From the IMG/VR virus record IMGVR_UViG_3300037424_001538, positions 1-45,207 of that record: a stretch of DNA of 45,207 nt. The stretch is one strand, 5' to 3'. The notes under the pieces were generated by a model that made no database searches, was not told the DNA's origin, and saw only the letters and a program-made list of their open reading frames with translations. Below are positions 1 to 45,207 of the stretch, one piece after another (position 1 is the first letter of the stretch; every line of letters starts with the position of its first letter). This DNA is from a virus. Lineage: Duplodnaviria; Caudoviricetes. A program made the translations under genes and the position numbers.

Positions 1-1
1 G

Positions 2-745
2 GCAGCCGAGATTAACCGACTGACGGGGGCTCCAGGAACTTGGACCTTTGTGAACGCTGGCTTCACAACAAGTAACGAGCCCAACGACTGGTTCGTTGCT
101 AACAGTGGCTTGATGTTCCTCTGTGGGCAGAACGGCCGCATCTACAAGCTGACCAATTCTCTTGCTGGTGTGTCCGAGATCTACACAAGCGCCGGTGCCG
201 ACTTGGTTCGCATCAATGGCGACGGCAGTGGTACCATTGTGTCGGTTGGCGAGTCGGGCACGATTCTGAAGTCGATCAACGATGGACTGACGTGGTCGCT
301 AGTGACTCCACCAACTGCATCTGTCACCTTCCGCGCCGTCGAGGTTATGGATCGCTATACCTACTGGATCGGCTCTCACTCGGGTGGTCTGTGGTACACA
401 CTTGATGGGGGTGAGTCGTGGGTGACCGTCAGTCTGGGATCCGACGTGGTTCGCATCGACGACGTTATCTTCGCGACCGAGGAGGTTGGGTATGTTCTCA
501 CAGGCGCGCCGAACGTCAGCACGGCGCGCCTCTACACTACATACGACTCAGGCCAGAACTGGTCGTCGACACAGGTCACCAGCAACCCTCGCCTACTCAA
601 CTGGCTCACCTTCACACGAGGCAATCGCTTGGCGGTTCCCAACCTGGTTCCCGACTCGGTTGCTGCTCGCCGGGTGGCCATTGGTGGTCTGAGTGGTGGC
701 GGCACCGATGGCATTCTAATCCAAGGCGTTCAGCGTTCTATCTAA
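2..745 (+). CDS. 5'-truncated virion protein with BNR/Asp-box beta-propeller repeats, in the major tail (tube) protein position
   Basis: Frame is open from base 2. Asp-box repeats SINDGLTW, TLDGGESW, TYDSGQNW. Lies directly upstream of the chaperone and tape measure genes. Confidence 0.6.
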   Translation, partial: AAEINRLTGAPGTWTFVNAGFTTSNEPNDWFVANSGLMFLCGQNGRIYKLTNSLAGVSEIYTSAGADLVRINGDGSGTIVSVGESGTILKSINDGLTWSLVTPPTASVTFRAVEVMDRYTYWIGSHSGGLWYTLDGGESWVTVSLGSDVVRIDDVIFATEEVGYVLTGAPNVSTARLYTTYDSGQNWSSTQVTSNPRLLNWLTFTRGNRLAVPNLVPDSVAARRVAIGGLSGGGTDGILIQGVQRSI

Positions 746-762
746 GATAGGAGAGACAACAT

Positions 763-1581
763 ATGTATGATCCAACAGGGAGCTCTGCAAAGAGCGACGG
801 CGTCGAGTCCGAGACTGGCACACTCATCGAAGGGCTCATCCTTGCTCTAGAGGCTGGTACGATCGACAAAGATGAGGTGCTGAAGGCGCTCAACGTTAAG
901 AGGCAAAAGGGAAGGAAGGCGCCCCCGCTGCCCGAGTTCACGTTCGAAGGGTCGGGCATCACGGTGAATATTCGGCGAATGGGACCGTTCACTCTCGACC
1001 AGATTAGGTTGAGCCTCCAAAGGGAAGAGGGAGGTAAAGGGCCTCGGCCGCCAATGGTCGAGGTCAACTACGGCACCAAGGACCAACCCGATATGAGGTC
1101 GGAGGAGAACCCAGCAGACCCTGCTTACAAAGAGGCCCTAGCTGTGTTTCAGAAGGAGACCACAGAGAAAGAGGGTCGCAAGTTTATCGACACCATCGTC
1201 AATCACGCGGTAGTGTGCGAGCTAGGCGAAGAGGAGCTGGAGGAGATAGCACACGCGCGTGCGTTCCTCATTGGTCTAGGCGCTGATGCAGATGAGGTCA
1301 AGGCCATCAGCGATCACGAGATCTACGTGAAGCACGTGTGTGTCAAGTCAACCGGCGACCTCAAGCTGCTCCAAGAAGCGGTGATCGGCGAGAGTATCCC
1401 CACGGAGGAGCGTATTCAAGCGCAGGAGGCCACGTTTCGCGGTAATGTTCAGGAGGAGACCCCTGAAATTTTGGGACGTGCCCCTGTCGGGGATGAACTA
1501 CAACAACACACTGGATTGGGAGTTGGCTCTGCAGTGGTGGGGTACATACAAGAGGGAGGAGTTCGAGGCCCTACCAGTTGA
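763..1581 (+). CDS. Tail assembly chaperone (G-like)
   Basis: RBS AGGAG before ATG; acidic helical protein immediately upstream of the tape measure gene; overlapped by a second-frame ORF. Confidence 0.7.
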   Translation: MYDPTGSSAKSDGVESETGTLIEGLILALEAGTIDKDEVLKALNVKRQKGRKAPPLPEFTFEGSGITVNIRRMGPFTLDQIRLSLQREEGGKGPRPPMVEVNYGTKDQPDMRSEENPADPAYKEALAVFQKETTEKEGRKFIDTIVNHAVVCELGEEELEEIAHARAFLIGLGADADEVKAISDHEIYVKHVCVKSTGDLKLLQEAVIGESIPTEERIQAQEATFRGNVQEETPEILGRAPVGDELQQHTGLGVGSAVVGYIQEGGVRGPTS

Positions 1582-1684
1582 TATGCAGGCTCGACTCATA
1601 GCAGTATACAGAATCAATCGGAACATGGAGTCCGTGCTGGCTAAAGCTCAAGCCGACGACATGCGGCGCAATAGTAGTGGGTAA
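1436..1684 (+). CDS. Tail assembly chaperone frameshift extension (GT-like, +1 frame)
   Basis: The +1 frame is open from 1385 to 1684 and ends at the tape measure start; candidate shift site TTT_CGC at 1435-1440. Confidence 0.6.
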   Translation, partial: FAVMFRRRPLKFWDVPLSGMNYNNTLDWELALQWWGTYKREEFEALPVDMQARLIAVYRINRNMESVLAKAQADDMRRNSSG

Positions 1685-1685
1685 C

Positions 1686-4600
1686 ATGGCACTCCCAGTT
1701 ACTGGTCTACAATTTGTCGCTCAGGGACTAGGTTCATTCCTTACCGGCGTTAATAGTGCCTCGAAAGGTGTTCAGAACTTCTACCAACAGGCAGGAAAGT
1801 CTGTTGGTAGTCTTTCTGGGTTTAATAGTGTTACCAACCAACTTAGCTCCTCGGTCAATTACCTCATACACCGCCTCTTAGTGTTGGGTACGGTCTATGC
1901 TGCCACAAGTGCTGCTAAGCGAGCACTCGTTATGGGCTTCGAGCAGGTCGTGCTATACGATCGTATGTCTCTATCTATTCAAGCCCTCATTGCAAGAGAC
2001 GCGATGGCAGCGGACGCGTCTCTAGATTTCGGTGCCGCTATGGCTAAGGCTGCACCCCAAGCTAAAGATCTGTTAAACTGGACGCAGCAGTTGGCTGTCG
2101 TCTCTATCTTCGAGTCAGAGGACATTCGAGGGGTTCAGGCTTTCGCACAGGCTTCGGGTATTGCTGCGGATCAAGCCCAGATCATGACAGCCTCCGTTGG
2201 AGCATGGGGCACTGTTACTGGTCGAACCGAGCAGACACTAAGCAATGTCACAAACGCTCTGTCAGACATGTTTACCAAGGGCAAGGTTCAGGCAGAGGAG
2301 ATGCGTCAGCTAGCACGTAACAACATCCCTGCTTGGGAGTATCTATCCAAAGCGTTGGGCGTCTCGGTAGAGAAACTGCGTGAGATGGTTACAAAAGGCC
2401 TGGTGCCCGCTAACGTAGGCATCAAGGCGATCACTGATGGACTGTCAAGAGACTATGGCCCCGCTCTAAAAGAGTTTGCATTTTCTGCAGCCGGCATTGC
2501 CTCATCTCTATCTGATCTCAAAAAGATTGCATTGCGTGAATTCTTCACAGGCACGTTCAGTGCTATCCAACCATATCTAGAACGCTTTGTCGCCGTTCTC
2601 ATGCAGCCCGAGACCATAGAAACTATTCGTGGGTGGGGTAATGCTTTGGGGGCGGTAGCTGCTAAGTTCTTCGGTTTTGCTGAGGCTGTCATAGCATCGG
2701 GCGATCCCCTTGGCTACATAGCGATGGCGATCAACAATGTCATTCCGGGCTTTTACGCTCTTTACGACGCCATTTCAACCATGATCACTACCTTCGCCGG
2801 ACTTGCAAGAGAGGCGTTTGGTTGGGGCGAAGGCATCGGGACAAGTTTTGCCGAGGGCATTATAGCTGCTGCGACATACATTGTTCAGGCTATCACCTAC
2901 ATTGGCAACATACTAGCAAGTTGGTTAGCCCCAGGCTCTCCACCTCGCGTTGCACCAGACCTACCCGTTTGGGGGCAGGCAGCGGGTGAAGAGTGGATTG
3001 GGGGCTTCGCCAAAGCCGACATGAGCTCCCTTAAAGACCTCGCGAGTAGCATCAAGGACGTCCTCAAAAATGCTGTAGCTGCAGGTAGTATGACCGACGA
3101 AGGCATCATACCTGCAATGCTTGGTGGTTACGATGTTCTAGCCCAGGCTATCAGTGAGATGAACACCCTGGGAGATGTAACTGCAGAGACTATGAGCCTA
3201 GTGTATGACTGGGCTACGTCGACGTCTCCTGAGGTATACGAGCTGGTTGAGTCGTTCTTCGAGTGGGAGAAGGCGTCTCAAGCTGTTAAGCAGGCGCAGG
3301 AAGAGCTTGACGAAGTCAACCAGCGCATGGCCGACTCCCTGAAACCCTTCAACAAGGCACTCAAGGAGAATGAAGCAGCCCAGAAGCGCCTGCGTGAAGA
3401 GGACAAACTGCGCAAGCTCCGGGAGAAGATTGCCGCCGGCAAGGCCTCACCCCAGGAGATTAAACTGGCCCTGCTCGAAGAGGAAGAGATCAAGATACGG
3501 GCTAACATAGATGGAATCGAGGCACAAAACGAAGCAGAGCTCGAAGCAGCTCAGGCCAGGCTGGATGCTGCAACCTTGGTCGAGGAAAAGGCTAAGGCCG
3601 AGCTGGAGAACAAGCAGGCGCAAATCGAGCTACAGGCATCGCACAACGCACTTATTGCAGAACAGGTCAAACTTCTAGAAACTATAGCCAAGCAGAACGA
3701 AGCTGCCGCGAAGAAGGCAGCAGGTGGAGGTGGCGGCGGCGGTGGCTTGCCTGAGGGTGCCGGAACTGGGAAGCTAGACCTTGACACGGGCATCTTGGGC
3801 GACATACAGGATGCTCTAGACTCCTTCAAGAAGAAGGCCGATGAAGCCCGAATGGCCTGGAATAAGATACGCAAAGAGTTTGAGGACAGCAAGGCTTCAA
3901 TCAAGGGTGTGACAAAGGATCTCGCACCTCTCAGTGACCTTGCTGGAGGTATTGGGCTTGCGTTTGGATCTCTTGCTGCGGGTGGTATCATCACCTTCGT
4001 GATCAACCTTGTTAAGTCGATTAGTCCTATAGGCTTGCTGATTACGGCGGCTACGTTACTGTACAAGGCTTGGACGACCAACTTCATGGGCATCCAGGAG
4101 GTGGTCGGCGGAGTTGTGACCTATATCGAGGGACTCATTGCCGACTACATACCTACGCAAACCGAGATGGGCAACACGATGGATAAGGTTTCCAAGGCCA
4201 TCGAAACTGCCTGGAAGGGTACCATCCTACCTGCTGTCACAACGGTGTCTGAGTTCTTTAAGACTGAGGTGGGTCCTGTAATTGGCGAGCTCGCTACAGC
4301 CATCATGCCCCTGCTTGTTTCCGCGGGCGGCCTTCTGGCGAGCATATTCAACAATGTAGTTGTACCTGCAGCCAGGTTGCTATGGACCGCCTTTACTGAG
4401 CTGATATGGCCTATCATCAAAGTCGTCGCAGCCGAAGTAACGACCAACTTCATTCCTGCACTGATAGCTATTGTTGACTTCATATCAGAACATGTTCTAC
4501 CCATCTTCAACGACGTATTTACCTTTGTGTCAGAGTCTTTGATACCCATAGTCACTGAGATTGCACGTATTGTACGCGAAGTGTTCAGGATCGCTTGGGA

Positions 4601-6125
4601 GCTTCTCCTTGCTTACTGGAACAATTACCTATTCCCTGCGTTGACTAAACTCTACAATGACTATATACAACCTCTAATCGCCAAGCTGACAGGCCCAGGT
4701 AGCATTGGGGAGGGTCTAGGTAAGGTCCAAGAAGCATGGGATTACGTAGTTGGTGTTGTAGACGACTTTATCGAAAGCCTAGGTGGTCTACAGGGCATTA
4801 TCGATAATGTTTTAGGTTGGTTGAAAGACCTTCGTGAAACTCTTGAGTCTATTAAGATACCTACAGGTCTGGAGGAGCATAGCCCATCACCTTTAGAGCA
4901 GGCTATTACACACGTTACGGACGCGGTAATACTGCTCAACACTGTCGCTGCGAACATGGGGAACATCTGGGCAGATTTGCTGGACGCTGACCAGATGATA
5001 GGGCTCTCCGACGAGATGAAAGAGTTCAGGGAGGAGCAGCTGAAGCTGTTCGAGGAGCTCCCTGATAAAATCCAAGATGTTACTAAGGATCTGGTGGACT
5101 TCCTGCGTGAGACGAAAGAGAACCTACTCTCCGCCACCATAGGCTCTTTCGACACACTGATAGAAAACCTGCACCGTTTGCGTGACGCCCAGGAAACCCT
5201 CGACAACGAACGCAAGGAGTCGGCTGAGACGCTAGCCGAGATAGTTGCCGAAGCGAACGAGAAGGAAAAAGAGGCTCAGGAGGAGCTAGCAGAGGCCAAA
5301 GCAAAGGGGGACGCCGACTCTATTATCGCTGCCATGAAGCAACTAGACTTGGTGCGCCAAGCTAATGGCGTCACCCTCGCAGCGGCCTACGCGCAGCGGG
5401 ATGCCGACTTTGATAGGATCAACGCTCTCCAGAACATCCAAAGAATGGAAGAGTATGAGCTAGAGAGGGCTCGACAGCAGTTCTTGGAGAAGGCCGCGAC
5501 AGGTGACATTGACAACGCTCAACGCCTGTTTGATCTGAGGTCTCGCCAGATCCATGACCTTGCCCAGATAGATGCAGCTATAGCTGGAGAAACGGACGAG
5601 GGACGTATAGCGTCGCTGCAAAGAGAGCGTGACTTCTTGGTTCAGCAGCAAGCCTACGAGATGCAGCTGTTCGATAGTCAGGCGCAACACAGAGTAGATA
5701 CCATTGAAGAGGCTTTGGCCAAGATCGCAGAGGCGTTCCAGAACATCGAGTTCCCCATCATAGGAGACGTAACTAACGACATAATGTTGGCGTTCATGAA
5801 CCTAACTCAGCTGATGAGCCAGTTAGCCTCGATTCAGCTGCCTGACTGGTTGATACCTGGAAGCCCCACACCTTTAGAGATCGGACTCCGTGGCATCACG
5901 GGCGCCGTGCGACAATTAACAACCCAGGTTCTGCCACCGCTGCGTATGGAGTTGGGTAGACTATCAGCTCCAATGAACCCTGGGCAGATAATGGCAGGGG
6001 CATACAGTAGTGCTAACAGTTTTACGGATGCGAGGCAGTATAATGCCACATTCCCGACGAATAACTCGCCAGCGGTAGCCTACCAGTCCTTTGAGATAAT
6101 GAGAAGCATGCAAGGAGCACGCTGA
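1686..6125 (+). CDS. Tape measure protein
   Basis: About 1480 aa, Ala/Gly-rich and helical; tape-measure motif KGKVQAEEMRQL; coiled-coil and Trp/Pro-periodic amphipathic repeats. ATG at 1686 preferred over GTG at 1677. Confidence 0.93.
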   Translation: MALPVTGLQFVAQGLGSFLTGVNSASKGVQNFYQQAGKSVGSLSGFNSVTNQLSSSVNYLIHRLLVLGTVYAATSAAKRALVMGFEQVVLYDRMSLSIQALIARDAMAADASLDFGAAMAKAAPQAKDLLNWTQQLAVVSIFESEDIRGVQAFAQASGIAADQAQIMTASVGAWGTVTGRTEQTLSNVTNALSDMFTKGKVQAEEMRQLARNNIPAWEYLSKALGVSVEKLREMVTKGLVPANVGIKAITDGLSRDYGPALKEFAFSAAGIASSLSDLKKIALREFFTGTFSAIQPYLERFVAVLMQPETIETIRGWGNALGAVAAKFFGFAEAVIASGDPLGYIAMAINNVIPGFYALYDAISTMITTFAGLAREAFGWGEGIGTSFAEGIIAAATYIVQAITYIGNILASWLAPGSPPRVAPDLPVWGQAAGEEWIGGFAKADMSSLKDLASSIKDVLKNAVAAGSMTDEGIIPAMLGGYDVLAQAISEMNTLGDVTAETMSLVYDWATSTSPEVYELVESFFEWEKASQAVKQAQEELDEVNQRMADSLKPFNKALKENEAAQKRLREEDKLRKLREKIAAGKASPQEIKLALLEEEEIKIRANIDGIEAQNEAELEAAQARLDAATLVEEKAKAELENKQAQIELQASHNALIAEQVKLLETIAKQNEAAAKKAAGGGGGGGGLPEGAGTGKLDLDTGILGDIQDALDSFKKKADEARMAWNKIRKEFEDSKASIKGVTKDLAPLSDLAGGIGLAFGSLAAGGIITFVINLVKSISPIGLLITAATLLYKAWTTNFMGIQEVVGGVVTYIEGLIADYIPTQTEMGNTMDKVSKAIETAWKGTILPAVTTVSEFFKTEVGPVIGELATAIMPLLVSAGGLLASIFNNVVVPAARLLWTAFTELIWPIIKVVAAEVTTNFIPALIAIVDFISEHVLPIFNDVFTFVSESLIPIVTEIARIVREVFRIAWELLLAYWNNYLFPALTKLYNDYIQPLIAKLTGPGSIGEGLGKVQEAWDYVVGVVDDFIESLGGLQGIIDNVLGWLKDLRETLESIKIPTGLEEHSPSPLEQAITHVTDAVILLNTVAANMGNIWADLLDADQMIGLSDEMKEFREEQLKLFEELPDKIQDVTKDLVDFLRETKENLLSATIGSFDTLIENLHRLRDAQETLDNERKESAETLAEIVAEANEKEKEAQEELAEAKAKGDADSIIAAMKQLDLVRQANGVTLAAAYAQRDADFDRINALQNIQRMEEYELERARQQFLEKAATGDIDNAQRLFDLRSRQIHDLAQIDAAIAGETDEGRIASLQRERDFLVQQQAYEMQLFDSQAQHRVDTIEEALAKIAEAFQNIEFPIIGDVTNDIMLAFMNLTQLMSQLASIQLPDWLIPGSPTPLEIGLRGITGAVRQLTTQVLPPLRMELGRLSAPMNPGQIMAGAYSSANSFTDARQYNATFPTNNSPAVAYQSFEIMRSMQGAR

Positions 6126-8677
6126 TGCGTCGTAATCACTGGGAGCTACCAGACGTCTCAACAGGCCCCTTTAAGTTGCCTCCCAGGATTAGCATTGTGG
6201 TGCCTGTAAGCTGGGATGTCACTAACTACATCACCAATCCCTCCTTTGAGGGTCCATCGAGCAACTGGAATGTGAGCGCAGGCAGTTGCACTGTATTTTC
6301 TGGGACCAACGCCGTACAGTTCTCGGGTTCATGGAGTCTGGAGGTCGCCTGCTCTCCTCCACCTGAGTCCCCTTTACGATTGTATTACGGCGATACAACG
6401 CCTCTCAGTACTATATTGGGTTCAGTGTACGTAGCCTCAATATGGTTTCTGGGATCTCGAGCGGGCGTGTATTACGATTGGTATATAGCTACCACAGCCG
6501 GAGCGCGGTTGAGCGGGATTCAATTCCGCTCGACTGGGTACTGGCAGCGAGTATGGTTCTCCTACAAAGAAACGTCCACGGCATCACGGCGTTTGTATAT
6601 AGAGTCGGTCGACAACGTTGCAACGTTCTACATAGATGCTGCACAGTTTGAGTCAATACCTTCGGGACAGATAGCCCTTCCAACAACCTATATCGATGGC
6701 GATCAAACCAGCTTGACGACTGACAATTCTGAGGTGGTTTATTACTGGAACGGCACCCCCCATGCATCCACCAGTGTTCGTCTTAGTGGAGACAGGTCGG
6801 GAGGTAGAGAGCTTCCTTTGAGCGAGATGGGTGTGGTTGTCAATGCGATATCCGGACTAGGACTATCAACACCCAACAATATATCGCTACCCTTTAGTCA
6901 ATTAGACGGAGAGCAATACCAGAGAACTCAAAAGGAGCCTAGGGTGTTCTCTCTAGGAGGTCGAATTACAGGAAGCAGTCAAGCACAGTTAGATAGACTG
7001 TTTGGTTCCTTGACTCGAGTCGTTGATACTGATGTTGCGCCGTTTCGGCAGCCTTTGGTACTTCGATACGTGCCTGTTGACGAGGACGAGAATCAAATAG
7101 GCTCTGAGGTAAGCATCCCATGTATCTATCAGGGCGGAATGGAGGGTCAGAGGAATAATCACAACACCGAACAGTTCGTGGCTAGCTTCTCTCAGCTCTA
7201 TCCAGTACTTCTTGGCCATGAGGAAGGGGAGACGCTCAATGTATATGATGAGATAGCCGCTACGAACTTCCTTATCAAGAGATCTCCTGGGGGTTTGTGG
7301 AGTGCTCTTAGTACGGGTATCAGTGGTGGCACCACAACCATAAACGCAATAGCCGAGCACCCCAACGGCACCATCTATATTGGCGGCAACTTCACCGACG
7401 CAGGGGGTAGTGGTGCTGACTACGCAGCTATCTACAACCCGATCACTGATACTTTCTCGGTAGTCAAGGCGGCTACTGCCTTCAATGCAGAGGTGTTTGC
7501 TATCGTAATTGACCAGGCCAGCGGTCATGTATACTTTGGCGGTGCGTTCACCAACGTAGATGGAATAGCTGCGGCAGACGGCATTGTAGACTACGACGTG
7601 ATCAATAACACCTTTGCGGCGTTGGGTTCTGGCGTGAGTGCAGGTACGTCTGTGCTATCGCTAGCACTCGATGGCGCAGGTTTCCTTTTCGCAGGGGGCA
7701 CCTTCCTATTGATGAACGGCGTTGCGAACACAGTGAGGTTTGCTCGATGGAACATAAACACGGGTGTATGGCAAGCATTTGGGACCGGAGTCAACGGGGA
7801 TGTGAATACCATCCTGGCTCTCGCGAGTGGGATTGTGTATATTGGTGGCGATTTCCTCCTTGCGGGGGGCGTTGCCAGCACTATTCGTATAGCCAAGTGG
7901 AACGGCGCGGCCTGGACGGCGATGGGCACTGGCGCCAATGCGCGGGTTCGCGACCTTCTAATAGCTCCTAGCGGGATCCTCTTCATTGCAGGGTCATTTA
8001 CGACAATCAATGGCCTATCCATTCAGTATCTTGCCAAGTGGAATGGTACAGGGTTTAGTGCACTGGACTCAGGCACCTCAGTAACGAATGCCGTATACTC
8101 ACTGTCGATGGATCCGACCGGCATGTTGTATCTAGTAGGAGCGTTCCTTAACATCAATGGGGTTGTGTATGATGTAAGCGCAGCCAAGTTTGATAATGGG
8201 GCCTTTACGCCTCTCGACATGTATACATTCTCTGCCGCCACCAAGATATTGGTGAGTAGGAATGGCAGTATCTATATAGGCCTCACACTTGGCTCTGGTG
8301 CCGCCATACCAGGGAGTACTGTAGTAACGAATCATGGTTCGGCATATGCGTATCCCATCATGACTATTACATGCGCCTCACCTTCTCAGGATATTCAACA
8401 ACTCATCAATGTCACAACTAAGAAAGCCATTTATCTGGACTACACTATGCAGATAGGTGAGATCGCCGTCTTTAACTTCAACCCACAGAAAGGGTCGTTC
8501 ACCTCTAACCTCCAGGGAAACTTAGCATCGAAGGTATTACCGGGATCGAACGAGGGCAGCTTCTACTTGGTTCCTGGTGATAACACAATAAGGATTCTAG
8601 CCACAAACGCTTTCACGGTGGCTATACGCTGGAGCATGTCATTCTTATCAGCATCCGATCCCGTGGGTGTTATATGA
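6125..8677 (+). CDS. Evolved distal tail (Dit-like) protein with a carbohydrate-binding-like domain and an inserted beta-propeller
   Basis: Follows the tape measure gene. N-terminal NYITNPSFEG CBM-like start; Dit-like segments (GLGLSTPNN...EPRVFSLGG and VTNHGSAYAYP...LVPGDNTIRI) flank repeated 'IYIGGxFT...IAKWNG' blades. Confidence 0.7.
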   Translation: MRRNHWELPDVSTGPFKLPPRISIVVPVSWDVTNYITNPSFEGPSSNWNVSAGSCTVFSGTNAVQFSGSWSLEVACSPPPESPLRLYYGDTTPLSTILGSVYVASIWFLGSRAGVYYDWYIATTAGARLSGIQFRSTGYWQRVWFSYKETSTASRRLYIESVDNVATFYIDAAQFESIPSGQIALPTTYIDGDQTSLTTDNSEVVYYWNGTPHASTSVRLSGDRSGGRELPLSEMGVVVNAISGLGLSTPNNISLPFSQLDGEQYQRTQKEPRVFSLGGRITGSSQAQLDRLFGSLTRVVDTDVAPFRQPLVLRYVPVDEDENQIGSEVSIPCIYQGGMEGQRNNHNTEQFVASFSQLYPVLLGHEEGETLNVYDEIAATNFLIKRSPGGLWSALSTGISGGTTTINAIAEHPNGTIYIGGNFTDAGGSGADYAAIYNPITDTFSVVKAATAFNAEVFAIVIDQASGHVYFGGAFTNVDGIAAADGIVDYDVINNTFAALGSGVSAGTSVLSLALDGAGFLFAGGTFLLMNGVANTVRFARWNINTGVWQAFGTGVNGDVNTILALASGIVYIGGDFLLAGGVASTIRIAKWNGAAWTAMGTGANARVRDLLIAPSGILFIAGSFTTINGLSIQYLAKWNGTGFSALDSGTSVTNAVYSLSMDPTGMLYLVGAFLNINGVVYDVSAAKFDNGAFTPLDMYTFSAATKILVSRNGSIYIGLTLGSGAAIPGSTVVTNHGSAYAYPIMTITCASPSQDIQQLINVTTKKAIYLDYTMQIGEIAVFNFNPQKGSFTSNLQGNLASKVLPGSNEGSFYLVPGDNTIRILATNAFTVAIRWSMSFLSASDPVGVI

Positions 8678-9810
8678 GCATAGAGTACTCTTGCAGGCTG
8701 GAAGATCCCTATGGCGAGCCACTAGAGTCGTTCAGTAACTTCGCCGATCCCACCGACGGGGGCGGTGCGGGGCTAGACTACGTACTCAATGTAGGTCAAG
8801 AGGCAGCGTTGCTGTTAACCTTACCGTCGACCGTGGATCTTAGCTTGTTCAATGTCGATTGTCGATTAAGACCCTTCAGGTCGATCCACGGTCGAACACC
8901 CTACAACGACAATCAGTCATGCTACTTGCTACGTAAGAAGACTATTACCAATGGCTGGTATAGATTCACAGGAAGACACGTTAACTCTTTGTTTACTCGT
9001 AGGATCGTTGGATATTCCACAGGAACGGCTTTCGCGGTGAAGACAGACAACGCTGGCGACATAATCAAGCAGTTAGCCAGGCAGAACATTGGTGCGAATA
9101 TCGACGCTAGTCGCGACACAGTTTTGACTAGTGCTAACTTAGTCACACCAGGCTATCTCTCCATAGAGCCAGATTTAGGTCACGGAGTCTCAGTGACGCG
9201 AGAGACAGCACGTGGGGAGCTGCTGCGAATATTCCAGGATCTTGCCGCTGACTCGACTCAGAGCGGTACCTACTTAGCTTTCGGTCTCGCTGGAGGCTCC
9301 GGATCTAATCCGTTCGAACTTGTGACTAAGGTGGGCCAATGGGGCGAAGATCGACAAGACCTGGTTTTATCACCAGATCAAGGCAACATCGAGAACTGGA
9401 AGGTAGAGATAGACCACAACGATGAGGCGACTGTAATTATCGCGGCGGGCACTGGTCAGGGATCTCTTCGCATTAAACAGGTAGCTGTCGACACAGCTAG
9501 GGTCAGCACATCACCGTTCGGACATATAGAGAAGATGGTTGACGTACCGAATGGAGATTCAGCGGCCAAGGTACTATCCTATGCTCAGGCGTCACTAAGA
9601 CAGTATGAACCTAGGATATCTTTTGAGGCAGACCTGGTCGAGACGGCCAAGGCTACCAGGGGTGTTCATTTCGACTTGGGGGACATAGTAACAGCTAGAG
9701 TGACCGTTCAGGGTAACGTGTTACAGTTCCCTTGTCGGCTTGATACCGTTTACGTAAGCGTGCGAAAGACGGGTCAGAGAAGTCGAATACAGCTGACGAG
9801 TCCAATATGA
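8674..9810 (+). CDS. Baseplate hub / siphovirus Gp37-like minor tail protein
   Basis: Position after Dit; motifs ATVIIAAGTGQG, FGHIEKMVD, HFDLGDIVT typical of this family; ATGA overlap. Confidence 0.7.
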   Translation: MSIEYSCRLEDPYGEPLESFSNFADPTDGGGAGLDYVLNVGQEAALLLTLPSTVDLSLFNVDCRLRPFRSIHGRTPYNDNQSCYLLRKKTITNGWYRFTGRHVNSLFTRRIVGYSTGTAFAVKTDNAGDIIKQLARQNIGANIDASRDTVLTSANLVTPGYLSIEPDLGHGVSVTRETARGELLRIFQDLAADSTQSGTYLAFGLAGGSGSNPFELVTKVGQWGEDRQDLVLSPDQGNIENWKVEIDHNDEATVIIAAGTGQGSLRIKQVAVDTARVSTSPFGHIEKMVDVPNGDSAAKVLSYAQASLRQYEPRISFEADLVETAKATRGVHFDLGDIVTARVTVQGNVLQFPCRLDTVYVSVRKTGQRSRIQLTSPI

Positions 9811-10766
9811 GTGACGATCCCTTCATGGACATCATGGAAGCTCAGGCAGATCTGGAGAAGATTGTCGAGCGTACAAGACTCAAGGAAACTCCCGGTGCGT
9901 TCACTTCAGGGTCGGTACTGTTTGCCGATCCGAGTGGTAACATCGCACAGGATAATATCAACCTTTTCTGGGACGACACAAATAACACTCTGCATCTTGG
10001 CGGGACAAGCACGATCACGGGCACGCCACGGCTGGCGCTCAAAGGGACAAACGCGGACGGCGCTGCAGGACCACATTTCGCGACGTACACGGCAGCAGAC
10101 ATCTATCCGATTCTCCACTTTCTAAGCTTCACTCACGACAACATGGAGATGTCGTTTGATGCCTACTATAATCCCGGCGATGGGCAGTGGAAATCCAGTG
10201 ATGCTGGCAGTAACTTCCAGATCAGGAAAAATGGCGACCAGTGGGGTGTGTGGTACGACAGCGGGGTCGCTCAGGGCAGCACGGTGACATGGAATGAGGG
10301 GGTACGACTGGGCATTACTGGTATCTTTTCATCGCTTGGCGACATGCGGGCATACGGCGATTTTATCTCATCAAAGGCGGGGGTCGATCGCACTGGCTAC
10401 ATCTTTCATCCACTGACCACCTACTTGACCAGCACCTCGTTTGACGGGGATGCGTTTAGCGACACCGCAAAAACGCTGATCGACCTGAGCGCGGTGTTTG
10501 GGGCACCAGCAGATATCACAGCAGTGTTATTCAGTGTCGGCGTGCGAGACAGCGGATCTGCTGCCACCGACACGGCACTCATTCTGAGCGATGACAATAC
10601 GGCGGGTAGTGGTGTTTCCGTCAGCCCGATGCCGGTCAACGATCGGCTGTTCCGAGGTGAGCTAGTGGTTCCTTGTGACGCGAACGGCGACGTGTACTAC
10701 CAGATCGATGCCTCTGGTGCCAGCACGTTCGATGTGTTTCTTTCGATTATTGGATACTGGATATGA
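9807..10766 (+). CDS. Tail fibre / receptor-binding-like protein
   Basis: End of tail module; GSVLFAD...NLFWDDTNNTL fibre-type motif; beta-rich C-terminal domain ending IIGYWI. Confidence 0.6.
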   Translation: MSDDPFMDIMEAQADLEKIVERTRLKETPGAFTSGSVLFADPSGNIAQDNINLFWDDTNNTLHLGGTSTITGTPRLALKGTNADGAAGPHFATYTAADIYPILHFLSFTHDNMEMSFDAYYNPGDGQWKSSDAGSNFQIRKNGDQWGVWYDSGVAQGSTVTWNEGVRLGITGIFSSLGDMRAYGDFISSKAGVDRTGYIFHPLTTYLTSTSFDGDAFSDTAKTLIDLSAVFGAPADITAVLFSVGVRDSGSAATDTALILSDDNTAGSGVSVSPMPVNDRLFRGELVVPCDANGDVYYQIDASGASTFDVFLSIIGYWI

Positions 10767-11035
10767 TAACGGCTCTCGATGTTCAAGCGTTGATCGAACT
10801 GCTTCAACGCACACCCATGTCTAAGGCCGAAAGACTATTCGCCGGTCGCTTCATAAACGATCTAGTGAGCACTGTAAAGGAGACCCCAGATGAAGGTGAA
10901 ACGAACCTTGGCCGGTCTGGCAGTAGTGGTGGGTCTTTTGGCATGGACCACCGCACTGGCAGTCCAAGTGCCGAGAGCGATGTTCCCGCTCGCGACAAAT
11001 CCACTCCAGGTGTCGACACTCACAACAGTACTTAA
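10763..11035 (+). CDS. Hypothetical protein
   Basis: ATGA coupling to the fibre gene; the 3' half overlaps the next ORF. Confidence 0.4.
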   Translation: MITALDVQALIELLQRTPMSKAERLFAGRFINDLVSTVKETPDEGETNLGRSGSSGGSFGMDHRTGSPSAESDVPARDKSTPGVDTHNST

Positions 11036-11369
11036 GTGTGCCTGTGGCTTCGCTAACTCGGTCATGGGTCCCGACAACAATCTATACACGATCGCTCAGA
11101 GGTTCGATAGAGGTGGTCGACTCTTCGTGTATAGGTTTGACGGCACTGTGTTGGTAGAGGTAGTTGATCCAGAAATGGTAGGGCCCATGCCTAATAGCAA
11201 TGAGCCAACATTTGGGTTGCCGGTGCAGAAGAATGGTCCTGGCAGCATACTCTTCACGCCAGGACCAAACCCCATAATGGTTATCATTGCACCAGCTCGG
11301 CCAGTGGGGGTGGTAGAAGGGGACTATAACCTGATAATGTATCGCGTGGCTCTATCTGAACTTGAGTGA
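10890..11369 (+). CDS. Hypothetical secreted/membrane-anchored protein
   Basis: RBS AAGGAG; signal-peptide-like N-terminus (MKVKRTLAGLAVVVGLLAW...ALA). Confidence 0.6.
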   Translation: MKVKRTLAGLAVVVGLLAWTTALAVQVPRAMFPLATNPLQVSTLTTVLKCACGFANSVMGPDNNLYTIAQRFDRGGRLFVYRFDGTVLVEVVDPEMVGPMPNSNEPTFGLPVQKNGPGSILFTPGPNPIMVIIAPARPVGVVEGDYNLIMYRVALSELE

Positions 11370-11946
11370 CCGGCATATACACTCTGAAGCAGGGATGGCC
11401 CAGGACCTCCCTGCTTCGGCATCCTAGATTATTGTTGTAGTAGGCTACAGAGGGATCACACATAATGTCTACCTGCACACACGCTAGGTCGTCTAGATAG
11501 GAATCAGGCAGGTCGAAAAGCACGTGCCCCAGCTCGTGTGCTATAGTCGCTTGCTGATTAGATCTCGACATAACAACCCACGCTGCACTCGAGTCATACA
11601 TGGCCAAGCCTTCATGCTCCTCGTACATCCTTCTGTGTGTCGTCAGGTTGTTCACCATAAACACCGTAATGGCATCCTGTGTGATCCACTCACCACCTTC
11701 GCCTATGGGGTTGAGATAGTAGCTGGAGGTGCTAGTGATAGATATGGTGTGTCGAACGAAAGCCGTGACAGGTTCCGGCGACAGTCTTCCCCACCACCCA
11801 ACAGCCTTGGCTACATCTTCTCTAGCTTGAGACACTATCTCGGGAGTTATAACTTCTCCCTCTGGTGAAACCACCACGACATCTACCGGCATTTGCCTTG
11901 GCTCCAGAATCGTTACCAGTAACAGGATTGCAATAAGTAGGCGCAT
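11284..11946 (-). CDS. Secreted zinc metallopeptidase (metzincin/M6-like)
   Basis: Signal peptide; TIAHELGHVLFDLPDSY (HExxH...LPD.Y) and a Met-turn-like DIMC. Confidence 0.75.
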   Translation of the reverse strand: MRLLIAILLLVTILEPRQMPVDVVVVSPEGEVITPEIVSQAREDVAKAVGWWGRLSPEPVTAFVRHTISITSTSSYYLNPIGEGGEWITQDAITVFMVNNLTTHRRMYEEHEGLAMYDSSAAWVVMSRSNQQATIAHELGHVLFDLPDSYLDDLACVQVDIMCDPSVAYYNNNLGCRSREVLGHPCFRVYMPVTQVQIEPRDTLSGYSPLLPPPLAELVQ

Positions 11947-11947
11947 G

Positions 11948-12472
11948 TTAGTCAGGTCTCCAATGATCAGCTATGACGTGTACCCATGAAGCTGACGCTG
12001 AGCCGAGCAAAATAGCTGCAACAAGCAAAAGGCTATCTATGCCATTATGAATCAAAGCACTCCAAATGTGCATAAGTAGCTTTTTTAGTGTCGCCTCAAG
12101 GAAAATGTTATCAATGACTTGCGCGAATCCATTAAGCGCCAGCCAGAAAACAGCAACGAGTCCTAGTAAATACATCGAGCGAATAATGCCACCAAGTGCA
12201 GAATGACTGAATTTTGAGCGATGCCTAACAAGATGTTTGTAGGGAGACCATAGCGCTTTTAGCACCCCCCAACGGTTGTACACTCGGGAGTTAAGATCCA
12301 TGTCTGGTGACATAAAGAATGTACTGAATAGGTGCGACGCGGCGAAGGCTGTGCCTAACGCCAGTGCGTAGTGAGTGTCGTCATGAATGTTATAACCGAT
12401 AACATAAGCGCCCCAAGCAAATGGCGCGCTGGTGATTGCACCAATGACATCATGTGTTTTGTGGCCGGGCAT
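11948..12472 (-). CDS. DUF2227-like membrane metal-binding protein
   Basis: MPGHKTHD, SPDMDL, RWG...W.PY...HRS..SH and terminal HVIAD motifs; several hydrophobic helices. Confidence 0.75.
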   Translation of the reverse strand: MPGHKTHDVIGAITSAPFAWGAYVIGYNIHDDTHYALALGTAFAASHLFSTFFMSPDMDLNSRVYNRWGVLKALWSPYKHLVRHRSKFSHSALGGIIRSMYLLGLVAVFWLALNGFAQVIDNIFLEATLKKLLMHIWSALIHNGIDSLLLVAAILLGSASASWVHVIADHWRPD

Positions 12473-12475
12473 ATG

Positions 12476-12715
12476 CTACCTCTTTTTCTTCCTCTTGTAT
12501 GTCCCCCTCCAACCAATTGGTCGACCTGAGATTAGGGGTCTTGCGGCTAGCATTATAGGTATCATGTCGGTGTAGTTGCTTGTAGACATCTCAAGGGCGG
12601 CTCTGATTAAAGAGGAGACCGTTACGTTATACTTCAATGCGGTCTCCTCCAGAGCAACGGCTTGCTCCTTCGTGAGCAGTACGCTAGTTTGTTTGCCGTT
12701 CATTTCGTGCGGCAT
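12476..12715 (-). CDS. Ribbon-helix-helix (CopG-like) DNA-binding protein
   Basis: KQTSVLL strand followed by two helices (VSSLIRAALE); basic tail. Confidence 0.6.
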   Translation of the reverse strand: MPHEMNGKQTSVLLTKEQAVALEETALKYNVTVSSLIRAALEMSTSNYTDMIPIMLAARPLISGRPIGWRGTYKRKKKR

Positions 12716-12893
12716 TTAACCTCTGATCAATAGTCGATATGGGCTCAAGCGTGTCGATGTATTTGAGCGAGCCAGCATTCTGCCGCAGGTGTATTCTTGT
12801 GACGCCATACCACTCCTCCAGGTATGCCACATTGTCTACTGGGATGGAGACTGCGTTGTCCGGCTCGCGTTTCCTAACCAGTATTGTTGCCAT
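12684..12893 (-). CDS. Hypothetical protein
   Basis: Tightly packed ORF with RBS GAGGA. Confidence 0.5.
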   Translation of the reverse strand: MATILVRKREPDNAVSIPVDNVAYLEEWYGVTRIHLRQNAGSLKYIDTLEPISTIDQRLNAARNERQTN

Positions 12894-12894
12894 C

Positions 12895-13143
12895 CTATTC
12901 CTCAGGTATGATCAGCGTCTGCTTATCGTCGATCGGAATCTCCTGCCCCTTCGCACGGGGCCTCCAGGGCCTGACTGGTTGCGCTGTTCGAATGTGACCT
13001 GACCATCGAGACCCTTCAGCCGGCTCGCTTGTCAACGGCACAATGGGTATGCCCATGTGCTTGATCACCTCGCTTTTAATCCACCGCCTAAACTCATTCA
13101 TGTCCTCGAGACTGGGCGGTGGCGATGCTAGCTTTATTTTCAT
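12895..13143 (-). CDS. Hypothetical protein
   Basis: ATGA-coupled within the operon. Confidence 0.45.
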   Translation of the reverse strand: MKIKLASPPPSLEDMNEFRRWIKSEVIKHMGIPIVPLTSEPAEGSRWSGHIRTAQPVRPWRPRAKGQEIPIDDKQTLIIPEE

Positions 13144-13367
13144 GGTCGATCACCCCACTCTATCAGCAGTTTGTACTGGCAGTCATACACGGCTGTCCTG
13201 TCATCTTCTCCGCCACGAGACTTAATACACAACTCCAGGGCTCTATCGTATCTAGCCCGGTCGTTCTTCAGGCTCCTGTTGTAACTAACAATGAATGTGA
13301 ATGTGAGGAGCCCCACCACGACCAGGACGAAGAGTAGGCTGGCTAAGCCCTCTGCTCTGGTTCTCAT
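13140..13367 (-). CDS. Small single-TM protein with two Cys (paralog of the upstream gene)
   Basis: ATG at 13367 is ATGA-coupled; TM helix then YDRALELC...C...WGDRP. Confidence 0.6.
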   Translation of the reverse strand: MRTRAEGLASLLFVLVVVGLLTFTFIVSYNRSLKNDRARYDRALELCIKSRGGEDDRTAVYDCQYKLLIEWGDRP

Positions 13368-13570
13368 GGTCGTCCTCCATACCTCAACGAAAGGTTGATC
13401 ATACAGATGGCAGGGTTGGTGGACTGGGCGCAAAGTTCTGCTGTGTAGTCGTATAGTATCCTAGTCCTTTTACGCTCATGCTCTACCGCCATCCTTAATA
13501 GACCAAGAAGGACAACCAACAACAGGATGGTTACCAGCCAGGCATCGAAACCAAGGCGAGCGTGTTTCAT
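13364..13570 (-). CDS. Small single-TM protein with two Cys
   Basis: ATG at 13570 is coupled to the FtsK-like gene stop; TM helix then YDYTAELC...C...YGGRP. Confidence 0.6.
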   Translation of the reverse strand: MKHARLGFDAWLVTILLLVVLLGLLRMAVEHERKRTRILYDYTAELCAQSTNPAICMINLSLRYGGRP

Positions 13571-14937
13571 GCGTCGTCCAGCACTTCCGCTAAAGAGATG
13601 TTGGAGTACATCACAATGCCTTTGCTCGATCTTATCTTGGTTAGGCCTAGGTCCTTTGCAGCAATCCCAAACGCCGTGTTGTTGATTGGTGTGTACTGCA
13701 TTGAAGCACACCATTCTCTGTATGCTGCATATAGAGCCGCCCCCGTTAACGAACGGCCAGGTGAATCGACAACCACTGTATCGACGAATTCGCTTGGGCT
13801 ACCAGAACCGCCTTCGGCAGCCCGTGCGGAGGTAACGGAGCCAAGCAGGGTATCGAGCAGTTGTGTGTGCTCCTCGCGCCGTGCTGGCATCCTAACAACA
13901 TAGGCATCGAACTCTTCATCGCTCACGAATGGAGCCTGTACGATTGTCTGCTCGTCGCCCAAGCGAACCACAAATGTGCCGTGACGCCTGCGTGGGTCCG
14001 GTAGAAACGACGGCGGGAAGACAATCGAGTCAGTAGGAAGTCCTAGCGCTACCGCGTTCTGAGAGCGGTCCTGGAGAGGACCTGACATTACGGTTGACAG
14101 GTTGATACGCCATCGCATGTCTCGCTTGGTGGGTGTCGACATGGACACCACCACTTTGAAACCTAGCGCACGGCCTTTCGACGCCAGTGAGATGAGCCGC
14201 TGCTCGATCAGTCCCTGGATAGCATCCATACCATCAGTGATTAGAACAACGATCATGGGTAGCACGTTACCGGTCTTAGTGACGTATTGCTCACGCGACC
14301 GATAGCCACTGCCGAAGATCAGGTCGCTACGGCGCTCTGCCTCTGCGTCGATCAAGTCTAGCCCTTGCTCGATGCGCTCGGTGCCCTTCTCACCGTATCC
14401 TCCACAAGGATCAATGACCATGTGTGCTCGGCTCTTTAGGTTGGGCGTCAGCCAGTGACCCTTCCCGTCAAGCACGATGAACTGCAGGTCTTCAGGCGTG
14501 TTGCGTGAGGTCAATGCCATGAACCATCCCATCGTGACGGTATCCTTGCCTGACCCTGATCCTCCATACACAGCGACGTTTAAGGTGTCGTCACCAAAGT
14601 CCAAAGACCGTATCGCCCCTTGAAAGTCGATGCCAAGGGGCACAGCTAGCTTGCTGGGGCTAATCCTTGGCAGGATGTTGGCTAATAGTACCATAGAGGG
14701 TAGCTCAGCGACGGCCTTTCGCACGCGGATGGCGGGATCGCCGGTCACCGCGACCGGCTGTGGGGTAGGTCTAGGCTGCGGCTGCTGTGGCTGCTGTGGC
14801 TGCTCGTCGGGGAGGTCAGGTCGAAAGCCCAGTAAGAAAAGAGCTTCTTCCCGGTTAGGAAGGCGGTGCTTAATGAACCTCCTGTATACACCCCAGCACG
14901 AGGCGGCGATAACGAATATTGTCAGTGGGTCAGTCAT
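13567..14937 (-). CDS. FtsK/SpoIIIE-like ATPase with N-terminal TM anchor and C-terminal winged helix
   Basis: RBS GGAGG; TM helix, Pro/Gln linker, VPLGID, GGSGSGKD (Walker A variant), TPEDLQFIVLDGK, EAERR, KGRALG; D5-type wHTH at the C-terminus. Confidence 0.8.
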   Translation of the reverse strand: MTDPLTIFVIAASCWGVYRRFIKHRLPNREEALFLLGFRPDLPDEQPQQPQQPQPRPTPQPVAVTGDPAIRVRKAVAELPSMVLLANILPRISPSKLAVPLGIDFQGAIRSLDFGDDTLNVAVYGGSGSGKDTVTMGWFMALTSRNTPEDLQFIVLDGKGHWLTPNLKSRAHMVIDPCGGYGEKGTERIEQGLDLIDAEAERRSDLIFGSGYRSREQYVTKTGNVLPMIVVLITDGMDAIQGLIEQRLISLASKGRALGFKVVVSMSTPTKRDMRWRINLSTVMSGPLQDRSQNAVALGLPTDSIVFPPSFLPDPRRRHGTFVVRLGDEQTIVQAPFVSDEEFDAYVVRMPARREEHTQLLDTLLGSVTSARAAEGGSGSPSEFVDTVVVDSPGRSLTGAALYAAYREWCASMQYTPINNTAFGIAAKDLGLTKIRSSKGIVMYSNISLAEVLDDA

Positions 14938-14941
14938 CCGA

Positions 14942-15556
14942 CTACTCCTCCATGAACCATAGCCATTCGACTCCGCCGGCAATCAGCAGAGACACGATTA
15001 TTGCGAAGCCAACCTTGACGATGTCAGGAGGCTCAGATGCCATCTGTAGTGCCTCTACTGAGCTGGTCCACGACGGCGTCTTGTCGATATTCTTGGCGAG
15101 GGGCCACACACCGCCAAAGTTGAAGAACGTGTCGAAGCCCACGAAGCTGAAGCCCACGAAGCTGTATTTGGTGCCGCGCCACAGTGGTCGCTGGCCGATG
15201 GTGAAAATTAGCTGCAAGCCGAACGCCCCACCGGTAGCGTAGATGCCCTCATTCACCCCAAGCCCGATTAGTGCCTGAGTCGTGGTATATACGCCTACAA
15301 GCCACACAGTCATGGCCGCGATACGGGGTCCCGTGAACAGGTGAGGTATGGAAACAGGTCCTCGTACAACAGCCTGTCGTTGAGCCCGAGGGGTCTGGTT
15401 GCGTGGCTTGTTGGTTCGTCTTTGGCGCCACCGAGCCAATCTCTTTGCGGCTTCCTGGGTAGCAGCAGCCACGTTCGCGACTGCTGACGGCTCGTTGCGT
15501 TCTTGGCTGGGCTCGACCTCTACTAGTGTAACCTGCTCAGTTGTTGATTCGCTCAT
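14942..15556 (-). CDS. Multi-pass membrane protein
   Basis: RBS AGGAGG; charged N-terminal region followed by about 4 hydrophobic segments. Confidence 0.7.
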   Translation of the reverse strand: MSESTTEQVTLVEVEPSQERNEPSAVANVAAATQEAAKRLARWRQRRTNKPRNQTPRAQRQAVVRGPVSIPHLFTGPRIAAMTVWLVGVYTTTQALIGLGVNEGIYATGGAFGLQLIFTIGQRPLWRGTKYSFVGFSFVGFDTFFNFGGVWPLAKNIDKTPSWTSSVEALQMASEPPDIVKVGFAIIVSLLIAGGVEWLWFMEE

Positions 15557-15565
15557 ATGTGCCTC

Positions 15566-16459
15566 CTAATGGCTGTTGTAGTAAGTGGCGAAATCCACAC
15601 AAGTGCCGTTCTGAGCGCATGCACCTGTGTTCCCTGATTCAGCGAGCTGGACGTGTGTGTGATTTAGGTGATTGGTTCTCCCTATTGGAGTACCTGCAGA
15701 CAACACCTGTCCCACTTGGAAGTCCGGTCGATCCTTCATGTGCCCCGCGTAAAAGACGAAACCGTCGGGAAATGTTCCCTGGATCCACTGACCTTCTGTA
15801 GGACCCGATTCATAGTATCCGACGGCAATCACCTGTAAGTCGAAGGGTGTGCCTACCACACAATTCTCAGGACATATAAAGTCGGTTCCCCAATGTTTGC
15901 ATCCTGCCTGGAAACCCCACGAAGCGCAGTCGACACTGTTGAACGATGCTCCTATTTCCATTGAGTCGGTGACACGAGACTTTCGTGGTTGCGCTGTAAT
16001 GGACTCGTTGTAGATCTGGGCAACTAGTGGTGCATGGGTCCCCCAAGGCGATGCCGCAAGTCCGTTGAACGCTAAGTTGGGGTCGTTGCTCTGGATACCC
16101 CGCACAATCTCGCTATAGCCTGGATGATTACCTTTGAGTGTGAGTAAAGTTGCATTGAAACCGTCTTCCGCCGACAAATAGTTCTTTACACAAGGGGTTT
16201 GATTAAAGCACGTCGCACCAGGCATTTCTTGGGTGGTAGCAAGGGGGTTAAAGACGGCTTCCGATCCCTCTGCCTGCTGCCACGAATTGATGAACAAAAG
16301 TGTTTCGGTTGATGGGTTGCTATTTCCTAGCCGCAAAGCCAGTTGGTAGCTCCAGTCTGTTTTGTTGTCTAGCACTGGCCTTGATGATTCTGGCGTGGAG
16401 CCTATCTGGTATAGTTTCACCAGAATCATCAAGGCGGTTGCCCACAAGTACTTCTTCAT
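15566..16459 (-). CDS. Signal-anchored peptidoglycan hydrolase: lysozyme-like domain plus M23 peptidase-like domain
   Basis: N-terminal hydrophobic anchor; WQQAEG...FNPLATT...VKNY...ASPWG lysozyme-like region; M23 motifs HWGTD (HxxxD), YAGHM and HTH (HxH). Confidence 0.75.
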   Translation of the reverse strand: MKKYLWATALMILVKLYQIGSTPESSRPVLDNKTDWSYQLALRLGNSNPSTETLLFINSWQQAEGSEAVFNPLATTQEMPGATCFNQTPCVKNYLSAEDGFNATLLTLKGNHPGYSEIVRGIQSNDPNLAFNGLAASPWGTHAPLVAQIYNESITAQPRKSRVTDSMEIGASFNSVDCASWGFQAGCKHWGTDFICPENCVVGTPFDLQVIAVGYYESGPTEGQWIQGTFPDGFVFYAGHMKDRPDFQVGQVLSAGTPIGRTNHLNHTHVQLAESGNTGACAQNGTCVDFATYYNSH

Positions 16460-16470
16460 GCCCTGACCCC

Positions 16471-17061
16471 TTAGTGCTTCGGCGTGCCTATCGCTTCTCC
16501 CTTGACCAAACCGTGAAGCAACATTCGAGCCAGATCCTCTTGTGCTGTGGGGTTATCGACCATAAACGGATCGGCCGAGCAGGCCTGCACTCCGGATGCA
16601 GGGATCTGAACGCACCACCATCCATCTCCTGGCTCTCCCAGATTAGCGAACACGTACTCGGACGAGGCGATGGGAGACGGTTGCGGCCATGTTGGATATG
16701 GCGTAGCGGTGGGGATCTTGGCACTGTCCGGGAGGCCCCTAACAACGATCTTATCCTTCTTGGGCACCGCGACGTTGCCCCCTGCGACCCCTTGCGTTGG
16801 GGCTGTAGCTGCAGCCGTCGGTGTCGCTTGGGGCAGTGGCGCTCCATTGGATGTGAACACGATGCCACTGCCAGTAACCGGCAGAGCGTTTAGTGCTGGC
16901 TGAGCAGCAAGCCTGTTCGCGCCTGCCATGATTGTGCCTGCGACGCTGGGCGCGTTACCCGCCAGTTTCACAATCGTCTGGCACCCACCAGCCAAGATGA
17001 GCCATGCCGCAACGACGAAGAACAGGAACCCTCTCAACTCACGTGCAAGTGCTGATACCAT
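16471..17061 (-). CDS. Membrane-anchored Pro/Thr/Ala-rich protein
   Basis: TM/lipobox-like LILAGGC; PQATPTAAATAPT linker; small Cys-containing C-terminal domain. Confidence 0.6.
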   Translation of the reverse strand: MVSALARELRGFLFFVVAAWLILAGGCQTIVKLAGNAPSVAGTIMAGANRLAAQPALNALPVTGSGIVFTSNGAPLPQATPTAAATAPTQGVAGGNVAVPKKDKIVVRGLPDSAKIPTATPYPTWPQPSPIASSEYVFANLGEPGDGWWCVQIPASGVQACSADPFMVDNPTAQEDLARMLLHGLVKGEAIGTPKH

Positions 17062-17278
17062 CGAATTCCCCCTTAGATCTGATGTATGGGTGAGGTCGGA
17101 GCTCGTCTTTTAGAGCTTTTACATCACCCTCTCGGAATAACCACCGCGCCCCCGATTTGTAGGAGGCTAGCTTGCCCGACTTGGCCCAATTGTAGACCGT
17201 ACCTACTGAGACGTCGAGGATCTCCGCCGCTCTTATGACGCCTATGTAGCCAGTGTCAACTTTGGCTGTTTCTTCCAT
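17039..17278 (-). CDS. Excisionase-family (HTH_17) DNA-binding protein
   Basis: RAAEILDVSVGTVYNWAKSGKLASYKSGARWLFRE. Confidence 0.85.
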   Translation of the reverse strand: MEETAKVDTGYIGVIRAAEILDVSVGTVYNWAKSGKLASYKSGARWLFREGDVKALKDELRPHPYIRSKGEFDGISTCT

Positions 17279-17283
17279 GCTTC

Positions 17284-17312
17284 ATTATACTCCTAATTTG
17301 CAAGAAAAGCAA
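17284..17312 (-). promoter_or_regulatory. sigma70 promoter TTGCTT-N17-TATAAT, leaderless
   Basis: Exact 17-nt spacer; ATG of the HTH gene lies 5 nt after the -10 box. Confidence 0.8.
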
Positions 17313-17325
17313 GCTCCAAAAAGTG

Positions 17326-17814
17326 TTAACCATCACCTTCTCGCAGCTGGTCAGCCTTCTTCCTATCTGCTTGAACGATAGCCTGCCAAACCGGTCTCTG
17401 ATCGTCAGGCAAGTACTTCTTTGCCTCCTCCATGTATAACCCCTCACAACGACTGCACACAGGATGACCGCAGGCTGTGGTGAAGGCACGATCGTCGCAC
17501 AAGACACAGGCTGGCGGCGACCATATCACAATGTTGTCCACCTCTGGCTCGGCCACTTCAACCTTGAAGTAAGGCGACTCGTGCCTGGCTTCGGGGACGG
17601 ACTCAAACCCTGTAGGTCCCAGAATGAGGTGACCGAAGAGTGTGTCACCAAAGTAGAGGTGGACGTGAATGGGCTCCTTGGGCAGTTCGAAGTCTTCGGG
17701 TAGCTCTACATCTACCTGAGGACTATTGTATCTTTTGTCCCAGCCCCTAATAGGACATGTGGCTATCAGCTCACCTAGGCCTTCCTCAGACGCTCTGCGT
17801 ACTTTGATCTCCAT
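17326..17814 (-). CDS. Hypothetical protein with C-terminal Cys cluster
   Basis: RBS AAGGAG; CVLC...CGHPVCSRC. Confidence 0.55.
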   Translation of the reverse strand: MEIKVRRASEEGLGELIATCPIRGWDKRYNSPQVDVELPEDFELPKEPIHVHLYFGDTLFGHLILGPTGFESVPEARHESPYFKVEVAEPEVDNIVIWSPPACVLCDDRAFTTACGHPVCSRCEGLYMEEAKKYLPDDQRPVWQAIVQADRKKADQLREGDG

Positions 17815-18028
17815 AACGTTGTATCTCCTTGACTATGTCGACCATATCGTACAGTTGGTGATAAACAATCCAACCGAAACGCTCAGCGTGCTTGGGTGTG
17901 AATGGAATGAAGAAGTTGTATGCTTCGGGCTCGCTCATCCAGTTCTTCAGATAGATTATGATCCTACTGTCATAGCTGATCCGGCCATAACCGTCGCGCC
18001 ACACAAGAGGCCTTGATAATGGATCCAT
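17786..18028 (-). CDS. Hypothetical protein
   Basis: RBS AGGAG directly after the polymerase stop. Confidence 0.5.
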   Translation of the reverse strand: MDPLSRPLVWRDGYGRISYDSRIIIYLKNWMSEPEAYNFFIPFTPKHAERFGWIVYHQLYDMVDIVKEIQRYGDQSTQSV

Positions 18029-18036
18029 GGTCGCTC

Positions 18037-20775
18037 CTAGTACTTCATCAGGTCATCGGGTGGCTTCGACCAGCGTGTTACTACTTTGGTGTCAGCCTTC
18101 CATGCGACACGAGGTAACCAATATGACGCTGTGCTCTCCATGACCTGAGGCAGTATCACCTCCAGCCGTGGTGCTAGGAATCGTGGACACCTGATGAGGA
18201 TCGAGTCATGCACTAGCAGTACAACCTCTAACCCCCTGCGTGCAAGTATGTTCGCCGATAGGAGACAAGTGTCGCTCGCTGTCCCCGCAACGGTAGCATG
18301 CACAGCCGCCTTCCTTACATCGTCAAGAAGTGTCCTGTTTTCGGGATAGTGCCGTGTCTCAGGTGTAAGAGCGTATAGCTCTGGGAAGGACCTTCGTCTG
18401 CCGTGTACTGTAACGACGTACCCGTACCTCAGTGCGTTGGCATACTGTTCTTTCTTCCACTGCACCAATCGAGACATGTTTGCTTCGTACTTTCGCACGA
18501 ACGCTTTGGCCTGCGCTACAGGAATGCCTGTGTCTTGCGCAAAGGAGTTCTCATTGCCACCGTAGAGGTATGAGAAGTTGAACATTTTCACCTGAACACG
18601 AAGCTCATCCCATGTGTACTTGGCCTCCTCAAGAGATATGCCCCTTTGCCTTGCTATGTCCTCAGGAGTGCCGAACATTGCCAGAGTAGCTTCTGTGTGC
18701 AGGTCTCGATCGTCGCGATACACTCTAATAAGGAACGGGTCTTCGCTGTAGTGGGCTGCTGCTCGAAGCTCGGCCTGTGAATAGTCGGCGATGACTAGAA
18801 CTGCCTCGATGTCCTCATCGGTCAGGCTAGCCGGGTTGGGTATCAGCGATGCATGCAGCTTCTCACCAGTAAGAGGATCTCGTGCCAGCCAATCCCAATC
18901 GACGTTGCATATGCTGAGATCATCTGACAGGTAACATGCAAGCTCGTCCTGTGTGTATGGCGATGCAATGAAGGCACCACGGATCGCTTGCCCGTATCTG
19001 TCGCTGGGTCGAGGGATGGTTTGCAGCGCGGGATCTCGCACGGCGAGGCGCCCAACCTCAGTTCCCATGACACGCTGGTCAGCATGCACCCTTCCATTGA
19101 CATCACAGTACTCGAGCATGTTATCGATGTAACCCGACTTGATCTTCTGCACGCGTCGGTGTGCCTTAAGCCGTGCGACAAAGGGATCATTGGTAACGGC
19201 TAACAAAGCAGTCAGAATACCACTAGCGGTTGAGTTGTTAGGGTTCTTCGACTTGCCCTTGTGGACCCGTTTGCCGATCATCTTGGATAGTTGGCTGGGC
19301 CGAGGTAGCTTACGATCGACGTAGAGGATGTCTGCTACCTGACCAGATGCATTGGGGTTGAAGTCCGGCTTGCCACAAAACTCCCTGAGCTGACGGGTGT
19401 GCTCTGCTATTTCCTGCTCCATAACCTTCTGAACGTTCTCGAGGTATGGCACGTCGACGCCAATACCCCTGAACTCCACCCCACTCAAGAAGTCCTGAGC
19501 AGGCATGAGCAGGTTCATGAATGGCCAGTCGTAAGCGGTAGCATCTCGGGTTTCGGCATGTGTCGCAATCGTTTTGTAGGCATCGCTAAAGGCTGGTCGA
19601 GCCTTGAGGCGTTTCTCGAACCTACCCTTGAGAGCCAGAGTGACTGTACCATCCCACGCCGCATATAGCGCTAACTTTTCATAGGGAATTTTTGAATACC
19701 AGTCGTTACTATTCCGGAGGTATTGTTTAATTATCTCGGCTTCGTAATCAGCGATACCATACTCATCCTGGGCCAATCGCTTTAGCCCGTGAGGATCGTT
19801 CTCAGCCAGCACATAGTGGGCTAGCATGGTGTCGAAATCAACTCTGCCGTGTACTCCTAAGGTTTTTAAGAACACCACGTCGAATTTACCATTGTGGGCA
19901 ATAGTTTTCGACTTGTGGAAGAACTCGTCTAAGATACCTGGTGCGCGTGAGTGGTATAGCACGTCGGCACTAACAATGTAACTCCTCTTGAGTATCCACG
20001 TCAGCACCATCATCAAGATGCCGTCACCCTTCTCATCAGGACGATCGAACCACTGCACTTGATTGGTCTCGAGGTCGAATGCAGCCCACGCATCCTTAGG
20101 TGCTCTACCTACCAAGGCGTCGAGATCCTGAATATTGTTGATATACACAACCTCAGGAGCCTGCAGCAGTATACCAGCATCCTTGGCAAACACCCGTGCG
20201 ATACCCTTTTTGAACCCTGACATCTCAGTCGGCTTGCGAGATACATATGCTGGGTGATACTCAGTCATGATCCGCTTGCCGGCCAACACACTACTGTCCG
20301 GTGCATCGAACCAGCGCGCGCGCCGTGCGGAGGGACTGAGCGCAGCCGCTTCGCGTAAGCCGGCGACGGCACCTAGCACAACCTCAGCAGCGTACTTGCC
20401 TAATGCGACGACTCTCTTGCCCTCGAACTCCTTGAGCTCGGCCTTGAGACGAGGGTAGCACGCTTCAACCGCATCTTGATAGTTCTCTAGTACATTGTCA
20501 GGTGGGCGACACGATACCACATTAGTCTTGGAGACCAGTTCGATAGCCCCACCACCAGACCTAACCGCTCGCTCAAGCAGCTGACCTGACACGCCTACGA
20601 ACGGCTCGCCCTTCTGTACTTCCTCTCGACCAGGCGCCTCACCTACAAACACAACGTCAGTCCCCTCCACCCATTTGGAGGGGACATATTCGCCGAGGTC
20701 GAGGAGTGGGCAATCTTCGCATCGGGCGCAGGGATGTTTGCGCACGGCAAGTTCGTGCTGGTTAGGCGATATCAC
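18037..20775 (-). CDS. polA: Family A DNA polymerase with N-terminal family-4 uracil-DNA-glycosylase-like domain and 3'-5' exonuclease
   Basis: CARCEDCPL, VGEAPG, TNVVSCRPP, YHPAY (UDG4); FDLET, HNGKFD, YAAWD (Exo I-III); ADYSQAELR, KMFNFSYLYG, VHDS (Pol A/B/C). GTG start at 20775 with GGAGG. Confidence 0.95.
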   Translation of the reverse strand: MISPNQHELAVRKHPCARCEDCPLLDLGEYVPSKWVEGTDVVFVGEAPGREEVQKGEPFVGVSGQLLERAVRSGGGAIELVSKTNVVSCRPPDNVLENYQDAVEACYPRLKAELKEFEGKRVVALGKYAAEVVLGAVAGLREAAALSPSARRARWFDAPDSSVLAGKRIMTEYHPAYVSRKPTEMSGFKKGIARVFAKDAGILLQAPEVVYINNIQDLDALVGRAPKDAWAAFDLETNQVQWFDRPDEKGDGILMMVLTWILKRSYIVSADVLYHSRAPGILDEFFHKSKTIAHNGKFDVVFLKTLGVHGRVDFDTMLAHYVLAENDPHGLKRLAQDEYGIADYEAEIIKQYLRNSNDWYSKIPYEKLALYAAWDGTVTLALKGRFEKRLKARPAFSDAYKTIATHAETRDATAYDWPFMNLLMPAQDFLSGVEFRGIGVDVPYLENVQKVMEQEIAEHTRQLREFCGKPDFNPNASGQVADILYVDRKLPRPSQLSKMIGKRVHKGKSKNPNNSTASGILTALLAVTNDPFVARLKAHRRVQKIKSGYIDNMLEYCDVNGRVHADQRVMGTEVGRLAVRDPALQTIPRPSDRYGQAIRGAFIASPYTQDELACYLSDDLSICNVDWDWLARDPLTGEKLHASLIPNPASLTDEDIEAVLVIADYSQAELRAAAHYSEDPFLIRVYRDDRDLHTEATLAMFGTPEDIARQRGISLEEAKYTWDELRVQVKMFNFSYLYGGNENSFAQDTGIPVAQAKAFVRKYEANMSRLVQWKKEQYANALRYGYVVTVHGRRRSFPELYALTPETRHYPENRTLLDDVRKAAVHATVAGTASDTCLLSANILARRGLEVVLLVHDSILIRCPRFLAPRLEVILPQVMESTASYWLPRVAWKADTKVVTRWSKPPDDLMKY

Positions 20776-20968
20776 AGAGTGCCTCCTCCAACTTCTCCCA
20801 CAACTCACTGGCGCACACCTCACATATTACAAAGGTGTGTATTAGAGCCGCGCCCCGAGGGGCTATCTCAATCTTGAAGGTGTTGAGGTAGGCGCCGCCA
20901 CCGGACTCGAGCTCCTCTCTGGTGTGTGCCAAGCATGTCCGGTCCGGTGCTAGTTTCACGGCAACCAT
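20762..20968 (-). CDS. Hypothetical protein
   Basis: ATG at 20968 with GAGGG; fills the gap between the TGT-like gene and polA. Confidence 0.45.
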   Translation of the reverse strand: MVAVKLAPDRTCLAHTREELESGGGAYLNTFKIEIAPRGAALIHTFVICEVCASELWEKLEEALCDIA

Positions 20969-21732
20969 GTTATGTCCCTCGAGCACCAGGCATCGATCGT
21001 GTTCGTGTTGACCATGGTAAGATGGATTACAGACATGTCGCGCTCGGTGATCTGCATCTCCCAATCCAGAGACGCTCTCGCTCCTCCACGGATGACCCTT
21101 AGCCCCTTGTGAGCAGCAGCAGCAGCCAAACCACTGTCAATGCCTCTCACCCCTGAGTATGTGTCTTTCGCCACTTTGATCTCTCTAAACGCGTCTCCCC
21201 AGATCCCCAATAGATGAATATGGTGGGTATGCTGAAAGGCGCGTCTTATCAGAGCTGTGAGTGCGTAGGACCTGCCACCAGGCAACCTCTCTAGGTGCTT
21301 AGGTAGTCCGATGGCAGCGTACTTCCCACGTAGATAATGGTCGATTGTCCTCAGACAGTACTCCCACTCATCCCAGCTGTCTCCCTGTGGCACGATCATT
21401 CGCCGGCGTGGCGGTACCCAGTCAAGGTAACGCTGTGTGCAGGTGGCTTTTATAGTGGCGTCAGCATTCCTGAGAACGTCGGGTAGTATGATCTCGTCGG
21501 CGCCCACTTCGTTAGCCGCCTCTACAATGAGCTCAAATGAGACTGTGTCTTCCTCAGCAGCCCCGTTGTCTACGATCAGGAATCCTCCACGCTGCAGGCT
21601 CTGCTTGACCACTTCCCTGTATATAGGGTGTCGTACAAGCTCCTGACCAAGAGCGAAGTGGTACCCACGGCCGCCTCCATACCACTCCATTAAAGAAGTT
21701 AGCTGAGGTGGTGCTATGATTGCGTACTTCAC
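20956..21732 (-). CDS. TGT/DpdA-like TIM-barrel base-exchange enzyme (divergent)
   Basis: Motif order IVDNG, LPDV, IVPQG, AIGLP, HLLG, GIDSG parallels TGT-fold motifs; located in the que cluster; GTG at 21732 is coupled to the upstream stop. Confidence 0.6.
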   Translation of the reverse strand: MKYAIIAPPQLTSLMEWYGGGRGYHFALGQELVRHPIYREVVKQSLQRGGFLIVDNGAAEEDTVSFELIVEAANEVGADEIILPDVLRNADATIKATCTQRYLDWVPPRRRMIVPQGDSWDEWEYCLRTIDHYLRGKYAAIGLPKHLERLPGGRSYALTALIRRAFQHTHHIHLLGIWGDAFREIKVAKDTYSGVRGIDSGLAAAAAHKGLRVIRGGARASLDWEMQITERDMSVIHLTMVNTNTIDAWCSRDITWLP

Positions 21733-22025
21733 TGCACTGGCTCCTTCTCTAGAACGCGAAGGTGTGACGACATAACCCAACCTTCCACGCCCGTTGAGTC
21801 CTTGACGTTCCGCCACTGGTTACTAAGTCGATCGGTACGAGCCAAGCTTAAGTCGATGACGACACTCCCCATCGAAAGTGTCTTGATCGTGATGCCTAGG
21901 GGCTCCTCCATGAGGTACGTCTCCTCTTCAACCACGACGAGCTGGCGGCCTAAATTCTGATACCCTCCTCCACAACTACTTAACAGTAGCAGGAGGATCA
22001 AGACGATTATGAGTAGCTTCATCAC
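21729..22025 (-). CDS. Small lipoprotein with SH3b-like domain
   Basis: Lipobox LLLSSC; WRNVKDSTGVEGWVMSSHL. Confidence 0.65.
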   Translation of the reverse strand: MMKLLIIVLILLLLLSSCGGGYQNLGRQLVVVEEETYLMEEPLGITIKTLSMGSVVIDLSLARTDRLSNQWRNVKDSTGVEGWVMSSHLRVLEKEPVQ

Positions 22026-22912
22026 CTTATCCTGTGCGGCCGGATGAGCTCGAAGAACTCATCTCGGGCTGACGGGTTCGACATAAACATACCTTCAGGC
22101 CGTGAAGTGACCATCGCGCCGTTGTGCTTTCGCACGCCGCGGCACGACATACAACTGTGCGAGGCTTCGATCACCACCATCACGCCATGAGGGTTGAGAC
22201 GCTCTTTCAGGTCCTTGGCTATCTGAGCCGTAAGCCGCTCCTGCACCTGGGGTCGTCGTGCCCAGAAGTCAACCAGGCGAGGAATCTTGGACAGGCCCAC
22301 CTGCAGCTTGTTCGCGATGTAGGCGACGTGAGCCACCCCCATAAATGGCAACAAGTGGTGTGCACAGAGTGAGCTGAACTCGATTCCCGGCACACACACA
22401 ATTTGACCGGGATCCGACTTGAAGGTGGTGAACTCAAATGGCAGTGCTACCTCACCTGGAATAGCCACCTCTTTCGAGCACAGCTCGCCCATCTCGGCCC
22501 AGTACCCCAACACCCGCTTCGCTGTCTTTTCGACGCCGTCGTCGAACATGTGCTCGCCAAAGATTCGAGCCAGGATGTCTCCCAGCGTGGTCGCGTCCAT
22601 TTCTGGAGGGGAGAAGATCTTTGGATTGTAGTCCAGGGTCTCCTGAACCTGTTCGGCCGTGGCATCGTAGGGATTATTAGACATGTCGGGCTCCGTTGTT
22701 CCTATGATAAGGTTGTCGTCGTTGTATGTGTATGTCAGTACTAGGTTGTATTCTTTGGCTGAGCGAACGGCGCGAGCTGCCATACCGTGATGGAGAATGT
22801 CTAAGGTGTACAAGATGCCCTTTAGGTCTTTCACCACAACACGCTGTGTGGGGCTGTGCTCATCAGGTTCGTAGATGTGATGTACGGTTCCTGTAATCTC
22901 TCGCTCCATCAC
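22022..22912 (-). CDS. folE: GTP cyclohydrolase I with N-terminal extension
   Basis: FSSLCAHHLLPF, GLSKIPRLV, RPQVQERLT, HSCMSCRG. Confidence 0.95.
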   Translation of the reverse strand: MMEREITGTVHHIYEPDEHSPTQRVVVKDLKGILYTLDILHHGMAARAVRSAKEYNLVLTYTYNDDNLIIGTTEPDMSNNPYDATAEQVQETLDYNPKIFSPPEMDATTLGDILARIFGEHMFDDGVEKTAKRVLGYWAEMGELCSKEVAIPGEVALPFEFTTFKSDPGQIVCVPGIEFSSLCAHHLLPFMGVAHVAYIANKLQVGLSKIPRLVDFWARRPQVQERLTAQIAKDLKERLNPHGVMVVIEASHSCMSCRGVRKHNGAMVTSRPEGMFMSNPSARDEFFELIRPHRIR

Positions 22913-23679
22913 GTGCCTCGCGTGTTGCCAAAGAGTGTGATGTGCAGGCGTGTCGTTAGGTTGTAACCGCGATCGATAGCTCCGTTGAGCACGTCTTTCG
23001 AGTGCTGGCTGATTGCCTGGTCGGTGATGCCTTCGGGCATGATGTACACGTTAGAAGGCTTCACTCCCGCCGAGGATACGATCCAGTCGATCTCCTTGAA
23101 GTCGTCTGCCGAGTTGACCACGAACTTGAAGCCCGAGCTGGTCTCGGCGAACCAGGTCAGCGCCTCGAGATCAAACCTGGTCTTCTTGTCGTTGCCACTG
23201 TTTGCTAGCTTGGGCGAAACACTGAACCACGAGACGTAGGGTCGAACGTACTGAGGCGCGATGGTGCCATTGGTCTCCATGTGCACCAACCACTGTGACC
23301 ACCATGACGAGTTCGGAGACACCCACAGTTCCTTGAAAAGTTCTGCAAGCTGTGCCTCCTGCAGCATTGGCTCGCCGCCGGTGACGACTAGCATGCGAAC
23401 CTTGGTACCCTGGTGAAAGTTCCGCAGCCAATGGATAATGTCGAGCACCTCCACCTTCTTCAGCTCGGTTCGAGGGTCATACTTCTTGCCCGTCACGCCG
23501 GTCCAGTCCCAGGTGTAGGCACTGTCGCACTTCCAGATGCTGGGGTCGGTTTGCCACCCTTTGCCGCACTGGAGGTTGCATCCGCCTAGCCGCATGAAGG
23601 TGCAAGGTGTGCCAATAAATGGTCCTTCACCCTGTACTGTCGGCTTGTCGTACAGTTCACTGATCAGAAGCTTGGTCAT
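22909..23679 (-). CDS. queE: 7-carboxy-7-deazaguanine synthase (radical SAM)
   Basis: TVQGEG, RLGGCNLQC...CDS, TGGEPMLQ, ETNGT, VSPKL, KFVV, RLH. Confidence 0.93.
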   Translation of the reverse strand: MTKLLISELYDKPTVQGEGPFIGTPCTFMRLGGCNLQCGKGWQTDPSIWKCDSAYTWDWTGVTGKKYDPRTELKKVEVLDIIHWLRNFHQGTKVRMLVVTGGEPMLQEAQLAELFKELWVSPNSSWWSQWLVHMETNGTIAPQYVRPYVSWFSVSPKLANSGNDKKTRFDLEALTWFAETSSGFKFVVNSADDFKEIDWIVSSAGVKPSNVYIMPEGITDQAISQHSKDVLNGAIDRGYNLTTRLHITLFGNTRGT

Positions 23680-23683
23680 TGCA

Positions 23684-24475
23684 TCACTCCTTCGCGGCCA
23701 TATGCTTGAGGTTATCGGTCAAGGTCGTTCGGGCGAGCTCGATCATGGACTGGTCACCTGCCGCCGCGAAGCCGACCTGCATGGAGAGAGCGTTGAGTGT
23801 GATGTTTAGGTCAGGTCGCGCGCTCTGAGCTAGCCTGAGGTATCCCTGGGCGTCGTTGTAGTGATCGACGAAGTATGGGCTCTTCAAGGCTCTGGTCAGC
23901 TTGTTGTGCACCAGGATGATGCAGAAAGCGATGTCGCCCACTCGGTTCAGCTCATCGGTATGCTCATGAATCCACCGACCCGTGACCAACCATGCGTCGC
24001 CATACATCTCGTTCCGATCGTGCATCAGGAGAGCAATCTCGTTAGCCCCTTCGATCGGACCCCATGAGATTTCGGTCTCGGGTATGTAGGTCGCCGACGT
24101 GCCGTCAGTCTCCTCGACAGACACCGAGCACAGCTCAGGAATGCTGGCCTGGAAGAACTCGAACAGGAACCTGGCGATGTTCTCAGCTGTGGTCTCGATG
24201 TGGGCCTGTGCCATCGGGTGATCGTTCAGAAACGCTAGACTAGGTAGGCTCTCGTTGAGATTTCGGTGGTCGAAGTACTTCTCGATGATGGGCTTGACGT
24301 TCTCGCTGATCTCGCCGTAGTCACGAACGAAGCCCATCTCGTCGAGTTCGCTCGACCTTAAACCGAACTCGACAACGTACGAATGACCGTGGAGCCTGCC
24401 GCATTTGTGGCCTTCGGGCACCTTGGTTAGTTGGTGAGCTGCTTCGAACCTAAAGCGTTTAGTGATGATATACAT
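23684..24475 (-). CDS. queD: 6-carboxytetrahydropterin synthase fused to a C-terminal DUF6378/Nmad1-like helical domain
   Basis: FEAAHQL, CGRLHGHSY, DHRNLN, TTAENIA, VEET; C-terminal DRNEMYGD...KLTR...DHYNDAQGY. Confidence 0.88.
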   Translation of the reverse strand: MYIITKRFRFEAAHQLTKVPEGHKCGRLHGHSYVVEFGLRSSELDEMGFVRDYGEISENVKPIIEKYFDHRNLNESLPSLAFLNDHPMAQAHIETTAENIARFLFEFFQASIPELCSVSVEETDGTSATYIPETEISWGPIEGANEIALLMHDRNEMYGDAWLVTGRWIHEHTDELNRVGDIAFCIILVHNKLTRALKSPYFVDHYNDAQGYLRLAQSARPDLNITLNALSMQVGFAAAGDQSMIELARTTLTDNLKHMAAKE

Positions 24476-24483
24476 ACTGCTCC

Positions 24484-25230
24484 TTATACGACGCCATAAG
24501 GCGACTTGTACTCGAACTTGCGAAGGACGCTAATACCCGTAGAGAAGTCAATGTCAGCGTTAGGTTGCGCTGCCAACCTTACCACGGTGCCTTCTACCAG
24601 CAGGTCATTCCCGTCGAAGATGCCCTCGACCATAGCACTGCTGAAGTAGTAGACGCCATCAATGCGGCGAGTGTAGATAGTCGACATCACACGCCACAGA
24701 TAGAGCCATTTGGTAGCGTCGTCCCACAGCCAGCAGCCAGCTTGACCTTCAAGGGCTTCCATAGTGTTGCCAATAGCGTCGGCCACCATGGACCCTCGCT
24801 CGAAGTGGTACTGGATGCCCGCCGCGATGGCTGCTGAGTCTACCTCGGTGTACGCAAGGCGGCCGTGATCAGCATCGTGCATCCAGGTTGCCGGAGTCTC
24901 GTCTTGCCAGTTCAGCAGGAGGCCATTGTGTGCAACCAGAAACCGACCAATGGCAAACGGGTGAATGTTGTCAAGATCGTCGTTCTGACCACCTGTCGGT
25001 GCTCTTGTGTGTATGGCACACACCGTGCCTAGGCGAGCTGCTTGGACCGCCAACTCTGGGTTGATCTCGGCAGTCTCCCTTACGAGGTAGCTTCCCACCC
25101 CTCGTGACCACGTCCAGGCACCGTATCCCAGGCTACCCCTTGACACATTGGCTTTGACGACCTTGGTGAACAAATCGCCATCTGCCCTTTTACCGGCAGT
25201 GACGACGACGAAGCCCATGATGCCACACAT
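24484..25230 (-). CDS. Class II (Ntn) glutamine amidotransferase, stand-alone
   Basis: MCGIMG, HTRAPT, HPF, AHNG, VDS. Confidence 0.88.
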   Translation of the reverse strand: MCGIMGFVVVTAGKRADGDLFTKVVKANVSRGSLGYGAWTWSRGVGSYLVRETAEINPELAVQAARLGTVCAIHTRAPTGGQNDDLDNIHPFAIGRFLVAHNGLLLNWQDETPATWMHDADHGRLAYTEVDSAAIAAGIQYHFERGSMVADAIGNTMEALEGQAGCWLWDDATKWLYLWRVMSTIYTRRIDGVYYFSSAMVEGIFDGNDLLVEGTVVRLAAQPNADIDFSTGISVLRKFEYKSPYGVV

Positions 25231-25231
25231 G

Positions 25232-25450
25232 CTACTTGTCCTTTATCAGCTCTTCGATCTTCTTGCGTATTGCTTGGTTCATCGTCACCCTGGCGTTGTG
25301 CTCGTACAACGCAACAAACGCCTTATACTTGGCAAACCCCATTGCAAGGTTTCTAGCTACGACGTACGACACGAAAGACAGGACGATGCCTGCAATGGTC
25401 AGCTGGGCTAGAAGAATCCAAAAGATAGACCACGGTAGTGGGTACAGCAT
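25232..25450 (-). CDS. Small membrane protein
   Basis: Long hydrophobic N-terminus; coupled to neighbouring genes. Confidence 0.55.
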   Translation of the reverse strand: MLYPLPWSIFWILLAQLTIAGIVLSFVSYVVARNLAMGFAKYKAFVALYEHNARVTMNQAIRKKIEELIKDK

Positions 25451-25866
25451 CAGACAGTCCCCTTATACGGCGGCACTGCTGGCAGATCGTGGACGTTGGG
25501 ATGATAGTCTTCAGTAGACTCTACCTGACCGGGCCTGAAGCAGCGGCGATGATCCTCAAACCAAACCTCGACGCTATCGACTGGCATGTTGAGAGATGGA
25601 TCCCCATGCGGGTAGCTGATGACAGGGCCGGCGCGACCCAAGTCGGGATCGTCGCTCTTGATGCCATTGTTGTCGGTACTGACCACCTCTACGATCTCGC
25701 CAATGTCGTAGGTAGCGGTGTAGCCCCCGCCACTGTAATACACTCGAGTCTTTGAGTCGTAGCAGAGGCTGTCTATCTCAATGAAACTCACGCGACAACC
25801 GGCCTCGATGCTCAAGAGCTCCACGACCCTCTCGATTGGGAGGCCCTTGACCGCAATGATCCTCAT
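25450..25866 (-). CDS. Hypothetical protein
   Basis: ATG at 25866 with AGGAG after the queC stop. Confidence 0.5.
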   Translation of the reverse strand: MRIIAVKGLPIERVVELLSIEAGCRVSFIEIDSLCYDSKTRVYYSGGGYTATYDIGEIVEVVSTDNNGIKSDDPDLGRAGPVISYPHGDPSLNMPVDSVEVWFEDHRRCFRPGQVESTEDYHPNVHDLPAVPPYKGTV

Positions 25867-25877
25867 GATCTTGTCTC

Positions 25878-26564
25878 CTACTCGACGTATGGGAGTGGAT
25901 CCACAACGCCGCACTGTTCGAAGGCTGTGAGACGCTCGACACAAGTGGGACACACACCACACGCTACCTCCCCCCCACGGTAACACGACCAGGTGTGCGA
26001 GTAGTCGACGTCGTTCTGAAGACCCCACCAGATCTCGTCCCGCTTGCTCCACTCGGCAAACGGAGCCAGAACCTTGATGAGGTGCTTCCGCTGCATGTTG
26101 ACGACGATCTGAACCCTCTCTATGAACGCAGGTGTGGTATCCCAGTAACCGTAGGCGTCATGGCGCTGAACGCCGCAAAGGACTGCTTCAGCGCCAATAG
26201 CCTCGGCCACGGAAAGGCAGATAGAGAGGATTATGAGGTTGCGAAAGGGGACGTATGTGCTAGGCTGAGGATCCCCGAGGACCTGTTTGAGAGTGGGGAC
26301 TGCCTCATCCGGAGCCACAAGTGAACTGCTCCCCAGCATGGCAGCGAAGTGCAACCAGGGCTCGTCACCCGCAGTGAAACTATCCTTAAACAAACCTGCC
26401 TGGTACTCGGCACACTCAAGTTCCTTGAGGTGCTTCTGGCCGTACTGGAAGCTGAGCGCGTGGATCTTGTCGAAGCCCATCTCCTTGTGTGCATAGTGGA
26501 GAAGGGTGGTTGAGTCTAGCCCACCGGAGAGGGCTAGGACTCCGATTCTCTGTGGCTGACGCAT
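25878..26564 (-). CDS. queC: 7-cyano-7-deazaguanine synthase
   Basis: LSGGLDS, YGQKH, TYVPFRN, TWSCY, CGVCPTC. Confidence 0.95.
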   Translation of the reverse strand: MRQPQRIGVLALSGGLDSTTLLHYAHKEMGFDKIHALSFQYGQKHLKELECAEYQAGLFKDSFTAGDEPWLHFAAMLGSSSLVAPDEAVPTLKQVLGDPQPSTYVPFRNLIILSICLSVAEAIGAEAVLCGVQRHDAYGYWDTTPAFIERVQIVVNMQRKHLIKVLAPFAEWSKRDEIWWGLQNDVDYSHTWSCYRGGEVACGVCPTCVERLTAFEQCGVVDPLPYVE

Positions 26565-26597
26565 GGTACACTCCTTTGGCTAGCTTCATATGCTTAT

Positions 26598-26626
26598 ATT
26601 ATAACCCGAATTCGCAGAAAAAGCAA
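26598..26626 (-). promoter_or_regulatory. sigma70 promoter TTGCTT-N17-TATAAT for the que/polA operon
   Basis: Exact spacing; intergenic, upstream of queC. Confidence 0.8.
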
Positions 26627-26669
26627 GCTCCTCATTGCCTTCATAGGCACAACAAAGGCAATGGTAATT

Positions 26670-28874
26670 CTAGAACTCGCCCAGCAGCGAAATGCCGGAC
26701 CGATACATAGTACCACCACGCTTCTCACTTGGGAAGCCCTTGTGCGTGAGGGTGTCTCCGAACCGTGTAGAGCTTATGGGCTTCTCACCTCGTGACAAGC
26801 ACCAACCCTCATATGCTCTGTGTAGCGAGCTGAAGGGTGTGGAGGCTTTGCTATCAAGTATGCACAGCTCGTCGATGAACTGCTGGATGAGATCCATATC
26901 GTCGCGATAGGACTGAGTGGCTACCTTGACCTCGATGGGGATAGGCAATCCATCCTTCTGCCACTCGATGGAGCCTTCGAGAGCCCAGTTAAGTATGCCG
27001 GGCAGCTCCATAGATAGCTTGTCGAGTAGCTTCAGGTCCTTGTCCTTCTCACCGAACGTTACGTTGAATGGAATGAGCCTGATGCGACGCCAGATGCCTT
27101 CTGTCGCTCCTCTGACTACCGGCTTGTGGTTGCCGAACACCAGTAGCTTGTGGGTCGGCATGAAGTTGATAGGTTCCTTGTTGAGGTGTCGACCACTGAG
27201 TGTGTCTTTGCCCGTTAAGTCCTTGACACGCGACTCAGACCACCGCAGGCCGTCCTCTAACTCGCTTGTCACCACCAGGCGCGAGCCCTTCATCGATGCT
27301 ATCACAGGTGACGGTGCCTCTGGATTCATCATACGACCAGCCATTAGGATCTCACTGCTCACTCGATAGGCATACAGTCCTAACATACGAGTGAACACCT
27401 CGACCATTGTGGACTTACCGTTTGAACCTTGCCCATGCAAGAAGAAAAGGCACTGCTCATCTACAGAAGGAGTAAGGCAATAGCCCGCAATGAGCTTGAT
27501 ATAGTGCACCAAATTCTCATTGCCGGCCATGATGCTCAACAGGAACGACTTCCACAAGGGGCAATCCATGCTATCGTCGAACCTGACGGGAATCATCTTA
27601 GTGATGTGGTCTTCGCGAGAATGCGGGCGCATCCGCCCCGTGCGAAGGTCCACGGTGCCGTTAGACACGTTTAGTGTCCAGTCGTCGTTGTCGAATGTGT
27701 CATCCGTCCGATGCACTCGAGGATCAGAAGACGCTAGAGTCAACATGCCCTTTATCCTCCTTACGTCAGACGATTTGATACCCCATGACAATCCCGCCTT
27801 GCGTGCCTCCTCGTTTCCTAGACTTAGCCCCCACTTGAGAATGCCTTTGGCTGTCTCCTTGGCTAGCTCCTGTGACTGAGCCTCACCATCTGTCCAGTGG
27901 GTGCTATCCCATTTCAACCAACCCATGCCTTTGGTATATCTGAGATCGTGTCCCCACCAAGAGATCAGTCGTTCAGCATTGCCTATGTCGGTGAACGGTA
28001 TATCCTGCTGATCGTCGACGTGCCCTGCTGGCTTCCGTGGTGGTGTTGAGTAGGTGCTCCTTACAGTGTTGAGTGCCTCATCTAGCTCGTAGAGGTGGTC
28101 AGCGCCTGCAACTGTAATGTTCGCTGCCTGGCAGTAGTAGCCCATCACTTCTTCGGCATCCACCTGAGCTACTTGCAAGTCTCGCAACTGACATGCTAGC
28201 CAATGACCTACCGCATTGCGCCCTTCCTTCTCGACGTCCAGCTTCTCGATGCTCTTGGCTAACAGCTTGAGCTGCACACGAGGGAGCAGCAGGAGTGGTG
28301 GGGCGGCCGCTAGCGGCGTGTCGGGGCCGTATCCAACAAGCCATTGATACACGGTCCCATCTCGGTCTTCGTGAATGCTTGGCGGTGCTACTACATAACC
28401 GCCGTCTGTTCGATACTCTACGCCAGGAAAAACACCCACGTGGTTCCGCAGCTGCCCTCCCCCTCGCACGGGGGCGACCGCAGGTACGGCGTAGTAGATG
28501 TGGATGCCCTTTTTGGTGCGTGCGATTGGCGTCCGAGGCAACGAGCTGCCCATCAAGACCAATCGCTGAAGAGACTGTGAGCCTGCGAGACGGTCGAAGT
28601 CAACGATGAGCAGGCCGTTCCCAGCTGCTATGCCTATGTTCGCGTCCGGCCACATTCGAGCCCAGCTAGCCAGCTGCTTGAGCGATGTAGTGGCCTTTTC
28701 TTTCCAGTTCGCGATGATGGGTTCTTTGCTGCAGGCATGAAGGGGGAACGTTCTCCATCCTACCTGTGCGTACCTCGACGCTGACAGTTCGAAGGAGTAT
28801 TCCTGCTGAGGTTGTGTTTCGACCTTTAGGCCGTCCCAAAGAAGTTGAGTCTGACGATGCTGATGGCCGATCAT
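26670..28874 (-). CDS. Bifunctional primase-polymerase fused to D5/P4-type SF3 helicase
   Basis: WPDANIGI, VDFD, GIHIYY, GGYVVAPPSIH; TDIGNAER; GQGSNGKST, SELE, GNHKP, WRRIRLIPF; C-terminal wHTH. ATG at 28874 with GGAGG. Confidence 0.93.
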   Translation of the reverse strand: MIGHQHRQTQLLWDGLKVETQPQQEYSFELSASRYAQVGWRTFPLHACSKEPIIANWKEKATTSLKQLASWARMWPDANIGIAAGNGLLIVDFDRLAGSQSLQRLVLMGSSLPRTPIARTKKGIHIYYAVPAVAPVRGGGQLRNHVGVFPGVEYRTDGGYVVAPPSIHEDRDGTVYQWLVGYGPDTPLAAAPPLLLLPRVQLKLLAKSIEKLDVEKEGRNAVGHWLACQLRDLQVAQVDAEEVMGYYCQAANITVAGADHLYELDEALNTVRSTYSTPPRKPAGHVDDQQDIPFTDIGNAERLISWWGHDLRYTKGMGWLKWDSTHWTDGEAQSQELAKETAKGILKWGLSLGNEEARKAGLSWGIKSSDVRRIKGMLTLASSDPRVHRTDDTFDNDDWTLNVSNGTVDLRTGRMRPHSREDHITKMIPVRFDDSMDCPLWKSFLLSIMAGNENLVHYIKLIAGYCLTPSVDEQCLFFLHGQGSNGKSTMVEVFTRMLGLYAYRVSSEILMAGRMMNPEAPSPVIASMKGSRLVVTSELEDGLRWSESRVKDLTGKDTLSGRHLNKEPINFMPTHKLLVFGNHKPVVRGATEGIWRRIRLIPFNVTFGEKDKDLKLLDKLSMELPGILNWALEGSIEWQKDGLPIPIEVKVATQSYRDDMDLIQQFIDELCILDSKASTPFSSLHRAYEGWCLSRGEKPISSTRFGDTLTHKGFPSEKRGGTMYRSGISLLGEF

Positions 28875-28929
28875 AAGCCCTCCGATCGACAGGACGAATC
28901 TGAAGCGTTCGAAATGATCTCCCTGAACG

Positions 28930-28980
28930 CACAAAACAAGTCGCCCACCCGACGCTGACAAATGCATCAGGTGGGCGACT
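28930..28980 (-). terminator. Probable intrinsic terminator after the SSB gene
   Basis: AGTCGCCCACC/GGTGGGCGACT stem extended by G-U pairs on the - strand, followed by TGTTTTGT. Confidence 0.7.
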
Positions 28981-29007
28981 CTAGCGGAGAATCAGGCTGT
29001 GGTTGTG

Positions 29008-29538
29008 CTAGTCTTCCAGGGCCTCTTCCAGCGAATCGGCCTTGACAGCACGCCAGCGACGGATGCGGTTGCGTGCCTCGTACTCAGCCGTCGCTGCCTG
29101 GACGTCCACGAAGCCCTCGGCGGTCGTGTGCAGCAGCGTCTCGGCGATCTCGGCAACACCCCCTACGAACCGTGCATTGGGGTCGATTCCCAGGCCGGTC
29201 AGTGCCTGCTTGGTATAGGGCAGCGCGCCGGGGGCAAAGGACAGGGTGTCGAAGATGTTGCGGCCGTCGTACTTGCCGCCCTCCACCTTGACGCGAAGTT
29301 CGATCTTGCGGCTGGGCGGAGTGGGCGGGCGAGCGTTCGGATTCCCCTTGGACATGCCCGGCACCGCGCTCACGATGGTCAGGCGCTGCCAGCCACGCTC
29401 GAGTGGCTTGGGCGTCTCGATAGCCCCAAGGTCGAGCTCACCGTCGTCCATGTCCTGCGTGGTCTCGCTGCCTTCGAGCTCCGTGTCGTCCGCAAACTCG
29501 TCCGTCTCGTCGACCTGCTGTGCGATATTCTTAGCCAT
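29008..29538 (-). CDS. DUF669-like single-stranded DNA-binding protein
   Basis: SKGN...IELRVKVEGGKYDGRNIFDTL...RNRI; acidic termini; next to a Sak4-like ATPase. Confidence 0.75.
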   Translation of the reverse strand: MAKNIAQQVDETDEFADDTELEGSETTQDMDDGELDLGAIETPKPLERGWQRLTIVSAVPGMSKGNPNARPPTPPSRKIELRVKVEGGKYDGRNIFDTLSFAPGALPYTKQALTGLGIDPNARFVGGVAEIAETLLHTTAEGFVDVQAATAEYEARNRIRRWRAVKADSLEEALED

Positions 29539-29638
29539 GACTTGGTTTCCCTTTCACTGCACTTGTTTTTACTACACTACGTTGAGCGCGCCCTGTATCA
29601 CCCCCTCCCCACAAAAATGCAATTCAAATCATACTATC

Positions 29639-29667
29639 ATTATACGCCATATTTGCAAAATTGTCAA
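29639..29667 (-). promoter_or_regulatory. Consensus sigma70 promoter TTGACA-N17-TATAAT
   Basis: Perfect consensus; the -35 box contains the TGA stop of the upstream regulator gene. Confidence 0.88.
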
Positions 29668-30065
29668 GTGCCAGTTTTCTCAAGATGGCTGTTAGCTTCC
29701 ATCACTTTCAAGTACTCCCTGGGGAACTGAGTACTAAGACACTCAACAGCCCTTGCTATGGCCAGCTGGATGAACTCGCTACGACTGTATGCAGCCGCAT
29801 AGTACTTAGGTTTCTGAGTCAGGTTTATCGCATAGACCAGTCCCTTGGTGACCATGCGGTAGAGCGTGGAATTCACCGAGTTAGCATCCATGAGATAACC
29901 CTTTTCCTTCACGAGCTCCCTAAGCTCCATGACCTTGAGACCTCTTGGATACCTGTCCCAGAAGAACTCTAGTATGTTCACCTCCAGCTCGTTCAGAAAG
30001 ATTCGAAGCCCCTTTTCCGCGGTCCATACCCGAGTGTCATATATCGTTGTAGACTGCATGCGCAT
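29664..30065 (-). CDS. BlaI/MecI/CopY-family winged-helix transcriptional regulator
   Basis: LNELEVNILEFFW...NSVNSTLYRMVTKGLV...YYAAAYSRSEF. Confidence 0.75.
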   Translation of the reverse strand: MRMQSTTIYDTRVWTAEKGLRIFLNELEVNILEFFWDRYPRGLKVMELRELVKEKGYLMDANSVNSTLYRMVTKGLVYAINLTQKPKYYAAAYSRSEFIQLAIARAVECLSTQFPREYLKVMEANSHLEKTGT

Positions 30066-30069
30066 GATC

Positions 30070-30954
30070 TCACCCTTGTCCCAGTGTTCCTGCTGCAACC
30101 CCGGCTAACTCCGCCTCTTCGAGCTCAGCTTCTTCCTGCTCGATGGGCAGCTCGACACCGCCGATCATATCGAGGATTTTGGTGATAGTGGGATTGACGA
30201 TGATCGCAGGCCCCTTGCAGTACTGGTTCTTAGCATAGTATCGAGTGCTGGGTCGCAGCATGAGCACGCTTGTGGCATCGGTATCGCGCTTAAGCCTCTC
30301 CTCAAGCATAGTCTTCATTTGGGTACCGACTGAGCGATTCGAGATGCGCTGGCGGTGGATGAGACGTCCTACGATGTAGGCGTATGAGGGGAACTCGCCG
30401 GCCGCCTGACCAGTCATCTGCACTCGATAGGATAGATTGCCCAGACCATCCTGCTGCTCGTACTCCAGAGCGGTGAAGATGACGTGCATGTCCAGAGAGT
30501 AGAACCGGTCGGCAAGGATGTTCATGCGAGTCAAGACCTCGCCATGATGCTGCTGAGTCATTGCGAGTGGGACTTCGCCAACACCCATCTGCAGGTTGCC
30601 AGCCGCTTCTAAAGCAGCCCATCGTTGGATATAGGTAAGCCCGTCGACGACCACCGACTTGAACTTCTCGACAGGCCTGCCCAGGTTCGCCCACATCTTG
30701 GTGTTCGTTGGCTGGTCGGCCGCGAGCCATTTATGGATGGCGGTCAGGTCTCGATACTCGCCCAGCTCAACGATGGTGGGCTTCTTCTCGTAGTCTCGGA
30801 TCGAGAGCGGATTTCCGCTTGCACTGATCATGAGCGCCGGCGCCGTGCGAAGGTCGAGGGCCGCAGAGGCCGACAATCTTGTCTTCTCACTCCCAGGTGC
30901 TCCATAGAATAAAGCCTTGAGCGAGAAGTCGGTGTCCAGATTCACTACTCTCAC
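30070..30954 (-). CDS. AAA_24 / Sak4-like ATPase (ssDNA-annealing recombinase)
   Basis: KALFYGAPGSEKT, SVVVDGLT, HVIFTALE, YYAKN; in the nuclease-ATPase-SSB module. Confidence 0.8.
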   Translation of the reverse strand: MRVVNLDTDFSLKALFYGAPGSEKTRLSASAALDLRTAPALMISASGNPLSIRDYEKKPTIVELGEYRDLTAIHKWLAADQPTNTKMWANLGRPVEKFKSVVVDGLTYIQRWAALEAAGNLQMGVGEVPLAMTQQHHGEVLTRMNILADRFYSLDMHVIFTALEYEQQDGLGNLSYRVQMTGQAAGEFPSYAYIVGRLIHRQRISNRSVGTQMKTMLEERLKRDTDATSVLMLRPSTRYYAKNQYCKGPAIIVNPTITKILDMIGGVELPIEQEEAELEEAELAGVAAGTLGQG

Positions 30955-30975
30955 TGTACTGCTCCTTTGGTGTAA

Positions 30976-31242
30976 CTACACCACTACCTTCCAACGATAC
31001 CAGCCACCGTCTACGTAATCCGGAGGGCGATTTAATGGGTCTCTGTATATATAACTGTCGAACACGAACTCGGCTCGCTCGAGTAAGACCAGGCCGTCAG
31101 GTTGGATGTCGACGATCTCGGCATACTCGAACGACTTACCATGGCATGCTTGCTTGGCTTCGTCGTTCGTTTCGAACGACCCTTGGTAATCACTCATGCC
31201 ACCACTGGGGTAATATCCATCGTACATGAAAACTGCGAACAT
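30976..31242 (-). CDS. Hypothetical protein
   Basis: YYPSGGMSDY motif of the type seen in small phage proteins; RBS GGAG. Confidence 0.55.
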   Translation of the reverse strand: MFAVFMYDGYYPSGGMSDYQGSFETNDEAKQACHGKSFEYAEIVDIQPDGLVLLERAEFVFDSYIYRDPLNRPPDYVDGGWYRWKVVV

Positions 31243-31244
31243 GG

Positions 31245-31493
31245 CTACTCCAGCATCTTCTTCACAGCGTAGATGTATGGCGCGCTAACGGCGATGCAGC
31301 CAGTCAGCACAAGCATGACGCGTATGACTTCAGACGCGTCAGATGCGATTACATACAGGACAAACAATGTCCATCCTGCTAGAAACAGAAGTATGGACAG
31401 TATCGAGGCGAAGGCCAAGAATACGACAAATGCAGCCGCCTGTACGTCTTTAACCTCAGTGTCGAGCATTTCGGCGATCTTCTGGATCATCAC
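31245..31493 (-). CDS. Two-TM membrane protein
   Basis: Two hydrophobic segments; coupled start. Confidence 0.55.
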   Translation of the reverse strand: MMIQKIAEMLDTEVKDVQAAAFVVFLAFASILSILLFLAGWTLFVLYVIASDASEVIRVMLVLTGCIAVSAPYIYAVKKMLE

Positions 31494-31921
31494 GCAGGCC
31501 TCACGCTAAGACTGCCGTCGTGCACTTCCACCTGTTCGATGGAGCCATCCTCGTAGACAGCTCTGGCGACCATGTGTCCGGTGGAGAGCCGCAACAGGTC
31601 ACACAGACCGTCCCAACCACTTCCACTGCCCACACCACTCCAGTTCAGCCTGGTGACTCGTAAGCTCGTAATGGATACTCGACCCCTTATTGGGGTGTCT
31701 AACACGTTCACATCTTCTTCGATCACACTGGCTATGGCATCAGCGTCCATCTCACCTATCTCACAACCACCTTGAAGGGATAGGCCCATGAAGGGAGTCG
31801 CCAAGTTGACCTCGACGTCTTCATCAAAGACTTCTGAGGCGGATTCGAAAGGGACTATGAGGTCCTCGAGAAGCCTGACCTCGAATCTGATGATGTTGTT
31901 ACTCATGGGTTCTCCCACCAC
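31490..31921 (-). CDS. Hypothetical acidic protein
   Basis: Packed ORF in the operon. Confidence 0.5.
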   Translation of the reverse strand: MVGEPMSNNIIRFEVRLLEDLIVPFESASEVFDEDVEVNLATPFMGLSLQGGCEIGEMDADAIASVIEEDVNVLDTPIRGRVSITSLRVTRLNWSGVGSGSGWDGLCDLLRLSTGHMVARAVYEDGSIEQVEVHDGSLSVRPA

Positions 31922-32094
31922 CTTTCACAAACATGTGCCTCGGCGTCCTGGGGCGGTGCGATGACAACGACTTTGAGGCATGCCTCACAGCGACCTCTGT
32001 CTTCCCCGTACACCGTCTTCTCGAACCTCAAACCATCTCGCTCGCGGGTGTATACACAAACGAATGTCCATGGGGCAGGTACTTTGAGCTCCAT
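31903..32094 (-). CDS. Hypothetical protein
   Basis: RBS GGAGG immediately after the nuclease stop. Confidence 0.45.
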   Translation of the reverse strand: MELKVPAPWTFVCVYTRERDGLRFEKTVYGEDRGRCEACLKVVVIAPPQDAEAHVCERWWENP

Positions 32095-33279
32095 CTAGGC
32101 CTCCATTTCCAGAGCATCCCAGTAAGCCAGTTGCATGTCTCGACGCTGGTAATTGGCGTCTAACACCATCTGCTCCTCTGGGCCGACATCGTTCATGTTG
32201 AGTGAGGGGCCTTGTTGTGGCGCGACGTTTGACTGGTTGCGTAGGATGCAAGGCTCTTTGAAGGCGCAAAAGCCACAGTGGTAGCCTGGCGATGACCATA
32301 AGGGTGTCAGCGTGCTCGCCATTTGCATCGCCTTGGCATAGAGCTCCGAACGGAAGTTCAGTATCTCGTTGCGTGACCTCCGCACGGGTATGCGCACGAA
32401 ATAGGCGCTCTCCTTGTCGTTCTTGAGGTGTGACAGGATCTCGCCGTAGTGCTCCATGATGAACGTCTTCGTCGCTTTAGGATGTTGACGTCTAATGCAA
32501 CGCAAGTACATCTCGAACGAGGTGTCTATGCGCATGTTGCGTGAGAGCGTGCCGTCTTGGAGTACTTTGGGTTGCTTGGGAATGCTCTTGCGCATGATCT
32601 CGAACAACGCACCGGCAACAGGCTCGCCCCACACCTGCTCAGCTGCCATGCAGTAGGCCGTGACCTGTCCATCGTTGCCCAAGAGACGAACACGCTCGTG
32701 AATCGACCTGGCGGTCTTAAGCTCGTACACCCACAACTCACCTGTAGGCAAGTGCTTGATCAGGCCATCCATGCGACCTTCGAAGAAGATCGGGTTGCCA
32801 TCCTCGTCGACTATAGAGCTACCGCCGGGGCCGAGTAGAGGTACGCGGAACACCTTCTCATGCGAGAGAAACTCGATCTCGTCGTCGCAGAACTCACCCT
32901 TATAGCTTTTCTCCCACAGGCCGTGGTGAAACAGGAGCTCTTTGGCGAAGGCTATGTGTGTCTCTACCACCTCTAGTTCTTCTGGCCACAGCGCATCCCG
33001 GCCCTTGCCATTGGTCATCTTTAGGATCTGCTTCTCCATGAACTCGTCGAGAGCATCTTCGGGTACGATACCCGTTTGCCTCTTGTGCTCTTCGGCGTAG
33101 TGGACTGCGCTGCCCACGAAGAAAGGAGCGTACAGCTTTCGACCCTCAAGGCCAAGCCTTAGGTGTGACTGATACTCCCATTGACGAGGGCATCTGGTGA
33201 AGGTAGACACGTCGGACCAGTGGATAGTGACCGGGGGCTTGCTTTCGTCTCGCTTGGGGATGACATCTTCGGTTTGCAT
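32095..33279 (-). CDS. PD-(D/E)xK exonuclease (Cas4/RecB-like)
   Basis: TRCPRQW, GSAVH, EGRMDG, VYELKT, QVTAY, CGFCAFKEPC. Confidence 0.88.
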   Translation of the reverse strand: MQTEDVIPKRDESKPPVTIHWSDVSTFTRCPRQWEYQSHLRLGLEGRKLYAPFFVGSAVHYAEEHKRQTGIVPEDALDEFMEKQILKMTNGKGRDALWPEELEVVETHIAFAKELLFHHGLWEKSYKGEFCDDEIEFLSHEKVFRVPLLGPGGSSIVDEDGNPIFFEGRMDGLIKHLPTGELWVYELKTARSIHERVRLLGNDGQVTAYCMAAEQVWGEPVAGALFEIMRKSIPKQPKVLQDGTLSRNMRIDTSFEMYLRCIRRQHPKATKTFIMEHYGEILSHLKNDKESAYFVRIPVRRSRNEILNFRSELYAKAMQMASTLTPLWSSPGYHCGFCAFKEPCILRNQSNVAPQQGPSLNMNDVGPEEQMVLDANYQRRDMQLAYWDALEMEA

Positions 33280-33328
33280 AACCCCTCCGATGTAACTACA
33301 TCGTGTAGAGAGAAAAATCCCTATCTAT

Positions 33329-33357
33329 ATTATAACCCATATTCGCAAGATTGTCAA
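33329..33357 (-). promoter_or_regulatory. Consensus sigma70 promoter TTGACA-N17-TATAAT
   Basis: Perfect consensus in the intergenic AT-rich gap. Confidence 0.88.
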
Positions 33358-33387
33358 GTGCCAATTTTTAAATGGCGACACTTGTAG

Positions 33388-34740
33388 CTACGGCTGGCCA
33401 GATGTGGTGTCTTGAGCTTTGGCGCGCTTTCTCTGAATGAGCGTGTAGATAAGTTTATGGAAGCTCCATTTGTTTTGCACTGCGAAGTACACCGTCTCGT
33501 CGACGGTGTCCGGTATAGTAAGATAGATAATCTGCTTTGGTTCGGTACTAGATAATCTTTGTATCCGGTCGATGGCTTGGGTCATTCTCCTTGCAGGCCA
33601 GATCACATCATAGAAAATGGCAGTATTGATGTGGGGCAGGTCCACACCCTCACCAGCCGCTGCGATGGTTGCAACCAATCGGTTCACCTTAGACAGATCT
33701 TTGGGCTTCTGGTTATCAAAGCCACCCAACACACGTTCGATACGAAACTTGCGAGCCAGCCACCTAACCGTGTCGCGAAACTGGCAGAAGATAACAACTG
33801 ACTCATCTTGATGGTCTTTCATCCAGTCCGTTAACCAGTCTTCCTTGCAGCTAGGCGACTCATAATAGGTGTAGCCCAGTAATCGAGGGTTACTAGTAAC
33901 CTGTTGCAGCTTGACAATCTTGGCAAGGGCGTTGCGCACCATCAAGAGATCATCCTCACCCATGTCGATAAGGACGTCGGTCGCGTCGTCGATGAGTTGA
34001 TACAGCTCAGCCTGTTTGCCGGTCATGTTTAAGGGAATCTGAGTGGTAATAGTGGGTGGTAGCCATGGGGCGACTTCCTGTCGGGTGCGCCGAAGAGTGA
34101 AAGGCATAAGTTCTCTCTCAAGGCCTGCAGGGTCCGCACAGCCAGGCCTTACTTTGATATGACCGTTATATCCTGGTTCGGTCATCACATATTTGTTGAA
34201 AAATGCCCAGTAACCTGGAAACTTGTCAGGATACAGCCAGTTGAGCAGAGACCACATATCAGCGGGGCTCTTCTCGACGGGCGTACCTGTAAGAGCCAGT
34301 TTGAACAAAGACGGAATCTTCCTGATGGCAACCGTGCGATCGGCTTGACGGTTGCTGATGCGATGAGCTTCGTCGACAATAATAACGCTCCACAGAATCT
34401 TTGCCATCTCCACATGGTGCCGCACCATCGCCTCGAAGTGAGTAACAACGGCTACCTGTCTACTGCGATACTCCTGCCGATTGAAGGTCTCCTTGACCAG
34501 AATCATGTCGTGCTCTAGATCGGGGCACTGCTCGTGAAGGGTTCTTGTCCACTGCATTCGCACGGGCTTCGGGCACACGATCAGCGAGGGAAGGTTCCGG
34601 GCTTCGTCTGCGGCATAGAGCCGCTTGATAACCTCGACGCCAACTAACGTCTTGCCTAAGCCACACTGGTCAGCTAGGAGAGTGTTGGTTGTGGAGCCCA
34701 GTTCTATGGCTATATCTTGGAATGGGTAGGGTTGCTTCAT
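33388..34740 (-). CDS. SNF2-family (SF2) helicase
   Basis: LADQCGLGKT, IVDEAH, LTGTP, GEGVDL, QAIDRIQR; ATG at 34740. Confidence 0.92.
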   Translation of the reverse strand: MKQPYPFQDIAIELGSTTNTLLADQCGLGKTLVGVEVIKRLYAADEARNLPSLIVCPKPVRMQWTRTLHEQCPDLEHDMILVKETFNRQEYRSRQVAVVTHFEAMVRHHVEMAKILWSVIIVDEAHRISNRQADRTVAIRKIPSLFKLALTGTPVEKSPADMWSLLNWLYPDKFPGYWAFFNKYVMTEPGYNGHIKVRPGCADPAGLERELMPFTLRRTRQEVAPWLPPTITTQIPLNMTGKQAELYQLIDDATDVLIDMGEDDLLMVRNALAKIVKLQQVTSNPRLLGYTYYESPSCKEDWLTDWMKDHQDESVVIFCQFRDTVRWLARKFRIERVLGGFDNQKPKDLSKVNRLVATIAAAGEGVDLPHINTAIFYDVIWPARRMTQAIDRIQRLSSTEPKQIIYLTIPDTVDETVYFAVQNKWSFHKLIYTLIQRKRAKAQDTTSGQP

Positions 34741-35201
34741 GTGTTCTTTGACCTCATAACGGACTCGAGTATCTTGTACTTTAGATGACGGTAGGAGTCT
34801 TGTCGATGAGGGCTGGAGCCCACCATCTCTGCGTGTTTGGTAAACACCTGAACCGACTTCCTCACAGCAGGCATCTGGCGGTGTAGGACAAGGCCGTAGA
34901 GGTTGCACGATAGTTCAATCATACCGAGTACCTCGCTGGCCAGTACGTGCCTTTGGGCAAGCGAGGCGACAGCACGAGGAGCTGGCATGAAGTCCTCTGC
35001 TACAACAACAAGCTTCCGTCCTTCATAGGCTGCCCCTTGAAAAAAGTCACCAATGACGGTAAAGACACTGAATCGTTCTGTCCAAGGGATCTCGAAGGAG
35101 TGGGTAAGGGCGAACAGGGGTTTGCCTTCGTGGTATCCTGCAGCCACGCCGGTCGTTCCGCCAGGGTCGAATGCAATGTATAGACTGCTGATCAATCGCA
35201 C
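34737..35201 (-). CDS. RuvC-like Holliday junction resolvase
   Basis: AFDPGGTTGVA, VVAEDF, HRQDSYRH. Confidence 0.75.
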   Translation of the reverse strand: MRLISSLYIAFDPGGTTGVAAGYHEGKPLFALTHSFEIPWTERFSVFTVIGDFFQGAAYEGRKLVVVAEDFMPAPRAVASLAQRHVLASEVLGMIELSCNLYGLVLHRQMPAVRKSVQVFTKHAEMVGSSPHRQDSYRHLKYKILESVMRSKNT

Positions 35202-35205
35202 TCCT

Positions 35206-35436
35206 TCACGGTCGGATAGTGTCCATCAGATCAAGGACGTATCCTAGTGACGCGCGCGCGATACCGGATGTCACCCTCAAAAGGATGTATGTCCGAGTGC
35301 CATTGGTTGTCACGATAGCGCTGATCAGAAAGACTGTGACGCCCAGTAGGATGACTAACAGAGACACTGCCTGCACCATAACGATTCGAGGTCGGTGGTC
35401 TTGATTCTGTGTTTGGCGATCGTGTGGGAACTTCAT
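35206..35436 (-). CDS. Small membrane protein
   Basis: One TM helix; RBS AAGGA. Confidence 0.45.
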   Translation of the reverse strand: MKFPHDRQTQNQDHRPRIVMVQAVSLLVILLGVTVFLISAIVTTNGTRTYILLRVTSGIARASLGYVLDLMDTIRP

Positions 35437-35449
35437 CGGAGTCTTCCTT

Positions 35450-36001
35450 TCACTGCACTATGAACATACACAAAAGTGTGTCGTCCAAGAAACTAGCCTG
35501 CACCCGCCGAACGGTGGGTGGCATCGCTGTGAGGGCGTCGTCGACGTATTCGTTGTTGTAGTCGTGGCCTAGCAATACGTCACCCGGTCGAAGTAGGGGC
35601 GCGTAAAGACGCAGTTCGCGAGGCTTGTCGCCTCCGTCACAAAAAATCAGAGCTGGACCTGGTCTGTTCTGAATCCACGTGTGTACGTAGCTCACGGTTG
35701 CAGGATGCCAGGCGTCGAGCTCAATAAAGTTACTACCTTCGAGTGATGCGACTTGGGTATCTAGTGACCCAAGTGAGATGTCGACTCCTAGGTATGCCAT
35801 CTCTCTGAGTGAGTACCGGCTGTAGGACAGGAAGTAAACACTCAGGCCTCCGTGCTCCACACCTATCTCCACGACAGCTTTGGCCTGGCTGTGGTGCAGG
35901 ATATGAGCGATAGCTCCCATGTCGTACCAAGTCACACTGCATGAAATACCCAGCGGCCACACGCCACCTGTCTGTTGCCACAACTCGTCTCGTTCTCGCA
36001 T
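35450..36001 (-). CDS. Class I SAM-dependent methyltransferase (Methyltransf_24/CmcI-like)
   Basis: VVEIGVEHGG, GVDI, IFCDGG, LRPGDVLLGHDY. Confidence 0.8.
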   Translation of the reverse strand: MRERDELWQQTGGVWPLGISCSVTWYDMGAIAHILHHSQAKAVVEIGVEHGGLSVYFLSYSRYSLREMAYLGVDISLGSLDTQVASLEGSNFIELDAWHPATVSYVHTWIQNRPGPALIFCDGGDKPRELRLYAPLLRPGDVLLGHDYNNEYVDDALTAMPPTVRRVQASFLDDTLLCMFIVQ

Positions 36002-36353
36002 ATCTCACCTTACAATCGACCGCTCGTCCACTCCAACCCTCACCACATATCCACTTGTTGGCGAAGCTCAGCTCAGCTATTATGTCGCGTCCCACTAGGT
36101 TAGGCTTGTCCACGGCCTGGGGTAGGTCTATTACTAAGCAATCTAGAGTTCCAAAGGGACCCTCTAGATGCATCCAAACCACGCCAATGTCACTATCCTG
36201 CGCATATGTCCAGGATATCATGCACTGCTGATATGGTATGCCTCGATTATCGGCTACGCCCTCCATCACACCTGGGCCATACCTGACAGTGTAGCCCGAG
36301 TCGCCATGAACCCCTAAAGCGAAGGCTAAGACGGCCTGGATAACTAAGTCCAT
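35733..36353 (-). CDS. Secreted protein, possibly RlpA-like double-psi beta-barrel
   Basis: TGATG-coupled start, signal-like N-terminus, RYGPGVME...CLVID...AELS. The 3' ~270 nt overlap the methyltransferase, so that part is doubtful. Confidence 0.45.
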   Translation of the reverse strand: MDLVIQAVLAFALGVHGDSGYTVRYGPGVMEGVADNRGIPYQQCMISWTYAQDSDIGVVWMHLEGPFGTLDCLVIDLPQAVDKPNLVGRDIIAELSFANKWICGEGWSGRAVDCKVRYARTRRVVATDRWRVAAGYFMQCDLVRHGSYRSYPAPQPGQSCRGDRCGARRPECLLPVLQPVLTQRDGIPRSRHLTWVTRYPSRITRR

Positions 36354-36868
36354 CAGACCTTGGCGAGAAGATCGGGGTGTGCACGCAGCCACGCTGGTAA
36401 GTCGTCGTCGCTCACGGCCATCAGCTCGTTCTGCAGCTTGGTCGCTTCTGTGTACTCGGTGTACGATGAGATGCCGTTACGGCGCGTAGCATCGTAACGC
36501 ATTTCCCCCAAGCAGTTTCTTACTTGCTCGCGCGTTGGTAAAGGCCGCCCAGCCTCTGCAACTTGCAAAGGTAGAGTCCCGTCGTCTAGGAACCTAACGA
36601 TTATGGTGTGTACCATAGCATACGCTGTGATCCCCAGGTCGTCGCCCTCTAGCTCCACATTGTACTTCCAGGGCAGGGTAGCGTTCACCGAAATAGGCTG
36701 GGTTGGAGTCACCGACACAACCCTCAAACCCAACATGGCGGCCAAAGGGTGAAACAAGTCGGGTCGCTTAAGCACCAGAGTTTGGATCATTGTAGCCCTC
36801 CGCAGATCTTGCACCGACTCGCGGTAGTCAGGTAGTATATCGTTTAGCAAAAGATAAAGGTGCGTCAA
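36353..36868 (-). CDS. Hypothetical protein
   Basis: Coupled at both ends. Confidence 0.55.
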   Translation of the reverse strand: MTHLYLLLNDILPDYRESVQDLRRATMIQTLVLKRPDLFHPLAAMLGLRVVSVTPTQPISVNATLPWKYNVELEGDDLGITAYAMVHTIIVRFLDDGTLPLQVAEAGRPLPTREQVRNCLGEMRYDATRRNGISSYTEYTEATKLQNELMAVSDDDLPAWLRAHPDLLAKV

Positions 36869-37485
36869 TAGAAGTACCTATCAGAATCTTCGGTTGACTG
36901 AACTACCCTGTTCTCGGCGTTCCATACATGTGAGTTGGTCTTGAAGTCGGGTCGCTCAGGCATCTTCTTGGTTACAAATGATGGCTCGAACCACTGCAAT
37001 CGGTTATTTGGTTGAATGGCATAGCACCCATTGTCTAGCTTGATGACGTGACCTCGCTTAAACCCTCCCTCTCCCGACTGCTCGGCGTAGGGCGACCCCT
37101 TCCACGACAAAGTGAACATGTACTCGCCCATTGTCGGCTTGCGCTTGGTTCCTAGCCACACTTTTACACGAAGCTGGCGTAGGGCGGCATATTCATGGGC
37201 CTCGACATCGTAGGAGAAGTTGTTCCAGAGTTCCAAGGTACTCAGGGGCATGTAGGGAGCAGCTGCTTTGTGAACGAGAGCTGAAATGGGCAGCCTTGCG
37301 AACTGCCCACCAAAGTCGGTTAGGATGTCGAACCCCACAGCATGTCCTTCGATCGAGTCAACCCCAAACACCAGACATGGGTGAAACTGCCCCTGGTGGC
37401 TCTCAAGGTTGTAGAGGTACTCAGCTCGTACCAGGGCGTAGAAATGTGGGATGCTGATCGCGAAGGCCATGTTTAGCCACTCCAC
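36865..37485 (-). CDS. Conserved-looking phage hypothetical protein
   Basis: 206 aa; motifs RLPISAL, GEYMFTL, LDNGCYAIQPNNR; function unknown. Confidence 0.65.
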   Translation of the reverse strand: MEWLNMAFAISIPHFYALVRAEYLYNLESHQGQFHPCLVFGVDSIEGHAVGFDILTDFGGQFARLPISALVHKAAAPYMPLSTLELWNNFSYDVEAHEYAALRQLRVKVWLGTKRKPTMGEYMFTLSWKGSPYAEQSGEGGFKRGHVIKLDNGCYAIQPNNRLQWFEPSFVTKKMPERPDFKTNSHVWNAENRVVQSTEDSDRYFY

Positions 37486-37509
37486 ACAGAACCGCCAAAG
37501 CCCTTGGTC

Positions 37510-37764
37510 TTAATCAACTGGATCACCACCTTTCGTTGCAAGGGATATCCGTGTGATGGGTACTCCCTTGATTTGCTCGTAGTACTTGCATGTGTCTATG
37601 AACTGATCAGGGCGTTGATACAGCTTCAGTAACGTGATGTATAGAAAGCCCTCTGGGTCGATCTCCCAGTTATGATCGGGATCGGGATGCCACAGATAGA
37701 CGCGGCTAATCCTTGTCGCCTCGGTGAGAGGATCTTTCCACGTGTCTAGGCTCACTAACAACAA
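37510..37764 (-). CDS. Hypothetical protein
   Basis: TTG start with AGGAGG just upstream. Confidence 0.5.
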   Translation of the reverse strand: MLLVSLDTWKDPLTEATRISRVYLWHPDPDHNWEIDPEGFLYITLLKLYQRPDQFIDTCKYYEQIKGVPITRISLATKGGDPVD

Positions 37765-37844
37765 GGCCTCCTAGGTAAGGAGTGGCTTGGCTGTCTGGGC
37801 TTTTGCCACTCCTCACGTCACATGAGCTTGCGCGAACGTGGCGC

Positions 37845-37978
37845 TGGTTGGGTGCCTTACAACACCAGCATCTCGACACACGGTAGGCAGTTACCCCTCT
37901 CTTCACCCTTCAGGCAGTGCCTTGGGGCGCACTGGAGGTCTGGTCGCCTAGGTCGCAAGCCTTAGCTTAGGGCACCCA
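37845..37978 (-). ncRNA. CCA-terminated structured RNA, unit 5 (134 nt)
   Basis: 5' TGGGTGCC pairs with GGCACCCA, followed by ACCA; internal ACCAG/CTGGT helix and CAGTGC/GCACTG hairpin. Confidence 0.65.
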
Positions 37979-38097
37979 TGGTAGGGACAGTGTGCACCAC
38001 GCGCCTCACTCAGGCGCCTGTTTGACAGCCTCCCAGCCGTCGCGTACGAAGGGCGTGCAAACCCTCTTCTCCTGAAAAGCTACGTAGCACTGTCCCT
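37979..38097 (-). ncRNA. CCA-terminated structured RNA, unit 4 (119 nt)
   Basis: AGGGACAGTG/CACTGTCCCT 10-bp terminal stem plus ACCA; three internal hairpins. Confidence 0.75.
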
Positions 38098-38219
38098 TGG
38101 TAGGGCGATGTGCACCAGACAGACCACCCATGAAGCGGCTTTTGCCACGGCTTTCGACCGTAGCCCCGCGAAGAGCGTGCATCCTCTTCTTGTCGCACGT
38201 GTCTTGCCTGCATCGCCCT
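38098..38219 (-). ncRNA. CCA-terminated structured RNA, unit 3 (122 nt), homologous to unit 4
   Basis: AGGGCGATG/CATCGCCCT 9-bp stem plus ACCA; shares AGAAGAGG..TGCACG..CTTCG and TGGTGCACA with unit 4. Confidence 0.75.
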
Positions 38220-38331
38220 TGGTAGGACACAAGCGAGCGTGTGACCTGCTCCCCTGAGTCACATCTTCTCAACACAAGCAACTGTTCTGGCTTGCTCCTG
38301 TGTACTTTAGGAGCATTTTCGCTTGTGTCCT
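38220..38331 (-). ncRNA. CCA-terminated structured RNA, unit 2 (112 nt)
   Basis: AGGACACAAGCGA/TCGCTTGTGTCCT 13-bp stem plus ACCA; hairpins TGCTCCT/AGGAGCA and TGTGACT/GGTCACA. Confidence 0.75.
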
Positions 38332-38590
38332 TGGTGGAGGGTTATACGATCCCTTCAAACGACTTGTGATCGACGTAGGCCGGGCTCACGCGCACCAGAC
38401 TTCAGTGGGCTGGACCTTTTACGCGTGTACCGACTATTTTACCTGTGCTTACACTGTATGCGTTTCGAGAGTTTGCCGCTCTCCCAGCCTATGCACTCAC
38501 GTCCTAAGACGCTTGGCGACTACCGGAGTAGCCTGTTCTAGACTGGCACGCTACGTCGATCGGGTCCGCGCACACTAGGGAGGATAACCC
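38332..38590 (-). ncRNA. CCA-terminated ornate RNA, unit 1 (about 259 nt)
   Basis: GGGTTAT/ATAACCC, TCCCT/AGGGA and GATCGACGTAG/CTACGTCGATC closing helices, several internal hairpins, 3' end TCCACCA. Confidence 0.65.
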
Positions 38591-38597
38591 AGCGTGC

Positions 38598-38673
38598 TGG
38601 TGGATCACCTAGGATTTGAACCTAGGACCTGCTCGTTATGAGCGAGTTGCTCTAACCACTGAGCTAGTGATCC
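38598..38673 (-). tRNA. tRNA with CAT anticodon (Ile2 or elongator Met)
   Basis: GGATCAC/GTGATCC acceptor, TAGCTCAGTGGTTAGAGCA D-arm, CTCATAA loop, GGTTCAAATCC T-arm, encoded CCA; 76 nt. Confidence 0.92.
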
Positions 38674-38760
38674 TTATTAGACTGCCTGGGCCGCGCCGCT
38701 GGCACGCACAAAAATGACAACGGCGCGGCCTTTAGGACAGCTCCCCGAGCCCACAGGGAG

Positions 38761-38837
38761 TGGTGGAAGTGAAGGGTCTCGAACCCTTGCCTTATGTGCC
38801 TATCGCGCACTTGCTCTGCCGCTTAAGCTACACTTCC
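38761..38837 (-). tRNA. tRNA-Ile(GAT) with atypical anticodon loop
   Basis: GGAAGTG/CACTTCC acceptor plus ACCA; AAGGG-TTCGAGA-CCCTT T-arm; GTGC-GCGATAG-GCAC anticodon arm. Confidence 0.75.
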
Positions 38838-38998
38838 AGCTTGGCTCTCTCACCCGCGATGACGACCAAAACACGCCGCAAAGCCGACTCGACACCAGTA
38901 TTTATGTTGTACAGATTTTTAGGTTCGGTGTCGCTCCTCTTCACCTTGGCGAGCATGTCCTGGACTTCCGCCTCTATCTTACTCAGGACTTCGTCCAT
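38828..38998 (-). CDS. 56-aa hypothetical protein (not in the ORF track)
   Basis: GGAGGAG RBS; MDEVLSKIEAEVQDMLAKV...LEV; its TAG lies inside the 5' end of tRNA-Ile. Confidence 0.55.
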   Translation of the reverse strand: MDEVLSKIEAEVQDMLAKVKRSDTEPKNLYNINTGVESALRRVLVVIAGERAKLEV

Positions 38999-39623
38999 GT
39001 CTCCTCCATGCGGATAACACTACGCCGTAAGTCCACACCATCTCGTACCCCAGAGATATCAGCTGTGCCTCGATCTCCACCGTCTGGGTCATGTATGGAT
39101 CTGCAGCGGTGTGATATTGTACCATCAATACTATAGGTAAAATGCCCTTCGACAACATGTAGGGGATTAAGGTGTATTCATAGCCTTCTATGTTCACCAT
39201 CATAACATCAATGATGGTGATATCCAATTCCTCGAATGCTGTGGCGACGTCACGCACCTTCGCAAGGGCTCGGGCCGGTGGCCCTATTTCGTCATAAGTG
39301 AGGAGTGAGCAACCATCTGTTTCAAAGCCAAATAAGGGAAGGGTCTTATCTTCTGCGCCTAGTGCATAGTCGAGCACCGTGGCTCTGCCGCCTAAAACGC
39401 GCCTGCACACCTCTGCTGCCCACAGTTGAGGCTCGAACACAAAGATTTTGCAGTGGTGCATAAGGGCCATCTGGAGAGCCCACCGGCCTACGTAGCCGCC
39501 TACCTCGACTACAGTCGAGTCTTCGATGAGCGGCCACAGACACGCCCTCATGTCCCACAGATTCGTTGGTGTGGCAAGGGCCTTTTGAATGGACTCTTCG
39601 GCTAACCTATCGTAGTCGTACAT
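38979..39623 (-). CDS. FkbM-family methyltransferase
   Basis: VVEVGGYVG, FVFEP, YALG, IDVMMVNIEGYEY, VQYH. Confidence 0.85.
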   Translation of the reverse strand: MYDYDRLAEESIQKALATPTNLWDMRACLWPLIEDSTVVEVGGYVGRWALQMALMHHCKIFVFEPQLWAAEVCRRVLGGRATVLDYALGAEDKTLPLFGFETDGCSLLTYDEIGPPARALAKVRDVATAFEELDITIIDVMMVNIEGYEYTLIPYMLSKGILPIVLMVQYHTAADPYMTQTVEIEAQLISLGYEMVWTYGVVLSAWRRHGRSPE

Positions 39624-39843
39624 GGATACCTCAGCCGGCTCGGTCGCTTATACTCCACCCCACGACCGAGCCGGTATTAGCTTTCCATCACGTGCACAGC
39701 CCACAGAATGGATTACGACTACCATGAGCCAGTTGCCGGTGGCGCGAAACAATGAGGGCGCGACCAGCGACCAAACCTGAGCGGTCAGGAGTGGCGGAAA
39801 CAAAACCGACTTTATGGCTCTGTGGGTTCAGCATAAGGCACGC

Positions 39844-39930
39844 TTACCGACACTTGGGATTGGTGCAGCTGTCACCACTGAGGAACCAGCCACACTTCGA
39901 ACAGAACTTGACGAGACATTGCCACTTCAT
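39844..39930 (-). CDS. 28-aa zinc-ribbon micro-protein (not in the ORF track)
   Basis: RBS AGGAG; MKWQCLVKFCSKCGWFLSGDSCTNPKCR. Confidence 0.5.
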   Translation of the reverse strand: MKWQCLVKFCSKCGWFLSGDSCTNPKCR

Positions 39931-39964
39931 AACTGCTCCTATGTAATGCTGAAGCGTTGCGTGA

Positions 39965-40061
39965 CCCCCGAAGGGGGAGGATGGACTGAGCGACTCGAAC
40001 GCTCTCGGACAACCTGCTTGCAGGCTCCTTTAACCTGTTGTGTGATCAGCACTCCACCCTC
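39965..40061 (-). ncRNA. tRNA-like element lacking a canonical D/anticodon arm, followed by a UUCG hairpin
   Basis: GAGGGTGGA/TCCATCCTC terminal stem; perfect T-arm GAGCG-TTCGAGT-CGCTC; CCTGC/GCAGG hairpin. Confidence 0.5.
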
Positions 40062-40094
40062 TAAGCATCGCCCGCTCACGCGTTAACGGGTTAG

Positions 40095-40361
40095 CTATTG
40101 ATGCCCTGAAACACCTCTTGGTCGTTGAGACCGAGGGACAGTGGCGGCGCGCTGCTTGACGGGCGTCGCCCTCTGCTCGGCCTCTTCCTCGGTAAGCACG
40201 TTGGTGTCAACGATGTCGACGTTCATGACAGGGATATTGATGACGCGCGTATCGCTCACCCTCATCGAAAGGAGACCGTTTTCGATCTTGGCCTCTGCTG
40301 GGGTCGCGACTCGATAGTTACGGACCTTGCCGCCTCTAAAGGTAACGGCTATGTGGACCAA
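40095..40361 (-). CDS. Hypothetical protein
   Basis: TTG start with GAGGTG RBS; beta-rich small domain. Confidence 0.55.
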   Translation of the reverse strand: MVHIAVTFRGGKVRNYRVATPAEAKIENGLLSMRVSDTRVINIPVMNVDIVDTNVLTEEEAEQRATPVKQRAATVPRSQRPRGVSGHQ

Positions 40362-40593
40362 ATCAGCACCTCTTGTGAGTCTACTAACCGTTAGCGCCGG
40401 AGTATCGGCCAGGACCTTCGGCGCTAACGACTAGCAAGGAGGGCACCCGATGAATGCTGGTGTGTAGGCTCCGTGGGCGGCGAATCTCACGCACGCCCCG
40501 AGCCTCTTGAACCGTGTGTAGACGGTCAAGCTAGGCAGCAAACTGGCCATCACCCCGCGTCCAGCCGGCGCCTAGCTTGACCTTCGGCTGATG

Positions 40594-41064
40594 CTAGGCC
40601 TCGACGTCCTCGAGCTCCGCTTCGTCCAGGATGCCCTCGAGCTCTTCGTCGATCTCGGCCACCGGCTCCGATGCGCCGTTCTGCCCGGCCGCTGCCAGCT
40701 TCTCTTCGCGCAGCTTGGCCTTGCGGGCCTTCTGGTAGGCATAGTTGCTGGCGTAGGCGCTGACCATCTCGATGCCACGGGATTCCAGCAACGACTTGAC
40801 CTCGGCGAAGTCCTCGGCCTTGACGCGGATCTTGTAGGCCTTGCCGCTGCCGGTCTGGCTGGTCTGGCGCGCCGAGCTCTTGGCGAGGTAGGCGTCGCAC
40901 GCGGCCTGGGTGATGCGCCACTGCGGCATGTCGGTGCCCGCGATGACGGTCTTCTCGCCTGCCAGCGACTCCTTGTGGAGCAGCTGCCGCACGTACTGCG
41001 GGTCCTTGTCCATGTAGGCCGCAGCCTCTTTGACGGTGAACGTCTGGATCTGATTCTTAGCCAT
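40594..41064 (-). CDS. HTH DNA-binding protein with acidic tail (probable abundant early protein)
   Basis: FTVKEAAAYMDKDPQYVRQLL...WRI; AGGAGG RBS; own promoter; strong G/C third-position bias. Confidence 0.75.
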   Translation of the reverse strand: MAKNQIQTFTVKEAAAYMDKDPQYVRQLLHKESLAGEKTVIAGTDMPQWRITQAACDAYLAKSSARQTSQTGSGKAYKIRVKAEDFAEVKSLLESRGIEMVSAYASNYAYQKARKAKLREEKLAAAGQNGASEPVAEIDEELEGILDEAELEDVEA

Positions 41065-41124
41065 GGTGTACATCCTCCTGATGTGTGTTGTGAGTGTTGC
41101 CACCCTGTTTTTTAATCTATCTCT

Positions 41125-41153
41125 ATTATATAGCAGATTTGATTGAATGGCAA
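41125..41153 (-). promoter_or_regulatory. sigma70 promoter TTGCCA-N17-TATAAT
   Basis: Exact spacing; nearest recognisable promoter upstream of the tRNA/ncRNA region. Confidence 0.8.
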
Positions 41154-41206
41154 GTGCATGTTTGCTATTGGTGTAGCCTATAGCTCTAAGTGGCTAAGTA
41201 GGAATC

Positions 41207-41728
41207 TCATTCAACCTTAGCGTGTTTGGAACCATTGCACGACTTGCACAGTAGCTGCAGATTGGTAATGCTATGCGCACCACCTTTGCTCAGAGGGACA
41301 ATATGATCAATAGTGGAATCGGCTTCTCTGCCACACCTTGGACAAATACCACTCCAAGTCATTAGCATTTCTAGCAATGCCTTTGAGGTGACTGTACCAT
41401 CGCTGGACGAGACCCTGAGTGCGCGACGCTTGTGGTCACTCGCCTTCTTTACATGTGGGTTGTCTTTGACGTACTGTTTGATGCGCTCTTTGTTCTCCTC
41501 ATAGTACGTCTTGTCGTGTCGCTTATAACTCTCTTTGTTTGCTTTGTAGTACGTCTCGGCGCGTCGCTTATAACTCTCTTTGTTTGCTTCGTAGTATTGT
41601 TTGTGGCACTCTTTACACTGAGAGTTCAGTCCGTCCGGTTGTTTGGCATTCTTACTGTACTTATCAGGGGGTTTAGGTGCTCTGCACCTATTACAAGTTT
41701 TCAGCCCCGTTATTGGGTCGAGTCTCAT
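41207..41728 (-). CDS. HNH endonuclease with N-terminal zinc finger
   Basis: CNRC...CKEC; CPRCG...TIDHIVPLSKGGAHSITNLQLLCKSCNGSK. Confidence 0.92.
   Translation of the reverse strand: MRLDPITGLKTCNRCRAPKPPDKYSKNAKQPDGLNSQCKECHKQYYEANKESYKRRAETYYKANKESYKRHDKTYYEENKERIKQYVKDNPHVKKASDHKRRALRVSSSDGTVTSKALLEMLMTWSGICPRCGREADSTIDHIVPLSKGGAHSITNLQLLCKSCNGSKHAKVE
41518..41596. repeat. 45-bp-period tandem repeat inside the HNH gene
   Basis: GTCGCTTATAACTCTCTTTGTTTGCTT(T/C)GTAGTA at 41518 and 41563; encodes YY(E/K)ANKESYKR twice, with a third degenerate copy. Confidence 0.85.
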
Positions 41729-41734
41729 ACCAAT

Positions 41735-41763
41735 ATTATAACACAGAATTGCAATTTTGTCAA
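41735..41763 (-). promoter_or_regulatory. Consensus sigma70 promoter TTGACA-N17-TATAAT, leaderless
   Basis: Perfect consensus; HNH ATG lies 6 nt after the -10 box, with no RBS. Confidence 0.85.
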
Positions 41764-41925
41764 GTTCATCATTTCCTTTTGTATTACTAGGATTCTAGGC
41801 CTTTGAACAAGTAATTTGCCCGGTGTATATAATGGCAATTAATGTGTTAACATTAAATGCTAATACAAAAGATGGCGCCAAATGCGAGTACCAAAGCCTA
41901 GAGTCCTGAAATACGTTAACAATTA

Positions 41926-42636
41926 CTATGCACCTCGCCAATCGTCCTCCGCCTGAGCATAACCTTCAGGGGTACCGATATCTTTGAGGTATCCTGTGGC
42001 TAGCCTACCGTATACAAACATACCCCTCTCTATCAGACGTGGGATAACGTCGAGGCTGAAGTCGCTGATGCCTTGGGGTATGAATGGTAGGATTGCAGGC
42101 TCGCAGATGTATAGGCCTGCATTAGACAAGTTGCTGCCGGTCCAAAACTGGGGCTTCTCAACCAGACTGAGTACTCTGCCTGGGGGGGCGATCTCGACCA
42201 TGCCTCTACCTCGGTAGTCAGAGGAACTCTTCAAAGCTATGGTTAGATCGGATCGTTTCCGATAGTGGAAACGAACCAAGTCACTCAGATCGATGTCGAT
42301 CAGCATGTCGCCGTAGATCACCAGGAATGACTCCCTAAGCCACTCAGGATGGTTGTCGACTATGCGCCTTATGGCGCCCGACGTCCCTAGAAGTGAAGAC
42401 TCGTAGGAGAAGTGAATGCGTACTCCTGGAACAGGGTCTTTGTCCAGAACATCCCAGATGACTGCAGGTAAGTGATGCAGGTTGATGATCGCATCCGTTA
42501 TGCCCTGGGTCTTGAGCCAGTCAAGGGTTCTGAGCAGCAGCGGTCGTCCACCAATAGTCAGAACCGCCTTCGGACAGGTATAGGTGACAGGTCTCATTCG
42601 CGTACCTTCGCCAGCGGCTAGGATGATCGCCTTCAT
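41926..42636 (-). CDS. Sugar-1-phosphate nucleotidyltransferase (HddC/GMPP-like)
   Basis: MKAIILAAGEGTRMRPVT...PKA, LLGTSGAI, VIYGD, EKP, NAGLY, DIGTPEGY. Confidence 0.9.
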   Translation of the reverse strand: MKAIILAAGEGTRMRPVTYTCPKAVLTIGGRPLLLRTLDWLKTQGITDAIINLHHLPAVIWDVLDKDPVPGVRIHFSYESSLLGTSGAIRRIVDNHPEWLRESFLVIYGDMLIDIDLSDLVRFHYRKRSDLTIALKSSSDYRGRGMVEIAPPGRVLSLVEKPQFWTGSNLSNAGLYICEPAILPFIPQGISDFSLDVIPRLIERGMFVYGRLATGYLKDIGTPEGYAQAEDDWRGA

Positions 42637-43214
42637 GGTTGAATCCCTCCTATTTGTGTTCGTAACCAAACGGCAAGTGCATGACACACCACACTATGTG
42701 CATCCTCGACCTGAGGCATAGCGTAGTTGGCGACAACAAGACTATGTGTAACTAAAGTGGCAAGGGTACCTCCATTAAACCCCGATAGCCCTACAGTTGG
42801 AGCTCCTCGACTGGTAGCCCAATCTACCGCACTAAGTACGTTGGGTGAGTTGCCACTGCCCGATATGGCAAAGAGTAGGTCTCCTGGTCTATAGTGCCCT
42901 GCTAGTTGCTCGGCGAATATCGACTCGTAGGCGACGTCGTTAGACCACGCAGTCAGTAAGGGCACGTTGTCGGTGAGCGCCAATGCCCGCGCGCGCCGGC
43001 GGCCCCAGTTGATCGTTCCCTTGGATAAGTCGTTAGCAAAGTGTGATGCGGTTGCTGCGCTACCCCCATTGCCACAAATGAATATGGTCCCGTCTCGTTG
43101 GAAGGTCTCCCACAAGGATGTAGCTACCGCCTCGAGCTGGCCTCTTCGAATCCCTGCTAGCGTATACGCTACCGCCTTGATGTAGGTATCGATCTGTTCC
43201 ATACCTTCGTTCAC
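42633..43214 (-). CDS. gmhA: Sedoheptulose-7-phosphate isomerase (SIS domain)
   Basis: ICGNGGSAATASHF, LTDN, SND, ISGSGNSPNV, QVEDAH..VCH. Confidence 0.88.
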   Translation of the reverse strand: MNEGMEQIDTYIKAVAYTLAGIRRGQLEAVATSLWETFQRDGTIFICGNGGSAATASHFANDLSKGTINWGRRRARALALTDNVPLLTAWSNDVAYESIFAEQLAGHYRPGDLLFAISGSGNSPNVLSAVDWATSRGAPTVGLSGFNGGTLATLVTHSLVVANYAMPQVEDAHSVVCHALAVWLRTQIGGIQP

Positions 43215-43229
43215 GTTTGTCTCCCCCTA

Positions 43230-43425
43230 ATTTAGATGCACATTTTTGAGTGATGCCTATATTAAGTTATGCCTCAGATTTGTGATGTGCAAAAAGCGAT
43301 TAGTATCACACATTTTTGAGCTCTTGTGTCTCAGATTTTGAGCGATTGTGCATTTTTTCTCTAAGAATCCTGCAGAGGTTCTGCTATTTTTTCTCATGGT
43401 ATACAATAGAATTCTGCTATTTCAC
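43230..43425. repeat. AT-rich intergenic region with short direct repeats
   Basis: CACATTTTTGAG at 43239 and 43309; CTCAGATTT at 43273 and 43330; ATTTTTTCTC at 43352 and 43386; TTCTGCTATTT at 43379 and 43412. Confidence 0.65.
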
Positions 43426-43462
43426 ACGTCGCCACATTGAGTTTTTGCTGTTTTGGATAAAG

Positions 43463-43498
43463 AAACGCCCAACGACTCCCTTCAATCGTTGGGCGTTT
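43463..43498 (-). terminator. Intrinsic terminator-like hairpin (possibly bidirectional)
   Basis: AAACGCCCAACGA/TCGTTGGGCGTTT 13-bp stem just after the stop at 43501. Confidence 0.8.
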
Positions 43499-43500
43499 GT

Positions 43501-43752
43501 TCATTGTTGTGCCGCAAGGAAGTCAACCGTTCCCTGAACAGTCGCACAATCCCAGTGGCTTTGATTGTCATTGGGGTAGGGCCAGAAGACGCGAAAGAAA
43601 CCCCCCTTGCCAAACCAGCAGATAGAGAAGGTTGTACTACCCCTCCTAACTACTAAGTGAGGCACCTCCTTGGCAGAAACATTTATGACGGAGTCAGGGA
43701 CGACTTTCTTAAGGCTGGTTAGAGGGCCTGGGATAAAGACCTTTTTGGCCAT
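43501..43752 (-). CDS. Hypothetical protein
   Basis: AAGGAG RBS; TAATG coupling. Confidence 0.55.
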   Translation of the reverse strand: MAKKVFIPGPLTSLKKVVPDSVINVSAKEVPHLVVRRGSTTFSICWFGKGGFFRVFWPYPNDNQSHWDCATVQGTVDFLAAQQ

Positions 43753-43970
43753 TAGTTGCTCCTTAGTTTGGGCGTCGTAGCGTTGATCGCGTCGACGATC
43801 CTTCTTCTATCCAAGATCAGGGTCTCTATGTTCCTGTTGACTATGGCTTCCTCCTCTCCCTTAAGTCCTGACCTAATCGCCCTTAGCTCGGCAATAAGGG
43901 CGGCAGTTCTAAGCATCTCACGGTGAAGGTTGAATGCAACCAGAATGTGGAGAGGAGTATCCATCATCAC
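43752..43970 (-). CDS. Hypothetical protein
   Basis: Coupled ORF. Confidence 0.5.
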   Translation of the reverse strand: MMMDTPLHILVAFNLHREMLRTAALIAELRAIRSGLKGEEEAIVNRNIETLILDRRRIVDAINATTPKLRSN

Positions 43971-44146
43971 CCCCTCCCCCTGCCCCGTGCGAGGGTAGGC
44001 CAGCGGCGCTCAGCTTTGATATTCGACACGTGGGGACGGCTGATCTGATACGCCCTGGCGATCTCGTGTTGGGGACGATCCTCCTTCTGGGCGAGATAGC
44101 GAATCTCCAGCGCTTCTCGGTACGTGAGCTTAGTTCCTCGTCTCAT
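43967..44146 (-). CDS. Small HTH protein
   Basis: KLTYREALEIR...QHEIARAYQISRPHVSNIK...W; ATG at 44146 with GGAGG. Confidence 0.7.
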   Translation of the reverse strand: MRRGTKLTYREALEIRYLAQKEDRPQHEIARAYQISRPHVSNIKAERRWPTLARGRGRG

Positions 44147-44415
44147 GCACGGTCCTCCATGTCGGGTGACTCCTGTGACAGCGAAACAGCCTTGAGCCAG
44201 GTCCACTCGCAGTCAGCTGCACTGCACTCAAGCGTGCAGCCATCCCCGTACTCATCCTCCTCACCGACCAGCCTGCTACCACACCAGGGACACTCACCAC
44301 TGTCGACACATGGGCAGGGGTCGAAGTAGGTGTACGCCCCAGGACTGAGTGACACTCCTGGAGGAGATGGATCGTCGACGAGATAAATGACTCCTGAGTT
44401 GTTTGTGCCGCACAT
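44143..44415 (-). CDS. Cys-rich (zinc-finger-like) hypothetical protein
   Basis: CPC, CPWCG, CSAADC. Confidence 0.5.
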   Translation of the reverse strand: MCGTNNSGVIYLVDDPSPPGVSLSPGAYTYFDPCPCVDSGECPWCGSRLVGEEDEYGDGCTLECSAADCEWTWLKAVSLSQESPDMEDRA

Positions 44416-44678
44416 CAGTATGCTCCTACTCGCTCACACACCATCGACCAGAAGTTGCCCAGCAAGTGCTGGTAGGCTTCGCTATCGGTGTCGCGCAGCT
44501 TATAGACGGACTTGGTGTTGATGCCGTGGCGAAGCAGCTCGTCGCTGTACTCCTTGGTGTTGATCAGCGTGCTGCGCATGCGACCAAGCTTGCGGGCTGT
44601 GACGCCAGTAGGGTACTTGCCCTGTGCCTCTGCCACGAAATGGTCAAATACGACCTCCAGTGTGTACCTATGGATCAT
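44415..44678 (-). CDS. Hypothetical protein
   Basis: GAGGAGG RBS; ATGA coupling. Confidence 0.55.
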   Translation of the reverse strand: MIHRYTLEVVFDHFVAEAQGKYPTGVTARKLGRMRSTLINTKEYSDELLRHGINTKSVYKLRDTDSEAYQHLLGNFWSMVCERVGAY

Positions 44679-44869
44679 TCGTCCTCCTCTTCAATCTCGG
44701 CGACAAGGGCAAAAGCATTACACTTAGTGCACTGCAGGTACCAGCCTTCGACCCACGTCGCCGACTCACTCATGACTACGACCGAGTCCACAGCACCACA
44801 CCGCCTGCAGGTGATGGTGAACTCGCCCTTCACAAGTTTGGTTGTCTCTTCGTTGATTTGCTGGTTCAT
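44675..44869 (-). CDS. Zinc-ribbon hypothetical protein
   Basis: CRRCG...CTKCN. Confidence 0.55.
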   Translation of the reverse strand: MNQQINEETTKLVKGEFTITCRRCGAVDSVVVMSESATWVEGWYLQCTKCNAFALVAEIEEEDE

Positions 44870-44875
44870 GGCTGG

Positions 44876-45184
44876 TCAGCTCCCTGGCGGGAAATCTTCA
44901 GGACGGAACAAGCAGTTGCAGAAGTCCGTCTTGGGATCCCATGGGTCAATGTTGCGAACAACGACGAAGAACCGGCTGCGGGTAATAGCACCTTTGTTGA
45001 GGATCTCCTGGTTGGCACCGATAGCAACCGCAACCTGGTTATACGTGCAGGTTACCTGCTCATGGGTGTCACCAAAGGTTGTGGTCACCTGCTCATCTCT
45101 CCACAGCTTGGCGTCCTCAATATCGACCTCGCCGTCCGCGTACCACTTGCCGCTCTCCTTGTAGAACGAGACGAATACTTTCAT
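44876..45184 (-). CDS. Hypothetical protein
   Basis: AAAGGAG RBS; FYKESGKWY motif. Confidence 0.6.
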   Translation of the reverse strand: MKVFVSFYKESGKWYADGEVDIEDAKLWRDEQVTTTFGDTHEQVTCTYNQVAVAIGANQEILNKGAITRSRFFVVVRNIDPWDPKTDFCNCLFRPEDFPPGS

Positions 45185-45207
45185 TTGGGCTCCTTTCTGG
45201 CTACTAA

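Follow-up and report, generated by a model that had tools for sequence, protein, structure and literature searches.

FtsK-fold ATPase, membrane partner and wall hydrolase in one phage operon: a possible septal DNA pump

The closest described systems are found in Streptomyces. According to passages of one source (PMC4447253), its plasmids spread via TraB plus Spd proteins, and TraB alone transfers them. The same passages conjecture virion-free spread of phage DNA in a multicellular bacterium for actinophages. There, the authors suggested from SpdB2 homologues, cited to the phiC31 and VWB genome papers, that these might aid the spread of phage DNA in the mycelium; the membrane protein alone is named and its role is conjectural. 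We found no demonstration of such spread in a literature search.

We analyzed a window of 45,207 nucleotides from a tailed phage. It is part of one 78,908-base contig, which was matched without differences by a second sample. A first-pass annotation of this DNA had noted an operon resembling a TraB-Spd module. The layout is indeed alike. With Streptomyces TraB and Spd (pSVH1, pIJ101, AICEs) the operon shares one FtsK-like ATPase that is membrane-anchored and bears a winged helix at its C-terminus, a coupled multi-TM partner, the lack of a relaxase, a filamentous host (inferred here) and occurrence on plasmids and integrated elements. Membership of the TraB-Spd family was not supported: there was no TraB ortholog, no clt repeats were seen in the window and the partner matched no Pfam family. 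Among 72,556 plasmid records, 12 matched at E 1e-5 and none of them was from Streptomyces. The TM, coiled-coil and HTH protein of a related prophage matched no plasmid record. Clustered 8-bp repeats resembling clt were absent from the 45 kb window (57% of the contig), except for a coding 45-bp tandem repeat.

Operon layout and encoded proteins

The seven ORFs of the module all lie on the minus strand, with intergenic gaps of -23 to +11 nt. Their content is as first described: coupled genes for an HTH protein, an anchored linker protein, a lysozyme-like and M23 hydrolase, a membrane protein, an FtsK-fold ATPase and two small membrane proteins. Contrary to the earlier claim, the operon is not self-contained, because it continues with five more coupled genes (gaps of -32 to +3 nt), and a generic scan of the window gave no minus-strand terminator after 13140. 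Four of these five genes are kept in order in the related locus L020. They likely share the transcript of the module, which does not imply a place in the machine. Among the 50 scanned ORFs of the window, neither relaxase nor VirB4 families were matched, in line with the earlier reading; the rest of the contig lies outside the window.

Table 1. Features of the operon, in window coordinates
Feature	Position	Strand	Remarks
Promoter TTGCTT-N17-TATAAT, sigma70-type	17284..17312	-	5 nt before HTH start; function inferred
HTH_17 protein, 79 aa, excisionase-like	17039..17278	-	Pfam PF12728 E 1e-12, PHROG 66
Membrane-anchored linker protein, 196 aa	16471..17061	-	no family match
Cell-wall hydrolase, 297 aa	15566..16459	-	lysozyme-like domain (E64) and M23 peptidase behind an N-terminal anchor
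Membrane partner, 204 aa	14942..15556	-	charged N-terminus, then several hydrophobic helices
FtsK-fold ATPase, 456 aa	13567..14937	-	N-terminal helix, swapped Walker pair, C-terminal winged helix
Single-TM protein, 68 aa	13364..13570	-	paralog of neighbour gene at 13140..13367
Single-TM protein, 75 aa	13140..13367	-	hydropathy
Five further coupled genes: 82, 69, 79, 174 (DUF2227), 220 aa	11284..13143	-	

The promoter that had been placed ahead of the operon was recovered, beginning at exactly 17312. A pattern composed after sight of this site, which a generic promoter scan had left unlisted, gave six sites in the window, every one on the minus strand at a gene boundary; 100 shuffled controls gave a mean of 1.23 sites and a maximum of 4. 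The module promoter is one of six related phage promoters and is of the same class as the replication-gene promoters. Its transcript is likely leaderless. The excisionase-like HTH protein, recognized as such by Pfam and PHROG, is likely a regulator or a DNA adaptor.

The linker protein has one N-terminal hydrophobic segment followed by a P/A/T/Q-rich linker, as had been noted, and ends in a small C-terminal domain. At loci L134 and L136 the same slot is filled by a protein of like layout, whose homology to the 196-aa protein is undetectable. The model of the hydrolase matches phi29 gp13 (PDB 3csq, 315 columns) and LytM/lysostaphin, which agrees with its first description. Across 19 homologs, E64 and the M23 residues H189-x3-D193 and H267-x-H269 vary little or not at all. 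Homologs in IMG/VR occupy 29 loci, and the partner gene was present only at L102, the G293 prophage. At the other loci with an ORF match (n = 27), the domain is mostly in long ORFs (at least 500 aa in 21). Therefore, the lysozyme-like domain alone is no marker of the module. The ATPase profile misses the canonical clade and cannot speak to the absence of an ATPase at these loci. The hydrolase gene contains an inverted repeat of 16 bp, which was considered as a switch and rejected: no inversion was seen in the contigs of two runs, and the homologs share the present reading.

The partner had been described as having about four TM segments. Hydropathy gave one or two in the window protein and three in its L020 ortholog. 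The partner is probably distantly related to that of Herpetosiphon plasmids (hhalign probability 66%, E 5e-5, 108 columns), with an HMM score no higher than the best shuffle. By profile comparison, partner type A was not found to be related to type B or to the window type. The two small proteins each have one TM segment, as annotated, and are mutually paralogous (E 4e-5); the 68-aa protein has an ortholog in L020. An ESM Atlas search returned only unnamed, Chloroflexota-leaning clusters (~0.90), which are leads only.

The ATPase and its swapped Walker pair

The ATPase had been read as a TM-anchored FtsK-like protein with a winged helix. Its fold and winged helix were confirmed, and the anchor passes hydropathy only in the L020 ortholog. 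The model (pLDDT 89) had the FtsK motor 6t8g as its top PDB match (Foldseek E 5e-16), followed by EccC and TcpA, and the sequence scored 35 bits against Pfam PF01580 (cut-off 24). The winged helix is of the D5-primase type and matches that of the phage's own primase-helicase (E 5e-7 and 8e-7). In a phylogenetic tree, the ATPase family formed a clade separate from host FtsK, with support of 99/99. L142 was left out of the tree, the L022 and P0003 rows were cropped at a wrong motif and long branches meet; therefore, only the starred clades were used.

The Walker pair of the window ATPase reads GK-D132 and hhhh-T234-D235, instead of the canonical GK[S/T] and hhhhDE; in same-class host FtsKs the corresponding motifs are GKS and IIDE. 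The caveat that GKD and ITDG are non-canonical was thus correct. Decay is not favored, since the swap is reciprocal in 87 of 91 rows of the family alignment. K131 is present in all 91 rows, and D or E follows it in all of them. The position of the Walker B Asp holds T or S in those 87 rows and D in none, and the next residue is D or E in 91/91. R256, which we take from FtsK to be the arginine finger, is kept in 84 rows. The odd motifs look like a conserved reciprocal swap. In two members of the family K+1 is G, and a copy on a chromosome looks degenerate. The sensor Q is kept in 84/91 relatives and is S in the clade of the window, and the position of the catalytic Glu holds Asp; therefore, ATPase activity may be low. 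A literature search revealed no precedent for a GKD Walker A motif. A catalytic pair of Ser/Thr (K+1) and Asp (Walker B) has been proposed (bioRxiv 2022.06.23.497301). As this pair is reversed here, the family offers a natural test of that proposal.

Distribution and genomic contexts

Chloroflexales form filaments. Recurrence in filamentous taxa, which the first-pass annotation had put forward as a check, was found: 45 of 167 genomes of this order, to which Oscillochloris genome G001 belongs, carry the ATPase family. A 401-genome sample of the phylum gave 12 matches, all within those 45 genomes. Descent, and not the filamentous habit, may explain why the family is confined to this order. The Gemmatales MAG matches (L028, L029) are 5-kb phage-like contigs that were probably misbinned. 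CRISPR spacers, which had been suggested for host prediction, gave no host link when those of the 167 genomes were compared with positions 1-20000 and 25208-45207 (~40 kb). Apart from a few short matches, only a low-complexity repeat, a tRNA and conserved metabolic genes were hit. The blank search is weak because only two candidates per genome were scored. We infer a host in Chloroflexales for the phage, and likewise the activity, binding and DNA transport of its ATPase.

Of the 62 distinct ATPases for which 1 kb or more of upstream sequence was available, 56 have the membrane partner upstream, as do 30 of the 36 not used for profile building. The pair occurs in phages, plasmids and integrated elements. 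Synteny in relatives was also observed: the order hydrolase-partner-ATPase recurs at five loci (L020, L022, L134, L135 and L136), where the hydrolases have three different sets of domains and the ATPases belong to two clades. At L003-L019, L031, L032 and the majority of cellular loci, the pair has no hydrolase next to it. Only partner and ATPase, not all seven genes, make up the conserved core, and the hydrolase is optional.

Herpetosiphon plasmids pHAU01 and pHAU02 carry the pair; they are typed as non-mobilizable, with no typed relaxase and no virion genes in view. An integrase-bearing element at tRNA-Phe (L030) also carries it, again with no virion genes in view. In these three elements the pair has no obvious lysis role. 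At L063, a chromosomal copy between housekeeping genes suggests an additional role in the host. The module is present in the 35-kb G293 prophage, for which the alternative of an ICE was ruled out by genes for terminase, portal, scaffold and capsid, together with an att repeat of 47 bp. Around the holin-like genes of this prophage, where an IS sits, a separate endolysin was not seen; therefore, the module hydrolase could be its endolysin. In the G343 prophage, which also bears the module, an amidase endolysin lies ~25 kb away, which answers for one prophage the earlier concern about an ordinary lysis cassette. The holin is located elsewhere in 15 of 17 loci of L003-type phages. No holin PHROG was matched, and the module's replication-class promoter is not that of a holin-endolysin pair expressed late with structural genes.

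Possible roles and comparison with known systems

We tentatively favor the reading that the ATPase, the partner and the hydrolase form a septal DNA pump, which would spread phage DNA along the Chloroflexales filament much as TraB and Spd spread plasmids within the Streptomyces mycelium. The folds and motifs, the order of the genes, the class of the promoter and the distribution were observed, and the steps of the mechanism are proposed. Chloroflexales cells have shared septa, some with channels, as described in passages of PMC7332563. The pump would pass phage DNA from the infected cell to its filament neighbors without a virion. It would be expressed early, from the promoter class common to replication genes, and the anchored hydrolase would open the septal peptidoglycan locally. 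The partner and the ATPase anchor would build a channel, like SpdB2 with TraB in Streptomyces. A hexamer of the ATPase would bind DNA via the winged helix and translocate it double-stranded. D132 and T234 might preserve the hydrogen bond that links Walker A with Walker B in reversed order, and the site is therefore proposed to stay functional. A wider proposal is rather doubtful: several unrelated tailed-phage lineages of filamentous Chloroflexales might independently have taken up, for virion-free filament spread, a septal pump common to plasmids and integrated elements, with the Mg-binding Ser/Thr and the Asp of its P-loop swapped, and a domesticated chromosomal copy may be a component of the Chloroflexales septal channel.

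It is also possible, if unlikely, that the pump works only at the closing division septum, in the manner of SpoIIIE, so that both daughters inherit the element and no mature septum is crossed. An actin-like ATPase gene often precedes the pair on cellular contigs (23 loci matched, some redundant), frequently with a small regulator gene between, and is an equally good fit to this role. The pair lies near ParA at L137 and L144, and passages of PMC8597652 read the FtsK of Bacillus phages in this way. However, an open septum would need no dedicated anchored wall hydrolase, and the module is kept by integrated prophages and ICEs (L030, L134, L135 and L145), which segregate with the chromosome.

Primary conjugation between filaments, with the element pumped to an unrelated recipient and not along its own filament, seems improbable. 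It would agree with the transfer of Streptomyces plasmids by TraB by itself (passages of PMC4447253), with the lack of a typed relaxase on pHAU01 and pHAU02 and with the AICE-like order integrase-regulator-ATPase-primase of L030. But two pair-bearing contigs, L064 and L144, also encode a relaxase beside the pair (L064 a coupling protein too), which suggests that mating has a system of its own; the 45 kb window showed no clt, and a phage that forms virions can already pass from one filament to another. We consider it quite improbable that no DNA is transported and that the ATPase serves as a slow switch or a scaffold in EccC-like protein export, in septal-channel plugging or in superinfection exclusion. 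The non-canonical Walker motifs, the sensor Q lost in the clade of the window and the EccC domains among the structural matches would fit. Against this, the winged-helix match to the primase-helicase points to DNA, and the ATPase domain is single, not three in tandem as in type VII secretion (EccC/EssC), with no WXG100 family matched. Least probable is a lysis or wall-remodelling cassette with a secreted or signal-anchor endolysin, holin-like membrane proteins and an incidental ATPase: the anchored lysozyme-like and M23 enzyme is a plausible endolysin, with no other in the 45 kb window (57% of the contig) or near the holin-like genes of G293, but the promoter class, the amidase of G343, a glucosaminidase ~7 kb from the pair at L032 and the plasmid-borne pairs all speak against it.

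If the septal pump is real, a second phylum would have relaxase-free dsDNA transfer. The module makes virion-free spread testable in cultured hosts, being carried by pHAU01, pHAU02 and the G293 prophage. It also yields candidates for septal proteins of Chloroflexales; passages of PMC7332563 describe the septal channels of this order as being without cyanobacterial homologues.

Among known systems, the hydrolase shares its two-domain layout with the lysozyme-like and M23 tail enzyme gp13 of phi29, but it has an N-terminal anchor and sits in a replication-side operon, not among tail genes. The best structural matches include the FtsK/SpoIIIE motor and TcpA, the coupling protein of pCW3. Identity to them is ~20%, and the ATPase differs by its GKD and hhhhTD motifs, by its clade, which is separate from host FtsK, and by having neither the T4SS nor the relaxase that go with TcpA. 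A Chloroflexi phage, the Chloroflexus vOTU vO23, has an annotated 'accessory FtsK/SpoIIIE', which is discussed by analogy to Firmicutes phages, and partner genes, motifs and filament spread go unmentioned in those passages (PMC8597652). Compared with the actinophage SpdB2 homologues, the module combines ATPase, partner and hydrolase. Compared with TraB and Spd, its ATPase has a swapped Walker pair and a D5-type winged helix, its regulator is HTH_17 and not a GntR-type TraR, and it has its own wall hydrolase, an inferred Chloroflexales host and virion-forming phages as carriers.

Operon, promoters and phage setting

The module proposed by the first-pass annotation is real: all seven open reading frames were present and tightly coupled, and a promoter (TTGCTT-N17-TATAAT) precedes them. 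It had also been called self-contained. That did not hold, as five further genes continue without a gap past 13140, four of them kept in the related phage contig L020. Six sigma70-type promoters were found (shuffled sequence: mean 1.23, maximum 4 in 100 shuffles) with a pattern drawn up only after the operon promoter, which begins at 17312, had been seen. Five of the six carry TGC(A/G)AAT in the spacer, possibly a site of a phage regulator. Two of the five sister promoters stand before gene blocks downstream of the helicase and beside the primase, which makes early or middle expression the most likely class for the module. At the inverted repeat of the hydrolase gene, no inversion was seen in two runs.

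Genes for the tape measure, Dit and minor tail proteins, located on the plus strand, identify a tailed phage; the minus strand encodes a DNA polymerase, a D5 primase and a helicase and carries 7-deazaguanine genes, the last likely serving DNA modification. The window covers 57% of its 78,908-base contig, and no head genes were in view there. The SIS-domain gene showed ~70% DNA identity to many Chloroflexales genomes in a comparison covering that order.

Coordinates of features (window positions unless a locus is named)
Feature	Location	Strand	Remark
Sigma70-type promoters (n=6)	41763, 41153, 33357, 29667, 26626, 17312	minus	gene boundaries; pattern scan
Perfect 16-bp inverted repeat	16378-16393 / 16420-16435		within 5' end of hydrolase gene
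7-deazaguanine pathway cluster	20956-26564		FolE, QueE, QueD, QueC, glutamine amidotransferase; adjoins UDG-fused DNA polymerase A
Two tRNAs	38598-38837		tRNA-Met(CAT); second called Tyr, unusual anticodon ATA
Nucleotidyltransferase and SIS-domain (GmhA-like) genes	41926-43214		
Actin-like ATPase, small regulator, membrane partner, swapped ATPase	L002:3042-6998, L067:5048-9026, L074:7166-11131		recurrent operon
Chromosomal partner-ATPase pair	L063:8779-11206 (G103)		flanked by housekeeping genes; like copies L041, L043, L044, several genomes
Canonical-clade ATPase kin	L152:2957-4129		Nostoc pCC7120zeta
Third multi-TM protein family	L003:11338-11889, L136:673-1431, L022:6762-7409		beside module; 17/17 L003-type loci
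G293 C1 prophage (L134/L147/L151)	about 5,459,090-5,493,936		~35 kb; tRNA-Ala; 47-bp att repeat

An ATPase with exchanged Walker residues

The ATPase model (pLDDT 89) matched the FtsK motor best, followed by EccC and TcpA, and a distinct group of single-domain relatives emerged when 1.84 billion representatives were searched with a profile. We aligned 91 of them (P0001-P0009, P0071-P0139 of 380-800 aa, and 19 hand-picked single-domain matches), leaving out fragments and multi-domain matches. The Walker A Lys was invariant, the residue after it was Asp or Glu in all 91, and the Walker B Asp position held Thr or Ser in 87 and Asp in none; host FtsKs carry GKS/IIDE. The arginine finger was retained in 84. 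In P-loop NTPases, the Ser/Thr following the Lys bonds with the Walker B Asp, and the exceptions listed include a Walker B Thr in MglA as well as K+1 positions filled by Asn or Gly; the reciprocal swap is absent from those in the supplementary figure legends of that source (bioRxiv 2022.06.23.497301). Judged from sequence conservation, the swapped site is probably a working one, although the window's clade (six rows) has lost the sensor Gln and Gly stands at K+1 in two members.

At its C-terminus the ATPase has a winged helix similar to the one in the same phage's primase-helicase. It was detected in only one of 65 more distant family members; therefore, the window's clade appears to have acquired a new predicted DNA-binding tip.

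Relatives and host range

Among 62 distinct ATPases preceded by enough sequence to judge, 56 had a membrane partner upstream, and the pairing held in 30/36 ATPases not used for building profiles, many in either count being close kin. The conserved core is this pair. It occurred in a 17-contig phage family (L003-L019, terminase matches in 16), and in phage contigs L020, L022, L031 and L032. The Herpetosiphon plasmids pHAU01 and pHAU02 carry it too, as does an element at tRNA-Phe that encodes an integrase (L030), and on many cellular contigs it lies downstream of actin-like genes. The recurrent actin-like operon would be an apparently undescribed partition-plus-pump unit, and the chromosomal copies are candidate domesticated septal proteins.

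Beyond the two-gene core, the longer gene order hydrolase-partner-ATPase was found in L020, L022, L134, L135 and L136. The hydrolase is a true ortholog in L134 (a 35-kb prophage at tRNA-Ala), glucosaminidase+M23 in L022, and the same lysozyme domain with NlpC/P60 in L136; an anchored linker protein also precedes it in L134 and L136. The ATPases of L134, L135 and L136 belong to another clade with canonical motifs. Because slots were refilled by non-orthologous parts, selection for the arrangement is suggested. The window's partner is weakly linked to the plasmid type. The third multi-TM family is absent from the window.

Plasmid matches of the L134 ATPase comprised only four records, all filamentous cyanobacteria. 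Small plasmids of such cyanobacteria encode canonical-clade kin, and no multi-TM partner was seen beside the L152 gene. In the G293 prophage the module is complete, its ATPase being canonical, and this makes it a cultivable test case, provided the strain is obtainable.

With 4-9 candidates scored per genome, the family was found in 45 of 167 genomes of Chloroflexales, the order to which the Oscillochloris genome G001 belongs, and 12 of 401 in a phylum sample, all 12 within those 45; the remainder are genomes where it was not found among those candidates. A pattern scan across all GTDB contigs gave four loci, two in Oscillochloris. Chloroflexales are the predicted host; no CRISPR spacer match was found (about 40 kb of the window against 167 genomes, two candidates scored per genome).

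Function and comparison with known systems

Chloroflexales are multicellular filaments, with septal channels observed in two of three species (PMC7332563). In the most likely reading, held tentatively and predicted at every functional step, the module would be a septal dsDNA pump spreading its element along the filament. Segregation at division is an unlikely use of the same genes; conjugation between filaments and a non-DNA role are more doubtful, with little between them. Lysis is the least probable. The hydrolase model aligns with phi29 gp13 across both domains and with M23 peptidases, and its catalytic residues are conserved among 19 homologs. Outside the module, the G343 prophage encodes an amidase (~25 kb away) and the L003 family a holin; no second endolysin was found in the stretch read of the G293 prophage, where an IS sits. 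A part in lysis is unlikely for the pair, while the hydrolase may have one.

No description of the ATPase family, the swap or the Chloroflexales range was found in the open literature searched; subscription papers or supplements may hold one. FtsK-like genes are on record for actinobacteriophages (PMC10117723) and one Chloroflexus phage (PMC8597652). A possible use of such spreading proteins by phages has already been suggested for SpdB2 homologues of actinophages (PMC4447253). The proposed resemblance to the Streptomyces TraB/Spd spreading complex (PMC4447253, PMC3429521) stands for the mode of working, which would be alike by analogy, whereas the module differs in TraB kinship, Walker motifs and regulator, and is not a member of that system.

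Follow-up and report, generated by a model that had tools for sequence, protein, structure and literature searches.

A gene-free row of five folded, CCA-ended RNA units (U1 to U5) lies behind two tRNA genes, on the same (-) strand, in an uncultured tailed phage from sediment (Caudoviricetes; record IMGVR_UViG_3300037424_001538), whose 45,207 nt are the whole stretch of DNA analysed and are called the window below. The array is real and far beyond chance. It stands within the phage tRNA cluster at a spacing of 0-7 nt to its same-strand neighbours, and a perfect ACCA is encoded by all five units, giving a purine-CCA end throughout. Four of the units, U2-U5, measure 112-134 nt each and follow one another from ACCA to ACCA with zero spacer, being closed by stems of 13, 9, 10, and 8 bp, respectively; they fall into a size class of about 100-170 nt with paired ends and a multi-hairpin interior and are not tRNAs. 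This arrangement would be best explained if non-coding RNA cassettes sat in the phage tRNA operon in order to exploit the tRNA-maturation machinery of the host. The features of the operon, from upstream to downstream, are as follows.

41763-41735, (-) strand: candidate sigma-70-type site, 12/12 consensus match
41125..41153, (-) strand: sigma-70-type promoter, the nearest strong candidate for the operon, 11/12 consensus (consensus match only)
39973..40061, (-) strand: tRNA-shaped element farther upstream on this strand, closed by a 9-bp stem, with a perfect T-arm and no encoded CCA
38761..38837, (-) strand: tRNA with encoded CCA, called Tyr(ATA) by ARAGORN, its 7-nt anticodon loop centring on GAT
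38674..38760, (-) strand: 87-nt structured spacer, a 7-bp hairpin from the base after the CCA and then a long hairpin, z -5.9
38598..38673, (-) strand: tRNA(CAU) with encoded CCA (ARAGORN/Rfam), either Met or Ile2 reading AUA
38570..38597, (-) strand: leader hairpin of 10 bp, beginning on the base after the tRNA CCA and mutually exclusive with the U1 closing stem
38332..38590, (-) strand: U1, 259 nt, interrupted closing stem of 7+5 bp, 11-bp core stem, multibranch interior, TCC-ACCA end
38220..38331, (-) strand: U2, 112 nt, closed by a 13-bp stem before ACCA, with a stretch of about 45 nt duplicated in tandem inside the unit
38098..38219, (-) strand: U3, 122 nt, 9-bp closing stem plus ACCA, hairpins 38189-38170, 38164-38144 (GAAA loop), and 38139-38123
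38181-38177 with 38115-38111, (-) strand: putative pseudoknot of U3 (predicted)
37979..38097, (-) strand: U4 (paralogous to U3), 119 nt, closed by a 10-bp stem before ACCA, with hairpins 38066-38049, 38041-38024 (GGGA loop), and 38017-38001
38059-38055 with 37997-37993, (-) strand: putative pseudoknot of U4 (predicted)
37845..37978, (-) strand: U5, 134 nt, 8-bp closing stem plus ACCA, interior of one long irregular stem
37776..37816, (-) strand: hairpin of 12 bp that follows the array and directly precedes the ribosome-binding site belonging to the next gene (37764-37510)

The arrangement had been noticed earlier from the letters of the sequence, and recomputation returned every unit coordinate, stem length, and ACCA end given in that earlier note, including the start of each next stem at the base after the preceding ACCA in U2-U5 and the 7+5+11 bp stem of U1 with its 3 extra nt before ACCA. 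The two strands of the window together contain 714 ACCA pairs with a separation of 50-300 nt, and a stem of at least 6 bp was found in seven of them; four of these are U2-U5, and the other three are isolated and unchained. In 20,000 dinucleotide shuffles of the array region the longest chain was 0 in 18,616 cases, 1 in 1,380, and 2 in 4; a chain of at least 3 never arose, whereas the actual sequence has one of 4. Under a strict definition of the chain (stem of at least 8 bp, no spacer, unit of 85-300 nt) even a chain of two was absent from all 296 other loci, about 2.6 Mb in total. Moreover, two contigs of a second sediment run match positions 37730-38161 and 38164-38445 with zero differences, which shows that the greater part of the array did not arise as an artefact of assembly.

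The window carries genes for tape-measure and tail proteins, DNA polymerase A, a primase, and an SNF2 helicase. Because a 78,908-nt contig from a sediment run joins across the 45,207-nt stretch, the phage probably has a circular genome of about 79 kb. Seven named sequences are present among the 120 listed homologs of the phage nucleotidyltransferase, and the three of them that carry Chloroflexota names are top-ranked with 45-47% identity, which may be taken as a weak hint at the host. Positions 22022-26564 (-) hold genes of 7-deazaguanine DNA modification (GTP cyclohydrolase, QueE, QueD, glutamine amidotransferase, and QueC), beside which the DNA polymerase A possesses an N-terminal uracil-DNA-glycosylase-like domain. 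Genes of a sugar isomerase (SIS) and an NDP-sugar nucleotidyltransferase (41926-43214 and 38979-39623, (-) strand), together with an FkbM-type methyltransferase, are unusual phage cargo. The HNH endonuclease gene at 41207-41728 (-), with its own perfect sigma-70 promoter and three internal 45-nt repeats, lies in a low-GC stretch and is probably a mobile insert.

Judged by its anticodon loop, the tRNA at 38761-38837 is probably Ile(GAU), the loop being unusual in having the non-canonical GC at positions 32-33. ATA accounts for 137 of the 570 Ile codons in 24 phage ORFs, and both phage tRNAs may be isoleucine tRNAs. Since a helix also begins right after the CCA of the first tRNA, the placement of a helix directly after CCA is a rule of the cluster. 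The upstream element 39973-40061 received neither a tRNA call by ARAGORN nor an Rfam call, and it resembles the RNA1 and RNA2 of phage T5 in style. Other stable hairpins lie between genes on this strand (40382-40419, 39631-39676, and 40457-40506, (-) strand; z about -3) and are possibly processing sites or additional RNAs. A 12-nt word is common to U3 (38146-38135) and the hairpin after U5 (37805-37794), both on the (-) strand, and may be due to chance.

ARAGORN and Rfam made no tRNA call in the array, as the earlier note had expected, nor any tmRNA or other Rfam call, and detected only the two tRNAs, and a motif scan of the units likewise agreed that none contains a T-loop. The covariance models of Rfam 15, applied to 37845-38597 up to E 10, gave no match, including SRP, C4, GOLLD, ROOL, and the known ribozymes and riboswitches. 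Several identities were ruled out on these and related grounds: tRNA by the lack of a cloverleaf, T-loop, or anticodon arm; tmRNA by the lack of a T-arm in the units and of an ARAGORN or Rfam call; Y RNA (YrlA) by the lack of a T-arm domain and by a GNCGAAN0-1G motif that is not in a Ro60-binding stem; SRP and C4 RNA by the lack of an Rfam covariance-model match. Hammerhead, pistol, and HDV-like/theta ribozymes, group I/II introns, c-di-GMP and preQ1 aptamers, and RNase P RNA were rejected by their motifs together with the Rfam blank.

Small protein-coding genes might also occupy such a region, as six ORFs of 60-92 codons overlap the array and one of them (P0241) was picked by a gene caller. 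This explanation is extremely improbable, however, because none of the six matches a PHROG family below E 0.11, their codon scores range from -0.115 to 0.008 versus 0.105-0.314 for nine neighbouring ORFs, and the 91-codon ORF, searched against 1.84 billion representatives, found only a 99%-identical 74-aa record. Thus, the earlier statement that no credible gene is present there holds, with one ORF searched for homologs.

The folding z-scores are -3.6 for U2, -3.3 for U3, -3.0 for U4, and -1.9 for both U1 and U5. The units are predicted to fold independently, and in the long precursor the closing stems of U2-U5 have a predicted mean pairing probability of 0.82-0.98. U1 is the weaker unit and its closed form is uncertain, since the 10-bp hairpin 38597-38570 takes the strand that the closing stem needs: with the 7-nt leader attached the predicted probability of the closing stem is 0.00, the leader hairpin winning by 7.4 kcal/mol, while it rises to 0.98 when the RNA starts at 38593 or 38590. 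According to this leader-dependent switch in the models, U1 may be either a two-state RNA or an open RNA still ending in ACCA. In U2 the internal duplication (z 5.1; 1 of 2000 shuffles) provides the 5' strand with two alternative 3' partners.

Such alternative folds in both U1 and U2 would also suit a single uncut RNA of 750-1050 nt or a cis leader of the downstream genes, in which the ACCA linkers are relics, as would the lack of a terminator-like site cleanly ending the array and the position of the post-U5 hairpin, which abuts the next ribosome-binding site. Nevertheless, selection for processing would lead to just such a pattern of five exact ACCA ends, each flush with a stem, the units are predicted to fold independently of each other, and no large RNA of Rfam is matched, which together make an uncut RNA quite unlikely.

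U3 and U4 are, by sequence, diverged paralogs: their cores remain alike when the end stems are left out of the comparison (z 6.1; 0 of 2000 shuffles), similarity in the remaining nine unit pairs is not significant, and U5 has no detectable relation to the other units in pairwise comparison against shuffles. In both, the 5' strand of the closing stem leads to a hairpin whose 8-nt loop contains UGCAC, and then come a hairpin capped by a GNRA loop, a linker rich in A, and a third hairpin; GUGCA immediately precedes the 3' strand that completes the closing stem. Their closing stems differ at four positions with pairing complete in both, and an in-register alignment of the first hairpin shows one A-U/G-C swap, as seen in two sequences only. 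Because UGCAC and GUGCA are complementary and leaving them free costs only 1.2-1.4 kcal/mol in prediction, a pseudoknot between them that stacks on the closing stem is plausible, although its strands are identical in U3 and U4 and thus show no covariation. On sequence grounds U3/U4 are a new paralogous RNA pair.

The maturation of the array may be considered in the light of RNase P biochemistry. Bacterial RNase P is described in PMC10731613 as pairing with the 3' RCCA and cutting at the foot of the helix, and the same paper names pre-SRP (4.5S) RNA and phage C4 RNA as substrates with a plain helix and no T-loop; that polycistronic precursors are separated by RNase P is stated in PMC11143913 (section 11). 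U2-U5 fit this substrate form, having a helix, then the 3' RCCA, and a single-stranded -1 base. The array would be transcribed together with the tRNAs, and host RNase P would cut each junction of CCA and stem; as the units abut, a single cut would complete both the 5' end of a unit and the CCA 3' end of its predecessor. U2-U5 would in this way become discrete stable RNAs, and U1 would refold or keep its leader hairpin. Cotranscription with the tRNAs and RNase P cuts at the junctions giving discrete U2-U5 RNAs are, as far as the sequence allows one to judge, probable. The earlier proposal that RNase P releases five RNAs is thus a sound inference for U2-U5 and less so for U1, which may not close; in addition, the junction bases are A(-1) and A or U(+1) and there is no T-loop, which is not optimal for the RNase P of E. 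coli and B. subtilis (the optimal junction being U(-1)/G(+1) in PMC10731613), though these are preferences and not requirements.

Regarding function, the tRNA-type end is proposed to serve mainly as a handle for maturation and exonuclease protection, while the folded interior would be the working part, most likely itself the ligand of a host protein that acts in translation, tRNA metabolism, or defence and would be bound or occupied by it during infection. As a whole this explanation is given a little less than an even chance. It is preferred because the conserved interior of U3/U4 exceeds what a bare decoy would need and because T5-like phages keep the end stems and exchange the interiors: in the RNAIII slot of T5-like loci the end stem is kept and the interiors differ, as judged by eye in four of seven loci (L270-L273).

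The bare decoy itself would reverse these roles, the interior being a scaffold and the acceptor end a lure for toxins that act on the acceptor stem or CCA, such as the toxSAS FaRel2/CapRel, MenT-type nucleotidyltransferases, and GNAT acetyltransferases. Beside the perfect ACCA in all five units it may be mentioned that FaRel2 modifies a synthetic minihelix and reads the acceptor stem and CCA, according to bioRxiv 10.1101/2024.07.05.602228. However, the first three pairs of U2-U4 are A-U, G-C, and G-C and do not correspond to the FaRel2 determinants G1-C72 and C2-G71, a conserved U3/U4 interior is needless for such a decoy, and a catalytic toxin would presumably use it up; by sequence, this role is plausible but of low probability. 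Similarly doubtful is the broadest reading, in which zero-spacer cassettes of stem and ACCA would be a general phage platform, cut by RNase P, for non-tRNA effector RNAs and U3/U4 a new pseudoknotted family neutralising tRNA-targeting defence. Within such a counter-defence role U3 and U4 could imitate the top half of a tRNA through stacking of the pseudoknot helix onto the closing stem, or, alternatively, UGCAC and GUGCA could pair between molecules with formation of U3-U4 oligomers.

Another use of the acceptor-like end would be aminoacylation by a host synthetase, the units being carriers of amino acids used off the ribosome. All units have A73 and CCA, but no anticodon arm; the G3-U70 pair is an identity determinant of alanine, and the U2-U5 stems contain no such pair. 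Minihelices are charged by some synthetases, as reported in PMC9976931, where bacterial Ile identity is also said to need the anticodon and C4-G69, and the latter pair is found in none of U2-U5. Charged carriers are accordingly rated, from sequence, as a very improbable role. As C4 is a phage RNA matured by RNase P without a T-loop (PMC10731613), the units might instead be antisense or immunity RNAs like C4 of phage P1, released by RNase P and directed by base pairing against mRNAs of the phage or the host. Against this, the longest match of the array to the rest of the 45-kb window (of a genome of about 79 kb) is 14 nt, within the 11-15 nt of shuffles, matches of at least 11 nt number 19 against 12.4 +/- 2.6 in 30 base shuffles over the same window, a mild excess, and the c4 family of Rfam is not matched, so that an antisense role has only a slight chance.

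Searches for homologs suggest that the array is so far known from one phage. In blastn against 50,697 phage records the array had no true relative, and all loci from pattern scans of viral contigs (29, 2, 48, and 6 loci) and of metagenome contigs (43 loci) proved on inspection to be chance matches or protein repeats. No chain was present in 23 viral tRNA(CAU) loci found by pattern scan, in any of 80 helicase-linked viral loci, the best of which share the gene order with up to 40% helicase identity, or in 56 helicase-linked loci from genomes, all distant, these helicase-locus counts leaving out the five closest helicases (51-54% identity). A covariance model of U3/U4, rough as it is built from two sequences, with one stray pair and with the closing stem out of register for U4, gave no hit below E 0.09 in 61 sources other than U3 and U4 themselves, and it found nothing in the 23 viral tRNA(CAU) loci or in 49 viral records from 50 of the 80 helicase loci. 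One neighbouring phage protein had no relatives in the search, and another nearby protein had weak matches only in an atlas search. In the literature covered, outside which subscription and older papers mostly fall, nothing was found on this array or on the function of the T5 RNAs; six motif strings were absent from six of the supplement files of PMC10690425, and PMC4810235 gave nothing bearing on the array.

Family-level relatives with the same replication gene order are without the array and have a tRNA in one of 20 records; the lone tRNA(CAU) of a distant relative, with no encoded CCA, occupies the corresponding position between an HTH gene and the helicase (L143 8922-8996) and has no array beside it. 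This absence from the family-level relatives examined, the position next to tRNAs, and the duplications within U2 and between U3/U4 speak for tRNA genes in decay or for selfish inserts that serve no function today. On the other hand, no unit shows a T-loop or a tRNA score, the closing stems are perfect Watson-Crick helices, and U3 and U4 have diverged yet kept their pairing, and for this reason decay or selfishness is considered very unlikely. That family-level relatives replicate without the array also counts against the explanation by a maturation handle with a working interior.

Several systems matured by RNase P share parts of the design. Pre-4.5S (SRP) RNA and C4 RNA have, like the array, a long closing helix with a 3' tail (PMC10731613). 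U2 contains SRP-like CAGG/AGCAG words, with only 2 nt between them, and hence the SRP apical stem-loop is missing. The bacterial Y RNAs (YrlA) are also similar in having paired ends, several RNAs per precursor, and tRNA-type processing, and in M. smegmatis YrlA is cut by RNase P and CCA is added, according to PMC4201824. Unlike YrlA, the units have no T-arm and GNCGAAN0-1G occurs once only, in a hairpin loop of U3; no Ro60/TROVE gene is found in the 45 kb of the genome of about 79 kb.

The closest likeness is to the stable RNAs of coliphage tRNA operons. In T5 (AY543070.1) RNA1, RNAI, RNAIII, RNA2H, RNAIV, and RNA2 are annotated as "stable RNA with unknown functions"; like the array, they are non-tRNA molecules of 103-172 nt with paired ends and multi-hairpin interiors in tRNA operons, and RNA1-RNAI-RNAIII-tRNA-His stand head to tail with spacers of 0, 4, and 0 nt, RNAI ending in GCCA. 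In contrast to the array, most T5 units have no encoded CCA and two have T-arms, and 374 records match the T5 stretch over 80% of its length, whereas the array is known from one phage. The kept stem of the T5-like RNAIII slot is 20 bp and runs into the 5' end of tRNA-His, and the T5-like locus L275 has an extra stem-closed insert. In T4, rnaC and rnaD (species 1 and 2 RNAs) are stable RNAs of 119-139 nt directly behind tRNA-Arg, rnaD ending in ACCA; unlike the array, there are two RNAs instead of five, and rnaC has a T-arm. The role of the T4 stable RNAs is described as unknown in PMC3014915, PMC9697503, and PMC12685909, and PMC9697503 still gives no function for the T4 and T5 RNAs together. 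The array has no sequence similarity to any of them (best pairwise z 2.2 of 40 comparisons) and, in sequence terms, is thus an analog and not a homolog, alike in layout. None of the T4/T5 stable RNAs is in Rfam, so the Rfam blank does not set the array apart from them; in the strict chain test none of nine T4/T5-type loci passes, while the array passes with four units. Putting the array forward as the best candidate for an undescribed system, as the earlier note did, was an overstatement, since the head-to-tail, stem-closed non-tRNA RNAs beside tRNA-His of T5 precede it and are closer to it than those of T4.

In summary, the array offers a clean substrate for in vitro tests of RNase P release and of acceptor-end decoy activity, with U3/U4 as a natural pair for structure probing, and a decoy or ligand role, if true, would mean an RNA-based counter-defence. 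Compared with its precedents it represents the T4/T5 layout in a distant phage, with unrelated sequence and in a purer form, having ACCA in every unit and no spacer between U2-U5.
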